A stretch of DNA of 64,000 bases, taken from contig CBDUPA010000001.1 in NCBI GenBank assembly GCA_965368975.1, forward strand, positions 736,001-800,000, in the 5' to 3' direction. The notes under the pieces were generated by a model. The model was not told the DNA's origin, ran no database searches, and saw nothing but the letters and a program-made list of their open reading frames with translations. Numbering within the stretch: the first letter of the stretch is position 1; each line of letters begins with the position of its first letter. Below are positions 1 to 64,000 of this stretch, piece after piece. A program made the position numbers and the translations under genes. This stretch comes from an uncultured bacterium. Lineage in GTDB: Bacteria > Acidobacteriota > Thermoanaerobaculia > Multivoradales > JAHZIX01.

Positions 1-1819
1 CTCCTGGGCTGCGCAAGTCGGGCCAGTTGCCGACAGCGGCACTGAACTGTCGATCTTCGTAGGCGAAAGCTCCCCGCGCTCCTTCGAGGAAGCGTATCTC
101 ACCGGTTTCGCGGTAGAGGTGCAGCAGGGCGAGCCCGACACCGGCATTGCCGTGGGAAAGCCCGAGCTGTGCTGGTCCGTCCTCGTCGTGAACGGCTGCA
201 TAGCGGCCAGGCCAGATCCAGCACCCGTCTGCGGTCTCCGCACTCTCGCACAGCTGATCGCCCAGGGCGAGCGCAGCGCGCCGCAGGCGCTTGAAACCAG
301 TGGCGTTATAGAGCTCCAGGAGCATTGGAATCGTGCCGCTGTCTCCGCTGATGAAGTCCACTGGTCGGTCTGCTTCTGGTGCGATGGCCTCTTCGAGGCT
401 AAAAGCATCCAAGTGCTGATCGACCTGTGCAGTGAGGTTGTCGTCCCCGAGTCGGTTTGCACAGTGCCGAGTTGCCCAGAGATGTCCGGCGAGCCCGCCA
501 AACGGACTCAGATCCTGAGCGCCTGGCTCGGCTCGTTCTGCCTGCCAGAGCGTCTGTTGGAGCAGGCCTAGCAAAGTATCTCGAAGCCGTTCCTCGCGGG
601 TCGCCAGGAAGAGTTCCGCAAGGAAGAGCGCAACGCCGGAAGTGCCATCGTGCATTTCGGCCGGAAGTGTGCAGACCGCGGCATATCCTCCCCAACCATC
701 GAGCTTCGAGGGAGAGCAACGGCTGAGCCAATTGCAGCGTCCTTGATACCAGTTGGCTTCTTGGCAAAGGTCGAGACCAATGCCGAGGGCACACTGAGAG
801 AGGCTTGCTGGAGAGGGCTTTCTGTGGGGTTCGTGTCTACGAGATGCGCGGCGGATTCCTGGTAAGGGGTAGCAAGCCTGAGATCGTGGCGCCCGGTACG
901 GCTTTGCCGGGTCCAGGCCGGCAGTGCGGAAAGCGGTATCAACGGTTTCTTCCTTGGGCTGGCCAGTTGTGAAGGCCTCTACGAGAGCTGAGGCGATCAA
1001 CTCGCATCGGTGTTCGCCGAAGCTCTCACCGCCGAGTGGCCCTTCGGCGACAGCCAGTCCGGGGGCCAGGGGCAAGGTGAAGCAGGGAGTTGCTTCATGA
1101 AGGCCATGTTCCACAGCCCGATAAAGTTCAGCGATAGCAAGAGCCACCGTGGCCCAACAGCCGGACTGCAGGTACAGAACGCCGGCATCGGCGCGTCCAT
1201 AAGCCGAGGGATCATCGGGTACCTTCGCCTTGAAGCTAATGCCGAGCGGGTCGAGTGTCTGGCAGAGCTGCTCTAGCCAGGTCGTGGCGCAGTCGGGATT
1301 CAGGTTCCAGTACAGGCGAAGTAGCCAGGGTGATTCTGAACTCGGTGAATCGGTGGTACCCAGAATGGAGTAGAAACCTGGGAGCCTGTTTGGGGCATCG
1401 CCTGGGATTCGAACCGAGATGGCGTCTCCTGGCTTCAGAGTTTCCTCGACATGACGGACATCGCTCAAAGGGCTGTGGAAGCGAATACCACCACGTTCAA
1501 CGATGCACCGCGCATCCGGGAGGATTTCTCTCAGTCTCCATCCGCTCTGCCAGCAGAACCTTCCTTCCTCGACCCGGAGAAGGTGCTGCCGAAAGAGTGC
1601 GGCCGAGTTGATCTCAGCAAGCGGGGCCATGACCGGAAGCTGCCGTGACCGCATGTAGACATGTTGGTAGAGGTGCCGAGTCAGAGATTCGACCAAGGAA
1701 CTGGACGGGGAACGGTGCAAGGTCTCGCCACACAGTCGGTAGCTGTTGCTGTCGATCAGGTCGATGGTTTCGACCGTGGTGCGAAGGTCGGTCGACCACT
1801 GTCGAGGGCCGAGAAACAT
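1..1819 (-). CDS. HopA1-family (LanY-like) lyase fused to LanC-like cyclase; 3' end runs off the window
   Basis: Not in the ORF track. Manual translation from ATG 1819 (just past the upstream kinase stop) stays open to base 1. N-half has HopA1 motifs RLYWNL, FKAKV, YGRADAGVLY, TPCFTLPLAPGLAVAE, ESFGEHRCELIA, GLDPAKPY. C-half has LanC motifs DGTSGVALFLAEL, DFISGDSG, GLSHGNAGVGLALL, NWPDLR. Confidence 0.85.
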   Translation of the reverse strand, partial: MFLGPRQWSTDLRTTVETIDLIDSNSYRLCGETLHRSPSSSLVESLTRHLYQHVYMRSRQLPVMAPLAEINSAALFRQHLLRVEEGRFCWQSGWRLREILPDARCIVERGGIRFHSPLSDVRHVEETLKPGDAISVRIPGDAPNRLPGFYSILGTTDSPSSESPWLLRLYWNLNPDCATTWLEQLCQTLDPLGISFKAKVPDDPSAYGRADAGVLYLQSGCWATVALAIAELYRAVEHGLHEATPCFTLPLAPGLAVAEGPLGGESFGEHRCELIASALVEAFTTGQPKEETVDTAFRTAGLDPAKPYRAPRSQACYPLPGIRRASRRHEPHRKPSPASLSQCALGIGLDLCQEANWYQGRCNWLSRCSPSKLDGWGGYAAVCTLPAEMHDGTSGVALFLAELFLATREERLRDTLLGLLQQTLWQAERAEPGAQDLSPFGGLAGHLWATRHCANRLGDDNLTAQVDQHLDAFSLEEAIAPEADRPVDFISGDSGTIPMLLELYNATGFKRLRRAALALGDQLCESAETADGCWIWPGRYAAVHDEDGPAQLGLSHGNAGVGLALLHLYRETGEIRFLEGARGAFAYEDRQFSAAVGNWPDLRSPG

Positions 1820-1823
1820 GAAG

Positions 1824-2954
1824 TCAGGCAGGGGGCGAGTCCTCCGCTGAGACAGGGGATTCCAGATCGTAGAGGTGGTGCGCCGCGTCGTCGGGATCCT
1901 TTAAGATATTCACTCCTAGCTGCGAGAGGAGAACCATGAGCGTGGTGTAGCCGGAGGCCCTGCGGCCGACCTCCTGTGCTGTTCCGAGTAACTGCACGCC
2001 AGAAAAGGCGACGGACCGCTGCAGGAGGTTTGCCGTTGCCTCCGTGGGTAACAGGGCGGCTTCCAGGTAGGCGTGCCAGAAGCCTTGGATCCATGGACGC
2101 ACCATTCTGAGTGGCATGCGAGCCGCCTGAGAGCGCTCAGCCGACTCGATGTCGGCTTCCATGGGCATGCTGGTGACCCAGAACCGCAAGAACTCGCGAA
2201 GGACGGCTCCGAGATCCCAAGCTGGATCCCCGAAGCGGGCCATCTCCCAATCCACGAGTCGCAGGGGCTGTTCGGTGTCGGCTATCCACAAGACGTTGTC
2301 GGATCGAATATCGCCGTGGATCAGCGTTTCATCCTGCCATCTGGATCGCCAGATCTCGAGAGGCTCCAGTAGCTCCACTTCTCCTTGAATGATGCGCAAC
2401 AAGTCCAACTGAGCTGGTCTCAGCTCGTTGCGGCGGGCCAGGTTTACTTTGGGAAACCAGAAGAGTCCGGGCGCACCCATGGGCAGCTTGGGTACGAAGC
2501 CGCCGAGGTCGAGCCTGCGGCGCCTCAGACCCCGGTGGACTCGGCCCAGGCTGCGGCCCAGGGCCTTGGCGATGGAGAGGCCTTGGGCAGACTCTTCGGT
2601 GCACGCCTGCAACCACGGTCGTGCGTTCCTGATCAGCTCTGCTGCCAGAACAGGATCAGGCGAGTCAGTCTTCTTTATCGCTGGTAACAGGGGCAGGAGG
2701 TCTCGGTGACCTGGAACTGCACCAAGGCATTGGTGCAGCCTTGCCTCGTACGCCAAAGGCGGGCCTTGCTCCGGTCTGCCAGAAGGTTTCTTGATCAGGT
2801 AGCCAGGTTGATTGGGAAACTCGACTCTCAAGCTTTGATTGAGCCGGAGAATCCAGGTGACACCCAGGCCATCGATCAGGTCTTTTTCGCGCAAGAAAGG
2901 ACACAACTCGAGGAGTTCTTTGCCCAGTTCTGACGGAGCTTCGAGGGGCTTCAC
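1824..2954 (-). CDS. APH/phosphotransferase-family kinase (class V lanthipeptide LanK-like)
   Basis: LIHGDIRSDN Brenner motif and LVDWEMARFGDPAWDLG; directly upstream of the HopA1-LanC gene; GTG start. Confidence 0.85.
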   Translation of the reverse strand: MKPLEAPSELGKELLELCPFLREKDLIDGLGVTWILRLNQSLRVEFPNQPGYLIKKPSGRPEQGPPLAYEARLHQCLGAVPGHRDLLPLLPAIKKTDSPDPVLAAELIRNARPWLQACTEESAQGLSIAKALGRSLGRVHRGLRRRRLDLGGFVPKLPMGAPGLFWFPKVNLARRNELRPAQLDLLRIIQGEVELLEPLEIWRSRWQDETLIHGDIRSDNVLWIADTEQPLRLVDWEMARFGDPAWDLGAVLREFLRFWVTSMPMEADIESAERSQAARMPLRMVRPWIQGFWHAYLEAALLPTEATANLLQRSVAFSGVQLLGTAQEVGRRASGYTTLMVLLSQLGVNILKDPDDAAHHLYDLESPVSAEDSPPA

Positions 2955-2975
2955 GCTTGCGGCCCGTTCCAGGTT

Positions 2976-3179
2976 TCAGGTGGCCGGCGAAGACGGCGAG
3001 CACCACTGAGGGTGACTATTTTGAAGCGTGCGTAAGGGGGGAAACCACACACAGTCTGGTGACGGCGAAGATCTGTCGTCTTCGGACTCGACTTCGGCTT
3101 GGGCCAAATAGGTGTCCGTAAGGTGACCCTTCAAGAAGTGGCTCGCGCGAGGGGACTGGCGGTGCTGTTTTTTGCGCAT
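2976..3179 (-). CDS. Putative RiPP (lanthipeptide) precursor peptide, 67 aa
   Basis: Strong RBS (GAGGAG 5 nt before ATG, overlapping the upstream stop). Leader-like N-half with an acidic stretch. C-terminal SSPSPDCVWFPPLRTLQNSHPQWCSPSSPAT has 2 Cys, 7 Ser, 2 Thr. Lies directly before the kinase and HopA1-LanC genes. Confidence 0.7.
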   Translation of the reverse strand: MRKKQHRQSPRASHFLKGHLTDTYLAQAEVESEDDRSSPSPDCVWFPPLRTLQNSHPQWCSPSSPAT

Positions 3180-3188
3180 ACGTTCTCC

Positions 3189-6100
3189 TCATAGGTTTCT
3201 GCATCCAACTGCTGGTGATCCCGCCGAGCGTACATATGTGGCGAGCTCATGATCGTCTACCAGAGTTTGGAACTGTTCGTCGGACCATTCGGCGTCGAGA
3301 AGCCGATGCACAATGGGTAACGCTTCTTCAATTCGCCCCAGCTCCAGCAGGGACTGAGCTCGAGTATCGAGAATCCGGCACTTCTCGGCTGGCAGTGCTT
3401 CCGCTAACTCGAGTGCTTTCTGCCAGCTGTTGCGAGCCAGATCCTCTTCGTCGCGTTGCTTCTGAATGCGACCAAGTTCGAGGTAGGTTCGAGCTGTCGC
3501 TTCCGTGTTTTGTGGATTCTCAGGCATATCCTGGAGAAGACGCAGGACCGTTCTTCCTTCTAGGAGAGCCAAATCCCATTTGCTCGCACTCTTATAGTGA
3601 TCCTGGAGAGCCGCATGCGACACAACTAGCCATAGTTGCAGGTGGGTGTAGGTCGGATGTTCATCTGCCACTTGTTTGAAGGTTTCACTGGCGCGGTGCA
3701 GGTAGGCCAGAGCTATCTCGGGCTGGTCCTCAAGTGCCGTGGCAAGGCCAACCCAGGTCTGTGCCAACGCTACAGGCCAAGTGTCCCGCAATGGGTCGAG
3801 TACGATCAGTTGTTGATAGAGGCGCTCGGCCTCTCGTAGTCTGTGGAGCGCGCTCGGCTTGTCAGCTGTAGCCAGATAGAGGTTTCCGAGATCGAGTTCG
3901 GTTATGGCCTGTGCTCTGAGCCAGGTGAGCTGTGTTGGATTGCCTTCCATCAGATTTCCGAGCCTTGTTCGTAACCTTTCAAGAGCACGTATTCCTTGTT
4001 GGAAATCGGACCGAGCCTGGTGGAGTGTTCCGAATAGTTGCAAGGTATCAACAAGCAGAGTTTCGGTTCGCCAGTTCGAAGTTGGCTCGAGTACAAGGTC
4101 TTCTGCAATCTGGAGCGCCTCCTCAGCATACTCCAAGCCCTGCTCGAAGTCTCCGATTCGGCAGTACAAGTGAGCGGTCTCCTGAAGATTCTGGCCTAGC
4201 AACAGGCGCCACTCGGTCGGCGCATCCTCCCTTCCTGCCAGTTGCCGCGCCAGCAGGCGAGAAGAGGCGAGACTGTCGAGTCCTTCCTGGGTTTTTTCCT
4301 GTCGAATCAGAACGGACGCAAGTCTAAGTCTTGCCCGGCTCAGGGCTCCTTGGACTCGGGCTTGGCTCGGATCTTTCTCATGTAGGGCCGCTAGGATGCG
4401 GACGGCTTTCTCATGTGCAGCTTGAGCCTGGTTGACATCCAGCCGCTCTTCTAAGACCCATCCGATGTTGAGATACGTGAGGGCGCGGCGAAGACTGTCC
4501 GCGGAGCTGAAGTCCGCCTGGGTTTGCGAGAAATGCTCCAAAGCTCTTTGAGCCACTTGATCCAGCAGGTCCAGGCGCCCCAGAGGTTCCAGATTTTCCT
4601 GCAGGTCGAAGAGCATGAAGTCGATCAACCCTTCCGCCTGCCGCCGCTGCTCTCCTTCGCGCTCCTTTGCCTGCATGGCCTGGAGCGCGAGGACAACGAC
4701 CACCACCAGGAAGATCGACGCCGTGACGGCAACTGCCTTGAGTCGTCGTCGGCGCCGGACCGCTTGCTGCGCAGCCCGCCTCGCTGCCCTTTCCGTTGCC
4801 CGTTCCGCCCGCCGTTGTTCCAGAGTGTACAGCTTCTCGGCAGCAATCAAGCCACTCGCCGGCCGCCGCTCCGGCCGGCCATCGACGAGCGTGCCAATGT
4901 CCTCGACCAGCAACTCCTCCTCGACATCCCGCTCCCAGCCGGAGGCCAAGGGCCGCTCGAAATCAGCCGCGACCAGTTGATAGAGCAGCACACCGAACGA
5001 GTAGAGATCCGCCTGGATCGTGGCCGGTCGGCCGGCAAGTAGCTCCGGTGCCATGTAGCCGAAGGTTCCCGCTCCGGAGTCCGTGGTCGGGGTTGCCGTC
5101 GCCGTGAAGCCGAGGGCAGTGAAATCTTGCCCTGCCAGCTGTTCTCGATCCGTCAGCAGTCCGATGCCAAAGTCGGTCAGGCGCGCGCGCGGGCGGCCAT
5201 CGCGGTCGCTGGTGATCAAGACGTTCTCGGGCTTGATGTCCTTGTGCAGCACGCCGACCGAGTGCGCCGCCGCCAGCGCCTCGGCGACTTCGGCGGCCAG
5301 TTCCAGGCGCACCTCGAGCGGTACTTGACTCAGGCCTCCTTGCTGCTCGGCCCAGCGCACCAGGCTGCCGCCCTCGGTGTACTCGGCCTCGACGAAGAAG
5401 GGAGCGCTGTCGAAATTCCAGTCCAGGATGCGCGCGATGTCGTCGCGCTGGCCCAGGGCTTCCTTGAGCAGGCGGAAGAGCGTCACCTCGCGCTTGAGCG
5501 CGCGCAGGCGCTCGGCCTCGAAGCAGAACTTGAAGACGCGCGCCTCGCCGGCTTTGTGGCGGGCCAGCCAGACCTCGCCGAAGCCACCTTCGCCGACGCG
5601 CTCTTCCAGCTTCCAGTGCGGTCGACCGGGAATGGGTTGACCACCGGCGGGGCGCCAGCCGAGCATGCGTTCTTCGCTGACGGACAGGGCCCGCCGGGCA
5701 TCGGTGCGTTCGGAGGGAGGTCGTAGGGCCGACAGCCCGTCGAGACCGACCTCGAACACGTCCAGAGGGGTTTCTCGGCCCCTGAGCAGGTAGCTGCCGT
5801 GCGCCAGCCAGCGAAGACTGCTCTTGCCGCCGTCTTCCGTGCCGTCGCGGGAGTCCGGATGGGCACGGCGCGCGAGGTCGAAGGCGGTACGGCTGAGCAG
5901 GATCTGGTTGCCAGCGGCGAGGTGTAAGAGCTGGCAGGCGGTTCCCTTCTCGCTACCTTCGACTTCCACCTCCGGTGCACCTTGCTGCCTCTCGGCAGAG
6001 GAGGGACGGTGCACCAGAACTTCCGCCGTGTGGATGGCGGCGCGGATCGGCAACTCGACCGCGAAGGTGGAGGCCACTTCGAGGATGGCCCGCTGGGTGG

Positions 6101-7361
6101 ACAAGGCGCAGGCGACAGCATCGGCGGGGCGTTCGAAGACGGCGAGCAGGCTGTCGGCTTTCTCGGCCACCGAGCCGCCGTACAGGGACACCAGGTCGCG
6201 CAGGCGCCGGTCGTACCGGCTCAGGAGGCTGGCCGCGGTGCCGTCGCCGTGGCGCTGGGGCAGGGCGGCGCGGTGGAGCAGTTCGACGTGGAGCAAGGTG
6301 CGAACGGCTGGAGTGCCGGTAGGAGGGGAGGGGAACCATTCGCCGGTCGCCTGCTCGCTCGTGGCGGGGTTGCCGTCGAGTTCGCCGTGGCTGGCGGAAG
6401 CCCGCCGCGTACCTGACGGCCGTGGCAGGGCAGAGGTGTCGGGCTGGAGGAGCACGCCAGGGCCAGTGCCGGCATCCGTGCCAGGGCCAGGGCCGCTTCG
6501 CAGTCGTTCCAGCGAAGCGGCCACCAGGCTGGCGTTGGCGGGGCGCTGGTGCGGGTCCTTGGCCAGCAGGGCCTCGACTAGCTGCAGCAGGTCGGCTGGC
6601 AGCCGCGGCTGCAATTGAGCTAGGGAAGTCGGAGGTTCTGCAGTGATGCGGCACAGGGTGTCGAGCAAGTTCGTCCCCTGGAAGGGGGGGCGACCGCTGA
6701 GCATCTGGTAGAGCAGGCTGCCGAGGGCGAAGAGGTCCGATCGGTGGTCGAGCGGACGGCCGCTGGCCTGCTCGGGAGACATTGCATGGACGGTGCCGAC
6801 CAGGGCTCCCGCTTCGGTCAGGGTCTGGGAGCCGATAGGGTCCTGGAGGAGCGGGTCTTGGGACGACGTGTCCCTGCGCCAGAGGCAGTGCACCAGGCCG
6901 AAGTCGAGGATCTTGGCATGTCCGGCGGCGGTCAGGCGGACGTTCTCGGGCTTCAGGTCTCGGTGGACGAAGCCGCGAGCGTGCGCCTCGGCCAGACCTT
7001 GGGCGATCTCCGTACCGAGACGTAACGTCTGGTCGAGGTCGAGGGGGCCGTCTGTCAGCAGATCGGCCAGGCTCGGCCCCTCGACGTACTCCATGACCAG
7101 GCAATCGCCGTCGTCGGTGGAAACGATGTCGAAGATCTGGACGATCGCCGGATGGTTGAGGCCCGCCACGGCCCGGGCTTCGCGCCGGAAGCGCTCACGT
7201 CGCCGCGGATCGACTTCCAGGTCTTCGCGGATGCGCTTGATGGCGACTTTCCGGTGCAGGCGCTCATCGCGCGCCAGGAAGACCTCTCCCATCCCTCCGA
7301 CGCCGAGCCTGGACTCGACGCGGTAGGAACCAAAGCTGAGTTCGACTGATGCTGTGGGCAT
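3189..7361 (-). CDS. Membrane receptor: two Hanks-type Ser/Thr kinase domains flanking a degenerate class III nucleotidyl cyclase-like domain, TM helix, C-terminal TPR region
   Basis: Kinase 1: GVGGMGEV, AIK, HRDLKPEN, DFG. Middle: TLLHVEL...EKADSLLAVF...AVACAL...IRAAIHTAEV, cyclase-like. Kinase 2: GEGGFGEVW, HKDIKPEN, DFG, APE. TM: AVAVTASIFLVVVVVLAL. Helical TPR-like C-terminus. Confidence 0.88.
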   Translation of the reverse strand: MPTASVELSFGSYRVESRLGVGGMGEVFLARDERLHRKVAIKRIREDLEVDPRRRERFRREARAVAGLNHPAIVQIFDIVSTDDGDCLVMEYVEGPSLADLLTDGPLDLDQTLRLGTEIAQGLAEAHARGFVHRDLKPENVRLTAAGHAKILDFGLVHCLWRRDTSSQDPLLQDPIGSQTLTEAGALVGTVHAMSPEQASGRPLDHRSDLFALGSLLYQMLSGRPPFQGTNLLDTLCRITAEPPTSLAQLQPRLPADLLQLVEALLAKDPHQRPANASLVAASLERLRSGPGPGTDAGTGPGVLLQPDTSALPRPSGTRRASASHGELDGNPATSEQATGEWFPSPPTGTPAVRTLLHVELLHRAALPQRHGDGTAASLLSRYDRRLRDLVSLYGGSVAEKADSLLAVFERPADAVACALSTQRAILEVASTFAVELPIRAAIHTAEVLVHRPSSAERQQGAPEVEVEGSEKGTACQLLHLAAGNQILLSRTAFDLARRAHPDSRDGTEDGGKSSLRWLAHGSYLLRGRETPLDVFEVGLDGLSALRPPSERTDARRALSVSEERMLGWRPAGGQPIPGRPHWKLEERVGEGGFGEVWLARHKAGEARVFKFCFEAERLRALKREVTLFRLLKEALGQRDDIARILDWNFDSAPFFVEAEYTEGGSLVRWAEQQGGLSQVPLEVRLELAAEVAEALAAAHSVGVLHKDIKPENVLITSDRDGRPRARLTDFGIGLLTDREQLAGQDFTALGFTATATPTTDSGAGTFGYMAPELLAGRPATIQADLYSFGVLLYQLVAADFERPLASGWERDVEEELLVEDIGTLVDGRPERRPASGLIAAEKLYTLEQRRAERATERAARRAAQQAVRRRRRLKAVAVTASIFLVVVVVLALQAMQAKEREGEQRRQAEGLIDFMLFDLQENLEPLGRLDLLDQVAQRALEHFSQTQADFSSADSLRRALTYLNIGWVLEERLDVNQAQAAHEKAVRILAALHEKDPSQARVQGALSRARLRLASVLIRQEKTQEGLDSLASSRLLARQLAGREDAPTEWRLLLGQNLQETAHLYCRIGDFEQGLEYAEEALQIAEDLVLEPTSNWRTETLLVDTLQLFGTLHQARSDFQQGIRALERLRTRLGNLMEGNPTQLTWLRAQAITELDLGNLYLATADKPSALHRLREAERLYQQLIVLDPLRDTWPVALAQTWVGLATALEDQPEIALAYLHRASETFKQVADEHPTYTHLQLWLVVSHAALQDHYKSASKWDLALLEGRTVLRLLQDMPENPQNTEATARTYLELGRIQKQRDEEDLARNSWQKALELAEALPAEKCRILDTRAQSLLELGRIEEALPIVHRLLDAEWSDEQFQTLVDDHELATYVRSAGSPAVGCRNL

Positions 7362-7391
7362 AGGTCTCCAGGTAAGGGGACTGAGAGAAGG

Positions 7392-8048
7392 TCAACTCGT
7401 GACTTGCTTGTTTCTTTCCGGCTTGCCTTTCTCCAGAGTGTGCAGCAGCCAGAGACGCGCGCTGCGCCACTCTCGCTTGACAGTGCGCGGTGAGATCTCG
7501 AGGGTATGTGCGGTCTCTTCGACGGTGAGACCAGCAAAGTAGCGCAGTTCGACGATACGGCTCTGCCGAGGAGCCAGTTGTGTCAGCTCGTGCAGGGCTC
7601 GGTCGAGATCGAGCAAGTCGACGGTGCGGTGCCGATGGCCCCCTGCGCTCCAAGCCTCATCGATCGGAATGATGGTGCAGTCGCCGCCATGCCGCATCGC
7701 TTGGTTGCGGCGGGCGTGGTTGATCAGGAGCCGCCGCATGGTGGTGCCCATGTAGGCGAAGAATTGCGCTCGGCACTGCCAGCTCAGCTCGCGCCCCCCC
7801 GTCAAGCGCAGATACGCCTCGTTCACCAGGGCGGTCGGCTGTAGCGTGTGGCCCCGACGCTGACGCTGTAGGTGGAAGGCGGCGAGTTGACGCAGGTCGT
7901 TGAGCACCAGTGGAAATACGTGCGCCAAGGCAGAAGCGTCCCCCCGAGCCCAGGCGTCGAGAAGCTGGGTGACCTCTCCGGACGGTGGCTCGGTGAAGGC
8001 GCGGCCTTCTTCGTTCGGCGGAGACTCCTGAGGAATGCTACCTACCAT
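7392..8048 (-). CDS. ECF sigma factor of the Ser/Thr-kinase-associated type (TIGR02999-like)
   Basis: EVTQLLDAW.RGD..AL, HTLQPTALVNEAYLRL, IVELRYFAGLTVEETA..LEISPRTVKREW; immediately upstream of a kinase gene. Confidence 0.92.
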   Translation of the reverse strand: MVGSIPQESPPNEEGRAFTEPPSGEVTQLLDAWARGDASALAHVFPLVLNDLRQLAAFHLQRQRRGHTLQPTALVNEAYLRLTGGRELSWQCRAQFFAYMGTTMRRLLINHARRNQAMRHGGDCTIIPIDEAWSAGGHRHRTVDLLDLDRALHELTQLAPRQSRIVELRYFAGLTVEETAHTLEISPRTVKREWRSARLWLLHTLEKGKPERNKQVTS

Positions 8049-8154
8049 TGTCCTCTCCTATCGTCCCTTGAGTAGATGTCGCTGCCGGGTGAAGCGCAGT
8101 AGGGCAGAGGACTGGACCATTGTCTTCCCTAGCGGCAAGGAAACTGAGGCGTAG

Positions 8155-10062
8155 CTACTCGTCGAGCTGATCCTTGATACCGAGCCTGCGGATCATGCGG
8201 TGCAGCGAATTGACGTGGATGCCCAGCCGGTCGGCGGTGACGCCGTAGTCGCCGCCGGCTGCGCGGTAGGCGTCGAGGATCAGCTTGCGCTTGAACTCGA
8301 CCAGGGCGGCCTGGAACTCGGACGGCACCTCGGCCGTGCTCTCGCGCACTTCTTCCGGCAGATCCTCGGGTTCGACGACGTCGGTTTCGCCGAGCACCAA
8401 GGCGCGCTCGATGACGTTGCCCAGCTCGCGCACGTTGCCGGGCCAGTCGTAGGCTTGCAGGCAGCGCTCTGCGGCCTGCGAGACGGTGACACCGAGGCGG
8501 CCGAGGCGACGGCCCTGGACGGCCAGGAAGTGACTGCACAGGAGCGGGATGTCGTCGCGACGCTGGCGCAGGGGTGGTGGTTCCAGGGTGATCACCTTGA
8601 GGCGGTAGTAGAGGTCCTCGCGGAACTCGCCGGCACGGATGGCTGCTTCCAGGTCGCGGTTGGTGGCGGCGACGATGCGCACGTCGACGTCGATCGGCCG
8701 CGTCCCACCGACGCGCTCGAATTGCCGCTCCTGCACCACGCGCAGCAGCTTGGCCTGGATCGGCGGTGGAATCTCACCCACCTCGTCGAGAAAGAGAGTG
8801 CCGCCGCCGGCGGTCTCGAACTTGCCGGGCTTGCGCGCCACGGCGCCGGTGAAGGCACCTTTCTCGTGCCCGAAGAGTTCGCTTTCGAGCAGCGTCTCAG
8901 ACAGGGTGGCGCAGTTCACCGCCACGAAAGGACCGGCGGAGCGCGCGCTCGAACGGTGAATGGCCTGGGCGGTGAGTTCCTTGCCGGTCCCGCTCTCGCC
9001 GCGAAGCAACACGGTGGTGTCGGAGCGCGCGACCTTGCCGATGAGGTCGAGCAGCCGCCGCATGGCGGCGCTTGCGCCGATCAAGTCGTGCTGCAGCTGC
9101 TGCGCTTGCAGGCGCCGGTTCTCGGCTTCCAGCCGCTGTAGCTGCAGGCTGTTGGCGAGCGCCAGGGAGGCCACGGCTGACAAACCCTCGAGCAGGTCGA
9201 GGTGGTGAGCGTCGAAGGCACCGGCGACGTGAGTCTCGCCGGTCAGCACGGCCAGCACGGACTCGCCCGCGGGATCGAGGAGGGGAGCCGCGACCCGTGT
9301 GCCGAGGGTGGAGTCGGTGAGTTGCGTGCAGCGCTCGTGCACGGCTTTTTCGACGATTGTCTCCACGAGGGTCCGATTTGCCGCGATTCCATCGGCGGCG
9401 ATTCCATCCCGGCTGGCTGGGCCGGGCTCCACCTGCCGCGAACGCTGCGCCAGCACTTGCGGCTGCTCGTCACCAGGCTGCCACCAGAGCACCTGGGTGC
9501 GCTGTGCGGGTAGGGCCTCGAGCAGTGCGGCGACCACGCGCTCGCCGCACTGCTCCGGCAGCAGTGGCCCCTGCAGTTCGGTGCTCCAGCGCAGCAGGGT
9601 CTGCAGGTCGCGGGCGATCCGCGCCTGGACGGGGAGTTCGGCGTCCAGGTGAGCCGGATCGAGCAGCAAGATCTCGGTGGCTCTGCGCGCGAAGGTACTG
9701 CGGCCGGTGGTCCTTCTGCTGCCGGCAAGTCTTGCGCTCTCGCGTGGCTCGATGCCGCGCGTGTCGGTATCGTTGAGCAGGAAGAGCAAGACACTGCCGC
9801 CGAGAGTCAGCAGGTCGCTGTGTACCAGCTGGTGTTGTCGCACCGGCCGGCCATTGACGAAGACCCCGTGCCGGCTTCCGAGGTCCTGGAGGGTATAGCC
9901 GCCATCGCTGCCCGGCAGCAACTCGCAGTGTCGGCGCGAGATCTCCAGGCTCTCCAGGCGCAAATCACAGTCAGCACTGCGACCGATCGTGAACGGCTTC
10001 GTGAGCAGCGGAAAGGTCTGACCCGCGGCGGGGCCACTGATAGCTACCAGGCGTGGTTTCAA
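8155..10062 (-). CDS. Sigma-54-dependent activator with FHA and GAF-like domains
   Basis: FHA motifs [17 protein letters not shown]; AAA+ motifs [37 protein letters not shown]; C-terminal HTH; TTG start. Confidence 0.92.
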
Positions 10063-10071
10063 CGTGGGCGG

Positions 10072-10080
10072 ATTCTACCA
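10072..10080 (-). promoter_or_regulatory. Putative extended -10 promoter (TGGTAGAAT)
   Basis: TGnTAGAAT about 10 nt upstream of the TTG start of the sigma-54 activator; implies a near-leaderless transcript. Confidence 0.45.
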
Positions 10081-10150
10081 TGCGGTGCGCTCCTGGCTGG
10101 GACTGCTGAGTTCCCCGCAGCGGTAGCGGATGGCCTGGTTCTCGTTGGGC

Positions 10151-12394
10151 TTACTCCTGTTCGGCCTCTTCCAACTGGACCCGTGCCCGACCGACCCGCA
10201 CCAGCTCGCGGCCGGTGCGGATCAGGAAGGTGCCGGGAAGGGCTGCCACGCCGTAGACGGTGTCGTCGGTTGGCAGCAGATTCTCAGCCACGACGGTGAC
10301 CTCGTCGCCATCGTGCCGCAGCACGGTGGTGGCGCCCTTGCGGGTGAAGAAGTACACGCGGTCGCCAGCGGCAACAGGGGAGGCCCAGCAGGCCTCGGCC
10401 AGCCGGTGGCGCCAGCGCAACGCGCCGGTGTCTCGATCGGCGCAGCTGACGACGCCGGCCTTGTTGACGAAGAGAACGCAGTCGCCGTGCACCAGCGGTG
10501 AGCCGAAGCCCGAAGTGATGCCGTCGCCGCGCCACTGGATGCGTGAGTCATCGTTCGCTGCCTCTGGTAGCGTGCCGCGCCGCAGCGCGAAGTTGTGGGC
10601 CGCGCTGCTGCTGGCGACGATCACGAGCTTGCCGTCGATGGTCGCGGACGCCGCCGTGTTGCCTTCCAGACCGTCGAGGCGCCAGCGCACGTCGCCCGTT
10701 GTCGCATCGACGGCTTCGACATGGCCGTTGGCGGAGGAAAGCAGTTCCGCCCCGGTTGGCCCCGGGGCGACGGCCGGCGTCGTCCAGGCGACGCGCGCTG
10801 GCCGCTCGACCTTCCAGTGCGTCGCGCCGGTCTGCCGATCGAGCGCGATCAAGTAGGACGGACCTTCGTGGGTTGCCTGGACGATCACGGACGTTCCTGC
10901 CAGGACAGGCGAGCTGGCGATGCCGTGGTTGCCCTGGAACGGTCCGTAGTCGTCGGTCAGCGAGCGCCGCCACAGGCTCTCGCCCTGGTGGTCGACGGCG
11001 ATGAGGTCGCCGCTCTCCCAGAAAGCATAGACGCGCCGCGCGTCGACCACCGGCGTCGGCGCCGCGCGCGACACCATGTCGCTGGACTGGATCTTCTGGC
11101 TCGCCGCGTAGCGGTACTGCCAGTTCACGTCGCCGGTGCTCAGGTCCAGGCAGGTCAGGACCAGCGTTTCCTTGAACTCGCCCTCGACGCTGGTCACAAA
11201 CACCTGGTCCCCCCACACGACCGGGCTCGACTGGCCGTACCCGGGCAACTCGACTTGCCAGGCCAGCTCGCTCGGCGACCAGCTGACGGGCATGTCGGCG
11301 GAGTGGGCGTGGCTGTTGCCGAAGCCGCGAAAGCCGGGCCAAGCGGCGACGGCGTCTTTACCCAGGGTGCTCAGCGGCACGACCTCGATGTCGGCCCGGT
11401 GCCCCCCGCGGTGGGCACCCCCGACGAAGAGTACCTGGTTGCCGTCGACCAGCAGGCGGTGGAAGAAACGCGGATGTTCCAGGGTGTGGACGCCGGCATG
11501 CCAGGTACCCGTCGGGTCGAGCACGTGGACATTGCCGTCGGCGGTCGAGGTGTAGAGGTGACTGCCGGCGCCGAAGGCGGAAGCACCGAAACCCTTGAGC
11601 CCTTCCGTGGCCGGCAAGTCCGGGCCCTGCGACCAGCTTCCGGCGTCAGGGTCGAAGACATCGACCCGGCGGCTGGTGCCGTCGTCGTGCAGGCCTCCGA
11701 TAGCGTACAGACGCCCGGCCGCCGAGGCGGCTGCCAGAGCGCGGCGCTGGAACGGCTGCTCGAGACGTTCCCAGGCCGGTTCGGCAGCGCTCGGGTCGAG
11801 GCGCCACAGCTCGTCGTGCCACGCGGGATCGAGCTCGGCTCCGCGCAGCTGCCAGCCGCCGACGACGTAGATGTGACCGTCGAGCACCACGGCGTCGTGT
11901 GACGAGCGCGGCGCGGGCAGCGGCGGCAGGGCATGCCAGGTGCCGGCTGCGTCGCCGTTGGCAGTCTCGCCTGCTGGCCGGAAGCACTGGACATCGTCGA
12001 CCGAGAACAGGTCTTCGTCTTCCTCTTGACCGTTGCGTGCGGTCATGCCGCCGAGCCGGCACACTGCGTCGCTGACCGCGACCAGCGCCAGCCCTTGCAG
12101 GCCGGGTACCGGGCCGAGATCCTGCCAGCCGCCGTCGGGGCGTCGCAGGTCGAGGCGCCGGAAGTGGTGGGACAGGTTGTTGGTCGAGTGCTGGTGGGAG
12201 CGGCCGACGTGGCCTCCATAGACGTAGAGGTGATCCCCGAGGACGGCGGCGCCGAAACTGGCGACCGCTTCGGGCATCTCGGGCAGTGGCATCTCGGGCA
12301 GGGGCGTATCCGCCCTCGCTGGCACAGCTCCGAAGGCGAGCAGGCAGCAGGCGAGCAGCAGAGAGACGGTGGTATTGCGTAGGTTCATCTGCAT
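10151..12394 (-). CDS. Secreted Kelch-repeat plus PQQ-like (BamB-type) double beta-propeller protein
   Basis: Signal peptide; Kelch repeats (YVYGG, YVVGGW, YAIGG); then WPGFRG...W...PGYGQSSPVVWG and repeated SSPV/W motifs of PQQ-like propellers. Confidence 0.82.
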   Translation of the reverse strand: MQMNLRNTTVSLLLACCLLAFGAVPARADTPLPEMPLPEMPEAVASFGAAVLGDHLYVYGGHVGRSHQHSTNNLSHHFRRLDLRRPDGGWQDLGPVPGLQGLALVAVSDAVCRLGGMTARNGQEEDEDLFSVDDVQCFRPAGETANGDAAGTWHALPPLPAPRSSHDAVVLDGHIYVVGGWQLRGAELDPAWHDELWRLDPSAAEPAWERLEQPFQRRALAAASAAGRLYAIGGLHDDGTSRRVDVFDPDAGSWSQGPDLPATEGLKGFGASAFGAGSHLYTSTADGNVHVLDPTGTWHAGVHTLEHPRFFHRLLVDGNQVLFVGGAHRGGHRADIEVVPLSTLGKDAVAAWPGFRGFGNSHAHSADMPVSWSPSELAWQVELPGYGQSSPVVWGDQVFVTSVEGEFKETLVLTCLDLSTGDVNWQYRYAASQKIQSSDMVSRAAPTPVVDARRVYAFWESGDLIAVDHQGESLWRRSLTDDYGPFQGNHGIASSPVLAGTSVIVQATHEGPSYLIALDRQTGATHWKVERPARVAWTTPAVAPGPTGAELLSSANGHVEAVDATTGDVRWRLDGLEGNTAASATIDGKLVIVASSSAAHNFALRRGTLPEAANDDSRIQWRGDGITSGFGSPLVHGDCVLFVNKAGVVSCADRDTGALRWRHRLAEACWASPVAAGDRVYFFTRKGATTVLRHDGDEVTVVAENLLPTDDTVYGVAALPGTFLIRTGRELVRVGRARVQLEEAEQE

Positions 12395-12398
12395 CTCC

Positions 12399-14687
12399 TC
12401 AGAAGTGCACGCGCAGCTGCGCGCCGAAGTTGCGGCCGGGGCTGGTGTAGCGGTCGAGCGTCGCGGAGGTCTGCGCCTGGCCGCGCACGTACGGCCACTG
12501 CCAGTAGGCCTCGTCCGTCAGGTTCCAGCCGCTGAGCTGGAGTGACAGGCGGTCGTGAAGCGCGATCCACAGTGCCAGGTCGACGACTTCGTAGCCTGGG
12601 GCGCGGAATTGCGTCGAGTCGGTGGGCAGGTCGCTGGCAGCCTTGGCCGCGACCTGCGTCGCCGTCAGCTCGGCGCCCCAGCGCTCGCGGGCGGCGTAGC
12701 GCAGGCCGAGCACCAGGCGCGGCGGCGCGATCGATGTGAGGGGTTGGTCCGCCAGCTCGTCGTCACCTTCGATCCAGGTGTAAGCCGCGCGCAGATTCCA
12801 GCCGCTGCCCAGGTCTGTCTCGGCGGCGAGTTCGAGGCCGCGGATGCGCACGTCCTGCAGGTTCTGCGGCTGGAACTCGACCAGGAAGAGCCGTGGGTTG
12901 AAGCCCAGGAAGACGGTCTCGATGAAGTCCTGATAGCGGTTGTCGAAGCTGGTCAGGCTGAAGCTGCCGCGCTGGCCACCTGCTTTGCCGTCCTTGTTGC
13001 TGATGGTGAACGTTGCGCGCACGCCTAGCTCGTAGTTGTCGCTGGTTTCGGGCCGCAGGTCCGGGTTGGGCAGGGTGTGGTAGCCACCGGCCTGGTTGGT
13101 GAAGCCGTTGTTGATCGAGCTCATTGGCGGTGCTCGGAATCCGCGCGCGACCTGGCCGAAGACGGAAACTTCGTCACTCAGCGCCAGCACCGCGCCGAGA
13201 CGCGGAGACACCGCTTCCTCGATGTAGTCCACCGGTGCGAGTGTGCCCGGGTTGCCGGAAAGATAGATCGAGTCCTGCTGGTCGGCGTCTAGATTGTAGC
13301 GGTCGAGACGCAGGCCGGGGACCAGCTTCAGGCGGCCGTTCCACAGGTCGAACTCACCCTGGACGAAGACGCCCAGCTCCTCGACCTCCGAGCGCGGGAA
13401 GTACTTGCTCGGCAGCGCCAGCGACTGCGCGATCGCCTCTCCGCTGGCGAGCAGGAACTCGCTGCGGTCGCGCAACTGGTCGAAGCTGTCGCGCTGCAGG
13501 CTGAGGCCGTAGGTCAGCACTTGCCGGCCGTCGCCGCACAGGTCTTTGCGCAGGTCGATCTCGAGCCCCAGAGTTTCCTGCTCGAAGGTCAGCAAGCCTT
13601 CGCGGTGTAGGCCGGCCGTGACGCCAGCGATGTCACGCTCACGCAGCTCGTCGGTGACCTGCCCGGTGTTGCTCTGCTGGGTGTAGGCGCGCCAGAGCAG
13701 CGAATCGGCCAGCGTCGTCTGCAGCACCAAGCTGTGCTCTACGCTGCCGCGCCAGCGCTCCTGCCGGTCCTCGGCGGCGAGAGCGAGGATGGTGTCCGGC
13801 TGGGCGGGCCCCTGCGCCGGCGCCAGGCTGCTGAGCACGTCCGTGTCGGTGCTGCCCTCGAACCATTCGAGAGCGAATTCGAGCTGGTTGCTGGGGCTCA
13901 GGCTGTGGCCCAGCTTGGCCAGGAGGTTGTCTTGCTGGCGGTCGATCGGATTGGGACGTGTGCGGGTGAAGTCCGAGTTGCCGATGTCGCCCTGGTTGTC
14001 CTGCTCGTGGCCGTCACGGTGACTGTAGAACAGCAGACCTTGCCAGGTGTCATGCCCAAACGCGATGGTGGCGGCTTCGGAGATCTCGTCGGCGCGGCCG
14101 TCGTAGCCACCGCGCAGGCCCAGGTACAAGGGGCCGCCGTCGAGATAGGAGCGCGGTGAGCGGGTCGTCAGGCTGACGACGCCGCCGAGCGCGTCGCTGC
14201 CGTAGAGCGCCGAGCCGGCACTGCGCACGATCTCGACTCGCGACAGTGTGTCGAGGTCGAGGGTGTACTGCGGGACACCGAACGGGCCGAAGTCGAATTG
14301 CTCGGCCGTCGGGATGCCGTCGATGCGTGTCTGCACTCGATTGCCGCCAATGCCGCGGATGTTGAAGCCGTTGCTACCGAGGCGGGTGAGATCACCGTCG
14401 ACATAGATGCCCGGCAGATAGCGCACCAGGTCGCTGAGCTGCCTGTGGCCCAGTTCTTCGATCTCAGCGGCTCCCACCACGTCGACCTGTCCCGGTGTGT
14501 CCTTGACCGCGCGTTCCGAGCGCGTCGCTGTTACAGTGATGGTCTCAAGTAGCGTGATATCGTCCCAATTCTGGGAAGGCGGTTGCGGGGTTGCCGCGGT
14601 CGAAGGGACGGTCAAGCCGAGACCCAAGGCCACGGCCAATGTCCACCGCGTGAGTCCGCCCGGACTCACATTCATGGCACAGTTCAT
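12399..14687 (-). CDS. TonB-dependent outer-membrane receptor, heme/hemoglobin/transferrin type
   Basis: TonB box ETITVTATR; plug motifs NIRGIGGNRV..IDG and SALYGSDALGGVV; FRAP and NPDL motifs; C-terminal Phe. Start moved to ATG 14687 (RBS GGAGGA). Confidence 0.9.
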   Translation of the reverse strand: MNCAMNVSPGGLTRWTLAVALGLGLTVPSTAATPQPPSQNWDDITLLETITVTATRSERAVKDTPGQVDVVGAAEIEELGHRQLSDLVRYLPGIYVDGDLTRLGSNGFNIRGIGGNRVQTRIDGIPTAEQFDFGPFGVPQYTLDLDTLSRVEIVRSAGSALYGSDALGGVVSLTTRSPRSYLDGGPLYLGLRGGYDGRADEISEAATIAFGHDTWQGLLFYSHRDGHEQDNQGDIGNSDFTRTRPNPIDRQQDNLLAKLGHSLSPSNQLEFALEWFEGSTDTDVLSSLAPAQGPAQPDTILALAAEDRQERWRGSVEHSLVLQTTLADSLLWRAYTQQSNTGQVTDELRERDIAGVTAGLHREGLLTFEQETLGLEIDLRKDLCGDGRQVLTYGLSLQRDSFDQLRDRSEFLLASGEAIAQSLALPSKYFPRSEVEELGVFVQGEFDLWNGRLKLVPGLRLDRYNLDADQQDSIYLSGNPGTLAPVDYIEEAVSPRLGAVLALSDEVSVFGQVARGFRAPPMSSINNGFTNQAGGYHTLPNPDLRPETSDNYELGVRATFTISNKDGKAGGQRGSFSLTSFDNRYQDFIETVFLGFNPRLFLVEFQPQNLQDVRIRGLELAAETDLGSGWNLRAAYTWIEGDDELADQPLTSIAPPRLVLGLRYAARERWGAELTATQVAAKAASDLPTDSTQFRAPGYEVVDLALWIALHDRLSLQLSGWNLTDEAYWQWPYVRGQAQTSATLDRYTSPGRNFGAQLRVHF

Positions 14688-14857
14688 GGATGCTTCCTCC
14701 ATGGATCGCCGCGCCGGTTGCCGCCGGCACGGTGGTTGTTTCCTAGGGGCGATGGTCCGCCAGCTTTCGCGAGTCGACGGGCCATCGCCTGTTTCCGTTT
14801 GAGTCGGCCCTAGCTTGTCTCTCCGGAACTCCCAGCAGAGAGGTGACGAGAGGTTGT

Positions 14858-14872
14858 TGAGACAATGTCTCA
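14858..14872. promoter_or_regulatory. Fur-box-like 7-1-7 operator TGAGACA-A-TGTCTCA
   Basis: Perfect inverted repeat resembling the Fur 7-1-7 motif, upstream of a heme-type TonB receptor. Confidence 0.55.
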
Positions 14873-14887
14873 TTATGGCCTGGGCAA

Positions 14888-14916
14888 ATACTGGACCATA
14901 ATGGTCCCCTTGTCAA
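14888..14916 (-). promoter_or_regulatory. Putative sigma-70 promoter (TTGACA-N17-CAGTAT) with palindrome GGACCAT-A-ATGGTCC in the spacer
   Basis: Perfect -35 TTGACA at 14916-14911 pointing toward the receptor; perfect 7-1-7 palindrome at 14893-14907. Confidence 0.5.
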
Positions 14917-15011
14917 ATGCCCGCTCCAAGGGGTAGTCGGTTTACAATCGACGCGATCCTCTGCTCGCTATCTTGATCTGTACCGCTCCGCTTCATCGAC
15001 CAGGAGTTCCT

Positions 15012-16451
15012 GTGCCTAGGAAGACCGCGCCCCTGACTCCCGAGCTGCGGGCCAACCACCGCTCGCTGTCCTCGACTTCCGAACACTTCGTCGACTTCAT
15101 CGTCGAACAGCCGGCGTGGCATCGCATCATCACGGACATCTTCGATGTCGTGCCGGAACTCGAGCCGCACGAGGTGCAGACTTGGCCGACGTTCGTGGAT
15201 CGCGAGGTCTACGACGGGATGGGGCGCGTGGCAGTGCGCATCTTCGACCTGGTCAAGAGCCTGCCCGAGCGCCTGTGTGGCAGCGATCCGACGAAGGTCG
15301 CCGAGTTGTGGCGGCTACCGAGCGTCGAGGCGGCCGAGAAGATCCTGCAGGAGCCGGTGGGCTGGAGCGCGGCGACGGCACGGGTTGACTTCATGCTAGG
15401 TCCAGACGGCTGGCAAGCCCTGGAGCTGAACGTCTCGCCGTCGCTCGGTGGCGTCCAGCTGTACGCCATTTGGGACCTGTGCCTGGAGCAGCCGACGATC
15501 CAGGAATTCGTGGCCCAAGAGGTAGCGCGCGGCGGCGGCGAGCTCGAGGCGGTGCAGACGTTGGTCGAATTCCAGCAGTACCTGGTGCGCGACACGCTCG
15601 ACTTCCTGCAGGACGTGGGCGGTTCTGGCTCGCCGAGGGACGTCAACATGGGCTGGTGCGTGCCGGAGTCGGTGGACATCGAGGCGGCGGAAGAAAACCT
15701 GAATCACTTCTACGCCGAGCTGCTGGAGACCGTCGACCCAGCGCTGTCGGGCAAGTACGTCCTGTTCACGGACTACGCGCAGCTGGAGGAGAAGGACGAC
15801 GGTCTTTACTGCCGGGGCCAGCGCCTGCACATGATGCAGTGCTTCCCGAGCTACGATCTACCGGACGTGCTCTACCGGGCCTTCAAGGCGCGCAAGCTGA
15901 GCCTCTATGGCGCACCGATGCAGAACCTGCTCAGCGATCGTCGTTGCCTGTGCTTGTTGTCCGAGCACGCGTCGAATCGCGAACTGTTCAGCGCCGAAGA
16001 GCGGGCGTTCATCCAGCGTCACGTGCCGTGGACGCGGCTGGTGCGACCGGGGCGGACACGCTGGCATGGACGCTTCGCGCGCACCGAGAAGCTGCTTCTC
16101 GAGCAGCGCGACAAACTGCTGGTCAAGCCCTGCCTGGCGCACGGCGGCGACGGCGTCACCGCGGGCTTCGCACGCACGGACCGTCAGTGGCAGCGGTTGA
16201 TCGAGCACGCGCTGGCAGCACCGGACGACGCCACGCAGGAGATGATCGTGCAGGAGTTCGTGCCCTCGAAGCTCTACCTGTACCAGGTCGGCGAGCAAGG
16301 CTTTGCGCCGCACCGCATGGTGTGGGGCTGCTTCGTCTTCGGCGAGCAACCGGCGGGGCCCTACGTGCGCGTGATTCCGGAGTCCTTGCACCAGGGTGTG
16401 GTCAACGTGCAGAAGGGGGCCTTGCAGTCGCCGGTGGTGCTGGTCGGCTGA
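15012..16451 (+). CDS. Circularly permuted ATP-grasp (glutathionylspermidine synthase-like) ligase, paralog 1
   Basis: ARVDF, LELNV.PSLGG, VKPCLAHGGDGV, IVQEFV, GCFVFG, VVNVQKGA; GTG start after AGGAG. Confidence 0.72.
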   Translation: MPRKTAPLTPELRANHRSLSSTSEHFVDFIVEQPAWHRIITDIFDVVPELEPHEVQTWPTFVDREVYDGMGRVAVRIFDLVKSLPERLCGSDPTKVAELWRLPSVEAAEKILQEPVGWSAATARVDFMLGPDGWQALELNVSPSLGGVQLYAIWDLCLEQPTIQEFVAQEVARGGGELEAVQTLVEFQQYLVRDTLDFLQDVGGSGSPRDVNMGWCVPESVDIEAAEENLNHFYAELLETVDPALSGKYVLFTDYAQLEEKDDGLYCRGQRLHMMQCFPSYDLPDVLYRAFKARKLSLYGAPMQNLLSDRRCLCLLSEHASNRELFSAEERAFIQRHVPWTRLVRPGRTRWHGRFARTEKLLLEQRDKLLVKPCLAHGGDGVTAGFARTDRQWQRLIEHALAAPDDATQEMIVQEFVPSKLYLYQVGEQGFAPHRMVWGCFVFGEQPAGPYVRVIPESLHQGVVNVQKGALQSPVVLVG

Positions 16452-16498
16452 ACTCAGCGTTCGATTTTGATTTGATCCAAGGAGGAGGAACTGTACCC

Positions 16499-17959
16499 AT
16501 GTCCGACGTCTCTCTGCTCGATCTGCCTGACGACATCCGCGCCAGTCATCGGGACCTGTCGCCCGTCGCTGAACGCTATCTCGGCTTCCTGGCGCAGCAT
16601 CCCGAGTGGCACAAGCCGGTCGACGAGCTGATCGATCTGCCACACGAGCAGAAGATCTATCCGCTGGAGACCTGGCCGACGTTCATCAGCCGCGAGCGCT
16701 ACGGCGAGATGGGGCAAGCGAGCGCGCGCTTCCTGGACCTGCTGCGTAGCCTGCCGGAGCGCTTCGCCGGCAACGGAGAGGATCGCGTCGAGCGGTTGGT
16801 CGAACAGTGGGATCTGCCCGACGAGCAGACGGCACGGCAGATCCTCGATCCACCCGATGGCTATGCCGACTGCACCGCGCGCATGGATCTGATCCGCGCC
16901 GCCGACGACAGCTGGAAGTTCCTGGAGGCCAACGTCTCGGCGTCGCTGGGTGGTAGCGAGATGGAGCAGCTCGGCAAGCTCTACCAGGAGCAGCCGCTGG
17001 TGCGGGAGTTCGTGCAGCAAGAAGGCCTGGAGCTAGGCCTGATCGACACCCTGTCGCGCTTCGACGATCACCTGCTGTCCCACGCTCACCGCTACCTGGA
17101 CCGCTCGGGTGACGAGGACCCGAACGAGTTCAATCTGGCGATGACCGGCTTGCTGGCGCGCAGCGTGCCGAATATCGAGGAAGTGCTGCCCCAGCTGCAG
17201 GAAGACCTGAAGCGCCAGCTCGAGCGATTCGGGCCGGATCTTCATGGCAGCCACTTCTTCTGCCTGCAGGAAGAGCAAGTCGAAGAGCGCGACGGGCGCC
17301 TCTACGCGGAAGGCAAGCGCCTGCACATGGTGATCCGCTTTCCGACGTACGATATGCCGCAGAGCTTCGACCGGGCCTACCGCGCCCGGCGGCTCTACCT
17401 GGTGGGTGGGCCGTCGAACAACTTGCTCAGTGATCGGCGCAACTTCGCGCTCCTATCCGAGGCTGCCGACGTGTCCGATGGAGCTGAAGACGGGGGCCGC
17501 TTCAGCGACGACGAGCGCGCCTTCATTTCCCGCCACGTGCCCTGGAGCCGCAAGGTGTGCCGCGGTAGGACGACCTGGCGCGGCGAGACGGTCGACCTGC
17601 CGGAGCTGTTCGAGCGTGAGCGCGAGAAGCTCTTGATCAAGCCCTTTATCGGCTTCGGTGGCGAGGAAGTGCACGCCGGTTGGAGCACCGAGCCAGTGCG
17701 CTGGCGAGAGTTGCTCGAGGCGGCGCTGGAGAGCGGAAACGTGCTGGTGCAGGAGTTCGTGCCGTCGCGGCGCTATGTTTTCCAGCATGGTGACGCTGAA
17801 CAGGGGACGGGAGCCGGCACCTACCGCATGGTCTGGGGATCGTTCGTCTTCGGCAACCAGCCCGGCGGCATGGTGCTGCGCATGGTGCCGGAGGTGATCG
17901 ATGACGGGGTGGTGAACGTCACCAAAGGGGCCTTGCGGGGTCTGGCATTCCTGGTCTGA
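16499..17959 (+). CDS. Circularly permuted ATP-grasp ligase, paralog 2
   Basis: ATG 16499 after GGAGGAGG; ARMDL, LEANV.ASLGG, IKPFIGFGGEEV, LVQEFV, GSFVFG, VVNVTKGA; colinear with paralog 1. Confidence 0.72.
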   Translation: MSDVSLLDLPDDIRASHRDLSPVAERYLGFLAQHPEWHKPVDELIDLPHEQKIYPLETWPTFISRERYGEMGQASARFLDLLRSLPERFAGNGEDRVERLVEQWDLPDEQTARQILDPPDGYADCTARMDLIRAADDSWKFLEANVSASLGGSEMEQLGKLYQEQPLVREFVQQEGLELGLIDTLSRFDDHLLSHAHRYLDRSGDEDPNEFNLAMTGLLARSVPNIEEVLPQLQEDLKRQLERFGPDLHGSHFFCLQEEQVEERDGRLYAEGKRLHMVIRFPTYDMPQSFDRAYRARRLYLVGGPSNNLLSDRRNFALLSEAADVSDGAEDGGRFSDDERAFISRHVPWSRKVCRGRTTWRGETVDLPELFEREREKLLIKPFIGFGGEEVHAGWSTEPVRWRELLEAALESGNVLVQEFVPSRRYVFQHGDAEQGTGAGTYRMVWGSFVFGNQPGGMVLRMVPEVIDDGVVNVTKGALRGLAFLV

Positions 17960-18136
17960 GGTCTTTCGCCCCGGCGGGCTGCGCAGTCGCGTTGCTGGCG
18001 CCTCCGAGGCTGTGCTAGGGTTCCGTCGTTTCCTTGAAGTGATGTCGCCCCCCTCACTGCAAATCCGCCGGAGCTACCCGCTGGCTGGTCTCGCGAATCG
18101 CTGGGTTCGTGCCCGCCGGCATAGGAGAGTCCACGC

Positions 18137-19771
18137 ATGCGCCCAATCCGTGAAGTCGCCCGTGACCTCGGCATCGCCGACGAGCATTTCATCCCTTATG
18201 GCCACGACAAGGCCAAGATTCATCAGGACGCCCTGGCGGCAGCGGGGGATCGCCGCGGTAAGCTGATCCTGGTGTCGGCCCTGACGCCGACCTCGGCCGG
18301 CGAAGGCAAGACGACGACCTCGATCGCCCTGGCGCAGGGACTGGCGCACGTCGGTCAAGGCGTGTGCCTGGCGCTGCGCGAGCCGTCGCTGGGACCGACC
18401 TTCGGCATGAAGGGCGGCGCGACGGGTGCGGGCAAGGCTTCGGTGACACCGTCGCACGACATCAACCTGCACTTCACCGGCGACTTTCACGCCATTTCGT
18501 CGGCGCACAACCTGCTGGCGGCGGCGATCGACAACCACCTGCACCAGGGCAACAAGCTGGGCATCGATCCGCGCCGCGTCGAGTGGCCGCGCGTGGTCGA
18601 CATGAACGACCGCGCGCTGCGCTCGATCATCCTCGGCCTGGGTGGTCCGATCCAGGGTGTGCCGCGCGAAGGCAGTTTCGACATCACCACGGCCTCTGAA
18701 GTGATGGCGGTGCTGTGCCTGGCCGACTCGCTGGACGACCTGCGGGCGCGCTTGTCGCGCCTGATCGTGGCGCAGACCTACGGCAAGGAGACGGTGACGG
18801 CGGCGGACCTGAACGCTGTCGGTGCCATGATGGTGCTGCTCAAGGATGCGGTGCACCCGAACCTGGTGCAGACGCTCGAAGGCGTGCCGGCACTGATCCA
18901 CGGCGGTCCGTTCGCCAACATCGCCCACGGCTGCAACTCGATCGTGGCGACGCGCACGGCAATGGCGCACGCCGACTGGACGGTGACCGAGGCCGGCTTC
19001 GGCTTCGACCTGGGTGGCGAGAAGTTCCTCGATATCAAGTGCCAGGCGGCCGGTCTCGATCCGGCGGCGGTGGTGCTGGTGGCGACGATCAAGGCGCTCA
19101 AGCGTCACGGCGGCGTGGCGGACAAGAACCTCGGGCAGCCGGACGCGGCGGCGGTGGAGCGCGGCCTGCCGAACCTGCAGAAGCATCTCGAGAACGCGCG
19201 CCTGTTCGGCAAGCAGGCAGTGGTGGCCCTCAATCACTTCACCGGTAGCGATACCGACGAGGAGGTCGACGTGGTGCGGCGCGCCTGCGCCGAGTGGGGG
19301 GCCTCGTTCGCGGTGTGCAAGGGCGTAGCCGAAGGAGGCCCTGGTGCCGTCGAACTGGCCGAAGCCGTAATGGCCGCTGCCGAGGCCGGCGCGTCGAGTC
19401 CGCTACAGCCGCTCTACGACTGGAGCGAGCCGCTGCAGGACAAGATGGAGAAGATCGCCACGCACATCTACGGTGCCGAAGGCGTCGAGTACACCAGCGA
19501 AGGCCGGCGCGACTTCAAGAAGATCGAGCGTATGGGCTTTGCCGGGCTTCCCCTGTGCGTGGTCAAGACGCCGATGTCGTTCTCCGACAACGCCAAGCTG
19601 GCTGGCCGCCCCGAGGGCTTCAAGGTGACCGTACGTGGTGCTGTGTTGGCCGCCGGCGCCGGCTTCGTGGTGCCGTTGCTCGGCTCTGTCTTGCGCATGC
19701 CGGGGTTGCCGAAGGTACCGCAGTTGGAGCACATGGACTTGGTCGATGGCCGTGTCGAGGGGATGAAGTAA
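18137..19771 (+). CDS. fhs: Formate--tetrahydrofolate ligase
   Basis: TPTSAGEGKTTT, LREPSLGP.FG.KGGA, INLHFTGDFHAI, HGGPFANIAHGCNS, EAGFG.DLG.EKF, MPGLP. Confidence 0.97.
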   Translation: MRPIREVARDLGIADEHFIPYGHDKAKIHQDALAAAGDRRGKLILVSALTPTSAGEGKTTTSIALAQGLAHVGQGVCLALREPSLGPTFGMKGGATGAGKASVTPSHDINLHFTGDFHAISSAHNLLAAAIDNHLHQGNKLGIDPRRVEWPRVVDMNDRALRSIILGLGGPIQGVPREGSFDITTASEVMAVLCLADSLDDLRARLSRLIVAQTYGKETVTAADLNAVGAMMVLLKDAVHPNLVQTLEGVPALIHGGPFANIAHGCNSIVATRTAMAHADWTVTEAGFGFDLGGEKFLDIKCQAAGLDPAAVVLVATIKALKRHGGVADKNLGQPDAAAVERGLPNLQKHLENARLFGKQAVVALNHFTGSDTDEEVDVVRRACAEWGASFAVCKGVAEGGPGAVELAEAVMAAAEAGASSPLQPLYDWSEPLQDKMEKIATHIYGAEGVEYTSEGRRDFKKIERMGFAGLPLCVVKTPMSFSDNAKLAGRPEGFKVTVRGAVLAAGAGFVVPLLGSVLRMPGLPKVPQLEHMDLVDGRVEGMK

Positions 19772-19799
19772 GTGCGGCCTCTTTCCTCCGTCGGAGACT

Positions 19800-19817
19800 T
19801 TGTGACAAAATGCACAA
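19800..19817. promoter_or_regulatory. Rex- or CRP-like operator TTGTGACAAAATGCACAA upstream of nqr
   Basis: Two mismatches to Rex TTGTGAA-N4-TTCACAA and one mismatch to CRP TGTGA-N6-TCACA; AT-rich patch in GC-rich intergenic DNA before nqrA. Confidence 0.5.
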
Positions 19818-20068
19818 GCGGCTGCGGGGGGAGATACTGAGCCGCGCGACCACGACACAGCGAGCGCTTCGCACCTTTCCATAATTCATCACAGCCACAG
19901 CTTCGACACGGAGTTCCATCGAGTCCTTGCCGTCCGCACTTTCCGCGCGCCCACGATAGCTGCGCGCGCTTTCCCCTGGCGGCCCCACCTATGCAAGGAC
20001 ACCTCGGAAGCTGGCACGGGATGGAGAAGGATGAGGACGCATCTTCTGACCTGAAATAGGAACGGAAC

Positions 20069-21490
20069 GTGGGTACGTACAAGATCAACAAAGGATTGGA
20101 CCTGCCGATCCTCGGCGAGCCGAGGCAGGCAATCGAAGACGGTCCGCAGTTGCGCCATGTCGCCCTTCTGGGCGGTGATTACATGGGCATGAAGCCGACG
20201 ATGCACGTCGCCGAAGGCGATGTCGTCAGACGCGGGCAACTGGTCTTCGAAGACAAGAAAACCCCTGGCGTGCGCTTCACGGCGCCGGCTTCCGGCAAGG
20301 TAGTCGCGGTACACCGCGGTGCCCGTCGAGCCTTCCAGTCGCTGGTCATCGAACTCGATGAAGCCGAGCGCGCTGCCTTTGCTCCAGGAGCCCTCAAGGA
20401 CGACGCTGAACAGGTCGAGTTCGAGAGCTTCGCGGCGGTCAAGGACACGGCGCCGGAGCAACTGAAGCGCGAGCAGGTACGCGAGCTCTTGCTCGAATCG
20501 GGCCTGTGGACCGCGCTGCGAGCGCGCCCCTTCGGTCGCGTTGCCGACCCGCAGGCCAACGATGGCAACGGGCCACACTCGATCTTCGTCACCGCCATGG
20601 ACACGGAACCGCTGGCACCCAGCGTTGACGTCGTCCTGGCTGGCAAGGCCGAAGACTTCCACCGTGGCGTCGAGGTGCTGAGTCACCTCACCGACGGCCA
20701 CGTTCACGTCTGCCGGGCCGCCGACAGCTCGGTGCCGGTGTCTCCGGCTCCGGGCATTCTGGCCGAGGTCTTCGATGGACCACATCCGGCGGGTACGCCG
20801 GGCGTACACATCCACTTCGTGGACCCGGTGCACCGCGGCAAGACGGTGTGGCACGTCGGCTATCAGGACGCGGTAGCGATCGGTCGCTTGTTCGCCACCG
20901 GCCGCCTGGACGTCGAGCGGGTGATCGCGCTCGCCGGTCCGCCGCTGTCGAATCCGCGCTTGGTGCGCACGCGCATCGGCGCCTCGACGACCGAACTGTT
21001 GGCCGGCGAGGACGTGACCCATGGTGACGAACACCGAGTGATCTCGGGTTCGGTGCTCTCTGGTACCCAGGCGCAGGGTGAGGATCTCGGCTATCTCGGC
21101 CGCTACCACAACCAGGTCTCGGTGCTGCAAGAGGATCGCAGTCGTACCCTCTTTGGCTGGATGGGCCCGGGTGGCGACAAGTTCTCGCTCGTACGCGCCT
21201 TTCTCTCGGCTGTGACGCCGCAGCGCAAGTACGCGTTCACCACCACGACGCACGGTGATCCGCGTGCCATCGTGCCGATCGGTCTGTACGAGAAGGTGAT
21301 GCCGATGGACATCCTGCCCACCTTCTTGCTGCGGGCCCTGGTCATGGGTGACCTAGAGCAAGCCGAGGCTCTCGGCTGCCTGGAACTGACGGAAGAAGAC
21401 CTCGCCCTGTGCACCTTTGTGTGCCCGGGCAAGAACGAATTCGGCCCCTACCTGCGCGAGGTGCTGACCACCATCGAGAAGGAAGGGTGA
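20069..21490 (+). CDS. nqrA: Na+-translocating NADH:quinone reductase subunit A
   Basis: [45 protein letters not shown]; first gene of the operon. Confidence 0.96.
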
Positions 21491-21500
21491 GGAGGAACGG

Positions 21501-22724
21501 ATGAAAGCTCTGCGATCCTTCCTGGACAAGCAAGGCAAGATGTTCGAGCCCGGGGGCAAGCTGGAGAAGCTCCATCCCCTGTGGGAAGCCCAGGACTCAT
21601 TTCTCTACACCCCGGGGAAAGTGACCAAGGGTGCCTCGCATGTACGCGACGCTCTCGATCTCAAACGCATGATGGGCATGGTGGTGGTGGCGCTGATCCC
21701 GGCGGTACTGATGGCCATGTACAACACGGGCTACCAGGCCCACCTGGCGATCGCTGGCGGCGCCGCGGCACTCGACAACTGGCAGACGGCCGCCATGGGC
21801 TGGCTGGGTATGGCCTTCGACCCGAAGGACGTCCTCGCCTGCTTCATTCACGGTGCGCTCTACTACCTACCGGTGGTAATCGTGACGCTGGCGGTGGGTG
21901 GTAATTGCGAGGCTCTCTTCTCCATCGTGCGCAAGCACGACATCAACGAGGGTTTCCTGGTCACCTGGATGCTCTTCCCGCTGATCCTGCCGCCGACCAT
22001 TCCGCTGTGGCAGGTGGCGATCGGCATCGCTTTCGGTGTCATCGTCGGCAAAGAGATCTTCGGCGGCACTGGCATGAATATCCTCAACCCGGCTCTCACC
22101 GCGCGCGCCTTCCTGTTCTTCGCCTACCCGGCGGAGATCAGTGGCGACAATGTGTGGGTCGCCGCCCAGACCTCGCCCGACGGCTACTCGGGGGCCACCT
22201 GGCTGGCACGCTCGGCCGAGAGCGGCAAGGCAGTGCTGGAGCAGAGTGCCAGTTGGATGGATGCCTTCATCGGCCTGGTGCCGGGTTCGATGGGCGAGAC
22301 CTCGGCGCTTGGCTGCCTGATCGGCGCCGCGGTGCTGATTGCCTGTGGCGTCGGCTCCTGGCGCATCATGGCGGGCGTCGTGATCGGCAGTGCCGTCACG
22401 GCCGTGTTGCTCAACCTGCTGCCGTCGAACACCAACGCCTTCCTCGACGTGCCCTTCTACTGGCACTTCGTGCTCGGCGGCTGGGCCTTTGGCACGGTGT
22501 TCATGGCCACCGAACCGGTCACCGCATCGCACTCGATCCGCGGTATGTGGATCTACGGGCTGCTGATCGGTGTCTTCGCGATCCTCATCCGAGTGGTCAA
22601 TCCGGCCTACCCGGAGGGGATGATGCTGGCCATCCTGTTCATGAACCTGTTCGCCGCGCTGATCGACTACTACGTCGTGAAGGCGAACATCGATCGCCGG
22701 AGGGCGCGATATGCAGCAGCGTAA
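21501..22724 (+). CDS. nqrB: Na+-NQR subunit B
   Basis: [29 protein letters not shown]-attachment [22 protein letters not shown]. Confidence 0.97.
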
Positions 22725-23493
22725 CACCGTCTACACCATCGCCTTCGCCGCTGGCGTCTGCCTGGTGTGCTCGATCTTGGTGGCTTCCGCGGCAGTCTCG
22801 CTGCGGCCGGCCCAGGAAACCAACAAGGCGCTCGACAAGCAGCGCAATGTGTTGGTGGCCGCCGGTCTGGCCAGCGATGACGAGAAGCTGACTCCGGAAG
22901 AAATCGAGTCGCGCTTCGCCACCTTCAAGCCGCTGGTGGTCAACCTGGAAACCGACAGCGCCGAACCCGACGTCGATCCGTTCTCGATCGATCCGCGCAA
23001 GATGGTCTCGGACCCGCGCAACAGCCACGACGTGCCGTCGAACCTGGCGCAGCTCAAGCGCGTCGCGGACAAAGAAGTCATCTACCAGCTACTGGGTGAG
23101 GATGGAGAGGTCGAGATGCTCGTGTTGCCGATCCATGGCAAGGGCCTGTGGTCGACGCTCTACGGCTTCATCGCGCTCAGTGGAGACCTGGAGCGCGTGG
23201 AAGGCCTGACCTTCTACGAGCACAAGGAGACCCCCGGTCTCGGCGGCGAAGTCGACAACCCGCGCTGGAAATCTCTGTGGCCGGGCCGTCAGGTCTTCGG
23301 CCCGGATGGCGGCATCGAGATCGAAGTGATCAAGGGCAGCGCCGGACCGCCAGAAGAGAACCCGTATCAGGTCGACGGCCTCTCGGGCGCCACCATCACC
23401 TCGCGCGGCGTCACCGCCATGCTCGAGTTCTGGCTGGGTGACGAAGGTTTCGGCCCCTACCTGGAGACGTACCGACAGAGGAGCTCGAGCTGA
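22711..23493 (+). CDS. nqrC: Na+-NQR subunit C
   Basis: [30 protein letters not shown] (FMN site). Confidence 0.97.
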
Positions 23494-24119
23494 TGGCCCA
23501 GAGCAAGACCGACGTCCTATTGGACCCCCTGTTCAACAACAACCCGATCGCGCTGCAGGTGCTCGGCATCTGTTCCGCGCTGGCGGTGACCACGAAAATG
23601 GAAACTTCTGTGGTCATGTGCGCCGCGCTGGTCTTCGTGCTGACGGGCTCCAACCTGGCGGTGAGCCTGCTGCGTAACGGCATTCCGAACAACATCCGCA
23701 TCATCGTGCAGTTGACCATCATCGCCTCGCTGGTGATCGTCGTCGATCAAGTACTGACCGCCTACGTCTACGACATCAGCAAGCAGCTGAGCGTCTTTGT
23801 CGGTCTGATCATCACGAACTGCATCGTCATGGGGCGCGCCGAGGCGTTCGCCATGCAGAACGGCCCTGGCATGAGCTTGCTGGATGGCCTGGGCAATGGC
23901 TTCGGCTACAGCATGATCCTGCTCGGCACCGCGGTGCTGCGCGAGCTGTTTGGCTCCGGCAAGCTGTTCGGTTACAACATCTTGACGCCGGTCACCGAGG
24001 GCGGTTGGTATCCCACCAATGGCCTGATGGTGCTGTCACCGGCTGCCTTCTTCATCATCGGCTTCTTCATCTGGGCGCTGCGCGCCTGGAAGCCCGAGCA
24101 GGTCGAACCGGAGGGTTGA
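23493..24119 (+). CDS. nqrD: Na+-NQR subunit D
   Basis: [40 protein letters not shown]. Confidence 0.97.
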
Positions 24120-24123
24120 GGTC

Positions 24124-24738
24124 ATGGAAGAGTATCTGAATCTCGCGATCAAGGCGATTTTCGTCGAGAACATGGCCCTGGCGTTCTTCCTGGGCATGTG
24201 TTCTTTTCTCGCCTGCTCCAAGAAGGTCGAGACCGCGGTAGGCCTCGGCTGGGCTGTGGTCTTCGTGCTGTCGGTGACCGTGCCGGCCAACAACCTGATC
24301 TACAACTACCTGCTCAAGGAAGGCGCCATGAGCTGGATCCATCCCAGCTTGGCCAGCGTCGACCTCTCCTTCCTGGGCTTCCTGTGCTACATCGGCACGA
24401 TTGCCGCCATGGTGCAGCTGGTCGAGATGTTTCTCGATCGCTTCGTACCCGGCCTGTACAACGCGCTCGGCGTCTTCTTGCCGCTGATCGCCGTCAACTG
24501 CGCCATCCTGGGTGCTTCGCTGTTCATGGTCGAGCGCGACTACACCTTCACGCAGAGTGTCGCCTTCGGTATCGGCAACGGTATCGGCTGGCTGCTGGCC
24601 ATCGTCGCGCTGGCGGCGATCCGCGAACGCATGCGCTACAGCAACGTGCCGATAGGTCTACGGGGCCTGGGCATGGCGTTTGTCCTCACCGGCCTGATGG
24701 CCATCGGTTTCATGGCCTTCGCGGGCATCCAGCTCTAA
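24124..24738 (+). CDS. nqrE: Na+-NQR subunit E
   Basis: [39 protein letters not shown]-type motif. Confidence 0.97.
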
Positions 24739-24765
24739 CCGGGCGCCGAGAAAGGAACGACTACC

Positions 24766-25989
24766 ATGACGACCATCGCAATGGGCGTGCTCATGTTCAC
24801 TGTGGTCATCCTGTCGCTGGTGAGCATCTTGATGTTCGCCAAGAAGCGCTTGGTGGCCAGTGGTGACGTGACCATCGTCATCAACGACGACGAAGACAAG
24901 GCGATCCAGGTGGCCTCTGGGGCCAACCTGCTCAACACCCTGTCGGAGAACAAGATCTTCATTCCCTCCGCCTGCGGCGGCAAGGGCAGTTGCGGCGTCT
25001 GCAAGGTCAACGTGACCGAGGGCGGCGGTGCCATGCTGCCGACGGAAAAGGGCCACATCAGCCGTGGTGAAGAGCGCGAAGGCTGCCGCCTGTCGTGCCA
25101 GGTGAAGGTCAAGGGCGACATGCGGATCGAAGTACCGCCCGAGGTCTTCTCGGTGAAGAAGTGGAAGTGCAAGGTGCGCTCGAACGACAACGTGGCGACC
25201 TTCATCAAGGAGCTGGTGCTGGAGTTGCCGGCGGGCGAGGACGTGCCGTTCCGTGCCGGTGGCTACATCCAGATCGAGTGTCCGCCGCACCACATTCTGT
25301 ACAAGGACTTCGACGTTGCCGAGGAGTACCGGGAGGACTGGGACAAGTTCAACCTGTGGCGCTTCGAGTCCAAGGTCGACGAGGTGGTCAACCGCGCCTA
25401 CTCGATGGCCAACTATCCGGAAGAGCGCGGCATGATCATGCTCAACGTGCGTGTGGCCAGTCCGCCGCCGCGCATGCCGGACGTGCCGCCGGGCATCATG
25501 TCCTCGTATATCTTCAGTCTCAAGCCGGGCGACGAGGTCACCATTTCGGGGCCGTTCGGCGAGTTCTTCGCCAAGGACACCGACAACGAGATGGTGTTCA
25601 TCGGTGGCGGCGCTGGCATGGCGCCAATGCGCTCCCACATCTTCGACCAGTTCCGGCGCCTGCACAGCCAGCGCAAGGTGAGCTTCTGGTACGGAGCGCG
25701 CTCGCTGCGTGAGGCCTTCTACCAGGAAGACTTTGACTCGATTGCGGCTGAGAATGACAACTTCGAGTGGCACTTGGCGCTGTCCGAACCGCTGGAAGAA
25801 GACAACTGGAGCGGCTACGTCGGCTTTATTCACCAGGTGCTGTACGACAACTACCTCAAGGACCATCCGGCCCCCGAGGACGTCGAGTACTACCTGTGTG
25901 GTCCGCCGCTGATGCTGGACGCGTGCATGAAGATGCTCGACAGCTTGGGCGTCGAGCCCGAGAACATCGCCTTCGACGACTTCGGTTGA
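24766..25989 (+). CDS. nqrF: Na+-NQR subunit F
   Basis: [12 protein letters not shown]...RLSCQ (2Fe-2S), [23 protein letters not shown]-terminal DDFG. Confidence 0.98.
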
Positions 25990-26000
25990 CACGAGGTTCG

Positions 26001-27122
26001 ATGCGTACATCGAAGTTCCGTCCGCGTTCTGGTAGTCAGGTGAATCCTGCTTCCAGGGCACCAGCAAGGGTGGCCGCAATCGCGGTCACCCTCTTGCCTT
26101 TGTGTCTAGCCTGTACTCTGCTGGTCACGTTGGCCTGTGATCGAGCACCGGTCCTGGCTTCGTACTCCTTCGAGGGACCCACGATGGGGACCCGCTACGT
26201 CGTCAAGGTCGTGACGGTGGAGCGCGAGGCAGGATGGCAAGAGCGGTTGGCCGAGAGCATCACGGCTCGCCTGGCCGAGGTCAATCAGAAGATGTCGACC
26301 TGGTTGACGGATTCTGAGATCTCTCGCTTCAACGACAAGGCGAGCGTCGAGCCGTTCCTGTTCTCGGCCGAGACTTTCGATGTGCTGCAAGCCGCGCAGG
26401 AGGTCAGCACCGCGAGCGATGGTGCCTTCGACATCACGGTTGGTCCACTGGTCGATGCCTGGGGCTTCGGTGCCGCTGGCGAGATGCCAACGCCGCCGTC
26501 CATCGAGGTGCTGGCCGAACTCGAGACCCACGTTGGCTTCGACAAGCTGCAGCTGGACGTGGTGAGCAAGAGCGCGGCCAAGCAAGATCCGGACCTGCGC
26601 CTCGACCTGTCCGCGATCGCCAAGGGCTATGCCGTCGACCAAGTGGCCGAGGCTCTGGCCGCGCAGGGCTTCGAAGACTACATGGTAGAGGTCGGCGGCG
26701 AAGTGCGCACGGCCGGCCAGAACCCGGACGGCGATTCTTGGCGCATCGGCATCGAGCAGCCGGAAGCCAATCCCGTGCGCCAGGTCGCGACCGTCGTGCC
26801 ATTGAGTGGCGTCGCGCTCGCGACCTCCGGCAACTACCGCAACTTCTGGGTCGCGGCAGATGGCCGCCGTATTTCCCACACCCTCGATCCCCGCACGGGG
26901 GCTCCCGTCGCGCACGCGGCCGCTTCGGTCAGTGTCGCGCACCCGAGTTGTATGATGGCGGATGCCTGGGCTACCGCGCTGATGGTGCTCGGCCCCGACC
27001 AGGGATACGATGTTGCTGTTACCCAGGACCTGGCGGTGCTCTTCCTGATCCACGGTGAAGACGGTGGCGAGCTAGAGCAACGTCTCACCCCTGCTTTCGA
27101 GGCCCTGCTTCAGGCGCTCTAG
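26001..27122 (+). CDS. apbE: FAD:protein FMN transferase (lipoprotein)
   Basis: TMGT, GAFDITVGPL, DLSAIAKGYAVD, VEVGGE, ATSGNY, SHTLDPRTG, ADAWATALMV; lipobox-like TLAC; follows nqrF. Confidence 0.93.
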   Translation: MRTSKFRPRSGSQVNPASRAPARVAAIAVTLLPLCLACTLLVTLACDRAPVLASYSFEGPTMGTRYVVKVVTVEREAGWQERLAESITARLAEVNQKMSTWLTDSEISRFNDKASVEPFLFSAETFDVLQAAQEVSTASDGAFDITVGPLVDAWGFGAAGEMPTPPSIEVLAELETHVGFDKLQLDVVSKSAAKQDPDLRLDLSAIAKGYAVDQVAEALAAQGFEDYMVEVGGEVRTAGQNPDGDSWRIGIEQPEANPVRQVATVVPLSGVALATSGNYRNFWVAADGRRISHTLDPRTGAPVAHAAASVSVAHPSCMMADAWATALMVLGPDQGYDVAVTQDLAVLFLIHGEDGGELEQRLTPAFEALLQAL

Positions 27123-27202
27123 GTCCTGTCGCCCCGTTTGCCGAAAACCCATGTCTCGATAGACCGCCCCGCGATCAGCTCTGCCAACGAAAGGAGCTTC
27201 CC

Positions 27203-27454
27203 ATGTTGGCCATGATTCTCGTCTCCGCTGGTGTTCTGGCCCTAGTGATGGTCGGAATGGCGATCGGCGTCATCCTGCAGAACAAAGAATTGCGCGGTTC
27301 CTGTGGCGGCGTTGCCTTCCTGGGGCCGGACGGCGATCCCCTGACCTGCAGCAACTGCAACTGCAAGCTACCCGAAGAGGTGGACGACGGTGAGCTCGGG
27401 GCTCCTGTCAAGGCGGTCCTCGAAGGCGACGGCGGCGAACGTTCCGCCGCCTGA
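27203..27454 (+). CDS. nqrM: Na+-NQR maturation factor NqrM (DUF539)
   Basis: TM helix with MAIGV, then LRGSCGG and a Cys cluster; follows apbE. Confidence 0.85.
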   Translation: MLAMILVSAGVLALVMVGMAIGVILQNKELRGSCGGVAFLGPDGDPLTCSNCNCKLPEEVDDGELGAPVKAVLEGDGGERSAA

Positions 27455-27492
27455 AGCCCCTCTCACCTGAAGCCCTCTCACCTGAAGCCCCA
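27450..27492. repeat. Short tandem repeat CCTGAAGCCC(C)TCTCA, about 2.7 copies
   Basis: Units start at 27450, 27466 and 27481, between nqrM and trpS. Confidence 0.85.
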
Positions 27493-27512
27493 TCGCAAGG
27501 AGTCAGAGCACG

Positions 27513-28523
27513 ATGCCGACGCAAGAGACGCAAACACGGGTCCTGTCTGGGATCCAGCCTTCCGGCGGCCTGCACCTGGGCAACTACCTGGGCGCCATCC
27601 AGCAGTGGGTGAAGGGACAGCACGAGAAGGAAAGCTTTTTCTGCATCGTCGACCTGCACGCCATCACGGTGCCGCAGGATCCGCAGGTTTTGCGCGCCAA
27701 CACGCGGGAACTGGCTGCCCAACTCCTGGCCTGCGGCTTGGACCCGAATGTGTGCACCCTCTTCCTGCAGAGCCACGTGCGCGCGCACGCCGAGTGCTCC
27801 TGGCTACTCCAGTGCGTCACGCCACTGGGCTGGCTCGAACGCATGACCCAGTTCAAGGCCAAGAGCAGCGAGCAGCAGAGCGTGCTCACCGGCCTGCTCA
27901 CCTATCCGGTGCTGCAAGCCGCCGACATTCTCTTGTACGACGCCGACGAAGTGCCTGTGGGGGAGGACCAGAAGCAGCATGTCGAGCTGACGCGCGACAT
28001 CGCCCAGCGCTTCAATCACCTGTTCGGGGATACCTTCAAGGTACCCAAGGCGATGATTCGTGAGGCGGGTGCCCGCATCATGGGACTCGACGATCCTTCG
28101 AACAAGATGAGCAAGAGTCACAGCGGCACGCGTGGCCACTGTATCCGCCTGCTCGACACGGACGACGAGATCCGCTATGCCTTCAAGCGTGCCGTGACCG
28201 ACTCGGGCCGCGAGATCGCTTTCAGCGACGATCCGGAGCGCGGCGGCGTCAACAATCTTCTGACCATCTACCAGCTGCTGACGCACAAGACGCAGGAAGA
28301 CGTGCTGGCAGACTTCGCTGACGCACGTGGCTACGGGGACCTGAAGAAGGCCGTGGCCGAAGTCGCGGTGAGCGCGATCACACCGATCCGCGCCGAATCG
28401 CAGCGCCTGCTCGAAGATCCCGCTGAACTCGACCGCCTGCTGGCGATCGGTGCCGAGCGTGCGCGCGCGATCGCCGAGCCGATCGTGGCCAGGGCCAAGG
28501 AACGCATCGGCTTCATCGTCTAG
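27513..28523 (+). CDS. trpS: Tryptophan--tRNA ligase
   Basis: SGIQPSG..HLGNYLG, YPVLQAADIL, VPVGEDQKQH, KMSKS. Confidence 0.98.
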   Translation: MPTQETQTRVLSGIQPSGGLHLGNYLGAIQQWVKGQHEKESFFCIVDLHAITVPQDPQVLRANTRELAAQLLACGLDPNVCTLFLQSHVRAHAECSWLLQCVTPLGWLERMTQFKAKSSEQQSVLTGLLTYPVLQAADILLYDADEVPVGEDQKQHVELTRDIAQRFNHLFGDTFKVPKAMIREAGARIMGLDDPSNKMSKSHSGTRGHCIRLLDTDDEIRYAFKRAVTDSGREIAFSDDPERGGVNNLLTIYQLLTHKTQEDVLADFADARGYGDLKKAVAEVAVSAITPIRAESQRLLEDPAELDRLLAIGAERARAIAEPIVARAKERIGFIV

Positions 28524-28531
28524 CCGCTGCA

Positions 28532-28598
28532 TTGCTGTTCGCGGCCCTCCGGCCGCGATGGGGTTACCTGTTGCTCTTCGCGACCCTCCGGCCGCGAT
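28532..28598. repeat. Two REP-like palindromic direct repeats between convergent genes
   Basis: TTGCTGTTCGCGGCCCTCCGGCCGCGAT (28532-28559) and TTGCTCTTCGCGACCCTCCGGCCGCGAT (28571-28598); each folds as TCGCGGCC-ctcc-GGCCGCGA (one mismatch in copy 2). Confidence 0.75.
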
Positions 28599-28602
28599 TC
28601 GA

Positions 28603-29136
28603 TCACCTGGCGCGGCCCGTGAGGCGCCCTTCGTTGGTGAGCAGGCCGTGCTCGATCAGCCACGCTCGTCCATCCTCGGCATCCTGCTCGAACCAGGCGC
28701 GTGTCGACCCCAGGCGGAAGCTGTAGCCCCAGGCATCCATGTCGTGGCAGAGCCGGGCGCGACCGACGCCTGGCAACTCGTCGGCGAGAAGCACCTGCAG
28801 GTAGCAGACGCCGCATTCTTCTAGGTCGTCGCCGCCGGCGTCGGTGTGCAAGGAAGAACGTCGCTCGGCGTCGGCACACAGCAGGTGTCCTCCTTCGTGC
28901 AGTGCCGACTGCACCGGCGTGTCGGCGCGCACGAAGAGCGTGCCGCGAACGATGCCCGCTTCCGGGGCGCCCCAGTGGCTGCCCGGAATCTCGGCACCGT
29001 CCGCGACCTGCACGACCGCCACTCCGTAGCCAGCGAATAGCCGTTCGAGCGCGCCGGCCTCGAGGTCGCCGCAGAGGAACTGCCCTTGTAGCGAGGGTTC
29101 GCTGGACGGGCTGCTGACTGCGGCGGCTTCAGTCAT
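28603..29136 (-). CDS. Conserved hypothetical protein with HExxH motif
   Basis: IPGSHWG.PEAG, SALHEGGH, DD.EEC.VCYLQ, DMDAWGYSFRLGS; ATG overlaps the upstream stop (ATGA). Confidence 0.7.
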   Translation of the reverse strand: MTEAAAVSSPSSEPSLQGQFLCGDLEAGALERLFAGYGVAVVQVADGAEIPGSHWGAPEAGIVRGTLFVRADTPVQSALHEGGHLLCADAERRSSLHTDAGGDDLEECGVCYLQVLLADELPGVGRARLCHDMDAWGYSFRLGSTRAWFEQDAEDGRAWLIEHGLLTNEGRLTGRAR

Positions 29137-29645
29137 CGGAAGAGCGAGGTGCAGCTCTCGGACTGCAACAAGCTGCTGTCGACCACCGTCAGGCGAGTTG
29201 GGTTGGCCGCCGTTGGCTGGCACTGCCCGTTCTTGTCGCAGGTAGCCAACTGGTACCAGATGCCGCTCTCGCAGGACTTCTCGTCGTCGGTCTGGTGACA
29301 GCTGTTTTCTGTGTCCTGGCAGCAGCCCAGAGCAGTCTCATCGTCCTTGGGGCGATCAATCGCGATGGCTGCTACGGTCGGCTGTACCGGTTGGGCGGGT
29401 TGTTCCCACGGCTTGACCTGGGTCGGGTTCTCGCTGCTCGCCTGGCACTTGCCGTCGGCGCAGAAGCCAGTCTCGGCGAAGTAGTAGCGGTCATCGCCCG
29501 CTTCTTTCTTGCATTCGTCCTCGGTATCGACGCGCGTACAGCTGCCGCCGGTCTCGCAGCAGCCGGCTTGCGCGTGCGCGACGGCGGGGATCAGGAGTAC
29601 AGCGGCGGTCGCCAGCAAGAGCACGAATAGAATGTGAGTCTTCAT
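29133..29645 (-). CDS. Secreted Cys-rich protein with two internal repeats
   Basis: Signal peptide ending AHA; two six-Cys units GCC..SC...C...C..G.CQ....NPT; RBS GAGGAG. Confidence 0.75.
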   Translation of the reverse strand: MKTHILFVLLLATAAVLLIPAVAHAQAGCCETGGSCTRVDTEDECKKEAGDDRYYFAETGFCADGKCQASSENPTQVKPWEQPAQPVQPTVAAIAIDRPKDDETALGCCQDTENSCHQTDDEKSCESGIWYQLATCDKNGQCQPTAANPTRLTVVDSSLLQSESCTSLFR

Positions 29646-29767
29646 CAGGTTCTCCTCTCGAATCGATCAGCAGACGCCCGCTGACGTCAGCAGGCACGAA
29701 ACGCTAGATATTTGCCGTTGCAGTCTAGCACTTGCCTGCCGATCGAGCTCGGCCCTGCCCAGGAGCT

Positions 29768-32230
29768 TCAGTTGGTACTGTCGCTGGCAATACCGGGGAG
29801 TTTGGCGCTGTCGTCCGGCCGAGGAAGCACCGCGAGCTGTCTCTGCAATTGCCTGACACGGGCTGCATCGCCTAGCTGCGCGTGTTGATCTATCAAGAGT
29901 TCCAGGGTGAGGCGGACCTCTGGGTGATTGGCTGCAACATGCGCCTGGAAGAGTTGCAGGGCTTTCTGATTCAGCTCAGTCGCTTCCCGTAACTCACCCT
30001 GGGCGGCTGCGGTCTGCGCGAGTAGACGCAGTGTGGAAACCAGGTGGAAGTTGTCGGCACCGAGTGCGTGGCGCTTGATCGCGAGGGCTTCTTCCAGCGG
30101 CTCGCGAGCGTCAGCCCAGCGTTCCATACTGGTGTAGAGAGCTCCCAGATTATTCAGGCAGAGGCCAAGGATGGGGTGGTGTGACCCGTATCTCGTCCGC
30201 AAGATCTCGATGGCGCGCAGATACGCGGCTTCCGACTCATCGTGGCGTTCTTGCTGCTGGCGCAAGTGGCCGAGCTGTGCAAGTGTGGCGGCGACATCGT
30301 GATCGTCCGTATTGTCCAGCTGTTCGAAGAGCTGTAGGACCTCGAGCAACTCTTGGGCTGCTGTGTCGAACTGACCTTGTGCCCGGTATACGTTGGCCAG
30401 ATTTCGGCGGATCCGGAGGAGATGCCTTTCATCCCGTGGTTCCAGCAGCAGGAAGGTAGCCTTGGTTTGCTCCAGCATGTCTTTGCCCAGATCGAGTTCT
30501 TGGATCTGTACATAGAAGGATCCCAGCTGAAACTGCGACTCGCCGAGGTCCGGATCCCCTGGCGGGAGATGTTCTTGGTGCAGGGCCGCAGCGTGTTCGA
30601 GGTGGGAGCGGGCGGCCACGAACCTCCCCTGACGGTGCAGGGCACTGCCGAGCATACCCAAGCTGTTGCCGAGGTTTCTGAAATCTATAGGCTCACTGGC
30701 TGCGTACAGGTCGGCTGACTCACGCAGCAGGTTGGCAGCCGTGTCGCTGGCCCCGCTGTTCAAGTAGGCCCGCCCCATGGTCTTGAGCAACGTGGCGCGC
30801 AGTGCCGGTGTCTGCTGGAATCGACTCCGCAGACTGACGGTACCCCGGTCGAGCACCTGGCGCAGGAGGACGGGACCTTCGAGTCCGTGTTCGGACTGCA
30901 CGTCGCCCAGGGTGTCGAGCAGAAGGTCGCGAACCTCACGTGCTTCGGCCAGAGCCTGGCGGGCGTCGAGTGCTGCTCGACGGGCCCGATCTGCCTCGAT
31001 GGTGCGCGCGACGATGCCGCCGACGAGTGCTGTCAGAAGTAGCAGCGCCGCCGCGGCGGCTGCGCGATGGCGGCGCAGGAACTTGGCCAGGCGGTAGGAG
31101 GTCTTGGCAGGAACTGCTTGAACGGGATGGCCGCTCAGGTATCGTTGAAGATCCGCGGCCAGGTCGGCAGCGGAGCTGTAGCGGTGCTGGCGTTCCAAGA
31201 CGGTAGCCTTGAGAAAGACTGTGTCCAGGTCACCACGCAGACGGCGGTAGTGTTGCTGGGGTGTCGTTTTCAGAGTCCGTGCCAGTTCAGTCTGATCATG
31301 ACGAGGCAGGGCCTTCCAACGATGACTGGGGCAGGGAAGCGGTTGCGTCTTGAGTCGTTCCACCAACCCGAGTAGATCGAGCTTGTGGGAAGCCAGAGGC
31401 AGTGAACCAACCAGCAACAGGAACAAGAGAATCCCCAGGGCGTAAACGTCCGAGCGGATGTCTTGCTCCAGGGTACCGTCGTCGGCGAAGGACAAGCTTT
31501 CAGGGCTCAGGAATGCAGGGGTACCCACGACTCCGTTGCGGGTCAGGCGAGTCTCTTCTCCCCTGAGATCATGAGCGATACCGAAGTCGATGATCTTGAC
31601 GGACGGCTGGCCGTCCTGCTCCGTGACAAGGATGTTCGAGGGCTTGAGATCACGGTGCAGGATGCCCTTTTGATGCGCGTGATGGACGCCGGCGCAGACT
31701 TGCTGAAATAGCTCGAGTCGATCTCGAAGTCCCAGGTGGCGATCGCTGCAAAAGCTGTCCAACGGCTTGCCCTCGATCCGCTCCATGACGAAGTAGGGCC
31801 GGCCATCTGGCAGATCTCCGGCTTCGAAGACCTTGGCAATGTTGGGATGATCCAGTCGAGCCAGCGCGCGCCGCTCGAACTCGAAACGGTGTCGCAAGAC
31901 GCTGGCCCGGGCACGGGGCAAGATGATCTTGATCGCGACTTGGCGGCGGATGGGGGCCTCTTGCTCGGCGAGCATCACCATTCCCATGCCGCCTCGGCCC
32001 AAGACTTCGAGCAAGCGATAGGGACCGATCTCCGCGGGCAGACCGAGGCGTTCCGGGACCTGAGGTTCCAGGCGTGGTTGCTCTGGGTTTGTCCGCTCCG
32101 GTTCCGGGGCTTTCGGCGAACGTGGCTCGGCGCCGAGCTGTGGAGAGCCGTGGGCTAGCAGCCGAGTCGACCCCGGTCCTTGCAGCTTGGTGGTTTCGTC
32201 TGGTTTCAGCTCAGATCCTGCCATGGACAC
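29768..32230 (-). CDS. Ser/Thr kinase with TM helix and TPR repeats
   Basis: GRGGMG, AIK, HRDLKPSN, DFG, TM segment, TPR repeats (CLNNLGALY). Confidence 0.92.
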   Translation of the reverse strand: MSMAGSELKPDETTKLQGPGSTRLLAHGSPQLGAEPRSPKAPEPERTNPEQPRLEPQVPERLGLPAEIGPYRLLEVLGRGGMGMVMLAEQEAPIRRQVAIKIILPRARASVLRHRFEFERRALARLDHPNIAKVFEAGDLPDGRPYFVMERIEGKPLDSFCSDRHLGLRDRLELFQQVCAGVHHAHQKGILHRDLKPSNILVTEQDGQPSVKIIDFGIAHDLRGEETRLTRNGVVGTPAFLSPESLSFADDGTLEQDIRSDVYALGILLFLLLVGSLPLASHKLDLLGLVERLKTQPLPCPSHRWKALPRHDQTELARTLKTTPQQHYRRLRGDLDTVFLKATVLERQHRYSSAADLAADLQRYLSGHPVQAVPAKTSYRLAKFLRRHRAAAAAALLLLTALVGGIVARTIEADRARRAALDARQALAEAREVRDLLLDTLGDVQSEHGLEGPVLLRQVLDRGTVSLRSRFQQTPALRATLLKTMGRAYLNSGASDTAANLLRESADLYAASEPIDFRNLGNSLGMLGSALHRQGRFVAARSHLEHAAALHQEHLPPGDPDLGESQFQLGSFYVQIQELDLGKDMLEQTKATFLLLEPRDERHLLRIRRNLANVYRAQGQFDTAAQELLEVLQLFEQLDNTDDHDVAATLAQLGHLRQQQERHDESEAAYLRAIEILRTRYGSHHPILGLCLNNLGALYTSMERWADAREPLEEALAIKRHALGADNFHLVSTLRLLAQTAAAQGELREATELNQKALQLFQAHVAANHPEVRLTLELLIDQHAQLGDAARVRQLQRQLAVLPRPDDSAKLPGIASDSTN

Positions 32231-32444
32231 CTGCTTGGTCGCGACTTTCGCTTCATCTCCGCTCTCGGATCCCGTCTACGAGGCCCTTCGCGGGGTGATG
32301 AGCTGTTGGAATTCGAGTAAATAATCTATCAGAGAAGAAATGAGTTGCACGTGCTGAGCATAGAAGCCCGAAGCGCGTGGCGGGTTCCGGCTTCCCGGAA
32401 CCAAACCGTCTCGTCGATGGAGGCCAAGGTCGAGCCGCCCGCTC

Positions 32445-34022
32445 TCAGGGTGTTGCCGTGGTCTGCGCATCTGACCGGACGATCTCGTCTCCTTGCAGGG
32501 CTTTGGCTCGCTCGAGATCGCCCCGGATCTGCTGCAGCAGTTCCTGATCGGCATCGGCGGTGTGGTCGTAGCTATGTAGGGTCTCTTGCAGCAACTCGAC
32601 GGCCTGCTCGCGCATGCCGAGATTGGTATAGGCGGTCCCCATCGTATGGAGCAGGCGGGCTCGGGCCTCCGCGTTGTCGGCGAAGCGCTCCCGGATGCGG
32701 TCCGTGCCGCGGTCGAGGACCTGGCGCAGGGTGACTTCCGCCGCCTCCGAGCGAGCGGGCTGGGCGTTCTCGAACAGGTCGAGCAGGAAGTCGGTGACTT
32801 CCTGGGCCTCGGTGCGGGCTTGGCGAGCCGCTTCCGCCTGCCGGTTGGCTCGCTGGGTCTCGATCTGGCGCGCCACGATGCTGCCAGTCAGGACCACGAG
32901 CAGGAGGACCGCGGTCGCCACCAGGGTGCGGTGGCGGCGCGTGAACTTGGAGAGTAGATACCAGCGGCTCGGCGCGGTCGCCAACACGGGTTCGTTGGCG
33001 AGGTAGCGACGCAGGTCGTCCGCCAGTTCCGCCGCTGAGCCGTAACGTCGATGGCGCTCGCGGTGTAGAGCCTTGAGGATGATGTGATCGAGATCTCCCT
33101 CCAGCTGCTTCTGGAGCTGACGCAGGTTCGTGGCCCGCGCCACCGCGTGCGCTTCCTGAGTCGTGGAATCGAGCTCGGTCAGCCGGCGACTCGGGCTGGG
33201 CGGATCCTCCTCTTGCAGCCGCTGCAGCAACTCCAAGGTCGATCCCGACTCCGGATCGAAGGGCATGGCGCCGGTGAGCAGCAGGTAGAGCAGAACACCC
33301 AGCGAGTAGACGTCGGAGCGGATGTCGACATCGCCTGGGTCCTTGCCGCCGGCCGGCGTCGCTCCGGTCATGCCGCGGGACAGGGAGCTGTAGCGTTCGG
33401 GCGAGACGAAGGCGGGCGTCCCGACCGGCAGCTCACGGGTCAGCCGGGTCATGTCGTCGAGCCCACTACTGAAATTACCCTCCAGGTCCTTGGCGATGCC
33501 GAAGTCGATCACCTTGACGCGCGCCCGCGGACCGGCGTCAGCCTCGTCGACATCGACAACCAGCAGGTTGGATGGTTTGATGTCGCGATGCAGCACACCC
33601 TTTTGGTGGGCGTGATGGATGCCGGCGCAGACGTCGAGGAAGAGTCCGATTCGGGCTTTGGTGTCCAGTCGCTGGCGGTCGCAGTACTCGTCCAGTCCGA
33701 CCCCGGGCACATGCTCCATGACGAAGTAGGGTCTGCCGTCCGGCAGGTCGCCCGCCTCGAAGACCTGGGCGATGTTGGGATGATTCATGCGCGCCAGTGC
33801 TCGGCGCTCGAGTTCGAATCGATGAAGGAGCGTGTCGGGATCCGCGAGCTGGTGCGTCACCTTGACGGCGACCTGTCGCGCGATCGGCTCTGTCTGTTCC
33901 GCCAGGAAGACGGTGCCCATCCCCCCTTCGCCGAGGACTCGCAACAAGCGGTAAGGGCCGATTTCCTTCGGAATACCAAAAGGGAGCCGAGCTTCCTCGA
34001 GAGGGAGTGTTGTTTGGGGCAC
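32445..34022 (-). CDS. Ser/Thr kinase with TM helix and short TPR tail
   Basis: GEGGMG, HRDIKPSN, DFG, GTPAFVSPE, TM, about one TPR; GTG start after GGAGG. Confidence 0.92.
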   Translation of the reverse strand: MPQTTLPLEEARLPFGIPKEIGPYRLLRVLGEGGMGTVFLAEQTEPIARQVAVKVTHQLADPDTLLHRFELERRALARMNHPNIAQVFEAGDLPDGRPYFVMEHVPGVGLDEYCDRQRLDTKARIGLFLDVCAGIHHAHQKGVLHRDIKPSNLLVVDVDEADAGPRARVKVIDFGIAKDLEGNFSSGLDDMTRLTRELPVGTPAFVSPERYSSLSRGMTGATPAGGKDPGDVDIRSDVYSLGVLLYLLLTGAMPFDPESGSTLELLQRLQEEDPPSPSRRLTELDSTTQEAHAVARATNLRQLQKQLEGDLDHIILKALHRERHRRYGSAAELADDLRRYLANEPVLATAPSRWYLLSKFTRRHRTLVATAVLLLVVLTGSIVARQIETQRANRQAEAARQARTEAQEVTDFLLDLFENAQPARSEAAEVTLRQVLDRGTDRIRERFADNAEARARLLHTMGTAYTNLGMREQAVELLQETLHSYDHTADADQELLQQIRGDLERAKALQGDEIVRSDAQTTATP

Positions 34023-34158
34023 GGGTACGCGGTACCTCCACTAGCAGTCGGCGGACTGGTTCAACCTTGCCGAAGTCGAGTATGGGGCACGAACGAGAGC
34101 GTGGCCAAGAAAGGTCAGGGGCTCGACGTCGCGTGCTTGCGAGAGGATTCGAAATGGA

Positions 34159-35346
34159 TCAGGGACTGGATGTCAAAGACAGGAGTTCTGTAAACAGCTG
34201 GCGATACACTTCGTGCCCGCGACGGCCGAAAGCGTCAAAGTATCCGGTGTACCACTGGCTCAGCGACGCGCCCGCCGCCTCGCTTGCCCGCACGTCCTCG
34301 GCCTCTTCGACACCGCCGGTACGCACGATGTGGAACTCCCGCTCGGAGTTGCCGCGCTCCGGCTTGCGCCTGTCCAGGTGAGCCCGCGCGGCACGCACCA
34401 GCGCTAGCGACTTCTCGCGCAATGGCCGGCCGCTGACACCGCCGCCGAAGTGACTCGAGAAATAGTCGAGCAGACGCTGCTCTGCGGGATTGGCGAGTGC
34501 CGGACGCAGGGCGTCATAGTCAGTCGAGGTGTTGCCGAAGTTGACGCCGTCGAAGCCAAGGTCGAGGAGCAGGTCGAGCAGTGCCGGTACCTGGCGCGGA
34601 TCGGTGTCGGTCGAGAACTTGACGATCACCGGCAACGGCGTGCCGCGGTGACGCAGAAAGCGTTCGGCCAGGGTGTCGAGACGCCGCCGCAGGTCCGCGT
34701 CCAGGACGTCCTCGGAGTCTTCGACTTGCGGCAGCTCCTCGGTGTTGGGGCAGCTCTCGTTCAGCTCCAGGAAGTCGACGCCGGCGTCGCGGTAGCGCTC
34801 CAGGCCCTCGATCAACGCGTCGAGCCGTGTGGCTTCCTCTTCAATGTCCGTCGTGGCACTGACGCTGGCGCCGATCGGGCAGCCGTCGACGCGCTCGAGT
34901 CGAGCCAGCCGTGCCGCGACGGTGGCATGCCCGTCGTTCGGCAGGCCGAGCCAGTTCGATGCCGCGCCGGAGGCGGGGTAGGGGGCGAAGGGCTGCGCGA
35001 TGCCGTGGCGCCGGTTGCCCGGGCGTGAGAGTTCCGTCGAGGTGCCCGCCAGGTACCAGCCGGCACCTTGGGCAGCGCACAGCTCGTAGCCCTCCCCGTT
35101 CTTGAACATGCCGGCGGCGTTGCCCAGGGGGGCGCGAAAGCGCAGGCCCCACAGCGTGCGGCTGAGCGATGCGGCTGGCGCGTAAGGAGTCGGTGGTGCT
35201 GCGACCAACCATTGCAGGAAGCGCTGGCGTCCGCGTGAATAGAGACGGACCGCGACGCGCGGTGGCATGCGGACCAGCCAGGGTCGTAGGCGGTCGTCGA
35301 GGCGGGCGAGCAGGGGAGCGGTGTAGGTTGAGACCAAGAATGTCAT
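34159..35346 (-). CDS. pyrD: Dihydroorotate dehydrogenase-like FMN enzyme
   Basis: LWGLRFRAPLGNAAGMFKNG, RPGN, LGLPNDG, ELNESCPNT, GNT, GGVSGRPL, TGGV, QWYTG; start position uncertain. Confidence 0.72.
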   Translation of the reverse strand: MTFLVSTYTAPLLARLDDRLRPWLVRMPPRVAVRLYSRGRQRFLQWLVAAPPTPYAPAASLSRTLWGLRFRAPLGNAAGMFKNGEGYELCAAQGAGWYLAGTSTELSRPGNRRHGIAQPFAPYPASGAASNWLGLPNDGHATVAARLARLERVDGCPIGASVSATTDIEEEATRLDALIEGLERYRDAGVDFLELNESCPNTEELPQVEDSEDVLDADLRRRLDTLAERFLRHRGTPLPVIVKFSTDTDPRQVPALLDLLLDLGFDGVNFGNTSTDYDALRPALANPAEQRLLDYFSSHFGGGVSGRPLREKSLALVRAARAHLDRRKPERGNSEREFHIVRTGGVEEAEDVRASEAAGASLSQWYTGYFDAFGRRGHEVYRQLFTELLSLTSSP

Positions 35347-35571
35347 CTCCGGTATGGCCAGCGTGCGGCATTTCCGTGGCGCAAGGTATGTTAGCCCACT
35401 CGTGGCTACTCGACGCCGCCTCTCGCAGGCGGGCTTCTCGATGGAGAGCCCCTCCACGCAGCAGAGCCCTGCCGGGGCGCAACCGGTGCGGCGTGGCGAC
35501 GTATTCTTCTGTACGACTCGAAGGCGCCTATACCAACTCAAGGAGCCGACACCAACTCGAAGGAGACCGGT

Positions 35572-37413
35572 ATGCGTACCCTATTTCTCGTCTCGACCCT
35601 CTGTTTGACGGTTCTCATCCTGCTGGTCCTTGGCCTGACCGCGTGCGTCGACTCGAACTCGTCCACGTCGGAGACCGCCGATGCGGCCGCCACCGTGGCC
35701 CCTGAAGATGGCGTCACCATGAACGAAGTGGTTGGCGCCTTCCAGGGCGGAGACGTGGCGGAAGCCGTGCGCCTACTCGAGATCATGGTGGTCGAACAGC
35801 CCGAGAACGCTCGGGCCTGGAGCGTGCTGGGACAAGCGCGCGGCACGTTGGCGGGGCAGGGGCCCGAGGCCGATGATGCCTTGTTGCAGGCCGCGGTCGA
35901 CGCGTATACTCGGGCGCTGGAGTTGGACCCGACGCAGCGCGGCGCGGCCCTCGGTCTGGCTGGCCTGGCGGCGCGGCGCGGCGACACTGAGCAAGCGTTG
36001 GCGCGTCTCGAAGAGCTGGCCGCAGCCGGCGACGTCGACCTCAGCCAGGTCGAGCTCAATCCCAACTTTGCCGCCTTGGTGGGCGATCCGCGTTTCCAGG
36101 CCTTGCCACCAACCGCCGAGGATTTCGACGGACCCGCTTTCGTCGAGCCGGTGCGCGTTCTGCACGAGTGGCGCGGTGAGGCGCAGGGTGACACCTTCGG
36201 CTGGATCGCGCGCCGCCTGGGCGACGGCAGCGCCGGTGACGTCGATGGCGATGGCGTCGCCGACCTGACCACCTCGGCACCCAACAAGCAGCTGCACGAC
36301 GAGCAGCTGGAAGACCTGCCCAATGCCGGTCGCGTCTATGTTTATTCGGGCAAGACGGGGGATCTGCTCTGGACGCGGGATGGTACCACCGCGGGAGCCT
36401 TGCTCGGACAAGGTATCGAGACCGCCGGTGACGTCAATGGCGACGGTCGGTCCGACGTGCTCGCTGCTGCCCCGGGTGCCAACGTCGCCTATGTCTTCGA
36501 TGGTCGGGATGGTTCGACGCTGCTCGAAATCCAGGGCCACGACGGAGAGCAGTTCGGCCGTCACGTGCACGGGGTCGGTGACGTCGACGGTGATGGTCAC
36601 AGTGACCTGCTGATCGGCGCGCCGCGCTTCGATCCCAGCGAGACACTGCAAGACGCCGGCCGCGCTGCTCTCTTCTCGGGCAAGGACGGTTCGCTGCTAC
36701 GTCAGTGGCTGGGGCAAGAAGCCGGCGACCGGCTCGGCGAAGCGGTCGCAGGCAGCATGGTAGGCAGCGAGAATGGGAGACACCCGGTCTTCATTTTGGG
36801 CGCACCGGATGCCGGTGAAGGCGACCGCGGCCGCGTCTACGTCTACACCGAGCTCGCGGCCCAGGACGGCAGCAGCGAGACCGTGGGCGAGGGGGCCAAC
36901 TTCATCATCGACTCGGACGAGCAAGGCGCCGAGCTGGGCGGCATGTTCCTGAGCGTGATCGGCGATCTCGACGCCGACGGCGTGGACGACGTCTACGCGT
37001 CCGACTGGGCCCACGGTGCTCTCGGGCCACAAACCGGTCGCATCGTGGTGCATTCCGGGGCCACGGGGGAGCAGCTCCTCGAGCTGACCGGTGAAGCCTC
37101 GGGCAACGGCTTCGGCATCGGTCCCGCCGACGCCGGCGACGCCGACGGTGACGGTCACGACGACCTGCTCGTCGGTGCCTGGCAGCACGCCAGTGCCGCA
37201 CCGGCCGGCGGCAAGGCTTATCTCTACTCCGGCAGGGACGGCTCGCTGCTACGCACCTGGACCTGCCAGGTGATGGGCGACACCTTCGGCTTCGACGCTA
37301 CGCGCCTGGATGATGTCGACGGCGACGGCAAGATGGACTACTTGCTGACCTCCGCCTGGAGCGCCGTCAACGGTCCTCGTGCGGGACGCATGTTCGTGCT
37401 CGCGGGAGAGTAG
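35572..37413 (+). CDS. Lipoprotein with TPR and FG-GAP (integrin-alpha-like) propeller
   Basis: Lipobox LTAC; TPR-like helices; repeated GDVDGDG..DLL.GAP and GRVYVYSG. Confidence 0.85.
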   Translation: MRTLFLVSTLCLTVLILLVLGLTACVDSNSSTSETADAAATVAPEDGVTMNEVVGAFQGGDVAEAVRLLEIMVVEQPENARAWSVLGQARGTLAGQGPEADDALLQAAVDAYTRALELDPTQRGAALGLAGLAARRGDTEQALARLEELAAAGDVDLSQVELNPNFAALVGDPRFQALPPTAEDFDGPAFVEPVRVLHEWRGEAQGDTFGWIARRLGDGSAGDVDGDGVADLTTSAPNKQLHDEQLEDLPNAGRVYVYSGKTGDLLWTRDGTTAGALLGQGIETAGDVNGDGRSDVLAAAPGANVAYVFDGRDGSTLLEIQGHDGEQFGRHVHGVGDVDGDGHSDLLIGAPRFDPSETLQDAGRAALFSGKDGSLLRQWLGQEAGDRLGEAVAGSMVGSENGRHPVFILGAPDAGEGDRGRVYVYTELAAQDGSSETVGEGANFIIDSDEQGAELGGMFLSVIGDLDADGVDDVYASDWAHGALGPQTGRIVVHSGATGEQLLELTGEASGNGFGIGPADAGDADGDGHDDLLVGAWQHASAAPAGGKAYLYSGRDGSLLRTWTCQVMGDTFGFDATRLDDVDGDGKMDYLLTSAWSAVNGPRAGRMFVLAGE

Positions 37414-37422
37414 ACGCCCTTC

Positions 37423-37483
37423 CCTTTGCTGTAGAAGATCTGCGATGATCTGAGAAATCTTCGTAGAAAACCTGCAGCAAAGG
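37423..37483 (+). promoter_or_regulatory. Inverted repeat able to sequester the RBS of the heptose operon's first gene
   Basis: CCTTTGCTGTAG (37423-37434) pairs with CTGCAGCAAAGG (37472-37483), 12 bp with one G-U; covers most of the AAGGA RBS. Confidence 0.4.
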
Positions 37484-37490
37484 AACTTCG

Positions 37491-38933
37491 ATGCAGCTAG
37501 CGGACAGGCAGCGCCCCGTGCGTTCTGTGGCGATTACCGCCAGCCATGAGCTGTTCAGCTCGGCCGAGGCGGCGCTGGACGAGGCCGTGCGCTTGCGCCT
37601 GGAGCGTCGCATCGAGATGCGGCGGCAGGCGCAAGAGAGTCCGACGTGGAGCCCGTACGCGGTCGAGAACACGCGGCTGGTGCGCTCGATCGAGGGTGGA
37701 GTCGACGATCTGAAATTCCTCTATCCGGTGCTCGACAACTTGCCGCTGCTGGTCTTTCCCTTACTTCACTATGCAGCCACCGGAGCGCGCCTGTGTTTTT
37801 ACGGCTCACCGGAGGCCTGCCGGGTGGTGGAGGTGGTCCGCGCCTACCTGCTCGAGATCGGCTGGTTGCGCGCCGCCGACGAGCTCTTGACGGTGGAGGA
37901 GGACCGCGAGCGGATTTCCTTCTTCCATTCCTTCCTGCGCAGTACCGACCCTTTCGCTGCGGGGCCGGACGACGGCATCCTGTGGACGGCCGCGGATCTG
38001 GTGCTGGCCTACGACGTGTGGCCCTGGCTGCTCGATCGCAGCATCGAAGAACACCACCTGCTGATCAACATGATCGCGCGCGACCGGATTTTCCCCGAGG
38101 GTGAGACGGAGTTCTTGCGACTCAACTACTTCGACCGCCTGTGCCCGGCCGGCCAGGAGCATGCCCTGGCGGTCAAGCAGCCGGACGTGATCGTCTTCAC
38201 TGGAGAGGGACGGCGAGGCCTGGAGCGGTTGAATCGCATCCGCGGGCAGTCGGAGGGAGCGCTGCTCGGCATCTTCCTGCGCGCCACTTGGCGTGGACTG
38301 CTCAGCCCCAAGGCGCTGTCGGTGCTCAAGGCGGTGCAGTACGGCATCCGGCGCAAACGCTACACGCTGCGCGACGGCGAGGGCCTGTCGCAGCGAGACG
38401 CCAGCCGCTTCGCGTCGGTGTTCTTCGGCGTGCCGACGCACGTCAAGACGGAGATCGCCGACCCCTTCATCCTCAAGGACGGCGACGGCTTCGAGGACGT
38501 CTTCGGCTACTACCGAGCGCTGTTGCAGCGCGTGGTCGACGCGGCGCCGTCGAAGGAAGCGGGCTATGCCCAGCTGGCCGAAGTGCACCCGTATGCCGAG
38601 CAGTTGTGGCAGCTGTCGCAGCGGTTACAGCCGCTGTGGGAAGAACTGCCCCTGTGGCGCCGCTGGCCGGAGTTCATCAACGACAAGATCGCGACCTACA
38701 ACCAGCGCCTGCAGCGTGAGTTCGAGGCCGCGGGTGTCGACGACGACCAGCCGCCCCTGCCGAGCTATTTCGCCGCCGACGGCAGCTTCCGACCGCAGCC
38801 GTCGCTGCCGCATGCCGATGTCGACGGCAGCCTCGACTACCTGCGACGCGTCTATCGGCCGCGGTTCGAGCAGGGGCGCCAGCGCTACAACCACGAGCTC
38901 GGTAACCACGAGCGAGGAGTGGCCTCATCTTGA
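37491..38933 (+). CDS. Hypothetical protein, probably a divergent MobA-like nucleotidyltransferase
   Basis: KFLYPV...PLL, AADL and DPFILKDGDGFED loosely match NTP-transferase motifs; first gene of a coupled operon. Confidence 0.5.
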   Translation: MQLADRQRPVRSVAITASHELFSSAEAALDEAVRLRLERRIEMRRQAQESPTWSPYAVENTRLVRSIEGGVDDLKFLYPVLDNLPLLVFPLLHYAATGARLCFYGSPEACRVVEVVRAYLLEIGWLRAADELLTVEEDRERISFFHSFLRSTDPFAAGPDDGILWTAADLVLAYDVWPWLLDRSIEEHHLLINMIARDRIFPEGETEFLRLNYFDRLCPAGQEHALAVKQPDVIVFTGEGRRGLERLNRIRGQSEGALLGIFLRATWRGLLSPKALSVLKAVQYGIRRKRYTLRDGEGLSQRDASRFASVFFGVPTHVKTEIADPFILKDGDGFEDVFGYYRALLQRVVDAAPSKEAGYAQLAEVHPYAEQLWQLSQRLQPLWEELPLWRRWPEFINDKIATYNQRLQREFEAAGVDDDQPPLPSYFAADGSFRPQPSLPHADVDGSLDYLRRVYRPRFEQGRQRYNHELGNHERGVASS

Positions 38934-40459
38934 TGCGCAAGACGAACGGATCGGATGTCCTGGCCCAGGCCGGGAGACCCCAGGCCGGGAGACCCCAGGC
39001 CGGGAGACCCCAGGCCGGGAGACCGCAGGCTGGAAGACCGCAGGCCGGAAGACAGGCGCCACCGTCGTTCGACGGGGTGCGTCTGTTGGTGGTCGGGGAT
39101 GTGATGGTCAACCGCTACTGGCAGGGAGCCGCGTCGCGCCTGGCTCCCGACGCGCCGGTGCCGGTGGTGCACGTCCACCACGACGAGGCGAGCCCCGGGG
39201 GGGCAGCGAACGTGGCGATGAACGCGGCGGTCTTGGGGGCTGAAGTGACCCTGCTCGGCGTTGCGGGCGACGACGTGGAAGCAGACGTACTGACGGCGCA
39301 GCTGGAGCAGGCCGGTGTCCGGGTCGACCTGGTGCGCGTCGCCGGCTCGCCGACCGTGCGCAAGCTGTGGGTGACCGGACGTGGGCAGCATGTCGTGCGG
39401 GTGGACTTCGAAGACGGCTTTCCGGGCCTCGAGGCAGCTAGCGTGCTGACGCGGCTACGGGAGCACCTGGCGTCGAACCAGGCGGTCGTGTTTTCGGACT
39501 ACGGCAAAGGAACCGTGCGCCAGCCGGCAGCCCTGATCGAGGCGACGCGGCTGTCCGGCTGTCCGGTGCTGGTCGATCCCAAAGGCAGTGACTTCTCGTG
39601 CTACCGCGGCGCCACGCTGCTGTCGCCCAACCGCGTCGAGTTCGAGGCGGCGGCGGGACCTTGCAGTGGTGACGCGGAACTGGAGCGCCGAGGCCTGGAT
39701 CTGCTGCGCGACCTGCGGTTGCAGGCCCTGGTGGTCACGCGCGACGCCGAAGGCATGACCCTGCTGCGCGACGAGGCGCCGGCCGTGCACGTGCCCGCAT
39801 GCGCGCACTGGGTCGAGGATGTGGCGGGGGCCGGGGACACGGTGATCGCGACCTTGGCGCTGGCGGTGGCAGCTGGCGTCGACTACCCGGCGGCGGTGCA
39901 TTGGGCCAACACTGCGGCCGGCGTGGTGGTGGAGAAGCCGCGGGTGGCGACGGTATCGGCCGCCGAGCTGGCACGGGTGGATTGCAGGTCGCCGCAGGTG
40001 GTGAGCGAGGCCGAGTTGTTGCGGCTGGTGTCCGCGGCGCGGGCGCGCGGCGAGAAGATCGTCATGACCAACGGCTGCTTCGACATCCTGCACGCCGGCC
40101 ACGTGCAGTACCTGGAGCAGGTGCGCCGGCAGGGGGACCGCCTGATCGTGGCGGTGAACGACGACGACTCGGTGCGCCGGTTCAAGGGGGCGAGCCGGCC
40201 GGTCAATCCCCTGGCGCAGCGATTGCGGGTGCTGGCGGGCCTGCAGGCGGTCGACTGGGTGGTGCCCTTCAGCGAGGACTCGCCGGACCGCCTCGTGTGC
40301 CAGGTCAAGCCGGACGTGATGGCCAAGGGCGGCGACTACCACCCAGACCAGGTCCCTGGCAGCCGCTGTGTGCGCGAGGCCGGGGGAGAGATCTTCATCG
40401 CCGAATTCGTCGAGGGGCATTCGACCAGCCGCCTGATCGAGCGTCTGCAAGAGCCATGA
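38933..40459 (+). CDS. hldE: Bifunctional heptose-7-phosphate kinase / heptose-1-phosphate adenylyltransferase (atypical)
   Basis: VVGDVM, PGGAANVA.N, SDYGKG, VDPK, GAGDT; MTNGCFDILHAGH, KGGDY, STS. Confidence 0.9.
   Translation: MRKTNGSDVLAQAGRPQAGRPQAGRPQAGRPQAGRPQAGRQAPPSFDGVRLLVVGDVMVNRYWQGAASRLAPDAPVPVVHVHHDEASPGGAANVAMNAAVLGAEVTLLGVAGDDVEADVLTAQLEQAGVRVDLVRVAGSPTVRKLWVTGRGQHVVRVDFEDGFPGLEAASVLTRLREHLASNQAVVFSDYGKGTVRQPAALIEATRLSGCPVLVDPKGSDFSCYRGATLLSPNRVEFEAAAGPCSGDAELERRGLDLLRDLRLQALVVTRDAEGMTLLRDEAPAVHVPACAHWVEDVAGAGDTVIATLALAVAAGVDYPAAVHWANTAAGVVVEKPRVATVSAAELARVDCRSPQVVSEAELLRLVSAARARGEKIVMTNGCFDILHAGHVQYLEQVRRQGDRLIVAVNDDDSVRRFKGASRPVNPLAQRLRVLAGLQAVDWVVPFSEDSPDRLVCQVKPDVMAKGGDYHPDQVPGSRCVREAGGEIFIAEFVEGHSTSRLIERLQEP
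38966..39055 (+). repeat. In-frame 15-nt tandem repeat x6 (QAGRP) in the hldE 5' end
   Basis: CAGGCCGGGAGACCC units start at 38966, 38981, 38996, 39011, 39026 and 39041; the last three diverge. Confidence 0.95.
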
Positions 40460-41724
40460 ACGACGAGCATCGCGAGCTGCGGGTCGACGTGGTGGTGATC
40501 GGCGGCGGAATCGCCGGTCTCTGGGTGCTGGCGCACCTGCGAGCGCGCGGTTACTCGGCACTGCTGTGTGAAGGCGGCGACCTGGGCGCCGGCCAGACGA
40601 TCGCGGCGCAGGGCATCATTCACGGCGGCATCAAGTATGCCCTGGCGGGTACACGACCCGGGGCGCTGCCGGATGCATCGCGCGAGCTGGCCGCGATGCC
40701 CTCGCACTGGCTCGCGTGCCTGCGCGGCGAGCGTGATCCCGATCTGCGCGCCGCGCAGCTGCAGTCGCCGCACCATTACCTGTTCACCGATCGACGACTG
40801 GGCACGCGCATGACGGCCTTCCTGGCGAGCAAGAGCCTGCGAGCACAGGTGACGCCGGTGGCGGCGGCCGACTTGCCCGAACTGCTAGCGCGCGGTGGCT
40901 CGCGTTTCGGCGGCGCGGCCTACCGGGTCGACGAGCCAGTGGTCGACGTACGCTCGGTGCTGGCGGCGCTGCGCGGCCACAACCTGCCGGCGCTGCTGGC
41001 CGTCGACCCCGCGGGGACCCATCTGGTGGAGCGCGACGGCGTCCTTGTGGGGGTCGATGTCGTGGCACGTGCTCCCTCCGGACAGAAACTGCGCCTGCTG
41101 TGCCAGCGGCTTGTGCTGACCGCCGGAGTCGGCAACGAGACGCTGTGTCGAGGCCTATCACGGCCACCGGCCATGCAGCGACGGCCGCTGCGCATGGTGT
41201 TGGTGCGCGGCAAGGGCGTGCAGCATCGCGACGGCTTGCCGTCCTTCTACGGCCACTGCGTGGCGACGGCCAGCGACAAGCCACGCTTCACCCTTGTCAG
41301 TTTCGTCGACGCACAGGGCCGATCGGGGTGGTACCTGGGGGGCCAGCTGTCCGAGAGCGGGGCGGACCGCGATAGCGTTGCGCAACTCGACGCCGCACGC
41401 GCGGAACTGGCCGCCGTGCTGCCCTGGATCAACCTCGACGCCTGCGAGATGACGACGCTGGCGCTGGATCGGGCCGAAGGACAGCAGGCGTCCGGCGGTC
41501 GCCCGGCGGGACCCGTGGTTGTCGACGACGGTGCGGTGACGGTGGTCTGGCCGACCAAGCTGGCCTTTGCGCCACGGGTTGCCGAGCAAGTCGAGGAGCG
41601 ACTGCGCCACGCAGGTGTGCGGCCGCAGAGCTCGCCCGACGGCACGACCGAGGCACTGCACTCCTGGCCGCGGCCGCGGCTGGCTGCTTGTCCGTGGGAC
41701 GAGGAGGCACGATGGCAGTCGTAG
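40456..41724 (+). CDS. FAD-dependent oxidoreductase (DAO-like)
   Basis: VVIGGGIAGLW, LGAGQT...QGIIHGGIKYAL, WPTKLAFAP; ATGA overlap with hldE. Confidence 0.85.
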   Translation: MNDEHRELRVDVVVIGGGIAGLWVLAHLRARGYSALLCEGGDLGAGQTIAAQGIIHGGIKYALAGTRPGALPDASRELAAMPSHWLACLRGERDPDLRAAQLQSPHHYLFTDRRLGTRMTAFLASKSLRAQVTPVAAADLPELLARGGSRFGGAAYRVDEPVVDVRSVLAALRGHNLPALLAVDPAGTHLVERDGVLVGVDVVARAPSGQKLRLLCQRLVLTAGVGNETLCRGLSRPPAMQRRPLRMVLVRGKGVQHRDGLPSFYGHCVATASDKPRFTLVSFVDAQGRSGWYLGGQLSESGADRDSVAQLDAARAELAAVLPWINLDACEMTTLALDRAEGQQASGGRPAGPVVVDDGAVTVVWPTKLAFAPRVAEQVEERLRHAGVRPQSSPDGTTEALHSWPRPRLAACPWDEEARWQS

Positions 41725-42296
41725 CTCGCGGCCGGACCTCGCGTGCCTTCGTGCTGCTCGATCGAGATGGCACCGTGATCGAGAACCGCGGCTATGTCGG
41801 GGATCCCGAAGACGTCGTGCTGCTGCCCAACGCGGCGGCCGGCCTGCGCCGCTTTCGAGCCCTGGGCTACGGCCTGGCCCTGGTGACCAACCAGAGCGGT
41901 CTCGGCCGTGGCTACTTCGACACGCGGCAGCTGGCGGCGGTGCACCAGCGCCTGGCTGCCGTGCTCGCCGAAGAGCAGCTTGTCCTCGACGGCATCTACG
42001 TGTGCCCGCATCGACCCGAGGCGCAGTGCACCTGCCGCAAGCCGCAGCCGGGCCTGGGCCTGCAGGCAGCCGAGGAGCTGGGGATCGATCTGCGGCAGAG
42101 CGTCCTGATCGGGGACAAGCGAAGCGACATCGACTGTGGGCGCCGCCTGGGAGCTCGGACGATCCTCGTCCGCACCGGCTATGGCGCCGAGACGGAAGCG
42201 GCAGGCACCGTGCCATGCACTTACGTGGCCGGCGATCTCTACCAAGCTGCCGAGTTCACGGCAGCACTCGGACCAAGAAGGGAAGACTCCTCATGA
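41712..42296 (+). CDS. gmhB: D-glycero-D-manno-heptose-1,7-bisphosphate phosphatase (HAD)
   Basis: LDRDGT, VTNQSG, CPH.P..C.CRKP.PG, IGDK.SD. Confidence 0.9.
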   Translation: MAVVARGRTSRAFVLLDRDGTVIENRGYVGDPEDVVLLPNAAAGLRRFRALGYGLALVTNQSGLGRGYFDTRQLAAVHQRLAAVLAEEQLVLDGIYVCPHRPEAQCTCRKPQPGLGLQAAEELGIDLRQSVLIGDKRSDIDCGRRLGARTILVRTGYGAETEAAGTVPCTYVAGDLYQAAEFTAALGPRREDSS

Positions 42297-42952
42297 GGGA
42301 TGTCAAGATCGATGCAGCCTGGACCGCCGGAGCCAAGGACTACGTGCGCGAGTACATGCTCGGCACCATCCGGACGCAACAAGAAACGCTGGCCGTCTGT
42401 GAACCTGACATCATCGCCGTGGCCACGCTGCTGCTGCGTTGCTACCAGCAGGGGGGCAAGCTGCTGCTGTGCGGCAATGGCGGCAATGCCGCGACCTGCG
42501 AGCACATCGCCGGTGAGCTGGTGAGCGCCCTCAACCACGACATCGAGCGGCCGGGCCTGCCGGCGCTGTCTCTATCGCAGACCTCCTCGATGATCACCGG
42601 TCACGCCAACGACTTCGATTTCAACCTCATCTTCGAGCGCCAGGTCGAAGCCTTCGGTCAGCCGGACGACGTGCTGCTCGGGATCAGTACCAGCGGTAGT
42701 TCCAGGAATGTCGCCATCGCCATGCAGCTGGCGCGGCGGCGCGGCCTGCGCACGGTCGGCTTGACCGGCATGGATGCTGGAAGCGTCAGCGCTGCCAGTG
42801 ACCTGTGCGTGCGCGTGCCGAGCCGCAGTACGCAGTTCATTCAGGAAGCGCACATAGCGATTGGCCATATGCTGTGTGCCTTCGTCGAGGAAGGGCTCTA
42901 CACCGCTGCGATGGTGCCGCGGCTGGAAGTGTTCGCGCAGGTGTCGACCTGA
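42293..42952 (+). CDS. gmhA: Phosphoheptose isomerase (SIS domain)
   Basis: CGNGG, ND...IFERQ, ISTSG, IQEAHI.IGH.LC. Confidence 0.88.
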   Translation: MRDVKIDAAWTAGAKDYVREYMLGTIRTQQETLAVCEPDIIAVATLLLRCYQQGGKLLLCGNGGNAATCEHIAGELVSALNHDIERPGLPALSLSQTSSMITGHANDFDFNLIFERQVEAFGQPDDVLLGISTSGSSRNVAIAMQLARRRGLRTVGLTGMDAGSVSAASDLCVRVPSRSTQFIQEAHIAIGHMLCAFVEEGLYTAAMVPRLEVFAQVST

Positions 42953-43809
42953 TGGCCGCCGCAGGACTGGAGACACCCGCGGCGGCCCGCCGGCTCTGGC
43001 GGTTCCTGGTGGTCGAGCTGGCGGACATCTGGACGCGCTTGCTGGAAGGCGCCATGGCGTCGCGCAGCGAGACGGCGGATTCACGGCTGGTGTGGGGCGT
43101 CGAGGATGAGCTGCGCCAGCGCACGGTGGCGTTCCTGGCGCAGCTGTACCCCGGCGTGCCGGTGAATGAGGAAGGGGTGTCGCAGTGGCCGCCGGCCGGT
43201 GATGCCTGCGTGCTCGACCTGGTCGACGGCACCAATAGCCTGCTCCTGGGCGCACCCTTCTTCGGCCTGCAGTTCGCGCTGGTGCGGGCGGGCACAGTCG
43301 AAGAGGCTGTCCTCTTCCTGCCGGCCGAAGAGCGCCTGGGCGGCGGTGGTCTCTACCGCGCCCGGCGCGGTGGCGGAGCCTTCTACACGCTGCAGGGAGA
43401 GACGGATGTGCGCCTGCGCGTCTCCGACCAGCGCGACCTCGCCAGCTCGACGATCGCCTTCGACGGCACGACGCCCAACGTGCGCAAGCTCTACCACCCG
43501 ACGTTGGTGTCGGCGGTCACCCGCATTCGCAACTTCGGTGCCTTCTGCTGGGCCGGCACGCGCCTGGCGCGCGGTCGTCACCTGCCGGTCAGTTGCGACG
43601 CCGTGGTGGCGATCGGCAACCGGCCCTGGGACCACCTGCCGTCGATCCTGCTGGTCGAGGAAGCGGGGGGCACAGTGAGTGGTCACTACGGGCCGTACTC
43701 GCTGACCGACTGCACCGAGCTCGTGCTATCCAACGGTCATCTGCACGCGGAGGTGCTGCGCCGGCTGCACGAGATTCTGCCGCCCCCGGCCGGTGCTGCT
43801 GCCGTATGA
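42952..43809 (+). CDS. Inositol monophosphatase-family phosphatase
   Basis: NEE, DLVDGTN, PWD...LVEEAGG. Confidence 0.82.
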   Translation: MAAAGLETPAAARRLWRFLVVELADIWTRLLEGAMASRSETADSRLVWGVEDELRQRTVAFLAQLYPGVPVNEEGVSQWPPAGDACVLDLVDGTNSLLLGAPFFGLQFALVRAGTVEEAVLFLPAEERLGGGGLYRARRGGGAFYTLQGETDVRLRVSDQRDLASSTIAFDGTTPNVRKLYHPTLVSAVTRIRNFGAFCWAGTRLARGRHLPVSCDAVVAIGNRPWDHLPSILLVEEAGGTVSGHYGPYSLTDCTELVLSNGHLHAEVLRRLHEILPPPAGAAAV

Positions 43810-44396
43810 CGGGCGATACCGAGCGTCCGCTGATCCTGGTGCTGTGTGGCTGGCCGCTATCGGGCAAGACCTCGACGGCGGCACACCTGCAGCGCCGGCT
43901 CGACGTCCACGTGGCCGATGTCGACCGCATCGCCCACGCCGCGGTCGGTCCGCCCGAGCCGGACTGGCGTGCCACCGAAGCGGGGCGTCGGCGCAATCTC
44001 AACCGCATGGCGATGGCCTACGACATGCTGCACCACGCCGTGCGTGTCCACCTCGAAGTCGCCGAGCCGGCGCGCTCGCTACTGGTCGTGTCGACCTACT
44101 CGCGGACCAGCAGCTGGCAGTACCTGCAGCAGGTCCTGGCGCCGCATCCGCAGGTACGTCTGGAGATCGCCTGGCTGTGCCCGGTCGATGACTCGCCCGA
44201 GACGGTCGAGCGCTTGCTGGCACAGCGTTCGGACGCCTACCTGGGGGCCTGCACCAGTACCGCCGAGTACTTCGACGTCAAGGAACGCTTCGAAGCGCCA
44301 ACCTTGCCGCACCTGCGCGTCGACAGCTGGCTGCGCAACTCGCCGCAAGCCTGTGCCGGCCAGATCGCGGACTACCTGCGGAGCCAGGAGGCCTGA
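43806..44396 (+). CDS. Small P-loop kinase (AAA_33-like)
   Basis: LVLCGWPLSGKTS Walker A; ATGA-coupled to the upstream gene. Confidence 0.72.
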   Translation: MTGDTERPLILVLCGWPLSGKTSTAAHLQRRLDVHVADVDRIAHAAVGPPEPDWRATEAGRRRNLNRMAMAYDMLHHAVRVHLEVAEPARSLLVVSTYSRTSSWQYLQQVLAPHPQVRLEIAWLCPVDDSPETVERLLAQRSDAYLGACTSTAEYFDVKERFEAPTLPHLRVDSWLRNSPQACAGQIADYLRSQEA

Positions 44397-45760
44397 TGCT
44401 GTTTCATCGCCGGTTGGACTACGACTATCCGACGATCGTGCGTGGAGAAGGCTGCACGCTGATCGATCGCGACGGCAAGACCTACTTCGACGCCGCCGGT
44501 GGCGCGGCGGTGGCGATCCTCGGCCACAGCGTCCGGGACCTGCTGCAGCAGGCTGTGGATCGAGTCGACTGGAGCTACCTGCACGGTGCACAGTTCACCT
44601 CGGAGGATCTCGAGACCTACGGTCGGCGCCTCGTCGAGCTGGTGGCGGGAACCTCCTCGTCGGAGAGCAACCTGTCGCACGTGCTGCTGGTGGGCAGCGG
44701 CTCGGACGCCGTGGAGACGGCGATCAAGCTGGTGTACCAGTACTCGCGAGCCAGTGCACCCGGTGCACAGGAGGGTGCGACCGGTCGACACGAGAAGGCC
44801 AAGATCATTGCCACCGAGCCGGGGTACCACGGTGCCACCGGGCTGGCTCTGGCGGTCACCGGCAAGGCCACGAACCGCCGTGCCTTCCAAGGATTGTTGC
44901 GCGAGCATCCTTTCGTCGCCGCGCCGGATGCCTACCGGCGACCGGCCGGGCAGAGCCTGGAGGCGCACGGCGAAGCCTGTGCCGAGGAGCTGGAGCGCGT
45001 CGTGCTGCGCGAGGGGCCGGAGACCTGCCTGGCTTTCCTGGTCGAGCCGGTGATCGGATCGGGCATCGGCGTTGGTGTGTCACCGCCGGGCTACCTGCGT
45101 CGCGTGCGCGACATCTGTGACCGCTACGACCTGGCGCTGATCTTCGACGAGGTGATGTGCGGCTTTGGCCGCTGTGGTGCCTGGACGGCGGCTGAACTGT
45201 GGGATGTTCAGCCCGACGTGTTGATCCAGGGCAAGGGACTGGCGGCGGGGCTGCTGCCACTGTCCGCGGTCTATGCCAGCCGCCGCATCGTCGACGGCAT
45301 TCGCGAGCACTCCGGCAACTTCCAGCACGGCTTCACCTTCACCAATCACGCCCTGGCGGCGACGGTGGGCAACCTGGTGCTCGACCAGCTGCAGCAGCAC
45401 GACCTGCTGGCCAACGTCCGCCACCAAGGGGAGTTCTTGCGTCGGCGGTTGCAGGAGCTGACGGCCTTCTCGTGGATCGACGACGTGCGGGGCCTGGGCC
45501 TGCTCAACGGCTTCGAGCTGGTGGCCGACAAGACGGCGCGGCGTTCCTTCGCGCGGTCGGAGCACGTCGCCGAGCGCTTCGTGCAGCGGGCGATGCACCA
45601 CGGCGGCAACTTCTACTTCGCGGTCGGCTACCTGCCCAACGGCGATGGCGATGCCATCCTGATGATGCCGCCCTACAACCTGACGAGCGACGGTGTCGAC
45701 CGGATGGTGGCGATCCTACACGCCACTGCCGGGGACCTGGACCGGGAGCTGAGACCTTGA
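44396..45760 (+). CDS. Class III PLP aminotransferase
   Basis: GSGSDAVE.A.K, YHGAT, EPV, LIFDEVMCGFGR.G, GKGL. Confidence 0.92.
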   Translation: MLFHRRLDYDYPTIVRGEGCTLIDRDGKTYFDAAGGAAVAILGHSVRDLLQQAVDRVDWSYLHGAQFTSEDLETYGRRLVELVAGTSSSESNLSHVLLVGSGSDAVETAIKLVYQYSRASAPGAQEGATGRHEKAKIIATEPGYHGATGLALAVTGKATNRRAFQGLLREHPFVAAPDAYRRPAGQSLEAHGEACAEELERVVLREGPETCLAFLVEPVIGSGIGVGVSPPGYLRRVRDICDRYDLALIFDEVMCGFGRCGAWTAAELWDVQPDVLIQGKGLAAGLLPLSAVYASRRIVDGIREHSGNFQHGFTFTNHALAATVGNLVLDQLQQHDLLANVRHQGEFLRRRLQELTAFSWIDDVRGLGLLNGFELVADKTARRSFARSEHVAERFVQRAMHHGGNFYFAVGYLPNGDGDAILMMPPYNLTSDGVDRMVAILHATAGDLDRELRP

Positions 45761-46845
45761 GTCACCTGGAGATCAAGACCGACTGCCGCCACTTCAACGG
45801 CTACAAACCCTGCCGGCCGCACAAGCAGCGCGGCGTCCACTGCGCCGACTGCGACAGCTATGCGCCGACCGAGGGCGACATCCTGATCATCAAGCTGGAG
45901 GCAGCGGGCGAGGTGCTGCGCAACACGCCGCTGCTGGCGCCGATCCGGCGGCAGTTTCCGCACGGCCGAATTTTCTGGCTCACCAAGTATCCGCAGCTGA
46001 TTCCCAAGGACGAGGTGTTTCGAGTGGTTGAGTTCGACCTCGCGGGGACGCTACTGGTGCAGGACATCGAGTTCGACCTGCTGCTGTCGCTGGACAAGGA
46101 CCTCGAGGCCTGCGCCCTGGCCAACCGCATTCGAGCCAAGGTCAAGAAGGGCTTCACACAGCGTTCCGGTGTCATCGTGCCGTTCGACGACGACAGCCGG
46201 ACGAAATGGCAGACCGGGGTGTTCGACGACCTGATGAAGGCCAGCACCGAGCACTACCTGGACGAGATCTTCAACATCTGTGGTTATACGTTCGACGGTG
46301 AGCCCTACGTGCTGCCCGAGTTCACGCCGCCGCGGGTCGAAGGGCTCGACGCCGGCAAGCCGCTGGTGGTGCTCAACACCGGCGCCGGAGACAAGTGGCG
46401 GCCGCGCATCTACTCGACGGTGGGATGGGTGCGGCTGGCGCAGGATCTGCTCGCCGGCGGGCGCAACGTGGTGATCGCCGGCGGCCCCGACGAGCACGAG
46501 AAGAACCAGCGCATCGCCGCCGACTCCGGAGCCTGCTACCCCGGGGTCTTCTCGTACGTCGACTTCCTCGGCCTGCTCAGCCTGGCCGATGTCGTCGTCA
46601 CGTCGGTGACCTTCGCGCTGCACGCCGCCATCGGCTTGCACAAGCCGGTCGTCACCCTCAACAACACCTTCAACCGGCACGAGATCTACGCCTACGCGCC
46701 GATCGAGATTCTGGAGCCCGATCTGCCGTGCCTGATGTGTTACAAGCAGGACTTCGACGACGCCTGCCTCCAGCACCACTGTCTGGACCTGATCACTCCC
46801 GGGCAGATTCGGCAGGCGGTCGAGCGCTTGCTGCGTGGGCTCTGA
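45757..46845 (+). CDS. Glycosyltransferase family 9 (heptosyltransferase-like) with Cys-rich termini
   Basis: IKLEAAGEVLR.TPLL, LNTGAG.KW, LHAAIGL.KP; N-terminal DCRHFNGYKPC...HC.DC; C-terminal PCLMC...C...C; TTG start overlapping the upstream stop. Confidence 0.85.
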   Translation: MSHLEIKTDCRHFNGYKPCRPHKQRGVHCADCDSYAPTEGDILIIKLEAAGEVLRNTPLLAPIRRQFPHGRIFWLTKYPQLIPKDEVFRVVEFDLAGTLLVQDIEFDLLLSLDKDLEACALANRIRAKVKKGFTQRSGVIVPFDDDSRTKWQTGVFDDLMKASTEHYLDEIFNICGYTFDGEPYVLPEFTPPRVEGLDAGKPLVVLNTGAGDKWRPRIYSTVGWVRLAQDLLAGGRNVVIAGGPDEHEKNQRIAADSGACYPGVFSYVDFLGLLSLADVVVTSVTFALHAAIGLHKPVVTLNNTFNRHEIYAYAPIEILEPDLPCLMCYKQDFDDACLQHHCLDLITPGQIRQAVERLLRGL

Positions 46846-46881
46846 GCCAGCGGGCCGGCCCAATCTCCAACCACGGCCGGC

Positions 46882-48729
46882 TCAGTCTCCGACCACAGGA
46901 TGTGTTCGGGGCGTCGGAATCTCCGGCAACAAGGACGGCGGCAGGGATCTGCGGGGCGATGGAGCAGGGGCCGATTGATCCGCGGGGTGCTCTGCGCCGC
47001 GCCTGGCGATTCGACGCTGGCTGGTCGCCAGTGCGTCGAGCGTACGGGACCGTTGCTGCTCGGTCAGGTCCGGTAGCTCGTTCTGGACCAGGCGAGCCTG
47101 TTCGAGCAGGACGCGCGCACGCTCGGGCAGGCCGACCCGGTTGCACAACTCGCCCAGAGTGACGAGCAACTGCAAGCGCAGGGCCGGGTCGACGCTGGAG
47201 TCGCCGCCGAGTCCCGGCGGGTCGGCCTGGAGCAACTCCTGGAGTTGTGAGTCTTGCAGCAGAGGGTTCTGCACGAGTGGGTCGCCCGCCGGTTCGTCGT
47301 CGGCGCCGCTGTTCTGGGCCGGTGCTCGATCCGGGTGCGCCTGCAGCAGGGTCAGCAGGTGGCGAATGGTATGCGTCGCTTCGGCCTGCCGTGTTTCGGC
47401 CGCGGCAGCCTGGCGTCGGGCTTCGGCGCTCTGGAAGTGGTAGACGCTCAGGCCGCTGATCAGCCCGCTGATCAGCCCGGATATCACCACCAACAGGGCC
47501 GCCGCGGTCAGCGGGTAGCGGCGCATCGGCTGTATCCAGCGCCGGGCGCGGTAGCGTTGCGCGGCGCCGATCGGCTCGTCCGCCAGATGCCGGCGTAGGT
47601 CTTCGGCCAACTCGGTGGCCGAACCGTACCGGTGATCGCGCTCGCGGGCCATGGCCTTGAGAACGATTCGATCCAGATCGCCCTGCAGGCGGCGATTCAG
47701 CGACAGCGGCGTAGCGTCCCGGTCGGTGGCCAGATACCAGCGTTCGCGCGTCGGCAGCGCCGCCAGTCGCCGGCTCGGGGGTGGTGCGTCGAACTCGGAC
47801 ATGCGGCGCATGAAGGCGAGGACACTCTCTTCCTGACGCTCGAACGGGAGTTCACCGACCAGTAGGATGTAGAGCAGCACGCCGAGGGCGTAGATGTCGG
47901 AGCGGATGTCGGCGTCGGCACTGACGTCGGGTTTGTCGCTGAACAGCTCGGGGCTGACAAAGGCCGGCGTGCCTAGTAGCACGTTGCCCGTCCGCAGGCT
48001 CGGATCCGCGATGGTCGCGTCGAGGGTTTTGGCAATGCCGAAGTCGATGATCTTGGGCACCGCCAGGCCGCCTTGCTCGGTGACCAGCACGTTCTCGGGC
48101 TTGATGTCGCGGTGCAACACGCCCTTCTGGTGCGCGTGGTGGATGCCGGCACAGACGTCGAGAAAGAGTTCCAGGCGTCGCTCGATGTTCAGCCGCCCAC
48201 GGTCGCAGTAGCGCAGCAGGGACACGCCCGGCACGTGCTCCATGACGAAGTAGGGACGCCCGTCCGGTAGATCACCGGCCTCGTACACCTGGGCGATATT
48301 CGGATGGCTCATGCGCTCCAAGGCCTGCCTCTCGACCTCGAAGCGGTACATCAGTTTGCGCTGGTCGGGGCGTGCACGCGTGACCTTGACGGCCACCTGG
48401 CGCTCGATCGGCTCGGTCTGCTCGGCCAGGTACACGCTGCCCATGCCGCCCTCGCCCAGCAGCTCCAGCAGACGGTAGCGGCCGATGTACTCGGGCACGC
48501 TAGCCAGGCCGGTCGCGGTCGCAGAAGTAGCGGGCGGCAGCTCGATCTCGCGGCTCGGTGCCTTGGGTAGAAAGCCAGTGATTTCGAGCTGCGACGGCAA
48601 CAGAGACTCGGCCCAGCGGCGCAACTGGGGCGCATCGATACAGGCCTTCTCGATATAGGCCAAGCGTTGGCTTTCTGGCAATGCGGCGGCGGCCTCGACG
48701 ATCTCGATCAGGCGCTGCTGCTCAGCCAT
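46882..48729 (-). CDS. Ser/Thr kinase with TM helix and short TPR-like tail
   Basis: GEGGMG, HRDIKPEN, DFG, GTPAFVSPE; start uncertain (ATG 48729 chosen). Confidence 0.9.
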   Translation of the reverse strand: MAEQQRLIEIVEAAAALPESQRLAYIEKACIDAPQLRRWAESLLPSQLEITGFLPKAPSREIELPPATSATATGLASVPEYIGRYRLLELLGEGGMGSVYLAEQTEPIERQVAVKVTRARPDQRKLMYRFEVERQALERMSHPNIAQVYEAGDLPDGRPYFVMEHVPGVSLLRYCDRGRLNIERRLELFLDVCAGIHHAHQKGVLHRDIKPENVLVTEQGGLAVPKIIDFGIAKTLDATIADPSLRTGNVLLGTPAFVSPELFSDKPDVSADADIRSDIYALGVLLYILLVGELPFERQEESVLAFMRRMSEFDAPPPSRRLAALPTRERWYLATDRDATPLSLNRRLQGDLDRIVLKAMARERDHRYGSATELAEDLRRHLADEPIGAAQRYRARRWIQPMRRYPLTAAALLVVISGLISGLISGLSVYHFQSAEARRQAAAAETRQAEATHTIRHLLTLLQAHPDRAPAQNSGADDEPAGDPLVQNPLLQDSQLQELLQADPPGLGGDSSVDPALRLQLLVTLGELCNRVGLPERARVLLEQARLVQNELPDLTEQQRSRTLDALATSQRRIARRGAEHPADQSAPAPSPRRSLPPSLLPEIPTPRTHPVVGD

Positions 48730-49031
48730 GGTGTGGGACTTGGCTGCCAAAGCTTCCCCTCTGGATCCAGCGAGTCCTGGTGACGCGGGCTCGGACGCTG
48801 GTTGTGGGTATCTCGTGGGCCGGCATCCAGGCCTTCCAGAGGTCCGGAAGGTCGAAGAATCCGACACATCATTGTGACCGGAAGTCCCCAAGGGGTCAAC
48901 ATGACACTCCCTGTGAGGGCTTTTCGTGAGTAGTGACACAAAATGTCAGAGGGTGTTCGGGTTTTGACTCAGTGCCGTGAGCCGATCCGCAAGGGGCCTG
49001 CCGCCAGCAGGTCCTCGACGCCGGGACGAAG

Positions 49032-49048
49032 TGGTGTGGCTCTTGCAT
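49032..49048 (+). promoter_or_regulatory. Putative sigma-54 promoter TGGTGTG-GCTC-TTGCAT
   Basis: GG-N10-GC spacing matching TGGYRYR-N4-TTGCA about 25 nt before the ATG; palindrome TGACA-N5-TGTCA at 48934-48948 is a possible UAS. Confidence 0.5.
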
Positions 49049-49073
49049 CGATTTGGAGTTACAGGAGGTTCTC

Positions 49074-50060
49074 ATGCGTCGATTTGTCCCCTCTCTCACC
49101 GTTCTCGTTCTCTCCGCTTGCACCACCGCTCTCTTTCCGGGGCTCACCACTGTTGCCGCTGGCGAACGGCAGAGCTGGCAGGGCGTGCTGGCACCTCCGC
49201 TCGCCGTCGATCCCGCATCGCCGGAAGCCGGCTTCGCCGACGAGGCGCCAACACTGCGACCGCGGATGCTGTCGCCGAGTCCAGAGGATCAGGTCATGGA
49301 ACTGGTCAACGAGGAACGCTGGAACAACGGCCAGCTGCCGCCACTGAAACGAAACTCGCTGCTCGACACCTCGTCCGAGTCACACAGCTTCAATATGGCC
49401 GATCGCGACTTCTTCGCTCATTGCGATCTCGACACCAGTACCTCGCCCTGGGCGCGCATGATCGCTGCTGGCTATGCCTACGCCTCTGCTGCCGAGAACA
49501 TCGCCGCGGGACACAGCAGTGCCGCCGCGGTGATGGTTGGCTGGATGAACTCCGCTGGCCACCGTGCCAACATTCTGAGTACCGGAGTCAACGAGTTGGG
49601 GATCGGCTTCTACCAGCAGAGCGGTGATCAGGGCAACATCCGGCGTGATCTCAATGGCGACTGCGTGGCGGATAGCTTCAACAACGGTCCCTACTCCAAC
49701 TACTGGACGCAAAACTTCGGTTCGCGTGCCGGCAACTACCCGGTGGTGATCGACCGAGAAGCCTTCGAGACCGAAACGCAGGCCGTCCAGCTCTACCTCT
49801 ACGGCAACGGCTTCGCCACCGAGATGCGCATCCGCAACGAGAATGGCAGCTTTGGGGCCTGGCAGCCGTTCAGCAGCGACGTCAACTGGAACCTCAGCCC
49901 CGGCAACGGCACCAAGACGGTCTACGTCGAGATCCGCAGTGCCGGCGGTACCGTGCGCTCGGCCAACGACAGCATCGAACTCAACATCGCCGCCAACCAC
50001 ATCTTCACCGATGGCTTCGAGAGCGGTAATCTGACTCTGTGGTCGGATCAGGTCCCCTGA
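49074..50060 (+). CDS. Secreted CAP (SCP) domain protein with IFTDGFESG C-terminal tail
   Basis: LVNEER, HS..MA...FF.H, ENIAAG, WMNSAGHRANIL, YWTQNFG; RBS AGGAGG. Confidence 0.88.
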   Translation: MRRFVPSLTVLVLSACTTALFPGLTTVAAGERQSWQGVLAPPLAVDPASPEAGFADEAPTLRPRMLSPSPEDQVMELVNEERWNNGQLPPLKRNSLLDTSSESHSFNMADRDFFAHCDLDTSTSPWARMIAAGYAYASAAENIAAGHSSAAAVMVGWMNSAGHRANILSTGVNELGIGFYQQSGDQGNIRRDLNGDCVADSFNNGPYSNYWTQNFGSRAGNYPVVIDREAFETETQAVQLYLYGNGFATEMRIRNENGSFGAWQPFSSDVNWNLSPGNGTKTVYVEIRSAGGTVRSANDSIELNIAANHIFTDGFESGNLTLWSDQVP

Positions 50061-50145
50061 CAGCGTGCTTCGAGTTGCCCGTTACCCACCCGTCTTTGGG
50101 TGACTGGTTGAGAGGGACATCGAGAAACTCCTATTATTAGGAGCT

Positions 50146-52272
50146 ATGTTTACACATGCATCGGATCTGCCTGCAGGGTGGAGGCCCGTTACCCAGCTTT
50201 CCGAGGCGCTCGGTGTCCTCCTGCTCTTTCTCCTACCGGTCGATCTCTTCCTCGTAGCGGTTGATCTCGAAGCCCAGGGCTGTGGCGAGCGGACGAGCTA
50301 CCGCCAGGCGACGGAAACGCAAGTGCGTTTCGTCAACATCGCGGCGCAGGACAGCGCTGGCGTGAGCTACCGGCGCGGACCGTCGGAGCGCAACGAGATC
50401 TTCGACGCGCTCAAAGAGGAGCCGACCTACACCTTTCTGGATCTGGTCAACACGCCGATCAAGGCGCGGGGTGCACCGGGCGTGGCGATCTTCGATTACG
50501 ACGTTGACGGCGACCTGGATGTCTTTGTGACCAATGGGCCGGGGCGCTTCAACAGCCTCTACTCGAACCAGCTGGTCGAGACGGGCGACCTGGAGTTCGT
50601 CGACGTTGCGGGGACCGCACGCGTCGGCCTGCCGGAGATGGACGCAGGCGGTACCTGCTTTGGCGACATCGACAACGACGGCTTCCAGGACCTGGTGATT
50701 CTCGACAGTGTGGGCGAGAACCGGTTGCTGCGCAACGTTGGTAACGGCACCTTCGACGACATCAGCGCGCACAGCGGCATCGCGCTGCCGGCGCGCGCAT
50801 CGTCGTCGTGCAGCTTTGGTGACATCGATGCCGACGGCTATCTCGATCTGCTGATCGGGAACGTCTTCATCATGGCCAGTCAGCGGGCCATCTTCCAGGA
50901 GCCGTTCGCACTCAACCAGCACAACCGCCTGCTGCGCAACCTCGGCGATGGCACCTTCGAGGACGTCAGCGCTGCCAGTGGTATCGAGAAGCCATGGCTA
51001 CCCGTGGCCGCACCCGACGATTCGGCCACGATCACTTGGGCCCTGGCGCTGGTCGACATCGATCTCGACGGCGATGTCGACGTGGTGCAGGCGGACGACC
51101 AAGGGGGAATCTTGGGGAACCTCCAAGGTGGTGTCGACCGCGGCATGATCCAGATCCTCGACAACGACGGCAGTGGCACGTTCACCGCCTCGACGCTCGA
51201 GCGCGGCCTACGCCGGACCGGTTTCTGGATGGGCCTATCGTTCGGCGACTATGACCACAGTGGCACGCTCGACCTTTTCGGCTCCAACTTCGGCGACAAC
51301 GACGATTCGCGCTGGTTCTTCCAGAATGTGGACGGTACCTTCGAAGACATCATCTTCACCGTCGGCTTGGTGCGCACGCCGTTCGGCTGGGGAACCTCGT
51401 CGGTGGATTACGACAACGACGGCGACACCGACATTCTTTTCCACGGCGGCATGGACGCCGGTCTACACGTGCTGACCAATCCGGGAGGCGTCTTGCGCAA
51501 CGACGGCAAGGGCGGCTTCTCGCGCGACACCGAGGCGTTGTTTGGATCCACCGAGCACGTCCGCCGTACCGTTCACGGCATGGCGGCGGGCGATCTCGAC
51601 CGCAATGGCTTCATCGACATCGTGTCCGTCTCCAACTTCGACATGTTCCCGTTCGGCGACTATCCGCTGACGCTGCAGTCTGCCACCGGCGGGGAGTGGG
51701 ATGACGACAACTTCATCCTCGAGACCTTCGTGCAGGTGCAGCAGAGCCCGCCGGCGTACGCATGGCAGGGTTTCGGGCTCGAAGACGGCACCCTGTCCGT
51801 CGAGACCAACAGCGGCAATGACCTCGGCTGGCTCCAGGTGCAGGTGCTCGGTGGCATGGGACGGACCGTGTCCGGCCGGGTCAACCGTGACGGCATCGGC
51901 GCGGTAGTCCGCGTGGCTCCGAAGGTGGGCGAGACCCTGGCCCACCCGGTGTTGCTGCCGGTGCTCGGTGGTGCCAGCCACGCCTCGCAGGACAGCCTGA
52001 TCGTGCAGGCGGGGCTGGGAGTGCGCAGCCGTGCCGACGTCGAGGTGCTGTGGCCGGGCGGTGTGCGCAACAAGCTGTACGATGCCGCCGGCTGTCAGGT
52101 GCTACGCTTCCCGGAGATCCCGTGCAGCTTCGACACGAGCGACAGCCGCGGCGCTTATCAGAGCTGCGTCCAGGACGCGCTGGCGGCGTGGCAGAGCCTG
52201 GGGGAGCTCGAGGCACCGGCCGTGCCGCTCTTTCTCGAGAGTGCCCTACGCGCCTACGACGAGGCGCGCTGA
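50146..52272 (+). CDS. CRTAC1/ASPIC-UnbV family FG-GAP-like repeat protein
   Basis: Repeated D.D.DG..D, N.G.GTF.DVS, NRDGIGA.V.V, V.WPGG. Confidence 0.85.
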   Translation: MFTHASDLPAGWRPVTQLSEALGVLLLFLLPVDLFLVAVDLEAQGCGERTSYRQATETQVRFVNIAAQDSAGVSYRRGPSERNEIFDALKEEPTYTFLDLVNTPIKARGAPGVAIFDYDVDGDLDVFVTNGPGRFNSLYSNQLVETGDLEFVDVAGTARVGLPEMDAGGTCFGDIDNDGFQDLVILDSVGENRLLRNVGNGTFDDISAHSGIALPARASSSCSFGDIDADGYLDLLIGNVFIMASQRAIFQEPFALNQHNRLLRNLGDGTFEDVSAASGIEKPWLPVAAPDDSATITWALALVDIDLDGDVDVVQADDQGGILGNLQGGVDRGMIQILDNDGSGTFTASTLERGLRRTGFWMGLSFGDYDHSGTLDLFGSNFGDNDDSRWFFQNVDGTFEDIIFTVGLVRTPFGWGTSSVDYDNDGDTDILFHGGMDAGLHVLTNPGGVLRNDGKGGFSRDTEALFGSTEHVRRTVHGMAAGDLDRNGFIDIVSVSNFDMFPFGDYPLTLQSATGGEWDDDNFILETFVQVQQSPPAYAWQGFGLEDGTLSVETNSGNDLGWLQVQVLGGMGRTVSGRVNRDGIGAVVRVAPKVGETLAHPVLLPVLGGASHASQDSLIVQAGLGVRSRADVEVLWPGGVRNKLYDAAGCQVLRFPEIPCSFDTSDSRGAYQSCVQDALAAWQSLGELEAPAVPLFLESALRAYDEAR

Positions 52273-52299
52273 GATGTGTCCATAGAGTCTACTCGAGGC

Positions 52300-54063
52300 C
52301 TACGGCACTTCCGGCTCTTGCAGCTCTCCATAGATCTTCCCGGGTTGCTTCACCTGCAGCTGATCCGGCGAGACGAGCCCCGGGTGCTGGAGTACATAGT
52401 GCTGCAGTGTTGGCGCAGCCCGCTGCAGGACCTCGGGAGCGAGATTCTGCGGTAGGCCCTGGTCGAAGTAGGGGCGCAAGACCTGTTCTGCTGCCTTGGT
52501 GTCGCCGCTCAGGGTGTACTGGTGTGCGCTCTCCAAGCGCACTGTCGCGGCTTGCAGAGGTTGTTGCAACCTCTGGTACCCCTCGGCCAGCAGGTTGGTG
52601 AGGTCTGGAGAGAAGCGATAGGCGAGGGTCGGTCGCCGCGGTGCAGCCTCCGGCGTCGCTTCGTCCGGGCTTTCCTGCAGCCGGCTGGCGGTACGGCGTG
52701 CGGCTTCCAGCTGGAAGATGGCCGAGCTCACGGTGTTGCCGTCGCCCCATTCGCCGAGACGTGCATAGACCAGACCCAGAGTCCGGTGATACTGGAAGAT
52801 CTCATCCAGTTCACCGCCGCGGTAGGCGTTCAGCTTCTGCTCGTAGAGTTGGCGCTCGTGACGCCGCGTCAGATCGGCGAGCTGATCCAGGTCGCCGCGG
52901 CCAGCATAGAGTACCGCCAGCTCGTGGAAGGCTGCTGGCTCGACGCCGCGCGGGTCGATCTCAGAGGCGAGCAGGTAGCAGCGTTCGGCGACTGTCTTCT
53001 GATCGTGCTGCTGGTACCAGCGTGCCATGCCGCTCATCAGCTGCTGGAAGGCCGCCCGCGGCCATAGTCCTCGTGGCGCTTCCAGGTCGACCGCACCGCG
53101 CTCGCTCCACCAGCCGTAGTGCGCTTTCCAGTCGCGCTGTACCAGCAGCTGGAATAACTCCAGCACGCCTTCGCCGATCTCGGGGTCCTCGGCCAGCGGC
53201 TTCAGGCGCCGGTAGGTTGGAGAGTCCACGAAGTCGGCAGGATCGAAGAAGCGCTTGCCCAGGGACGCGGCGACCAGCGCCAGCAGCTCTTCCCGGTGCG
53301 CGCGCAGCGGGCCGCCCTCGGTCGCGGACTCGAGTGCAGTCAAGGCGCCGTTTCCGGCACGCCGCGGCTGTTCGTTCGCATAGAGCTGCCAAAGGTAGGA
53401 GAGTAGCGGTTCGGGTCGTCCTCGGAGACGGTATTCCAGCACCGTCTCGTGTGCCTGGACGTCCTGCGCGTTGGCCACTGCCACGGCCTGGTAGGCGTCG
53501 ATAGCACGGTCCGGCGAACTGCGGCTGGACAAGTCGGCATAGGTGCGAGCGTAGGTGGCGGTACGAGCATCGCCGCTCTCCGCAGCCAGCTCGCGGGCCT
53601 GGGCGGCGTATCTCAGGGCCTGGTCGTGTTGGTCCAGGGCGCTGTAGAGCCGCGCCAGGTTGTTGTACGTGGCGGCGGAGTCCGGGGTGGCGCGCAAGAA
53701 CTCCGTGTACAGGAGGATCGCTCTCTCGCGCAGGGTCCGTGCCCGCTGGACGTCGTCGCTGGCCTCGGCCTGCCGCTGGTAGGCGAGTGCACGGTAGAAC
53801 GGCATGCGCTGCGCGGTCGTGCTATCGCCGCTCTCGCGTGCGTGTTCTTCGGCGGCGCTGAAGAGGCGTGCCGCCCGTTCATAGTCCGCGGCCGCCATGG
53901 CGCTGCGGGCCTGCTGCACCAAGCTCGTTGGATGCATCCCCGCGGTGGGAGTTTCCGAGGTGCGAGTGCCGCCCGCGGGCTGGGCCCACAGCGTCGCGCC
54001 GCCGCAGGTGGCCAGGACCAGGGCTGCCAAGGCTGGGGCCCGCCATCGTATGTTGAACATCAT
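52300..54063 (-). CDS. Secreted TPR-repeat protein of unknown function
   Basis: Signal peptide; TPR motifs (PDSAATYNNLARLY); overlaps the stop of the upstream gene. Confidence 0.78.
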   Translation of the reverse strand: MMFNIRWRAPALAALVLATCGGATLWAQPAGGTRTSETPTAGMHPTSLVQQARSAMAAADYERAARLFSAAEEHARESGDSTTAQRMPFYRALAYQRQAEASDDVQRARTLRERAILLYTEFLRATPDSAATYNNLARLYSALDQHDQALRYAAQARELAAESGDARTATYARTYADLSSRSSPDRAIDAYQAVAVANAQDVQAHETVLEYRLRGRPEPLLSYLWQLYANEQPRRAGNGALTALESATEGGPLRAHREELLALVAASLGKRFFDPADFVDSPTYRRLKPLAEDPEIGEGVLELFQLLVQRDWKAHYGWWSERGAVDLEAPRGLWPRAAFQQLMSGMARWYQQHDQKTVAERCYLLASEIDPRGVEPAAFHELAVLYAGRGDLDQLADLTRRHERQLYEQKLNAYRGGELDEIFQYHRTLGLVYARLGEWGDGNTVSSAIFQLEAARRTASRLQESPDEATPEAAPRRPTLAYRFSPDLTNLLAEGYQRLQQPLQAATVRLESAHQYTLSGDTKAAEQVLRPYFDQGLPQNLAPEVLQRAAPTLQHYVLQHPGLVSPDQLQVKQPGKIYGELQEPEVP

Positions 54064-55058
54064 GGGTCCTCCGCCAGTTCGGCGGTTTCCAGCACGTAGC
54101 GGGCCATGTAGACACGCACGTTGCGCAGACTCTCGGAGTTGAGCAGCGCTGGGATCCGTTCATCCCAGTTGCTGCCGCCCGAAGCAGTCCCGGTGGCACT
54201 GCCGGTCTGGGGCACCAGGATCGGCGGGAAGCGAAACAGCTCGATCACACATTGCGCGAGCCGCCCACCCTCGGCGCGGCCGACCGGTTCCAACTCGATG
54301 CGACCGTCCTGCAACTCGGCATCTTGGTTGCGCGCCGAGAAGGTGACGCCGAGCTTGGAGCCGGGAGCGGCGGCGAGTTCGTGGAACGCCAGGGGGATCA
54401 CGATCGCTTGCAGGTCCGCCTGGGCCTGCAGGGAACGGGTGAGTGTCACGCGGCGCAGGAATTGCGCTTCCAGCTTGGCCAGGAAGTCGTCGCCCGCGAA
54501 GTGCGCGCGCAGGTGCTCGCGGATGCGGCTCTCGAGTGCTCCGCGCAGCGCGTCCTGCTCCGGGCGAATCTCGAACCACGAGACAAGGGTCTCCGCCGGC
54601 AGTGCCAGCTGTAGTTCGCCGTCCTCGGGGCTGCGCCCACGGTAGACCAGGTTCAGGTCCTCGCCGAACTGCTGCGTCTCGGCCACCAGGTGTAAGCGTA
54701 GCTCGTTGGCTTTGTCTTGCAGCAGGGGGGTATCCGAGGCATCCGGTAGCTGGTGCAAGGCGCGCCAGTCGACAAAGCGGAAGTGACGCTCGCCCAGCGT
54801 CGCCAGTTCGTCGGCGGCCGCTTGTTGCAGGGCCTGTCGCTGCTCACCTTGCAGCGCCAGGCCAGGAGCTTCCAAGACCAGCGAGGTGACCACGACGGGG
54901 CGCTGGGCCTGGGTCGGTGTCGCTGTGGTCCACGGGCTCGACAGCACCAGGAGGGGCCACACGAGCCCTTGCAGCCACAGTCGGCGCCGCGGTTTCGGGA
55001 TCGCCCAGCGGCGTCCTCGTGGACTTCGGTGCCCGACGTGCACGGAGCGCTCGCTCAT
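54060..55058 (-). CDS. Hypothetical exported protein
   Basis: 332-aa ORF with signal-like N-terminus; ATGA-type coupling to the upstream gene and overlap with the downstream start. Confidence 0.65.
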   Translation of the reverse strand: MSERSVHVGHRSPRGRRWAIPKPRRRLWLQGLVWPLLVLSSPWTTATPTQAQRPVVVTSLVLEAPGLALQGEQRQALQQAAADELATLGERHFRFVDWRALHQLPDASDTPLLQDKANELRLHLVAETQQFGEDLNLVYRGRSPEDGELQLALPAETLVSWFEIRPEQDALRGALESRIREHLRAHFAGDDFLAKLEAQFLRRVTLTRSLQAQADLQAIVIPLAFHELAAAPGSKLGVTFSARNQDAELQDGRIELEPVGRAEGGRLAQCVIELFRFPPILVPQTGSATGTASGGSNWDERIPALLNSESLRNVRVYMARYVLETAELAEDP

Positions 55059-56092
55059 CGTCCCACCTCCAGGATCCAGGTCTTGATCTTGCCGCCGGGC
55101 AGCGTGTCGAGGGTCGTCTGCCAGCTGGCTTGTAGCCGCGGTGTGCCGTTCTCACCTGGGCAGTGAATTTCCAGCGTCAGCGGCTCCTGCAGCGGGGCCC
55201 GTGGGCTAGGATGCCGGGTCGGTGTACTTTGCCACTTGATCAGCCATGGAGCCTGTGCCGGCTGTGGCATCTCCAGCACCAGGGTCAGGTGCTCTTGTAG
55301 ATGGGGTTCGAGCTCAGCCGCATCGTTCTGACGGGCGAGCAGGTCGAGATCCTCGGCGGGCGCGCCGGTGAGCAGGGGACGTTCGCGCACATCGTCGAGG
55401 TGCAGCAATTCGTTACCGCCTTCGACACCCAGGCGCAAGGTGCAGGGCGCCGTCACCTCGCTGCCCGGATCCGGCAGGCCCTGGAGGGATAGCCCGGGGA
55501 TCAGCCGGAGGGCACGCAAACGCCGACGCTCGAAGTCTCCAGGCACCTTCAGGCGCAGGAAGGTCCAGGGCCACAGCGTGCGCGTTTCGGGTTCGAAGCC
55601 GGGGGGCTCGGTGATGCGGACTTCAAGTGTCCTCGGGCCCAGGGCCAGGAAGAACGGGCGTCCTTGGACGCGATCCGTCGACTTGACCGGCAAGGCCTCC
55701 AGCCATGGGTTGCCGTCCTTCCATACCTCGACCTCGAAGCTCGCCTCACCGGCCTTGGCGCCGGCGTATTCGAAGTACAGCGACGAGGTGAGGCCGTAGA
55801 ACAGCGCCAGCACCACGAGCGCGAAAACCAGCGGCTCGGTGGCGCTGGCGCGGCCGAGAAGTTTCTGGGTCCAGCTCGACAGTTCCTTGCCGGCCTTGCC
55901 CAGGAACGCTGCCTGGAATAGCTTCCACAGACCCCAGAGGGTCAGCGTGCCACCCAACAGCGAGGTGGTGGTGACCAGCGGTTCCAGGTGCAGGCGGAAC
56001 CACACCGTCACGCCGACCACCAGCACCACGAAGAGCAGTAGATTGAGCCGGTAGCGGCTCGATGCCAGGGTGCTGGTGTCGGCGTCGGGCAT
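55055..56092 (-). CDS. Hypothetical membrane protein (three N-terminal TM helices plus soluble domain)
   Basis: Hydrophobic segments LLLFVVLVVGVTVW, LLGGTLTLWGLW and LVFALVVLALFYGL. Confidence 0.7.
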   Translation of the reverse strand: MPDADTSTLASSRYRLNLLLFVVLVVGVTVWFRLHLEPLVTTTSLLGGTLTLWGLWKLFQAAFLGKAGKELSSWTQKLLGRASATEPLVFALVVLALFYGLTSSLYFEYAGAKAGEASFEVEVWKDGNPWLEALPVKSTDRVQGRPFFLALGPRTLEVRITEPPGFEPETRTLWPWTFLRLKVPGDFERRRLRALRLIPGLSLQGLPDPGSEVTAPCTLRLGVEGGNELLHLDDVRERPLLTGAPAEDLDLLARQNDAAELEPHLQEHLTLVLEMPQPAQAPWLIKWQSTPTRHPSPRAPLQEPLTLEIHCPGENGTPRLQASWQTTLDTLPGGKIKTWILEVGR

Positions 56093-56111
56093 GGTGGTCT
56101 CGCTTGCGGGC

Positions 56112-56906
56112 CTACTCCGGCTCGGAGGGTTGTACCGGGATCTGGACGCTCACGTGGTCGACGCACACGCCCATCGGAATGCAGCCGCTGTTGAGTTGCT
56201 TCGCCTCCACGAACACGGTGTAGGTCCCCGGGGTGTCGTAGATGTGCTGGACTTCCTGACCCCGCACCGGAGTTTCGCCGGGGACGAAGGTCCAGTCGGT
56301 CACGGTACGAGAGACGTCACCGGGAAAGCTGGCGCGGCAGGTGAAGACCTCGCCAGCGGTGGCGGGGTCGCACTCGGCCGTGAGGTCGAACTTGGCCTCC
56401 TGCACGAATTTGACGCGGATGGTGGCGCGCGCGGCGGCCTGGCACAGCTCTCCGTCCGGCCCCTGCACCAGGACGCGCAGGCGCACCATGTGGCCGCCGG
56501 AGCGGTCATAGGCGTACTCGACCTCCAGCTTTTCGGCTGTCACCACGACGCCGCCGCCATGGTCGGTCAAGCGCCAGCGGGTCACGCCGCCGAAGGCGCC
56601 CGGACCGGCGAGCACGGCGCGGAGCTTGAGTCGCTCGCCGATGTTGGCGAAGTCGGGAGCCACGAGGCTCACCTCGGTGTCACTGCATTGCGGCAAGGCT
56701 CGCCAATCGACGCGAATCTCCTCGGTTTGCAGCTCTTCAGGTTGCGGTTCCTCAGCCTGTAGTTCCTCGGATTGTGCCGGGGCAGTCGCAGGTGTCTCGT
56801 CTTGGGTGGCCGCCTGGCTCGCCCGAGCAGGCAGACCCAGGCCTGGTACGGCGAGCAGGAGCAGCACGAGCGCGGGCCACGGGTTCTGTCGTATCGAGGG
56901 GCTCAT
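56112..56906 (-). CDS. Secreted PKD-domain protein
   Basis: Signal peptide; two Ig/PKD-like modules (YAYDRSGGHMVRL; W.F..GE....QHIYDTPGTYTV). Confidence 0.72.
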   Translation of the reverse strand: MSPSIRQNPWPALVLLLLAVPGLGLPARASQAATQDETPATAPAQSEELQAEEPQPEELQTEEIRVDWRALPQCSDTEVSLVAPDFANIGERLKLRAVLAGPGAFGGVTRWRLTDHGGGVVVTAEKLEVEYAYDRSGGHMVRLRVLVQGPDGELCQAAARATIRVKFVQEAKFDLTAECDPATAGEVFTCRASFPGDVSRTVTDWTFVPGETPVRGQEVQHIYDTPGTYTVFVEAKQLNSGCIPMGVCVDHVSVQIPVQPSEPE

Positions 56907-56919
56907 CTTGGTCTTTGGC

Positions 56920-57618
56920 TCAGGAAGCGGGTTGCGGGTTTGGGGCTTCACTCAGGCGAGCCTGGCACGTGGTGTCCGTCTGGCTGTCGTTGTCTGCCTG
57001 GCTGTCGGCGGTCGCGCTTTCCTGGGCGCTGAGCCGCTGGTGCAGGCAGGCGTAGGATTCCGCGTCGGGGTCGTCCGCGCTCGCCAGTTGCTGCGCATAG
57101 CCCGCCATCTGCAGGGCCGTCGCGCTATTGCCGCGGGCTTGGTGCAGGTGCGCCAGGTTGTTGTAGACGGCGGCGGAGTTCGGAAAGGTGCGCAGCACGC
57201 CGGCATAGATCATCATCGCCCGCTCGCGCAGGTTGCGCGCCTGCTCTTCCGACGTGGCCGTGTCGGCCTGGCGCTGATGCGCCAGCGCGATGTAGAACGG
57301 GATGACTTTGCCGGCCTCGACATCCTCGGCCTCCTGGGCGTAGATCTGGGCGATTGAGAACAGGCGCGCGGCTTCAGCGAAGTCGCCGCCGGTCATCGCC
57401 GTGCGGGCCTGTTCGAGCCACTCTTCTACGGTCGGCCCGTCCTTTTTCTGGCGCGCCGGGTCGGTGGCGATCGAAGGTGCCTGTGCCAGGGCCGGTCCGA
57501 CGGTGCACAGCAGTAGCATGGCTGCCAGCAGGCCGATCGAGGCGGGGAGCAGGCGAGAGTGGAGAGCGGAATTCTGGTTGCGGGTCGTCATTGCGGGGAT
57601 CGTTTCTTGGGTCGTCAT
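56920..57618 (-). CDS. Secreted TPR protein, paralog of the N-terminal module of 52300-54063
   Basis: Shared QAR.AM...D...AARLFS.A, PFY.ALA.QRQA, AR.LRERA...Y and P.SAA.YNNLA.L. Confidence 0.75.
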   Translation of the reverse strand: MTTQETIPAMTTRNQNSALHSRLLPASIGLLAAMLLLCTVGPALAQAPSIATDPARQKKDGPTVEEWLEQARTAMTGGDFAEAARLFSIAQIYAQEAEDVEAGKVIPFYIALAHQRQADTATSEEQARNLRERAMMIYAGVLRTFPNSAAVYNNLAHLHQARGNSATALQMAGYAQQLASADDPDAESYACLHQRLSAQESATADSQADNDSQTDTTCQARLSEAPNPQPAS

Positions 57619-57692
57619 CGTACTCTTCGAGGATGGGTGGATGGAGGTGGGTGAGCTGTGCCGGTGATCGGTCCGGCTCGCGGTGTGAGATC

Positions 57693-57701
57693 ATTGTACC
57701 A
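57693..57701 (-). promoter_or_regulatory. Putative extended -10 promoter (TGGTACAAT) for the five-gene operon
   Basis: TGnTACAAT about 75 nt upstream of the first ATG in a divergent intergenic region. Confidence 0.45.
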
Positions 57702-57754
57702 GTCGGCGCCTGTCCTTGAAGTCATCGCCCGCAGCGCCGCCAGGAGGTAGTGAC

Positions 57755-59461
57755 GTGTCCGCATCCGAGAGCAGCAAGACCGACGACCTGGAGCTTCTGC
57801 TAGAGGTCATGCCACCGCCGGTGCGCGCGGCCTTGCGCTCGGATCCGCGACGCAGCCAGCTGATCGAAGTGATCCTCGACCTGGGGCGCGTGCCGGAAGC
57901 GCGCTTCCCGGGCGAAGGCGCGGATCTGGGCACGGTGCCGGTGAGCCGCGAGCAGCTGGCGGCGGTGGTCGAGCGCGTGGGCACCTTCGGGCCGGACAAC
58001 CGTGCTGGTATCGAGCGTACGCTGCACCGTATCTCGGCCTTGCGCAACCGCCTGGGGGATGTTGTCGGCCTGACCTGCCGTGTTGGCCGCGCGGTCGAGG
58101 GCACGGTCGACATCATCCGCGATGTCATCGACGCTGGCGACTCGATCTTGCTGCTCGGACGGCCCGGCGTTGGCAAGACGACGCTGCTGCGCGAGGCAGC
58201 CCGTGTGCTGGCGGGGCCGCTGAAGAAGCGTGTGGTGGTGGTCGACACCTCGAACGAGATCGCCGGTGACGGCGACGTACCGCACGACGGCATCGGCCGC
58301 GCCCGCCGCATGCAGGTGGCGACGCCGGAACGCCAGCATGCGGTGATGATCGAGGCGGTGGAGAATCACATGCCCGAGGTCATCGTCATCGACGAGATCG
58401 GCACCGAGGCCGAGGCGCTGGCGGCACGGACGATCGCCGAGCGCGGCGTTCAGCTGATCGGCACCGCGCACGGTAACTCGCTCGACAACCTGCTGCAGAA
58501 CCCGACCCTGTCCGACTTGATCGGGGGTATCCAGGCGGTGACCTTGTCGGATGAAGAAGCGCGCCGCCGTGGCACCCGCAAGACGGTGCTGGAGCGCAAG
58601 TCGCCGCCCACCTTCAACGTCGTGGTCGAGATCCAGGCACAGGATCGCCTGGCGGTGCATCACTACATCGCGGACGTCGTCGACATGTTCCTGCGCGGCG
58701 TGCCACCGGGCCCCGAGCTGCGATGCCGGACCGCCGAGGGCGAAGTCGAGATCGAGTCCGCGTCGTCGGTGACGCGCCCATCCGGCAACGGCCGTGTCTC
58801 GATCCTGCCCGCCGACGACCGGCCCCTGCGGGGTCACGGCAGCTTGTCGCCCTGGCATGCGACGGATACGGGCTCAGCCGGGCCGCCTGTGGGTAACGAC
58901 TCCGGGCAGCGCACCGGTTTGGCCTCCAGGGTACCGTCCCAGCTCGCGGGTCGGGGGCAAGAGGCAGATCGTGCAGAGACCACGCCGGTCGGTCGCCGCC
59001 GTCGCCGTACCCTGCGTCTCTTCCCCTATGCGCTCTCGCGCAACAAGCTCGAACGCGCTATCCGCGACCTCGGTGTTCCGGTACGACTGGTCCATCAGAT
59101 CAGCGAGGCCGACCTGATGCTCACCCTCAAGTCACAGGAGCGCCGTCAGCCCAAACGCCTGCGCGACGCCGAGCTGCGCGGTACGCGGCTGGAGGTGGTC
59201 AAGAGCAACACCGTCAAGCAGTTGGAGAACTTCCTGCGTGCCGAGTTCCAGCTCGGGGCCGAGGGCGAGGCACACGGCGAGGCCCTGGCGGAGGTGGAGA
59301 CGGCGGTTGACGCGGCACTCGATAAAGGCCGTCCCGTCGAGTTGCTGCCGCAGGACTGTGTGCTGCGCCGCCTGCAGCACGAGATGGTCACCAGGTGCGG
59401 CCTGGCGTCTCAGAGCCGGGGCGAAGAACCGTACCGGCGAGTCGTTGTGTATCCGAGTTGA
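57755..59461 (+). CDS. Ycf45/SpoIIIAA-like AAA ATPase with C-terminal R3H domain
   Basis: RAGIERTLHRIS, GRPGVGKTTLLRE, EAVENHMPEVIVIDEIG, RRLQH; GTG after AGGAGG. Confidence 0.9.
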   Translation: MSASESSKTDDLELLLEVMPPPVRAALRSDPRRSQLIEVILDLGRVPEARFPGEGADLGTVPVSREQLAAVVERVGTFGPDNRAGIERTLHRISALRNRLGDVVGLTCRVGRAVEGTVDIIRDVIDAGDSILLLGRPGVGKTTLLREAARVLAGPLKKRVVVVDTSNEIAGDGDVPHDGIGRARRMQVATPERQHAVMIEAVENHMPEVIVIDEIGTEAEALAARTIAERGVQLIGTAHGNSLDNLLQNPTLSDLIGGIQAVTLSDEEARRRGTRKTVLERKSPPTFNVVVEIQAQDRLAVHHYIADVVDMFLRGVPPGPELRCRTAEGEVEIESASSVTRPSGNGRVSILPADDRPLRGHGSLSPWHATDTGSAGPPVGNDSGQRTGLASRVPSQLAGRGQEADRAETTPVGRRRRRTLRLFPYALSRNKLERAIRDLGVPVRLVHQISEADLMLTLKSQERRQPKRLRDAELRGTRLEVVKSNTVKQLENFLRAEFQLGAEGEAHGEALAEVETAVDAALDKGRPVELLPQDCVLRRLQHEMVTRCGLASQSRGEEPYRRVVVYPS

Positions 59462-59469
59462 GCTGGTTG

Positions 59470-59749
59470 TTGCGACCCAGGATCCGCTCTGCCATACTCC
59501 TTGGCCTATGAAGACGACTTCGGATCTTGCCGCCAGCTGACGAGCCCGCGCTCTCCCGTCCGGGAGGCTCTTCCACTTAGGAAGACAGAAGATACGCGCG
59601 GACTCGGGACGAGCCGACACTCAGGCTGAGCCCTCACCCAAATGGGGCAGAGGTCAGCAGACACGAGTGCCGGCCGTTCGTCCTGCGTCCTTTCTGCACG
59701 ACGAACCGGCATCTGCGGGTGCCAGCTGGATTCAAGAGGAGATGCAGCA
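59470..59749 (+). other. Putative promoter plus structured 5' leader (candidate cis-regulatory RNA) upstream of rsgA
   Basis: TTGCGA-N17-CATACT (59470-59498); uORF MKTTSDLAAS (59508-59540); three multi-helix domains in 59541-59711. Confidence 0.45.
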
Positions 59750-60937
59750 ATGCATCCAAGAGAAGAGACGCTGAAGTCGAAGTCTGTTTGGACGAACGAA
59801 CCTCGCCAACACGATGAGCTCGAGACCCTGGGCTGGGATGCCCGTTGGCAAGAGAGGTGGCAAGCCGAGCATCCGGACGCGCAGGCCGCTGGCTGGATAC
59901 CGGCGCGCGTCATCACCGCCAGCCGGGAGATCTACCGCCTGGCCAGTCCGCTCGGTGATACTAGTGCGCTCGGTGAACTGAGCGGAGACCTGGCGGGACG
60001 GCTCCGCTATCTGGCCGAAGAAGATGGCGAAGAGCTGCCGGCGGTGGGAGACTGGGTGGTGGCGCAGCCTCTGCCGGTAGAAGCGCGTGCGATCCTGCAC
60101 GCGGTCTTGCCTCGGCGCAGCTGCCTGGCGCGGCGCGCGGCGGGGAGACGGACGGCGAAGCAAGTGGTGGCGGCGAATGTCGATACTGTCTGGGTCGTTA
60201 CCTCACTCAACCGCGATTTCAATCCACGGCGGCTGGAGCGCTACCTGGAGCTGGTGTGGGAGGCCGGTTGCCGGCCGGTGGTGGTGTTGTCGAAAGCAGA
60301 TCTGTGCGATGCCACGGCTGGTCAGCTCGCAGCGCAGCTGGCGCAGGTGGAAGCGTTGGCGCCGGGCGTCCCGGTGCACGCGCTGAGCGCGCTCGAAGGC
60401 GAGGGGCTGGAACCGCTGGCCGCATACCTGCAGCGCGGTCAGACCGTCGCCTTGCTCGGTTCGTCCGGCGTCGGCAAGTCGACGCTGAGCAACCGCCTGC
60501 TGGGTGCGGACGTGCAGATCGTACGCGAGATCCGCTCCAGCGATGACCGCGGTCGCCATGCCACCTCCCACCGTGAACTGCTGCCGCTACCGTCCGGTGG
60601 ACTACTGGTGGACACACCCGGCATGCGGGAACTCGGTCTGTGGCGCGAGGGCGGCGAGGGGCCGGCGGGCTTTGGTGAGATCGACGGCTTGGCCGAAGAC
60701 TGCCGTTTCGGTGATTGCCAGCACCAGGGCGAACCCGGCTGTGCCGTCGGCGCTGCCATCGATGCCGGTCAACTCGACGCCGAGCGCCTGGAGTCGTACC
60801 ACAAGCTAGTGCGCGAGGACGCCTTCCTCGCCGAGCGCGCCGAAGCCGGTGCGGCGGTGGCAGAGAAGCGCAAGTGGGTGCGCATGATGGGCTCGAAGTT
60901 CACCAAGACCACGAAGCGCCGCTTGCACCGGCGTTGA
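59750..60937 (+). CDS. rsgA: Ribosome small subunit-dependent GTPase A
   Basis: AVGDWV, QVVAANVD, RRLERYL, SKAD, GSSGVGKS, GRHAT, DTPG, Zn finger CRFGDCQH..EPGC; RBS GAGGAG. Confidence 0.93.
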   Translation: MHPREETLKSKSVWTNEPRQHDELETLGWDARWQERWQAEHPDAQAAGWIPARVITASREIYRLASPLGDTSALGELSGDLAGRLRYLAEEDGEELPAVGDWVVAQPLPVEARAILHAVLPRRSCLARRAAGRRTAKQVVAANVDTVWVVTSLNRDFNPRRLERYLELVWEAGCRPVVVLSKADLCDATAGQLAAQLAQVEALAPGVPVHALSALEGEGLEPLAAYLQRGQTVALLGSSGVGKSTLSNRLLGADVQIVREIRSSDDRGRHATSHRELLPLPSGGLLVDTPGMRELGLWREGGEGPAGFGEIDGLAEDCRFGDCQHQGEPGCAVGAAIDAGQLDAERLESYHKLVREDAFLAERAEAGAAVAEKRKWVRMMGSKFTKTTKRRLHRR

Positions 60938-60969
60938 CGGCGAGTCCCGTTCCTCCTGCCTCATGGGTG

Positions 60970-62742
60970 TCAGTGGTGGCTCTGGCCGAGTTGTACCAGG
61001 GACTTGGGCGCTGGGCCCTGGGTCGTGCTGGTGAGCGCGTCATGCTCGCCTTGCCAGCGGGGTAGGATCAGTCCCCACGGGTCGGCGTCGAAGTGCGACG
61101 CCAGGTGTTGCTGGTAGCTGATCAGGCGCAGATCCGAGGGTTCGATGTCGCGCGGGTCCGTGTGGTGCAGCATGTGGGTCAGTTCCATCATGTCGTGATG
61201 GAAGCCGGTGAGGTAGTTGTGCACCCGCTGGTACTTGTCCATGACGCTGAGGCCGTGCCGTCGCCAGGGGTCGTTGGTGGCGATGCCGGTGGGGCAGGCG
61301 TTGGTGTGGCAGCGCAGGCTCTGGATGCAGCCAAGAGAGAGCATCAGGGCGCGGGCCGAGTCGATGTAGTCGGCGCCGAAGGCGAAGGCGACGACGGCGT
61401 GGGCGGGGGTGAGGATGCGGCCGGACGCGTGCAGCGCGACGCGGTCGCGGATGCCGGCGTCTTGCAGCTTGCGGTGGGCATAGGCCAGCGTCTCGATGGC
61501 ACTGCCGTAGCCGACGTAGTTGACCCACAGATTCGGGCTGGCTCCGGTGCCGCCGTCCGCACCATCGAACTGGATCGCATCCGGGCCTTCGCCGGTTTCC
61601 TGCATGGCCTCGACCAGCAGGTCGAGTTCCTGAATCCGACCGACACACAGCTTGATGCCCACAGGCAGTTCCGTCAGCTGACGCAGGTGGCGGCAGAAGT
61701 CCATCAGCTTGGCGATCGCCTCGCGCTGCGTCGGTGCTTCCAGTTCGGCGTGTTGGCGCGGGCTGATGGCCATCTTGCCGACGGGGATGCGGCGGATGGC
61801 GGCGATGTCTGGCGTGACTTTGGCGCCCGGTAGGTGCCCGCCGAGCCCGGGCTTGGCACCCTGCGACAACTTGATCTGCAGCATGCCGATGTTGGGATGC
61901 GCGCGGACCAGGTCGACCAGGGCCTGTTCGTCGAGCAGGATACGCAGGCGCCCCGCGTGCTCCTCGACGCGGCGGGCGCCGAACTTGCCGGTGCCGAGTT
62001 GGAAGACGACGTCGTTGCCGCCGACGCCGTGCGGACCATAGCCACCCTCACCTGTGTTGACATAGGCAACGCCCTTGGCGCCCAGGCTGAGTGCTTCGCA
62101 CGAGCGCTGGTTGATCGAGCCGAAGCTCATGCCGGAGACATTGAGCGTGTTGCGGACGACGAACGGACGCACACCCTGCCGCTGTGCGCCGATCACCACC
62201 TCGAAGTGGGAAGGGGTTTCCTCACCCTCCGCTTCACCGCCGAAGTTGTGGTGCAGAATGCGTGCACCGGTGGTGTTCTCCGGGTCGTAGTTGTCCAGTT
62301 CGGTACCGAAGCTGGTCAGCGGCTTGATGGTCTTTGCCTTCTGGTAGACGTAGTCGCGCACGATGCGTGGGATGGGGCGGCCATCCATATTGCGCTCGTT
62401 GAAGTACTGCAGGAACTTGTCGCGAAACTCCATCTCGAACAGGTAGCGCAGCCGTCCCATCGGGCCATAGATGCGCACGATCGCACGGCGCGATTGGACG
62501 AAGCATTCGCGAATGCCAAAGACGAACATGGCAGCGAAGGTGCCTGCGACCACCGCCCACCAGACGCTGGTGGTGAACCCTATGTAGAGGCCGGCAACGA
62601 AGAGGGCGAGCGAGACGACGTCGAGGACTCGGCGCAGGCGAACACGCGGTGCGTGCAGGCGTTCGTAGGCATCGGGCGCATACAGACTGTCGGTTGGACG
62701 GTTGAGCAGAGAGCGGGTTTCGTCGGTCGGAGCATAGGCCAT
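60970..62742 (-). CDS. FMN-binding glutamate synthase family protein with N-terminal TM helices
   Basis: SGMSFGS, NTGEGG, IKLSQGAKPG.GG.LP..KV, DGADGGTGA, GCIQSLRCHTNACPTGIAT; start moved to ATG 62742. Confidence 0.9.
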   Translation of the reverse strand: MAYAPTDETRSLLNRPTDSLYAPDAYERLHAPRVRLRRVLDVVSLALFVAGLYIGFTTSVWWAVVAGTFAAMFVFGIRECFVQSRRAIVRIYGPMGRLRYLFEMEFRDKFLQYFNERNMDGRPIPRIVRDYVYQKAKTIKPLTSFGTELDNYDPENTTGARILHHNFGGEAEGEETPSHFEVVIGAQRQGVRPFVVRNTLNVSGMSFGSINQRSCEALSLGAKGVAYVNTGEGGYGPHGVGGNDVVFQLGTGKFGARRVEEHAGRLRILLDEQALVDLVRAHPNIGMLQIKLSQGAKPGLGGHLPGAKVTPDIAAIRRIPVGKMAISPRQHAELEAPTQREAIAKLMDFCRHLRQLTELPVGIKLCVGRIQELDLLVEAMQETGEGPDAIQFDGADGGTGASPNLWVNYVGYGSAIETLAYAHRKLQDAGIRDRVALHASGRILTPAHAVVAFAFGADYIDSARALMLSLGCIQSLRCHTNACPTGIATNDPWRRHGLSVMDKYQRVHNYLTGFHHDMMELTHMLHHTDPRDIEPSDLRLISYQQHLASHFDADPWGLILPRWQGEHDALTSTTQGPAPKSLVQLGQSHH

Positions 62743-62765
62743 CGCTGGTCTCCTTCGAGCAGCAC

Positions 62766-63710
62766 TCAGGCAAGCGGTCGGTCGTGCAGGAAGTCGCGGA
62801 CGTCGGCGGCACTGCTGTCGGCCTCTTCTTCCATCGGCAGGTGGCCCGCGTGCGGATAGATGCGGAGCACGGAGTCGGGCAGGTCGGCATGGAACTGGAG
62901 GGCGTCCTGCACCGAGACCCAGGGGTCGTGCTGTCCCCAGAGGATCAAGGTCGGCGCTTGGATGCTGCGGATGCGTTGACGTGTGCTGCGGTAGTCGTAG
63001 TCCGCGGCGAGCAGACGCAGGTTCGCCTGGCGGTTGCCGCGGCGGCGGATGAGGTCGTGATGACGGTCGATCATGGTGTCGTCGACGAACTCGTCGGACC
63101 GGTGGAAGACCCGATGCAGTACGGCAGCGACCAGCCAGCGCGGGCTGCACCAGCGCAGGGGCCGCACCCAGAAGCTGCGCGCCATGGCGGCGACCTGTTC
63201 GAAGCCGGGGTGCGGGTAGCCGGCGGCATCGATCAGGATCAGGCGGTCGACACGCTCCGCAGCGGTGGCGGCGAGTTCCCAGGCGACCAGGCCGCCCATG
63301 GAACTGCCGGCGATGTGACAGCGGTCGATGCCCAGCGCGTCGAGCAGAGCCAGCACGGTGTCGACCAGGATCTGTGGGCTGTAGACTCCGTCCGGTGTCG
63401 GTCCGGTCAGCCCGTGGCCGGGCAGGTCGAGGCGCAGCAGACGGAATTCATCTCCGAGCCGCTCGACCCAGGCATCCCAGGTGTGCAGTGACGCCTGCCA
63501 ACCGTGGATCAATAGCAGGGGCGGATCCTCCGGGCGACCTTCGTCCCGGAAGTGCACGAGTTGTCCGCTCGGTAAGCGCACGAAGCGGGATGCATCGTTG
63601 CCGTAGCGGGAGATGAGCGGCGCCGGCTCCAGGTCGCGCTCGACCAGCCACCAGGCCGCCAGGCCCAGCGTACCCAGTGCACCCAGTGCCGCTCTAAGAG
63701 GTCGTCGCAT
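62766..63710 (-). CDS. Alpha/beta hydrolase
   Basis: LIHG, DLPGHG, GSSMGG nucleophile elbow, WG.HD, AGHLP.EE. Confidence 0.92.
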   Translation of the reverse strand: MRRPLRAALGALGTLGLAAWWLVERDLEPAPLISRYGNDASRFVRLPSGQLVHFRDEGRPEDPPLLLIHGWQASLHTWDAWVERLGDEFRLLRLDLPGHGLTGPTPDGVYSPQILVDTVLALLDALGIDRCHIAGSSMGGLVAWELAATAAERVDRLILIDAAGYPHPGFEQVAAMARSFWVRPLRWCSPRWLVAAVLHRVFHRSDEFVDDTMIDRHHDLIRRRGNRQANLRLLAADYDYRSTRQRIRSIQAPTLILWGQHDPWVSVQDALQFHADLPDSVLRIYPHAGHLPMEEEADSSAADVRDFLHDRPLA

Positions 63711-64000
63711 CTAGGGGCAGGTCACGAAGGCGCTGGTGTCCTGGATAGGTTGGAACGGTGTGCCCTGGGGATTGGTCGCGCGGTAGATCACCTCGGTCAG
63801 CGTGTCAGTGACGGTCAAGTCGACCTCGACGTTGGTCAAGCCGCCGGCGAAAACCCAGAAGTGACCGTTGTTGGTGCAGCCATCGAGCACCTTGACCACC
63901 AACTCGACGTTCTGGCTGTTGAAGAACCAGAAGTAGCCGGTGTCTGGGGTGAGCGCAACGGCGGTGCCGCTGCCCGTGGTGCCGTTCGCCCGCCGCCAGT
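63711..64000 (-). CDS. 3' end of a probable secreted protein with a Thermoanaerobaculia-type C-terminal domain (5' end outside window)
   Basis: Frame open from the window edge: GYFWFFNSQNVELVVKVLDGC..NGHFWVFAGGLTNVE..LTVTDT...DTSAF. Confidence 0.75.
   Translation of the reverse strand, partial: WRRANGTTGSGTAVALTPDTGYFWFFNSQNVELVVKVLDGCTNNGHFWVFAGGLTNVEVDLTVTDTLTEVIYRATNPQGTPFQPIQDTSAFVTCP

Follow-up and report, generated by a model that had tools for sequence, protein, structure and literature searches.

A probable minimal lanthipeptide cassette of class Vb type with fused LanY and LanC

Introduction

Three closely packed genes lie at the left end of a 64,000-nucleotide stretch of genomic DNA (the window), and a preliminary description took them for a class V-like lanthipeptide cluster with a fused lyase and cyclase and a non-canonical precursor. 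The locus raises two questions: whether it encodes a complete two-protein lanthipeptide synthetase, and whether the small peptide in front of the enzymes is their substrate. The analysis presented here favours the reading that it is a minimal class Vb-type cassette, lanA-lanK-lanYC. Judged from its sequence, the system is real and probably functional, as a fused form of a known but little-studied enzyme set.

Layout of the cassette

An open reading frame listing in which open ends are allowed gives three minus-strand frames, of 67, 376 and at least 606 amino acids. Their tight spacing, remarked on in the preliminary description, is borne out: 21 bases separate the 67-residue frame from the kinase gene, and 4 bases separate the kinase gene from the fusion frame.

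2976..3179, minus strand: lanA, candidate precursor, 67 amino acids, ATG start
1824..2954, minus strand: lanK, APH-fold Ser/Thr kinase, 376 amino acids, GTG start (PF01636)
1..1819, minus strand: lanYC, HopA1(LanY)-LanC fusion, first 606 of 760 codons (both domains by Pfam)
3185..3190, minus strand: Shine-Dalgarno-like GAGGAG, 5 bases before the peptide ATG, read from the sequence

The long frame is real, as had been suspected of an open reading frame of more than 600 residues missing from the default list; it is absent there solely because it runs off the window. It is free of stop codons up to the left edge and continues for 463 bases beyond it before a stop, which makes the complete protein 760 residues long (606 of them inside the window). 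In genome coordinates the whole gene is G000:C1:735537-737819, the window being G000:C1:736001-800000. The GAGGAG element overlaps the stop codon of an upstream protein kinase gene. A promoter and terminator scan gave nothing above chance level, and no RNA data set is listed for this stretch.

The kinase

A separate kinase of the APH type had been proposed, and the PF01636 match (E 2e-13) and an intact catalytic loop substantiate it: Lys55, His213, Asp215, Asn220 and Asp235 are invariant in 33 relatives. The best NCBIfam model is LxmK (NF038156), with a score of 90.6 bits that falls short of the equivalog cut-off of 315, and among solved chains the LxmK kinase 9DK1_A comes closest (E 1.3e-8). 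On these scores the kinase is a distant relative of LxmK and not an orthologue. The two chains of this one entry, 9DK1, are the best solved matches of the kinase and of the lyase domain, respectively; a review describes it as the LxmK-LxmY dehydratase heterodimer (PMC12141560).

The fusion protein

In the preliminary description, HopA1 motifs were placed at about 1819-890 and LanC motifs at about 800-1. This was roughly right; the Pfam domains lie at 893-1393 and from 664 leftwards, with a linker between them.

893..1393, minus strand: HopA1-type phosphoSer/Thr lyase domain, residues 143-309 (PF17914, E 2e-38)
665..892, minus strand: interdomain linker, residues 310-385, where split relatives break
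2..664, minus strand: LanC cyclase domain, N-terminal 221 residues, residues 386-606 (PF05147, E 5e-52)

Profile searches for HopA1 and LANC_like, suggested as a check, thus return strong Pfam matches for both domains. No stop codon or frameshift separates them, and the single 760-residue frame confirms that lyase and cyclase are one polypeptide. The closest enzyme relative of the fusion protein is 52% identical.

In the lyase domain, the catalytic residues Arg168, Lys199, Arg209 and Tyr216 are present and are either invariant or at least 90% conserved among 21 relatives. Their spacing matches that of Arg187, Lys219, Arg229 and Tyr236 of CaoY (PMC9486802). Among solved structures the domain is closest to the LxmY lyase (9DK1_B, E 1.9e-8), and the Lys, Arg and Tyr residues of the two align.

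The LANC_like match (PF05147) spans residues 386-755, and the end of the cyclase domain lies to the left of the window. His556, in an SHG motif, is inside the window; extension of the sequence leftwards, as had been recommended for finding the LanC zinc ligands, reveals WCHG (Cys626/His627) and LCHG (Cys679/His680) in the 154 residues beyond the edge. Both have aligned counterparts in LicM2 (6ST5, E 1e-15). All the zinc ligands, His556, Cys626, Cys679 and His680, are present. A Pfam scan found no PF00069 domain in the fusion protein; it therefore lacks the single-chain arrangement of lyase, protein kinase and cyclase of classes III and IV.

Conservation in the linker is low as far as about residue 350, and over most of the linker the consensus has no majority residue. 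At the linker position, 14 of 49 split loci show a 4-base overlap between the HopA1 stop codon and the start of LanC.

Fused and split enzymes among the relatives

When genome contigs were scanned with the single sequence of the fusion protein, no relative was returned; relatives were found by an alignment-based scan. Across 140 related loci from 12 named phyla, LanY and LanC are fused in 49 and split in 91, and a tree of the family implies at least nine switches between the two states. The nearest row in the tree belongs to an Acidobacteria metagenome-assembled genome, which fits the acidobacterial origin first thought probable.

That most relatives are split (91/140), and that many of the records are metagenome bins, could be taken to mean that an assembly or sequencing error produced the fusion and that lanY and lanC are truly separate genes. 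We consider this scarcely credible: both Pfam domains are found on one chain in 53 of the 91 proteins from the homologue search, fused genes occur at 26 of 75 genome loci, some of them in isolates (Tumebacillus, Catellatospora, Pseudomonas), and the sister row of the window's protein in the tree is itself fused. A public DNA run contains four short contigs identical to the sequence, one of which covers window positions 564-818, at the linker, without a difference, although they are probably from the source sample. Fusion of LanY and LanC is, then, not rare in this group. No description of the fusion, or of the leader domain discussed below, was found in full-text searches of the open-access literature.

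The cassette and its precursors across related loci

The kinase gene is directly upstream of the other enzyme genes, on the same strand, in 71 of 80 related genome loci. Over about 160 loci, the only gene families widely shared are those of the precursor, the kinase, HopA1 and LanC; conservation alongside the cassette extends to no gene for a protease, transporter or tailoring enzyme. In 74 of the 125 loci with a kinase match, the gene directly upstream of the kinase codes for a protein that is rich in Cys and has a conserved leader domain, which ties the cassette to a precursor throughout the family. The leader domain is about 105 residues long, carries no annotation and is represented by 3391 representative clusters. 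Its last and most conserved part is a motif of the form [FY][LF]xGx[ILV], in which the glycine is invariant in all 50 sequences of the leader profile. The core regions that follow contain a median of 9% Cys and 15% Ser plus Thr, with Cys present in 75 of 77.

Short precursors, starting 5-20 residues before the motif, are found at eight other loci (L009, L060, L104, L107, L115, L171, L137 and L076). Fused enzymes accompany 8 of 14 short leaders versus 24 of 73 long ones, a count that ignores kinship and from which nothing is concluded. All-against-all clustering of small open reading frames near the cassettes gave mostly out-of-frame shadows and pointed to repetitive precursor genes.

The candidate precursor

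The 67-residue peptide has a basic N-terminus, followed by a leader motif, an acidic stretch and a C-terminal part rich in Ser, Thr and Pro that contains Cys43 and Cys60.

3105..3137, minus strand: leader motif FLKGHLTDTYL, peptide residues 15-25, aligned to the end of the leader profile

The core of this motif, FLKGHL (residues 15-20), fits the family pattern, and the open reading frame occupies the position and strand at which relatives encode their precursor. The peptide had been called a non-canonical precursor. This holds in so far as the first 85 or so residues of the leader domain, which most relatives have, are absent; the peptide is nevertheless not unrelated, as it carries the family's terminal leader motif. 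Its leader-profile score of 5.7 bits was reached by one of 5000 shuffled sequences. In hhalign comparisons with the leader profile it gives P 0.006, and an overlapping 62-residue frame gives P 0.45. The GC content at third codon positions is 0.66, the highest of the three frames (the others have 0.49-0.55).

Other searches gave less. No sequence homologue of the peptide was found in a collection of 5.8 billion proteins, Pfam and NCBIfam contain no model for either the peptide or the leader domain, and the ESM Atlas returned unnamed clusters only, below 0.9. Searching the related loci with tblastn gave weak matches only (best E 0.038); through four of these the leader motif was recognized. When the 148,748 six-frame open reading frames of its own genome are scored with two short motif profiles, the peptide comes 372nd and 2734th; therefore, the motif alone is not significant genome-wide. 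A regular-expression count found 130 matches in 13.2 million residues and is indicative only, the pattern having been written after the peptide was known. The support for a family leader motif in the candidate precursor is real but modest.

The full leader profile finds no match in the window's own genome at E values up to 10. Since the peptide lacks about 85 leader residues and the genome has no full leader domain, it may be a remnant. On this account the enzymes are intact, and the 67-residue frame is either the dead, truncated remainder of a long-leader precursor or no gene at all, the substrate being lost or encoded elsewhere. The lack of homologues and the weak motif-only statistics agree with it, as does a second kinase/HopA1-LanC locus on another contig, which is clearly decayed and shows that this genome loses such systems. 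We regard it as unlikely, though deserving some weight. Every catalytic residue of both enzymes has been kept, and short precursors with the motif near their N-terminus recur beside intact enzymes at no fewer than eight other loci. The frame also begins with ATG behind a ribosome-binding site, its third codon positions look like those of coding sequence, and few shuffled sequences equal its leader score.

Neighbouring genes

Two larger genes precede the cassette on the same strand. The protein kinase gene ends 9 bases before the peptide frame, and the sigma factor gene precedes that of the protein kinase by 30 bases.

3189..7361, minus strand: context gene, Ser/Thr protein kinase of 1390 residues (Pfam: two kinase domains and TPR repeats)
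7392..8048, minus strand: context gene, ECF sigma factor (PF07638, E 7e-52)

As conserved partners of the cassette both can be dismissed, being rare at related loci: a protein kinase is found upstream in the same direction at only 14 of about 160, and a homologue of the ECF sigma factor near the cassette at one.

Eukaryotic LanC-like proteins are reported to cap or cross-link dehydroamino acids on proteins. By analogy, the kinase and the lyase-cyclase might act on proteins, for instance on the phosphorylated neighbouring Ser/Thr protein kinase, with LanC capping or cross-linking the resulting dehydroamino acid. The tight packing of the cassette behind these two genes, the 14 loci with a protein kinase and the lack of a conserved protease or exporter are compatible with such a role, which we nonetheless judge very improbable. 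Most loci are without protein kinases, pairs of ECF sigma factor and protein kinase genes recur in this genome regardless of the cassette (a second pair is only 4 kb away), and the dedicated Cys-rich substrate gene directly upstream of the kinase (74/125) argues for a peptide substrate.

The preliminary remark that neither a decarboxylase nor a methyltransferase is visible holds for the frames scanned, namely 10 of at least 200 residues between window positions 8000 and 24000 and nine in the 14 kb to the left. Among the larger frames scanned within 14 kb on the left side and 24 kb on the right, there is also no LanD-type flavoprotein decarboxylase and no second kinase-like gene.

Proposed mechanism

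In the favoured reading, that of a minimal lanthipeptide cassette, LanK would bind the short leader of the 67-residue peptide through the FLKGHL...YL motif and phosphorylate Ser and Thr residues in its C-terminal part. The HopA1-type domain, held against LanK in the way LxmY is held on LxmK, would then eliminate the phosphate, giving dehydroalanine or dehydrobutyrine. The zinc-binding LanC domain of the same chain would add Cys43 and Cys60 to two of these residues, forming up to two lanthionine or methyllanthionine rings. Substrate, leader recognition, chemistry and ring number are all predicted here from sequence comparisons.

Implications

Class V lanthipeptides are stated to be found only in actinobacteria in a 2025 review (PMC12328550). 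The locus described here and its relatives show that the LanK/LanY/LanC machinery occurs in at least 12 phyla. Compared with three separate proteins, the natural two-protein form should lend itself better to expression and structural work, and the 11-residue motif of the short precursor is a likely recognition element. At the level of the family, the 3391 representative clusters of the unannotated leader domain, together with the very large Cys-rich cores, suggest that a great store of thioether-bridged products is still unexplored.

A broader picture can be sketched tentatively, as possible rather than probable. The cassette may belong, as a minimal form, to a very large, unannotated family that crosses phyla and in which LanK, LanY and LanC modify proteins with a dedicated leader domain of about 105 residues. 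The cores that follow the leader, rich in Cys, Ser and Thr and often repetitive, reach up to about 770 residues, with 50-80 cysteines. The products would be heavily lanthionine-bridged proteins and not small peptides, made without a dedicated protease or exporter; the terminal [FY][LF]xGx[ILV] motif, the only part of the leader kept in the 67-residue peptide, would be the minimal recognition element, and a tight complex of the three enzymes would explain why LanY and LanC have fused and separated repeatedly.

Comparison with known systems

As in class V, the locus has a stand-alone APH-fold kinase and a HopA1-type lyase whose Arg, Lys, Arg and Tyr catalytic residues are all in place. The nearest solved relatives belong to the class Va dehydratase LxmK-LxmY/CaoK-CaoY (9DK1, PMC9486802, PMC12141560), which shares these lyase residues and is a heterodimer of kinase and lyase; its kinase binds the leader, as CaoK does that of CaoA. 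The sequence relation is distant (E about 1e-8), and class Va clusters contain LanD and LanX and no LanC, whereas the present locus has the reverse.

Class IV LanL and class III LanKC also proceed from phosphorylation through lyase elimination to cyclization, with lyase and cyclase on one polypeptide, and in LanL, as in our fusion protein, the cyclase is a zinc LanC domain. They differ in that a PF00069 kinase sits centrally, flanked by an OspF-type lyase and the cyclase; in our locus a separate APH-fold protein serves as kinase, and the lyase is of HopA1 type. NCBIfam scores are far below the cut-offs for both (LanL, 114.5 against 650; LanKC, 68.4 against 575). The cyclase half is closest to the cyclase domain of class II LanM (TIGR03897, 232 bits, model positions 537-932; LicM2, 6ST5), although the TIGR03897 score is under the family cut-off of 304 and the fusion protein has no PF13575 dehydratase domain.

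Class Vb synthetases are represented by the Smo system of Streptomyces (Pei et al. 2022, as cited in PMC11186320, PMC12291118 and PMC12328550). This system has the same three activities and the same PF01636, PF17914 and PF05147 domains, neither LanD nor LanX, and a LanC that is expected to direct ring formation. In the locus described here, a LanC with its zinc ligands likewise lies beside LanK and LanY, and the scanned frames contain neither LanD nor LanX. It departs from the described examples, in which LanY and LanC are separate proteins, by joining them in one chain of 760 residues, and the host is not an actinobacterium. Because systems of LanK, LanY and LanC are already named class Vb (PMC11186320, PMC12291118), the system is not a new class; by sequence it is a class Vb-type lanthipeptide system, a variant in which LanY and LanC are fused.

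Organisation of the cassette

Three open reading frames lie on the minus strand of window positions 1-3179, with spacings of 21 and 4 bases; the window itself is G000:C1:736001-800000. All three are from an ORF list that admits open-ended frames:

2976-3179, minus strand, 67-aa open reading frame (candidate precursor)
1824-2954, minus strand, 376-aa protein with an APH phosphotransferase domain (Pfam)
1819 to the left window edge, minus strand, long frame with no stop before the edge

In the 14 kb of leftward DNA read, the long frame terminates 463 bases beyond the window, for a total of 760 aa. Within this single frame Pfam finds both HopA1 (residues 143-309, E 2e-38) and LANC_like (residues 386-755, E 5e-52), and it finds the APH domain in the 376-aa protein; the preliminary description, which had proposed a HopA1-LanC fusion with a separate APH kinase, was therefore correct. 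The LanC zinc ligands it anticipated on leftward extension were found just beyond the window edge, the zinc-ligand motifs of the fusion protein being SHG (555-557), WCHG (625-628) and LCHG (678-681).

Catalytic residues and structural relatives

When the fusion protein is aligned with 20 relatives, Arg168, Lys199 and Arg209 are invariant, and Tyr216, His556, Cys626, Cys679 and His680 are kept in at least 90%. The spacing of the lyase residues is that of Arg187, Lys219, Arg229 and Tyr236 of CaoY, the lyase of a characterised class V pair; mutagenesis reported in PMC9486802 found Arg187 and Lys219 to be required for phosphate elimination. Among solved structures, both enzymes find their best relative in 9DK1, which a review (PMC12141560) gives as the lexapeptide dehydratase heterodimer LxmK-LxmY: the lyase domain in the chain named 'Lyase' (E 1.9e-8), with which the four catalytic residues align, and the kinase in the one named 'Kinase' (E 1.3e-8). 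For the cyclase, the motifs line up with their counterparts in class II LicM2 (6ST5, E 1e-15). Kinase residues Lys55, His213, Asp215, Asn220 and Asp235 are invariant in 33 relatives; its top NCBIfam model is LxmK, at 90.6 bits far short of the equivalog cut-off of 315.

Fused and split forms among relatives

A search of a 5.8-billion-protein collection (8000 candidates, cut-off E <= 0.001) yielded 91 proteins, all with generic source-given names; 53 have the two Pfam domains together in a single chain, four have LanC only and 34 are LanM-like. A profile scan over one genome per species confirmed at least 481 relatives, and the best 80 were used as genome loci. Of these 80, 71 have a kinase homologue immediately upstream in the same orientation; HopA1 and LanC share one frame in 26, are adjacent genes in 49, and five have no HopA1 match. 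The split forms are real: in 14 of the 49, the stop codon of HopA1 and the first possible start of LanC overlap by 4 bases. With 80 metagenome loci added, 49 of 140 are fused and 91 split, a state assigned from tblastn matches and open frames in loci many of which are metagenome bins.

The 75 genome loci in which both parts are present, among the best 80 of at least 481, span 12 named phyla, and fused forms occur in eight of them. After nine of the 75 rows were removed for short matches, the remaining 66-row tree required nine changes of the fused/split label (shuffled labels average 19.2), and well-supported branches make at least six of these unavoidable. The sister of the window's protein, with support 96, is a fused protein from a bin of Acidobacteria. 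To judge from these comparisons, the LanY-LanC fusion arose or was undone repeatedly, and the fused state is common for this cassette. A kinase and fused HopA1-LanC cassette also occupies positions 583-3998 of a 5-kb contig (L012) from a bin titled Nitrososphaeraceae archaeon; this is either a rare archaeal case or a mis-binned contig.

The precursor family

Weak tblastn matches of the 67-aa peptide led to a conserved stretch in open reading frames upstream of kinases, and six of these seeded an iterated profile. The resulting leader domain, of about 105 residues, is present in 74 of the 125 loci having a kinase match, always upstream of the kinase and on the same strand as the cassette. It has no model in Pfam or NCBIfam. 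A profile of 50 leaders matched 3391 representative proteins of a 1.84-billion-protein library at E <= 0.001 (2151 at 1e-10), forming the N-terminus of proteins 124-816 aa long; all ten matches looked up are 'hypothetical protein' or unnamed. The cores behind the leader range up to 773 residues around a median of 74, with 20 of 77 over 200 residues; their median content is 9% Cys and 15% Ser+Thr, two of the 77 are free of Cys, and many contain repetitive sequence. In the roughly 160 loci compared, just four gene families are widely common: precursor, kinase, HopA1 and LanC. Protein kinases come next, in 14 loci, and the cassettes have no protease or transporter in common.

Some precursor genes upstream of the kinase reach 560-930 codons (for example L036:2864-5665, L037:3224-5614, L061:2822-5083, L032:3384-5702 and L082:3764-5626, all related loci), with hundreds of Cys/Ser/Thr/Pro-rich repeat residues behind the leader; in one such core, 82 of 773 residues are Cys. 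In the Bacteroidota locus L082, the repeats occur without the leader domain. If fully modified, the long-core products would be heavily thioether-bridged proteins rather than peptides. At the level of the family, a bolder reading is that the precursors form a huge group without annotation, in which some members carry hundreds of Cys-rich repeat residues.

The 67-aa open reading frame as probable substrate

The 67-aa frame has the same position and strand as the precursors of the family. It starts with ATG, with GAGGAG 5 bases before, and its third-position GC is 0.66, against 0.49-0.55 in the other frames and 0.64-0.69 in neighbouring genes. Peptide residues 13-26 align to the extreme end of the leader profile, which contains the glycine of the motif [FY][LF]xGx[ILV]; this glycine and one other position of the profile are the only ones that never vary among the 50 leaders. 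The match scores 5.7 bits, a value reached by one in 5000 shuffles of the peptide, and hhalign gives P 0.006 against the leader, versus 0.45 for an overlapping 62-aa frame. At least eight other loci, several with fused enzymes, have short precursors (from putative starts) upstream of the kinase, with few residues before the motif and a Cys-containing end.

Against a substrate role, about 85 residues of the usual leader are missing from the peptide, and the 5.8-billion-protein collection contains no homologue of it; the nearest relative available, judged by its enzyme, is 52% identical. Motif-only profiles place it 372nd and 2734th among the 148,748 open reading frames of its own genome, and a leader-profile search found the full leader domain nowhere in that genome. 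On balance, the 67-aa frame probably encodes the true substrate.

The same genome contains a second locus, on another contig:

L175 (G000:C11:150001-162000) 4103-6448, minus strand, 336-aa kinase and 438-aa HopA1-LanC chain

Only the first 48 or so Pfam-model positions of LanC are matched in the 438-aa chain, which has lost the zinc-ligand region and most of the cyclase, and no precursor-like frame lies upstream. The locus looks like a decayed paralogue.

Neighbouring genes

Regulatory and other genes flank the cassette (L002 is the DNA directly left of the window):

window 3189-8048, minus strand, 1390-aa Ser/Thr protein kinase and ECF sigma factor (PF07638; Pfam)
window 8155-10062, minus strand, FHA-domain sigma-54 activator, adjoining the ECF sigma factor gene on its upstream side
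L002:9112-12097, minus strand, second pair of ECF sigma factor (PF07638) and Ser/Thr protein kinase, flanking the cassette on the left
L002:12384-13442, plus strand, 352-aa repeat protein just outside the left edge of the window, transcribed towards the fusion gene

The 1390-aa protein has two kinase domains, TPR repeats and a predicted membrane stretch; its gene lies 9 bases upstream of the peptide frame on the same strand, and that of the sigma factor another 30 bases upstream of it. These sigma factor and protein kinase neighbours are not conserved with the cassette across the family loci; a regulatory link is possible. The 352-aa protein, which has a signal-peptide-like N-terminus and three GELDTELEIDPNL-type repeat copies, belongs to no family in Pfam or NCBIfam. 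A MacB-type permease is also on the left side; further right are a Kelch/PQQ propeller protein, a TonB receptor and housekeeping genes.

Comparison with known lanthipeptide systems

PMC11186320 and PMC12291118 define class Vb by LanK, LanY and LanC, with rings formed by LanC, and PMC12328550 reports class V lanthipeptides so far from actinobacteria only. Full-text searches of open-access papers turned up no description of a LanY-LanC fusion or of this leader domain. On these grounds, the locus is classed here as a variant of class Vb: fused, short-leader and non-actinobacterial.

By analogy with characterised class V dehydratases, LanK would bind the leader and phosphorylate Ser/Thr, the HopA1 domain would eliminate the phosphate, and the zinc LanC domain would add two cysteines to the dehydro residues. 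The three enzyme domains are all present, and joining lyase to cyclase would make this a two-protein synthetase. The logic is similar to that of class IV LanL, which has lyase, kinase and cyclase on one chain; here, however, the lyase and kinase are of other families, and the kinase is a separate protein.

Follow-up and report, generated by a model that had tools for sequence, protein, structure and literature searches.

A signalling module is joined to a class Vb lanthipeptide cassette in the 64,000-nucleotide stretch of DNA analyzed here (the window), and functional coupling of its sigma factor/kinase pair with the lanthipeptide genes is well supported. Five genes, all on the minus strand, encode an ECF43-type sigma factor, a receptor kinase, a lanthipeptide precursor, LanK and LanY-LanC, with gene-to-gene gaps of 30, 9, 21 and 4 nt calculated from the ORF coordinates. 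The sequence-only reading of this DNA had described five co-oriented genes separated by about these distances, and both genes and gaps are recovered unchanged; the domain identities it gave for the sigma factor, the kinase-TPR protein, LanK and LanY-LanC likewise agree with the profile matches. For what it called RiPP genes, class Vb lanthipeptide genes (LanK, LanY, LanC) is the more fitting name. The head of the co-directional string, which that reading had missed, is an FHA-GAF-sigma54 enhancer-binding activator, and the string also holds a TonB-dependent receptor and a β-propeller protein. The features, by position in the window, are as follows.

8155..10062, minus strand: FHA-GAF-sigma54 enhancer-binding activator (start TTG at 10062, alternative start at 9963; Pfam)
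7392..8048, minus strand: ECF43-type sigma factor, 218 aa (PF07638, TIGR02999)
3189..7361, minus strand: double Hanks receptor kinase, whole gene, 1390 aa (Pkinase twice, TPR_12)
4527..7361, minus strand: kinase residues 1-945, the resident cytoplasmic and membrane part (Pfam, GC3, identity to P0093)
about 6522-7325, minus strand: Hanks kinase 1 (Pkinase)
about 5685-6314, minus strand: cyclase-homology domain (TIGR04510/TIGR03903, below cut-off)
about 4857-5609, minus strand: Hanks kinase 2 (Pkinase)
4662-4748, minus strand: membrane span, residues 872-900 (hydrophobicity)
3189..4526, minus strand: TPR sensor domain, residues 946-1390, expected to be extracytoplasmic (TPR_12; foreign composition, hypervariable)
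2976..3179, minus strand: predicted lanthipeptide precursor, 67 aa (ORF, ATG with GAGGAG)
1824..2954, minus strand: LanK, 376 aa, GTG start (PF01636, NF038156)
1..1819, minus strand: LanY-LanC fusion, open at the window start (PF17914, PF05147)

No terminator-like site was found on the minus strand of locus L001 between 9400 and 20000, the 5 sites detected there all lying on the plus strand (7.4 expected by chance).

The sigma factor matched PF07638 with an E-value of 6.6e-52 (176.5 bits; cut-off 21.1) and TIGR02999 with 193.9 bits (cut-off 126.15). Its region 2.2, HTLQPTALVNEAY, is uncharged and contains a QPTA threonine; according to the available text of PMC13147305, a QTTA-type motif with a conserved phospho-acceptor threonine in region 2.2 defines ECF43. 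No anti-sigma gene lies between the sigma and kinase genes, the kinase start falling 30 nt past the sigma stop. Its family, its region 2.2 threonine and the adjoining Hanks kinase together mark the protein as an ECF43 member, with phosphorylation as its predicted mode of activation. The closest paralogue is the neighboring ECF gene at C1:733513 (56% identity), and the genome contains 19 strong PF07638 copies in 7.1 Mb along with 63 long Hanks kinases; in soil phyla, pairs of an ECF43 sigma with a Hanks kinase are frequent. The activator was identified by its FHA (6.1e-19) and Sigma54_activat (1.7e-72) domains, with a weak GAF match (Pfam). In the same-family genome G002, the gene that immediately precedes the orthologous kinase is 48% identical to this activator, and because that syntenic pair stands without an ECF gene and without RiPP genes, the sigma factor is a later addition to an activator-kinase pair. 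FHA/sigma54 activators also adjoin family kinases at L118 and L120.

The receptor kinase contains two Pkinase domains with a cyclase-homology domain between them, an arrangement that the sequence-only reading had not seen, and the catalytic motifs of the double kinases look intact (HRD/HKD, DFG and a VAIK-type lysine). Since the protein has a single hydrophobic span at residues 872-900, with RRRRR on its N-terminal side, the TPR part is expected to be extracytoplasmic; a juxtamembrane stretch of 45 residues after the span is conserved. The tail matched TPR_12 with an E-value of 2.4e-13, and its predicted structure is an all-helical repeat (pLDDT 69.7), for which the top TM-scores were to LGN/Pins (0.45-0.46) and RapI (0.42). 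A Hanks kinase, a cyclase-homology domain and a long repeat tail are shared with TIGR03903 (TOMM system kinase/cyclase fusion protein) and TIGR04510 (putative peptide modification system cyclase), families that NCBI named from RiPP neighborhoods, the type of RiPP being different here. The scores, 1.1e-62 and 212.3 bits for TIGR03903 (cut-off 705.75) and 1.3e-39 and 136.4 bits over residues 350-559 for TIGR04510 (cut-off 400), are so far below the curated cut-offs that we rejected membership and note a resemblance only; our literature search found no functional study of either family.

The precursor ORF, with GAGGAG 6 nt before its ATG, ends 21 nt upstream of LanK and contains 9 Ser/Thr, 2 Cys and 7 Pro in its last 32 residues. 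Its leader motif, HFLKGHLTDTYL, is also found in small Cys-bearing ORFs beside the cassettes of L007, L015, L020, L044, L059 and L079. LanK matched PF01636 (APH) at 2.3e-13 (50.9 bits; cut-off 23.2) and NF038156 (LxmK) at 1e-25, with 90.6 bits that lie below the equivalog cut-off of 315; it carries the motifs HGDIRSDN and DWE, and its homologues of 363-378 aa span 87-93% of its length. As an APH-fold kinase, it is predicted to act on Ser/Thr residues of the precursor by phosphorylating them. The whole LanY-LanC protein has 760 aa (L001:11537-13819), the gene ending 463 nt before window base 1 so that the last 154 codons are outside the window. It matched PF17914 (HopA1) over residues 143-309 at 2.2e-38 for the whole gene and 1.6e-38 for the part in the window (132 bits; cut-off 22.7), and PF05147 (LANC_like) over residues 386-755 at 4.6e-52 (177 bits, whole gene). 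The LanC motifs C626/H627 and C679/H680 are near-invariant across the 23 sequences of alignment A1, and both domains occur in 53 of 91 database matches. These features indicate a HopA1-like phospho-Ser/Thr lyase fused to a zinc LanC cyclase; neither LanYC nor LanY-LanC was found as a name in the literature searched.

The chemistry of LanK and LanY has been described (PMC9486802, available text), as has a class Vb lanthipeptide set of LanK, LanY and a dedicated LanC, with mSmoA as the parent member (PMC11186320, available text). The peptide genes in the window, having this gene set, are assigned to a class Vb cassette of a known kind with a predicted product, and to class Vb rather than Va because of the dedicated LanC with zinc ligands. 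They share with class Vb the APH-fold kinase, the HopA1-like lyase, the zinc LanC and a short Ser/Thr/Cys-rich precursor adjoining them, but differ in that LanY and LanC form one polypeptide, the host is a soil or sediment bacterium of Gram-negative type, and a receptor kinase and a sigma factor belong to the same string. No transporter or peptidase domain that could represent an exporter or leader protease was detected among the genes of the co-directional string or their immediate neighbors, and no immunity gene was recognizable in the unit. The nearest MacB/FtsX permease lies about 4.4 kb beyond the cassette on the opposite strand, past another gene pair.

Composition changes within the kinase gene, where GC3 is 0.75-0.86 up to about residue 945 and only 0.56 beyond it. 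Among the 63 long kinases encoded in the genome, only 2 show a drop of at least 0.25. In the RiPP genes GC3 is 0.66-0.70, and for the TPR and RiPP block as a whole it is 0.56-0.70 versus about 0.81. Conservation breaks at the same point, about 45 residues after the membrane span and in frame. Relative to the closest relative, P0093, kinase residues 1-945 are 86.6% identical and residues 560-945 are 95.1% identical, whereas TPR residues 946-1390 are only 33-37% identical. LanK is 45% identical to P0105 and LanY-LanC 53% identical to P0001; these three relatives each come from a Logan contig of 8515 nt, which we take to be one contig from its equal size only. The activator, ECF43 sigma and double Hanks kinase thus form a resident module continuous in frame with a foreign block. 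Judged by composition and identity, the TPR domain, precursor, LanK and LanY-LanC appear to be inherited, and to be diverging, as that one block.

The kinase-TPR type is linked to LanK and LanY-LanC in four sequences, namely the window, locus L044 and two database contigs, each inferred from the equal contig sizes of its genes (8515 nt and 8223 nt); a third kinase, P0094, and the LanK homologue P0107 share an NCBI contig size of 8223 nt. In the three sequences other than the window the linkage is seen at 24-53% identity, and L044 has the same gene order of TPR, precursor, LanK and LanYC. The TPR domains of the window, P0093, P0094 and L044 are mutual homologues, and every one of the four members known for this TPR subtype apparently lies beside LanK. 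By comparison, a cassette was found beside family kinases in none of 21 loci from relatives and none of 80 metagenome loci, and a search of 5 same-family genomes gave no close relative of the cassette.

Among cassette loci, the kinase/ECF link is the exception. Of 61 other loci, 7 encode a Hanks kinase no more than 3 kb from the cassette and account for 11 of 11 kinase ORFs, and none occurs in the outer flank zone of the 61 loci (62.7% of flank bases); the remaining 54 have no nearby Hanks kinase, and an ECF43 sigma occurs in 2 of 80 loci. The sequence-only reading would have fallen if homologous RiPP clusters were never linked to ECF/kinase pairs, but some are: in the planctomycete locus L003 the order is an ECF43 sigma with QPTA, a membrane-spanning kinase that carries a WD40 domain, a small Cys-rich ORF, LanK and LanYC. 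In L063, LanC, an ECF43 sigma and an STK follow one another with overlapping stops and starts, and related kinase-cassette pairings are found in Planctomycetota, Gemmatimonadota and Betaproteobacteria. The proposal that the sigma/kinase pair and the RiPP genes are one unit is therefore supported by recurrent linkage, shared composition and joint divergence; that reading knew of no described example, and the linkage of a receptor kinase and sigma factor with a class Vb cassette is new.

With regard to function, the mature peptide may be the ligand of the TPR domain in an autoinducing loop, a reading to which we give slightly less than an even chance. LanK would phosphorylate Ser/Thr residues in the core of the precursor, from which the HopA1-like half of LanY-LanC would eliminate the phosphate, and the LanC half would close thioether rings onto the two cysteines of the precursor. 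Once its leader was removed and it had reached the periplasm or the medium, the peptide would bind its cognate TPR domain on the concave face, thereby activating the kinase, which would phosphorylate the sigma factor on the QPTA threonine, and possibly engage the FHA activator, so that phosphorylated sigma would drive the operon. Specificity would be set, pherotype-like, by the matched block of sensor, peptide and enzymes. We counted in favor of such a loop the tight spacing, the GC3 drop, the co-divergence, the recurrent linkage and the clustering of kinases less than 3 kb from cassettes, as well as the activation of ECF43 sigmas through phosphorylation by a membrane Hanks kinase whose TPR domain is periplasmic (PMC13147305, available text). 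Counted against it were the lack of an exporter or leader protease in the co-directional string, the 54 of 61 cassette loci with no kinase nearby, and the activator-kinase pair of G002 with neither ECF nor RiPP genes. Low-GC3 sensor domains, moreover, are present in family kinases that have no visible RiPP genes (C2:41722-44262, L139, L117 and L120), so sensor swapping needs no peptide partner, and with the architecture in place one crossover in the conserved kinase part would be able to carry the TPR domain and RiPP genes along by linkage alone.

The last two points also suit a one-way control, in which the TPR domain answers to a different signal from the envelope or the environment (competitors, predators or damage to the cell surface, for example), and the lanthipeptide is an antimicrobial or protective output rather than the ligand. 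This is a distinct possibility, for the operon structure and conserved linkage fit it just as well, and the studied ECF43 pair PknS/EcfK responds to contact with amoebae and drives an effector system (PMC13147305, available text). It gives no reason, however, for the foreign block to begin at the start of the TPR domain instead of at the end of the kinase gene, nor for this TPR subtype to occur only beside the cassette (4 of 4) while family kinases with other tails have none.

The TPR domain might instead act on the path of the peptide, as a periplasmic chaperone, a dock for processing or export, or a self-protective trap, with the kinase part at most secondary. The domain always adjoins the precursor, its fold matches are to LGN- and Rap-type TPR solenoids that hold extended peptides, and a unit with no recognizable exporter, protease or immunity gene must be missing some such function; yet in all three cases with a visible N-terminal part the TPR domain is fused to an intact-looking double kinase, which makes a pure scaffold unlikely, and the literature search found no example of such a role, so that we consider it improbable. 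Adjacency with no functional link, a mobile RiPP cassette having landed behind one of many kinase genes and the spacing reflecting compaction, is already disfavored and very improbable: the many long Hanks kinases and ECF43-type sigmas in the genome, the foreign GC3 of a cassette that has no close relative in the same-family genomes, and the cassette-free G002 backbone would fit it, but the foreign block begins in frame inside the kinase gene, kinases cluster near cassettes in other phyla, and chance adjacency is unlikely given 19 strong sigma copies in 7.1 Mb and a linkage that recurs in three further sequences.

The autoinducing loop, the reading we prefer, has partial precedents. EcfK-PknS of Xanthomonas citri and EcfP of Vibrio parahaemolyticus have a PF07638/TIGR02999 sigma with a threonine in the QxTA of region 2.2 and an adjoining membrane Hanks kinase that has a TPR domain in the periplasm, with no anti-sigma between them, the ligand of the ECF43-linked kinase being given as unknown (PMC13147305, available text). 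They differ from the module described here, which has two kinase domains and a cyclase-homology domain in the kinase, an FHA-sigma54 activator as the older syntenic partner, and a RiPP cassette 9 nt past the kinase gene. In nisin NisRK, subtilin SpaRK and the ECF sigma/anti-sigma pairs of planosporicin and microbisporicin, the cluster encodes both a membrane sensor and its own dedicated transcription factor, and these answer the lanthipeptide made by that cluster; the sensor of those lantibiotic circuits is a histidine kinase or an anti-sigma factor, whereas here it would be a sigma-phosphorylating Hanks kinase. In agr of Staphylococcus and comQXP of Bacillus, the kinase sensor domain, the signal precursor and the modifying enzyme form a hypervariable block flanked by a conserved kinase body. 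The module described here resembles these in that a single locus encodes a precursor, a modifying enzyme, a membrane sensor kinase and a regulator. It may also resemble them in its variable block, given the contrast between a kinase body at 87% identity and sensor, LanK and LanYC at 37-53% (one close pair, with two distant ones). It differs in kinase type, peptide chemistry and output regulator, and in the dedicated export or processing function, for which nothing was found in or directly beside the string. A recombining, pherotype-like receptor-ligand cassette in a soil phylum of Gram-negative type, in which a class Vb lanthipeptide signals kinship or quorum to a Hanks kinase through the periplasmic TPR domain, and this kinase switches on an ECF43 sigma by phosphorylation, is rather doubtful as a complete account.

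A sensor domain that travels with modified-peptide genes offers a concrete candidate ligand for an ECF43-linked kinase. If true, this would be the first defined ligand of such a receptor kinase, and the peptide signalling architecture would be distinct from two-component and RRNPP systems. The linkage suggests that receptor kinases often govern the class Vb cassettes of Gram-negative phyla, which bears on the switching on of silent RiPP clusters, and that some lanthipeptides may act as signals rather than antibiotics.

The unit is encoded on the minus strand and comprises the following genes, given in the direction of that strand.

Genes of the unit (the window corresponds to G000:C1:736001-800000, on contig C1 of its genome; L001 is the genome stretch that includes the window start)
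Window 8155-10062, minus strand: FHA-GAF-sigma54 activator, 635 aa; 106 nt to the next gene
Window 7392-8048, minus strand: ECF sigma factor, 218 aa; 30 nt to the next gene
Window 3189-7361, minus strand: receptor kinase, 1390 aa; 9 nt to the next gene
Window 2976-3179, minus strand: precursor ORF, 67 aa, ATG behind GAGGAG; 21 nt to the next gene
Window 1824-2954, minus strand: LanK-like gene, 376 aa, GTG start; 4 nt to the next gene
L001:11537-13819, minus strand: HopA1-LanC gene (LanY-LanC), 760 aa when whole; crosses window base 1

These ORF coordinates bear out the co-oriented genes and the gaps of 30, 9, 21 and 4 nt described in the sequence-only reading. The LanY-LanC gene ends 463 nt before the window start and is followed by a convergent ORF of 352 aa whose start resembles a signal peptide; we rejected this ORF as part of the cassette since it belongs to the syntenic backbone. 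Next comes a second ECF43/STK-TPR pair. This second pair, a 197-aa sigma factor and a 790-aa kinase (L001:7112-10097, equal to G000:C1:731112-734097), lies on the same strand ~1.4 kb beyond the cassette, just before the window. Directly upstream of the activator and co-directional with the unit are genes for a TonB-dependent receptor (824 aa) and a Kelch/PQQ beta-propeller protein (747 aa), 4 nt apart on the minus strand (window 10151-14873), with no counterpart in the 34 kb compared of G002, a genome of the same family. On the plus strand, window 15470-17959 encodes an 829-aa ORF with no Pfam match and a GC3 of 0.66, low for the genome. All five terminator-like sites detected are on the plus strand (7.4 expected by chance), leaving none on the unit's minus strand. 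The sigma-54 promoter consensus matched 33 times in the window (31 expected by chance) and never between the genes of the unit, no sigma-70-like promoter was found (0.9 expected), and no Rfam family was identified in window 1-10300.

The ECF sigma factor scores above the cut-offs of both PF07638 and TIGR02999 and contains HTLQPTALVNEAY, including the Thr of the QTTA-type motif that is phosphorylated in ECF43 sigma factors by the partner Hanks kinase (PMC13147305). The kinase contains two Hanks domains, each retaining the Gly loop, Lys, HRD or HKD, and DFG, and judged by sequence the two proteins are a variant of the ECF43 pairs. A cyclase-homology domain separates the Hanks domains; its similarity to the N-terminal portion of TIGR04510 (E 1.3e-39) and to TIGR03903 scores well under both cut-offs, and the literature searched yielded no functional studies of these two families. 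The single hydrophobic span of the kinase (residues 872-900) is preceded by RRRRR, and the C-terminal ~445 residues match TPR models. Single-sequence structure prediction gave this part as a solenoid of purely helical repeats (pLDDT 69.7). Compared with solved structures, it scored best against LGN/Pins (TM-score 0.45-0.46) and RapI (0.42), TPR proteins that hold peptides; such matches are generic for TPR solenoids. No relative of the TPR domain above ~26% identity was found in 400 genomes of the phylum.

The peptide enzymes consist of LanK with an APH fold, LanY resembling HopA1, and a LanC domain in which both CHG zinc motifs are present. LanK, LanY and LanC constitute the class Vb lanthipeptide enzyme set (PMC11186320) and the LanK/LanY chemistry is known (PMC9486802); by this gene content the cassette is assigned to class Vb as a new member. 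In none of 40 related genomes does it have a close relative; full-length matches reach 35% identity at best. Fused LanY-LanC is common in databases (both Pfam domains in 53 of 91 matches), and the names LanYC and LanY-LanC are absent from the openly readable literature searched. In the protein collection, the LanK of this genome is a 262-aa form (P0104) covering 70% of window ORF 1824-2954; the longer, GTG-started 376-aa form is probably the right one, because LanK homologues of 363-378 aa span 87-93% of it.

The 67-aa precursor carries the leader motif HFLKGHLTDTYL, and its final 32 residues include nine Ser/Thr, two Cys and seven Pro. The same motif occurs in small Cys-bearing ORFs adjoining the cassette in L007, L015, L020, L044, L059 and L079 among the loci compared; three of the ten matches listed by the motif search are on the opposite strand and look like chance. 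A search of 1.84 billion representatives returned a single weak match, a protein of 1171 aa without any aligned stretch, and at the sequence level the precursor is without detectable relatives among them. Elsewhere, in several Thermoanaerobaculia/Acidobacteriota loci, LanK is preceded by homologous proteins of 600-917 aa with no Pfam match, which bear the leader motif (ARFLQGQVQQDF) ~100 residues in. The loci with large proteins before LanK are L022:6971-8809, L025:5915-8668, L046:7093-8886 and L033:7642-8673, the last encoding a 343-aa protein built of Cys/Thr-rich repeats, and these proteins could be lanthipeptide precursors of giant size or with several cores. Further candidates with repeated cores (L050:8403-8723, L057:8338-8616, L014:11-142 and L044:1375-1602) include among them CCWIAVATTSC four times, PATQKTCTQTCGC twice and SARGCGG four times, and the L044 candidate has a C-terminal tail of twelve Asp. 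The window's genome also contains a second LanK-like gene adjoining a HopA1-LanC gene (G000:C11:154103-156448, on contig C11), in which the middle of LanC is missing, with matches at model positions 11-117 and 377-423 only. Both genes have native GC3 (0.85-0.87), and no kinase or ECF match was found within 8 kb of them.

Starting from the cassette, a search with the LanY-LanC alignment found 80 genome loci, of which 61 contain HopA1 and LanC genes. Single-sequence phmmer (E 1e-3), applied equally to both zones, identified 11 Hanks-kinase ORFs in seven of these 61 loci, all at most 3 kb from the cassette, and none in the outer zone, which makes up 62.7% of flank bases; three of the seven loci are from Gemmatimonadales and may not be independent. 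No kinase was detected in the other 54. The linkage of homologous RiPP clusters to ECF/kinase pairs, on which the signalling circuit proposed earlier depended, recurs in L003 and L063. L003 (Planctomycetaceae) has the full order of ECF43 (QPTA), kinase, small Cys-rich ORF, LanK and LanY-LanC, its kinase bearing a membrane span and a WD40 domain, and in L063 the LanC, ECF43 and STK genes have overlapping stops and starts. In L057 (Undibacterium), three co-directional STK-TPR genes surround a repeat precursor, LanK, LanY and LanC.

Seen from the kinase side, the kinase family as such is not linked to the cassette: related genomes gave 21 family loci and a metagenome search with the conserved kinase segment gave 80 (best match 68% identical), and the cassette is present in none of them. 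In the majority of these loci a convergent gene comes next. The window's order is repeated on L044, a MAG contig from Thermoanaerobaculia, where the last part of a TPR protein is followed by a small ORF that has the leader motif and ends in twelve Asp, and then by LanK and LanY-LanC. The TPR domains of L044, the window and the database kinases P0093 and P0094 are homologous (E values 1e-17 to 1e-32); these four are the known members of the TPR subtype, and each appears to lie beside a cassette. A further ORF on this contig, L044:5060-7456, was rejected as a real gene; it looks spurious, being Arg/Ala-rich with no Pfam match and no relative in the window's genome.

The kinase gene itself is a mosaic. 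Computed in 150-codon windows, its GC3 ranges from 0.75 to 0.86 as far as residue 900 and drops to 0.56 at residue 976 and beyond; values for the precursor, LanK and LanY-LanC are 0.66-0.70, for the sigma factor 0.74 and for the activator 0.85, with a genome median of 0.79 (all ORFs of at least 400 aa, spurious ones included). P0093 (1355 aa), from one Logan contig of 8515 nt, is 86.6% identical to the window's kinase over residues 1-945 and 95.1% over residues 560-945, versus 33.3% (global alignment) to 37% over residues 946-1390. The best LanK relative (P0105) and the best LanY-LanC relative (P0001) are listed with an equal longest contig of 8515 nt, and P0094 (a 1411-aa kinase) and P0107 (a LanK) each with an NCBI contig of 8223 nt; from these equal sizes we infer that each set shares one contig.

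Identity to the window by part
8515-nt contig (P0093, P0105, P0001): kinase body 87%, TPR 37%, LanK 45%, LanY-LanC 53%
8223-nt contig (P0094, P0107): kinase body 52%, TPR 26%, LanK 36%; LanY-LanC not seen
L044: kinase body off the contig; TPR 24%, LanK 31%, LanY-LanC 37%

Although the window and its 8515-nt relative have nearly the same kinase body, their TPR-to-LanY-LanC blocks differ almost as much as those of far more distantly related organisms. The simplest reading is that the whole block was replaced by recombination, with a crossover just past the membrane span. DNA run X1, probably from the same organism and perhaps the source sample itself, gave short contigs only, identical to the window, one of which spans 4390-4688, across the mosaic junction. 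A GC3 drop of at least 0.25 from kinase part to tail occurs in two of the genome's 63 long Hanks kinases, the window's and C2:41722-44262 on contig C2. The latter belongs to a further ECF43/STK pair (G000:C2:40928-44262; kinase part 0.82, tail 0.56) that is followed by a convergent gene and no RiPP genes, and the sensor tails of such kinases may be swapped often. GC3 also falls in the C-terminal TPR part of family kinases found in a metagenome and in related genomes (L139:408-4565, L117:7633-10842 and L120:7702-11922); in L139 it goes from 0.91 to 0.52-0.59, and the contig ends ~100 nt past the gene.

The syntenic backbone in G002 has an activator (48% identity to the window's), a double kinase (41%) and a plus-strand gene (26%), followed by an ECF (62%) and an STK (48%) that are counterparts of the second ECF43/STK-TPR pair and not of the window's sigma factor; it has no ECF before the kinase and no RiPP genes. 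FHA or sigma54 activators adjoin family kinases in L118 and L120 too. Because G002, L118 and L120 pair activators with family kinases and G002 has no ECF before its kinase, comparative gene order identifies the activator as the kinase's older partner and the sigma factor as a later local addition. The sigma factor is closest to the neighbouring paralogue (56% identity) and shares only 44% with the ECF of L063 and 37% with that of L003, so we rejected the idea that the ECF travelled with the cassette.

Functional coupling of the receptor kinase/sigma module to the lanthipeptide genes is well supported. Within the main text of the openly readable literature searched, we found neither a coupling of an ECF43/kinase pair with lanthipeptide genes nor a mosaic sensor-plus-RiPP block; none of the papers found on ECF43 and kinases concerned RiPPs by title, and among the papers listed, lanthipeptides and ECF sigma factors were mentioned together only in a cell-wall review. 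As to the direction of the coupling, the kinase/sigma module might answer another cue and control the RiPP genes one way, which we regard as rather improbable but worth weighing: physical linkage alone is enough to carry the TPR and RiPP genes jointly, low-GC3 sensor domains exist without RiPP genes, and no exporter or leader protease was found within the unit. We tentatively favor, as a possibility short of even confidence, that the mature peptide is the ligand of the TPR domain, because the co-inherited block starts with the sensor domain rather than after the kinase gene and because this TPR subtype has been seen only with the cassette. Analogy points the same way, since sensors encoded in the clusters for nisin, subtilin and planosporicin read their own lanthipeptide, and the TPR domain may likewise read the product of the genes inherited with it.

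Follow-up and report, generated by a model that had tools for sequence, protein, structure and literature searches.

A candidate short-leader lanthipeptide precursor ahead of a LanK kinase and a fused LanY-LanC protein in an Acidobacteria-like genome

Does a 67-codon open reading frame (ORF) lying between two kinase genes encode the peptide on which the enzymes of the genes behind it act? The window analysed here is a 64,000-nucleotide stretch of one contig of an Acidobacteria-like genome, a likeness read in part from the origin of the nearest loci. Near its start five minus-strand genes are arranged head to tail, those for an ECF sigma factor, a 1390-aa Ser/Thr kinase, the ORF in question, a LanK-type kinase and a fusion of LanY (HopA1) with LanC, and the gaps between them measure, in order, 30, 9, 21 and 4 nt. 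We consider that the ORF is probably a genuine, unannotated single-core precursor (LanA) with a short leader, acting in a class Vb-type lanthipeptide pathway; the precursor reading put forward in the original prediction draws support from the position of the ORF, from a leader box specific to its family and from a predicted complex with LanK. The features on which the argument turns are as follows.

7392..8048, minus strand: ECF sigma factor (PF07638), separated by 30 nt from the kinase gene that follows and probably heading the row
3189..7361, minus strand: 1390-aa protein, probable regulator, with a Ser/Thr kinase, a cyclase-like region, a second kinase domain, a hydrophobic segment and TPR
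3185..3190, minus strand: GAGGAG Shine-Dalgarno-like site, 5 nt before the ATG, read directly
2976..3179 (stop codon included), minus strand: candidate precursor gene (LanA-like), 67 aa, ranked 1, 2 and 7 among the ORFs of the genome with three leader profiles
3105..3137 (codons 15-25), minus strand: FLxG leader box FLKGHLTDTYL, proposed LanK docking element, from profile alignments and predicted contacts
2979..3071 (codons 37-67), minus strand: proposed core, Pro/Ser-rich, with Cys43 and Cys60, from composition; putative border after EDDR
1824..2954, minus strand: LanK, a 376-aa kinase of APH fold, starting with GTG 21 nt past the stop of the precursor
1..1819 and on past the window start to G000:C1:735537, minus strand: LanY (HopA1-like lyase)-LanC (cyclase) fusion, 760 aa

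A short reading frame in the spacer before LanK

Read from the minus strand, positions 2976-3179 give 67 codons from an ATG start to a TGA stop, and the translation is exactly the peptide quoted in the original prediction. The ribosome-binding site said to overlap the preceding stop was also confirmed, as the TGA of the 1390-aa gene lies at 3191-3189 and is overlapped by the GAGGAG at 3190-3185 (minus-strand letters around the ORF start: TGAGGAGAACGTATG). The stop-to-stop frame of the ORF holds no second start codon, and the ORF takes up 204 of the 234 nt of the spacer that runs from the stop of the 1390-aa gene to the GTG start of the kinase gene (2954).

Might this 234-nt spacer be non-coding, and the likeness of the ORF to leaders elsewhere a coincidence? 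Several observations fit such an explanation. The codon-usage score of the ORF is poor (-0.37 per codon, near the 3rd percentile for windows of 67 codons from long ORFs and near the 80th for windows read out of frame). The ORF is missing from the protein database while the adjoining kinase gene is present there (P0005, a shortened 262-aa call), so at least one gene caller skipped it, and a word-indexed search of 5.8 billion clustered proteins returned no full-length homologue of the peptide. The lone phmmer match among 1.84 billion representatives searched exhaustively, P0024, gave no BLASTP alignment and was set aside as meaningless; the 7.1-Mb genome holds no paralogue, and neither Pfam nor NCBIfam has a family for the peptide. 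The GC3 of the ORF (0.66) is in line with that of the neighbouring cluster genes (0.64-0.69). Weighing against a non-coding spacer is the length of the ORF: complete operon-strand ORFs of at least 67 aa arose in 342 of 20,000 mononucleotide shuffles of the gap (1.7%), and ATG-started ones in 136 of the same shuffles (0.7%), by which the ORF is in itself mildly unusual, not decisively so. Also weighing against it, a structured RNA was rejected as the content of the spacer, which matches nothing in Rfam at E up to 1 and folds in no unusual way (z = 0.01). A scan of the region for promoters and terminators found nothing exceeding shuffled expectation, and no terminator-like site on the operon strand.

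No close relative of the locus was found either in genome_contigs (a single-protein scan with the fusion protein) or in metagenome_contigs (a scan with LanK). The best LanK homologue in the database, P0006, is 45% identical, and P0008 is 36% identical; a sediment metagenome DNA run (X1) contained short contigs identical to the window, with no variants.

Precursors at related loci and the FLxG leader box

If the ORF encodes a substrate, do comparable ORFs occur beside homologous enzymes, as the original prediction proposed to check? Sets of LanK, LanY and LanC at 25-38% identity were found in 10 of 61 related genomes (its own genome counted) and in 3 of the 401 genomes sampled from the phylum, and also in many named records from other phyla, namely Chloroflexota, Actinomycetota, Bacteroidota, Cyanobacteria, Alphaproteobacteria, Gemmatimonadota, Acidobacteriota and one archaeal MAG. 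All three enzymes are present at 25 of the 32 loci examined, and at seven of these 25, the window's locus among them, LanY and LanC share one frame without a stop. Most of the related loci examined do have a comparable ORF, rich in Cys, Ser, Thr and Pro, immediately 5' of LanK. Most such ORFs encode large proteins of 150-558 aa, in which a conserved N-terminal region of ~95 aa precedes anything from a single core to dozens of repeated ones; the candidates at L049 (83 aa) and L051 (114 aa) are small, L036 was also grouped as small, and sizes elsewhere were taken as 150-560 aa.

These ORFs appear to belong to a family that annotation has passed over. Six large candidate precursors that were scanned matched no Pfam or NCBIfam family, and a profile of 12 leaders retrieved 72 database proteins of 55-207 aa at E <=1e-5, which are without exception unnamed or 'hypothetical' and carry no Pfam domain. 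In the ESM Atlas one long-leader precursor found unnamed clusters only, under 0.9. The Micromonospora precursor, used as the query of a scan, found nothing but itself, and so gave no link to the Streptomyces Smo/Spc clusters. One locus, L115, was reached by a scan with the LanK homologue P0007, which is 37% identical to the window's LanK; the LanK of L115 is ~38% identical to it by tblastn.

What the window's peptide has in common with the precursors beside LanK, LanY and LanC in other phyla is a short box at the leader/core border with the consensus F-L-x-G-x-hydrophobic. Of 17 hand-picked candidate precursors (13 chosen by BLAST-defined family membership and 4 by eye), 15 have the box a single time, at this border. 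Its G is one of only three invariant columns in the alignment of 12 leaders, and a regex-free MAFFT alignment of the 72 database proteins has F in 60, L in 61 and G in 66 of them. The box pattern itself is found in 56 of the 72; of the other 16, at least 7 are fragments no longer than 124 aa. The stretch in the window's peptide is HFLKGHLTDTYLAQ, and the corresponding stretches at related loci are KFLKGPMTSGFLAQ (L037), EFLKGSLQAAYLS (L038) and RFLRGEVTDRFLGG (L036).

Three profiles, all built without the window's ORF, were tested on the 97,386 six-frame stop-to-stop ORFs of >=40 aa in the genome, with these results for the window's ORF.

13-leader profile: 10.9 bits, E 1.7e-5 (one sequence), residues 8-32, rank 1 (11.1 bits against 9.6 for the next)
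66-protein box profile: 10.0 bits, E 4.1e-5 (one sequence), residues 15-27, rank 2 by best domain and 4 by full sequence
72-protein full-length profile, which takes in low-complexity cores: 8.0 bits, E 1.4e-4 (one sequence), residues 8-36, rank 7

All three align to one common stretch of the peptide. That stretch contains FLKGHLTDTYL, which had been guessed to be the leader recognition motif and which is also the site of the tightest predicted contacts with LanK, so that the guess is supported on both counts. The box is short, the scores reach no more than 8-11 bits, and with two of the three profiles the window's ORF is outscored by 1 to 6 others of the genome, all of which are points in favour of a coincidental match. 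The other high-scoring ORFs were rejected as precursors, being shadow frames or lacking the box. A 47-aa stop-to-stop frame at G000:C5:248619-248759 (minus strand), whose end, QADFLAGDAIARL with its box-like QADFLAGD, comes near the box consensus of the family, was taken as a chance occurrence because it is apparently a shadow frame, has no LanK, LanY or LanC nearby and has no leader domain. Standing against coincidence in the case of the window's ORF, it is a single ORF, named in advance, that nevertheless ranks 1st, 2nd and 7th of 97,386, and it sits exactly where the related loci have their precursors.

A box profile of 12 sequences was also applied to 22 loci outside its training set, where four reach 8 bits upstream of LanK: the window's locus (10.7 bits), L036 (8.0), L051 (8.1) and L055 (8.5). 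All four have short leaders, from which we conclude that the box occurs in a short-leader form in Acidobacteriota, Actinomycetota and Gemmatimonadota at least. Of the four, the L055 ORF makes a doubtful precursor, having no Cys and running into the LanK start, and L036a and L051a are Ser/Thr-rich candidates. The window's ORF lacks the N-terminal domain of ~95 aa (DP..PP, G..G.S, RLY, IP.DAIL, VW), with 14 residues preceding its box; it therefore shares the box and is not a full member of the long-leader family.

The predicted LanK-peptide complex and the state of the enzymes

Does the box have a partner among the products of the row? Prediction of a complex between LanK and the peptide gave 0.71, 0.73 and 0.71 in separate runs (score 0.71) and 0.00 for each of three controls. 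Of 80 solved complexes 58 attained the mark for this score, as did 2 of 110 mismatched pairs, a calibration that holds only roughly here, as a custom LanK alignment of 6 rows was used. The runs have at least 59% of contacts in common, with peptide pLDDT of at least 50, and the confident interface pairs peptide residues 9-21 and 24-31 with LanK residues 329-361, the contacts of lowest predicted error being those of F15, L16, G18, L20 and T21. Part of the score could stem from the model's memory of like structures, since kinase-lyase complexes have been solved (9dk1-9dk3). In the available text of Liang et al. 2022 (PMC9486802), the cacaoidin leader binds the kinase CaoK through hydrophobic contacts, and I359, F370 and L374 of CaoK were probed; the site predicted on LanK (329-361) would lie in the same general region of the kinase. 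With the prediction centred on the box and the controls at 0.00, we regard the explanation of the ORF as a chance frame in a non-coding spacer as decidedly improbable.

Could the ORF encode a real small protein that is no substrate of these enzymes, for example a partner or regulator of the sigma factor and kinase upstream? It is translationally coupled to the upstream kinase gene, and ECF systems often carry small partner proteins. Yet the box is specific to ORFs beside LanK, LanY and LanC and is found also at loci without the large kinase, the Pro/Ser/Cys-rich tail resembles the cores of precursors linked to these enzymes, and the contact that is predicted is with LanK, so that we hold such a role to be highly improbable. 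The 1390-aa kinase itself has sub-cut-off matches to TIGR04510 'putative peptide modification system cyclase' (136 bits) and to TIGR03903 'TOMM system kinase/cyclase fusion' (212 bits). Its homologues immediately precede the precursor at L023, L049, L051 and L115, which are loci of acidobacterial type, and this suggests a recurrent regulatory link between such large kinases and peptide-modification clusters.

The neighbouring genes are those that the original prediction implied, a kinase and a HopA1-LanC pair. LanK matches PF01636 at 50.9 bits (cut-off 23.2); its best NCBIfam match, to NF038156 LxmK (class V lanthionine synthetase subunit), scores 90.6 bits and is under the cut-off of 315. Its HGD..N and DWE..GDP columns are invariant in alignment A1. 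The protein database has LanK only in a 262-aa form (P0005, 70% of the ORF); the 376-aa form starting at GTG is more likely right, since homologues align from about residue 2-37 and invariant columns of A1 fall within the first 114 residues. The full 760-aa fusion matches PF17914 at 132 bits and PF05147 at 177 bits. LanK and the lyase domain match the two chains of one solved kinase-lyase complex, PDB 9dk1_A 'Kinase' (E 1.3e-8) and 9dk1_B 'Lyase' (E 1.9e-8). The HopA1 domain keeps all 20 of the 20 columns conserved at >=90% across 25 homologues, and the LanC domain 48 of the 51 conserved at >=90% across 21 homologues, among them SHG, WCHG and LCHG, which align with those of LicM2 (6st5) and which we take to be the acid/base and zinc ligands. 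Judged by these residues, the enzymes of the row look intact.

The state of the enzymes bears on another explanation, that the ORF is a relic or non-substrate, descended from a longer precursor of FLxG type by loss of the N-terminal leader domain and most of the cores, and left unprocessed or stranded in a silent cluster. Most members of the family do have the ~95-aa leader domain and many cores, where the ORF has 14 residues before the box and two Cys, its codon score is poor, and a second LanK/LanY/LanC-like locus in the genome looks degraded. The enzymes, however, keep all or nearly all of their conserved residues, the ORF has a good ribosome-binding site and fills its gap undisrupted, short-leader ORFs with the box lie upstream of LanK at L036, L051 and L055 (8.0-8.5 bits, L055 being doubtful), and the predicted docking would need peptide residues 9-31 only. 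We therefore think a relic unlikely, and retain the reading of the ORF as a functional single-core precursor.

The second locus of the genome is a weaker match to LanK, HopA1 and LanC (G000:C11:154448-156031, locus L030). Its LanC match is in two pieces with the middle absent, a TGA interrupts the kinase-to-lyase frame, and no precursor-like ORF was seen upstream; it is possibly a degraded locus.

The core, its possible rings and known lanthipeptide systems

What product might such a precursor yield? The 31 residues of the proposed core (37-67) include 7 Ser, 7 Pro, 2 Thr and 2 Cys and end in Thr. The pattern Ser-x4-Cys occurs in them twice, as SPSPDC (38-43) and SHPQWC (55-60), and the second of these has counterparts elsewhere: the candidate precursor of L115 has nine SEPWRC repeats, each with one Ser and one Cys and with the spacing and Pro position of SHPQWC, and L029 has AHPTWC repeats that resemble it. 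The two Ser-x4-Cys units and the likeness to L115 and L029 make two small Lan rings a reasonable guess, with partners and direction conjectural, and the ring units of the original prediction, S-P-D-C and S-H-P-Q-W-C, no more than plausible; to judge from the residues available, a ring to Cys43 could start from S38 (SPSPDC) or from S40 (SPDC).

How does the row compare with systems already described? The enzymes SmoK, SmoY and SmoC, with SmoA, are said to have been reported by Pei et al. in 2022 (J Am Chem Soc 144:17549). Among the enzymes of lanthipeptide synthesis more widely, class IV LanL resembles the window's system in proceeding by phosphorylation, phosphate elimination and zinc-dependent cyclisation, but is a single polypeptide with a PF00069 kinase and an N-terminal lyase domain, whereas here an APH-fold kinase is separate and a HopA1-type lyase is fused to LanC. 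The available portions of two papers (PMC11186320, PMC12291118) describe class V lanthipeptides, so far characterised only in actinomycetes, as made with a kinase that is a protein of its own, LanK (PF01636), and a lyase of HopA1 type, LanY (PF17914). In class Va these are joined by LanD and LanX and a C-terminal AviMeCys results; class Vb employs LanC and forms (Me)Lan rings alone. The only member of class Vb characterised by the time of the 2024 paper was mSmoA from Streptomyces (PMC11186320, PMC12291118, PMC12328550, in the text available).

Among 13 neighbouring proteins scanned with Pfam (the larger ORFs from ~11 kb before to 15 kb after the window start) no LanD-type flavoprotein, LanX or second APH was found. 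With LanK, LanY and LanC and with neither LanD nor LanX among the proteins scanned, the window's cluster thus has the class Vb enzyme set, LanY and LanC being fused. The earlier statement that no C-terminal Cys is present, and hence that no AviCys is expected, holds, as the last residue is Thr and neither LanD nor LanX is among the neighbours scanned. Its accompanying claim that the peptide is in this respect unlike described lanthidins stands as far as AviCys is concerned, but an AviCys-free class Vb that uses LanC (SmoA) is already in print, in the accessible parts of PMC11186320 and PMC12291118.

Measured against what the accessible literature says of class Vb, SmoK, SmoY and SmoC are like the enzymes of the window's row, being a stand-alone APH-fold LanK, a HopA1-like LanY and a zinc LanC, and in both cases only (Me)Lan rings are expected, there being no LanD, LanX or C-terminal Cys for AviCys. 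The differences are that here LanY and LanC form one 760-aa protein, that the host is Acidobacteria-like and not an actinomycete and that an ECF sigma factor and a 1390-aa kinase belong to the row. The window's precursor is moreover an orphan in sequence; SmoA may carry an FLxG box too. The class Va lanthidins, again as the available text presents them (cacaoidin with CaoA, CaoK and CaoY, lexapeptide, pristinin), share with our system dehydration by LanK and LanY and recognition of the leader by LanK through hydrophobic contacts (PMC9486802), the site predicted here also falling in the C-terminal helices of the kinase. They differ in needing LanD and LanX, in their C-terminal AviMeCys and in having no LanC, and the type-A leaders of class Va are described with a conserved Tyr-17, Ala-3 and Pro-2 and with no FLxG box.

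A further likeness is to the long-leader family (L021, L022, L024, L029, L037-L042 and L044, with the 72 database proteins), whose members also lie immediately 5' of LanK, have an F-L-x-G-x-hydrophobic box at the leader/core border (FLKG..T..FLAQ in L037, for example) and have cores rich in Cys, Ser/Thr and Pro. Unlike the window's ORF, with its 14 residues before the box and one short core, they carry a conserved domain of ~95 aa before the box, reach 558 aa and have many repeated cores. Class Vb chemistry and the enzyme trio are, on the papers seen in part, already known. As far as our full-text literature search went, what is new is the fused LanY-LanC, the Acidobacteria-like host with an ECF sigma factor and a Ser/Thr kinase in the row, the orphan short-leader precursor, and the FLxG box, through which this precursor is connected with a large family of long, often multi-core precursors that lack annotation. 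That search did not find the FLxG box, which may nevertheless already be described for SmoA or be visible in the class V leader alignments of Liang et al. 2022 and of Pei et al. 2022.

What we infer for translation, the chemical steps, the leader/core border, the ring pattern and the regulation of the pathway is as follows. The ECF sigma and Ser/Thr kinase genes that head the row would probably govern expression. The leader (about residues 1-36) would dock through its FLxG box (F15, L16, G18 and L20) on the C-terminal helices of the APH-fold LanK, which would phosphorylate Ser and Thr of the Pro-rich core (about residues 37-67). The HopA1-like LanY domain would then remove the phosphate, giving dehydroalanine or dehydrobutyrine, and the zinc-type LanC domain would add Cys43 and Cys60, most likely to Ser38 or Ser40 and to Ser55. 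The outcome would be two small thioether rings and no AviCys, with leader removal and export of the product presumably left to unlinked functions.

A wider proposal, which we advance tentatively and would put somewhat short of an even chance, is that precursors of class Vb type form an undescribed, phylum-spanning superfamily in which the FLxG box alone serves for docking on LanK, and which ranges from single-core peptides of 67 aa to proteins of 560 aa with dozens of cores. The 95-aa leader domain would then be an accessory shed in this lineage, and the pathways of Acidobacteriota would be wired directly to ECF sigma/Ser-Thr kinase signalling, which would make the peptide a signal-controlled product and not a constitutive antibiotic. 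If the precursor reading is true, there is a class Vb-type pathway with a fused lyase-cyclase in an Acidobacteria-like genome, with a precursor missed by gene callers and family libraries alike, and a short FLxG box links its peptide to a large unannotated family in Chloroflexota, Actinomycetota, Bacteroidota, Acidobacteriota and others. Genome miners in search of such precursors would gain a handle from a defined docking box, and enzymologists a minimal leader for steering LanK, LanY and LanC to designed cores.

Some minor observations were made along the way. Just past the fusion gene, on the opposite strand, lies the gene of a 352-aa predicted secreted protein (L020:12384-13442, plus strand, equal to G000:C1:734384-735442) with three GELDTELEIDPNL repeats and no Pfam match; this ORF, which separates the fusion gene from the next sigma gene, was considered as a precursor and rejected as a predicted secreted repeat protein. 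Locus L035 (CAYTQD010000085.1, labelled as a Nitrososphaeraceae archaeon MAG) has LanK and a fused LanY-LanC on a 5-kb contig, whose upstream part offers 580 nt and showed no convincing precursor.

Very large candidate precursors (297-558 aa) lie beside LanK, LanY and LanC at several loci and contain dozens of short Cys/Thr/Pro repeats, such as C-P-x-T-x-x-C; judged by these repeats they would be multi-core lanthipeptide 'polyproteins'.

L021:10463-11515, minus strand: very large candidate precursor
L021:11627-13303, minus strand: very large candidate precursor
L022:11092-12123, minus strand: very large candidate precursor
L024:4598-5878, plus strand: very large candidate precursor
L029:2729-3622, minus strand: very large candidate precursor
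L033:35-1234, plus strand: very large candidate precursor
L046:3439-4794, plus strand: very large candidate precursor

At two other loci, with candidates at L036:4439-4951 and L045:2085-2798 (both plus strand), LanK and LanY are present with no LanC within reach, and the candidate cores are Thr-rich and without any Cys; the L036 ORF retains the FLxG box. Such Cys-free cores at LanC-less loci, of which there are two only, would fit products that are dehydrated and not cyclised.
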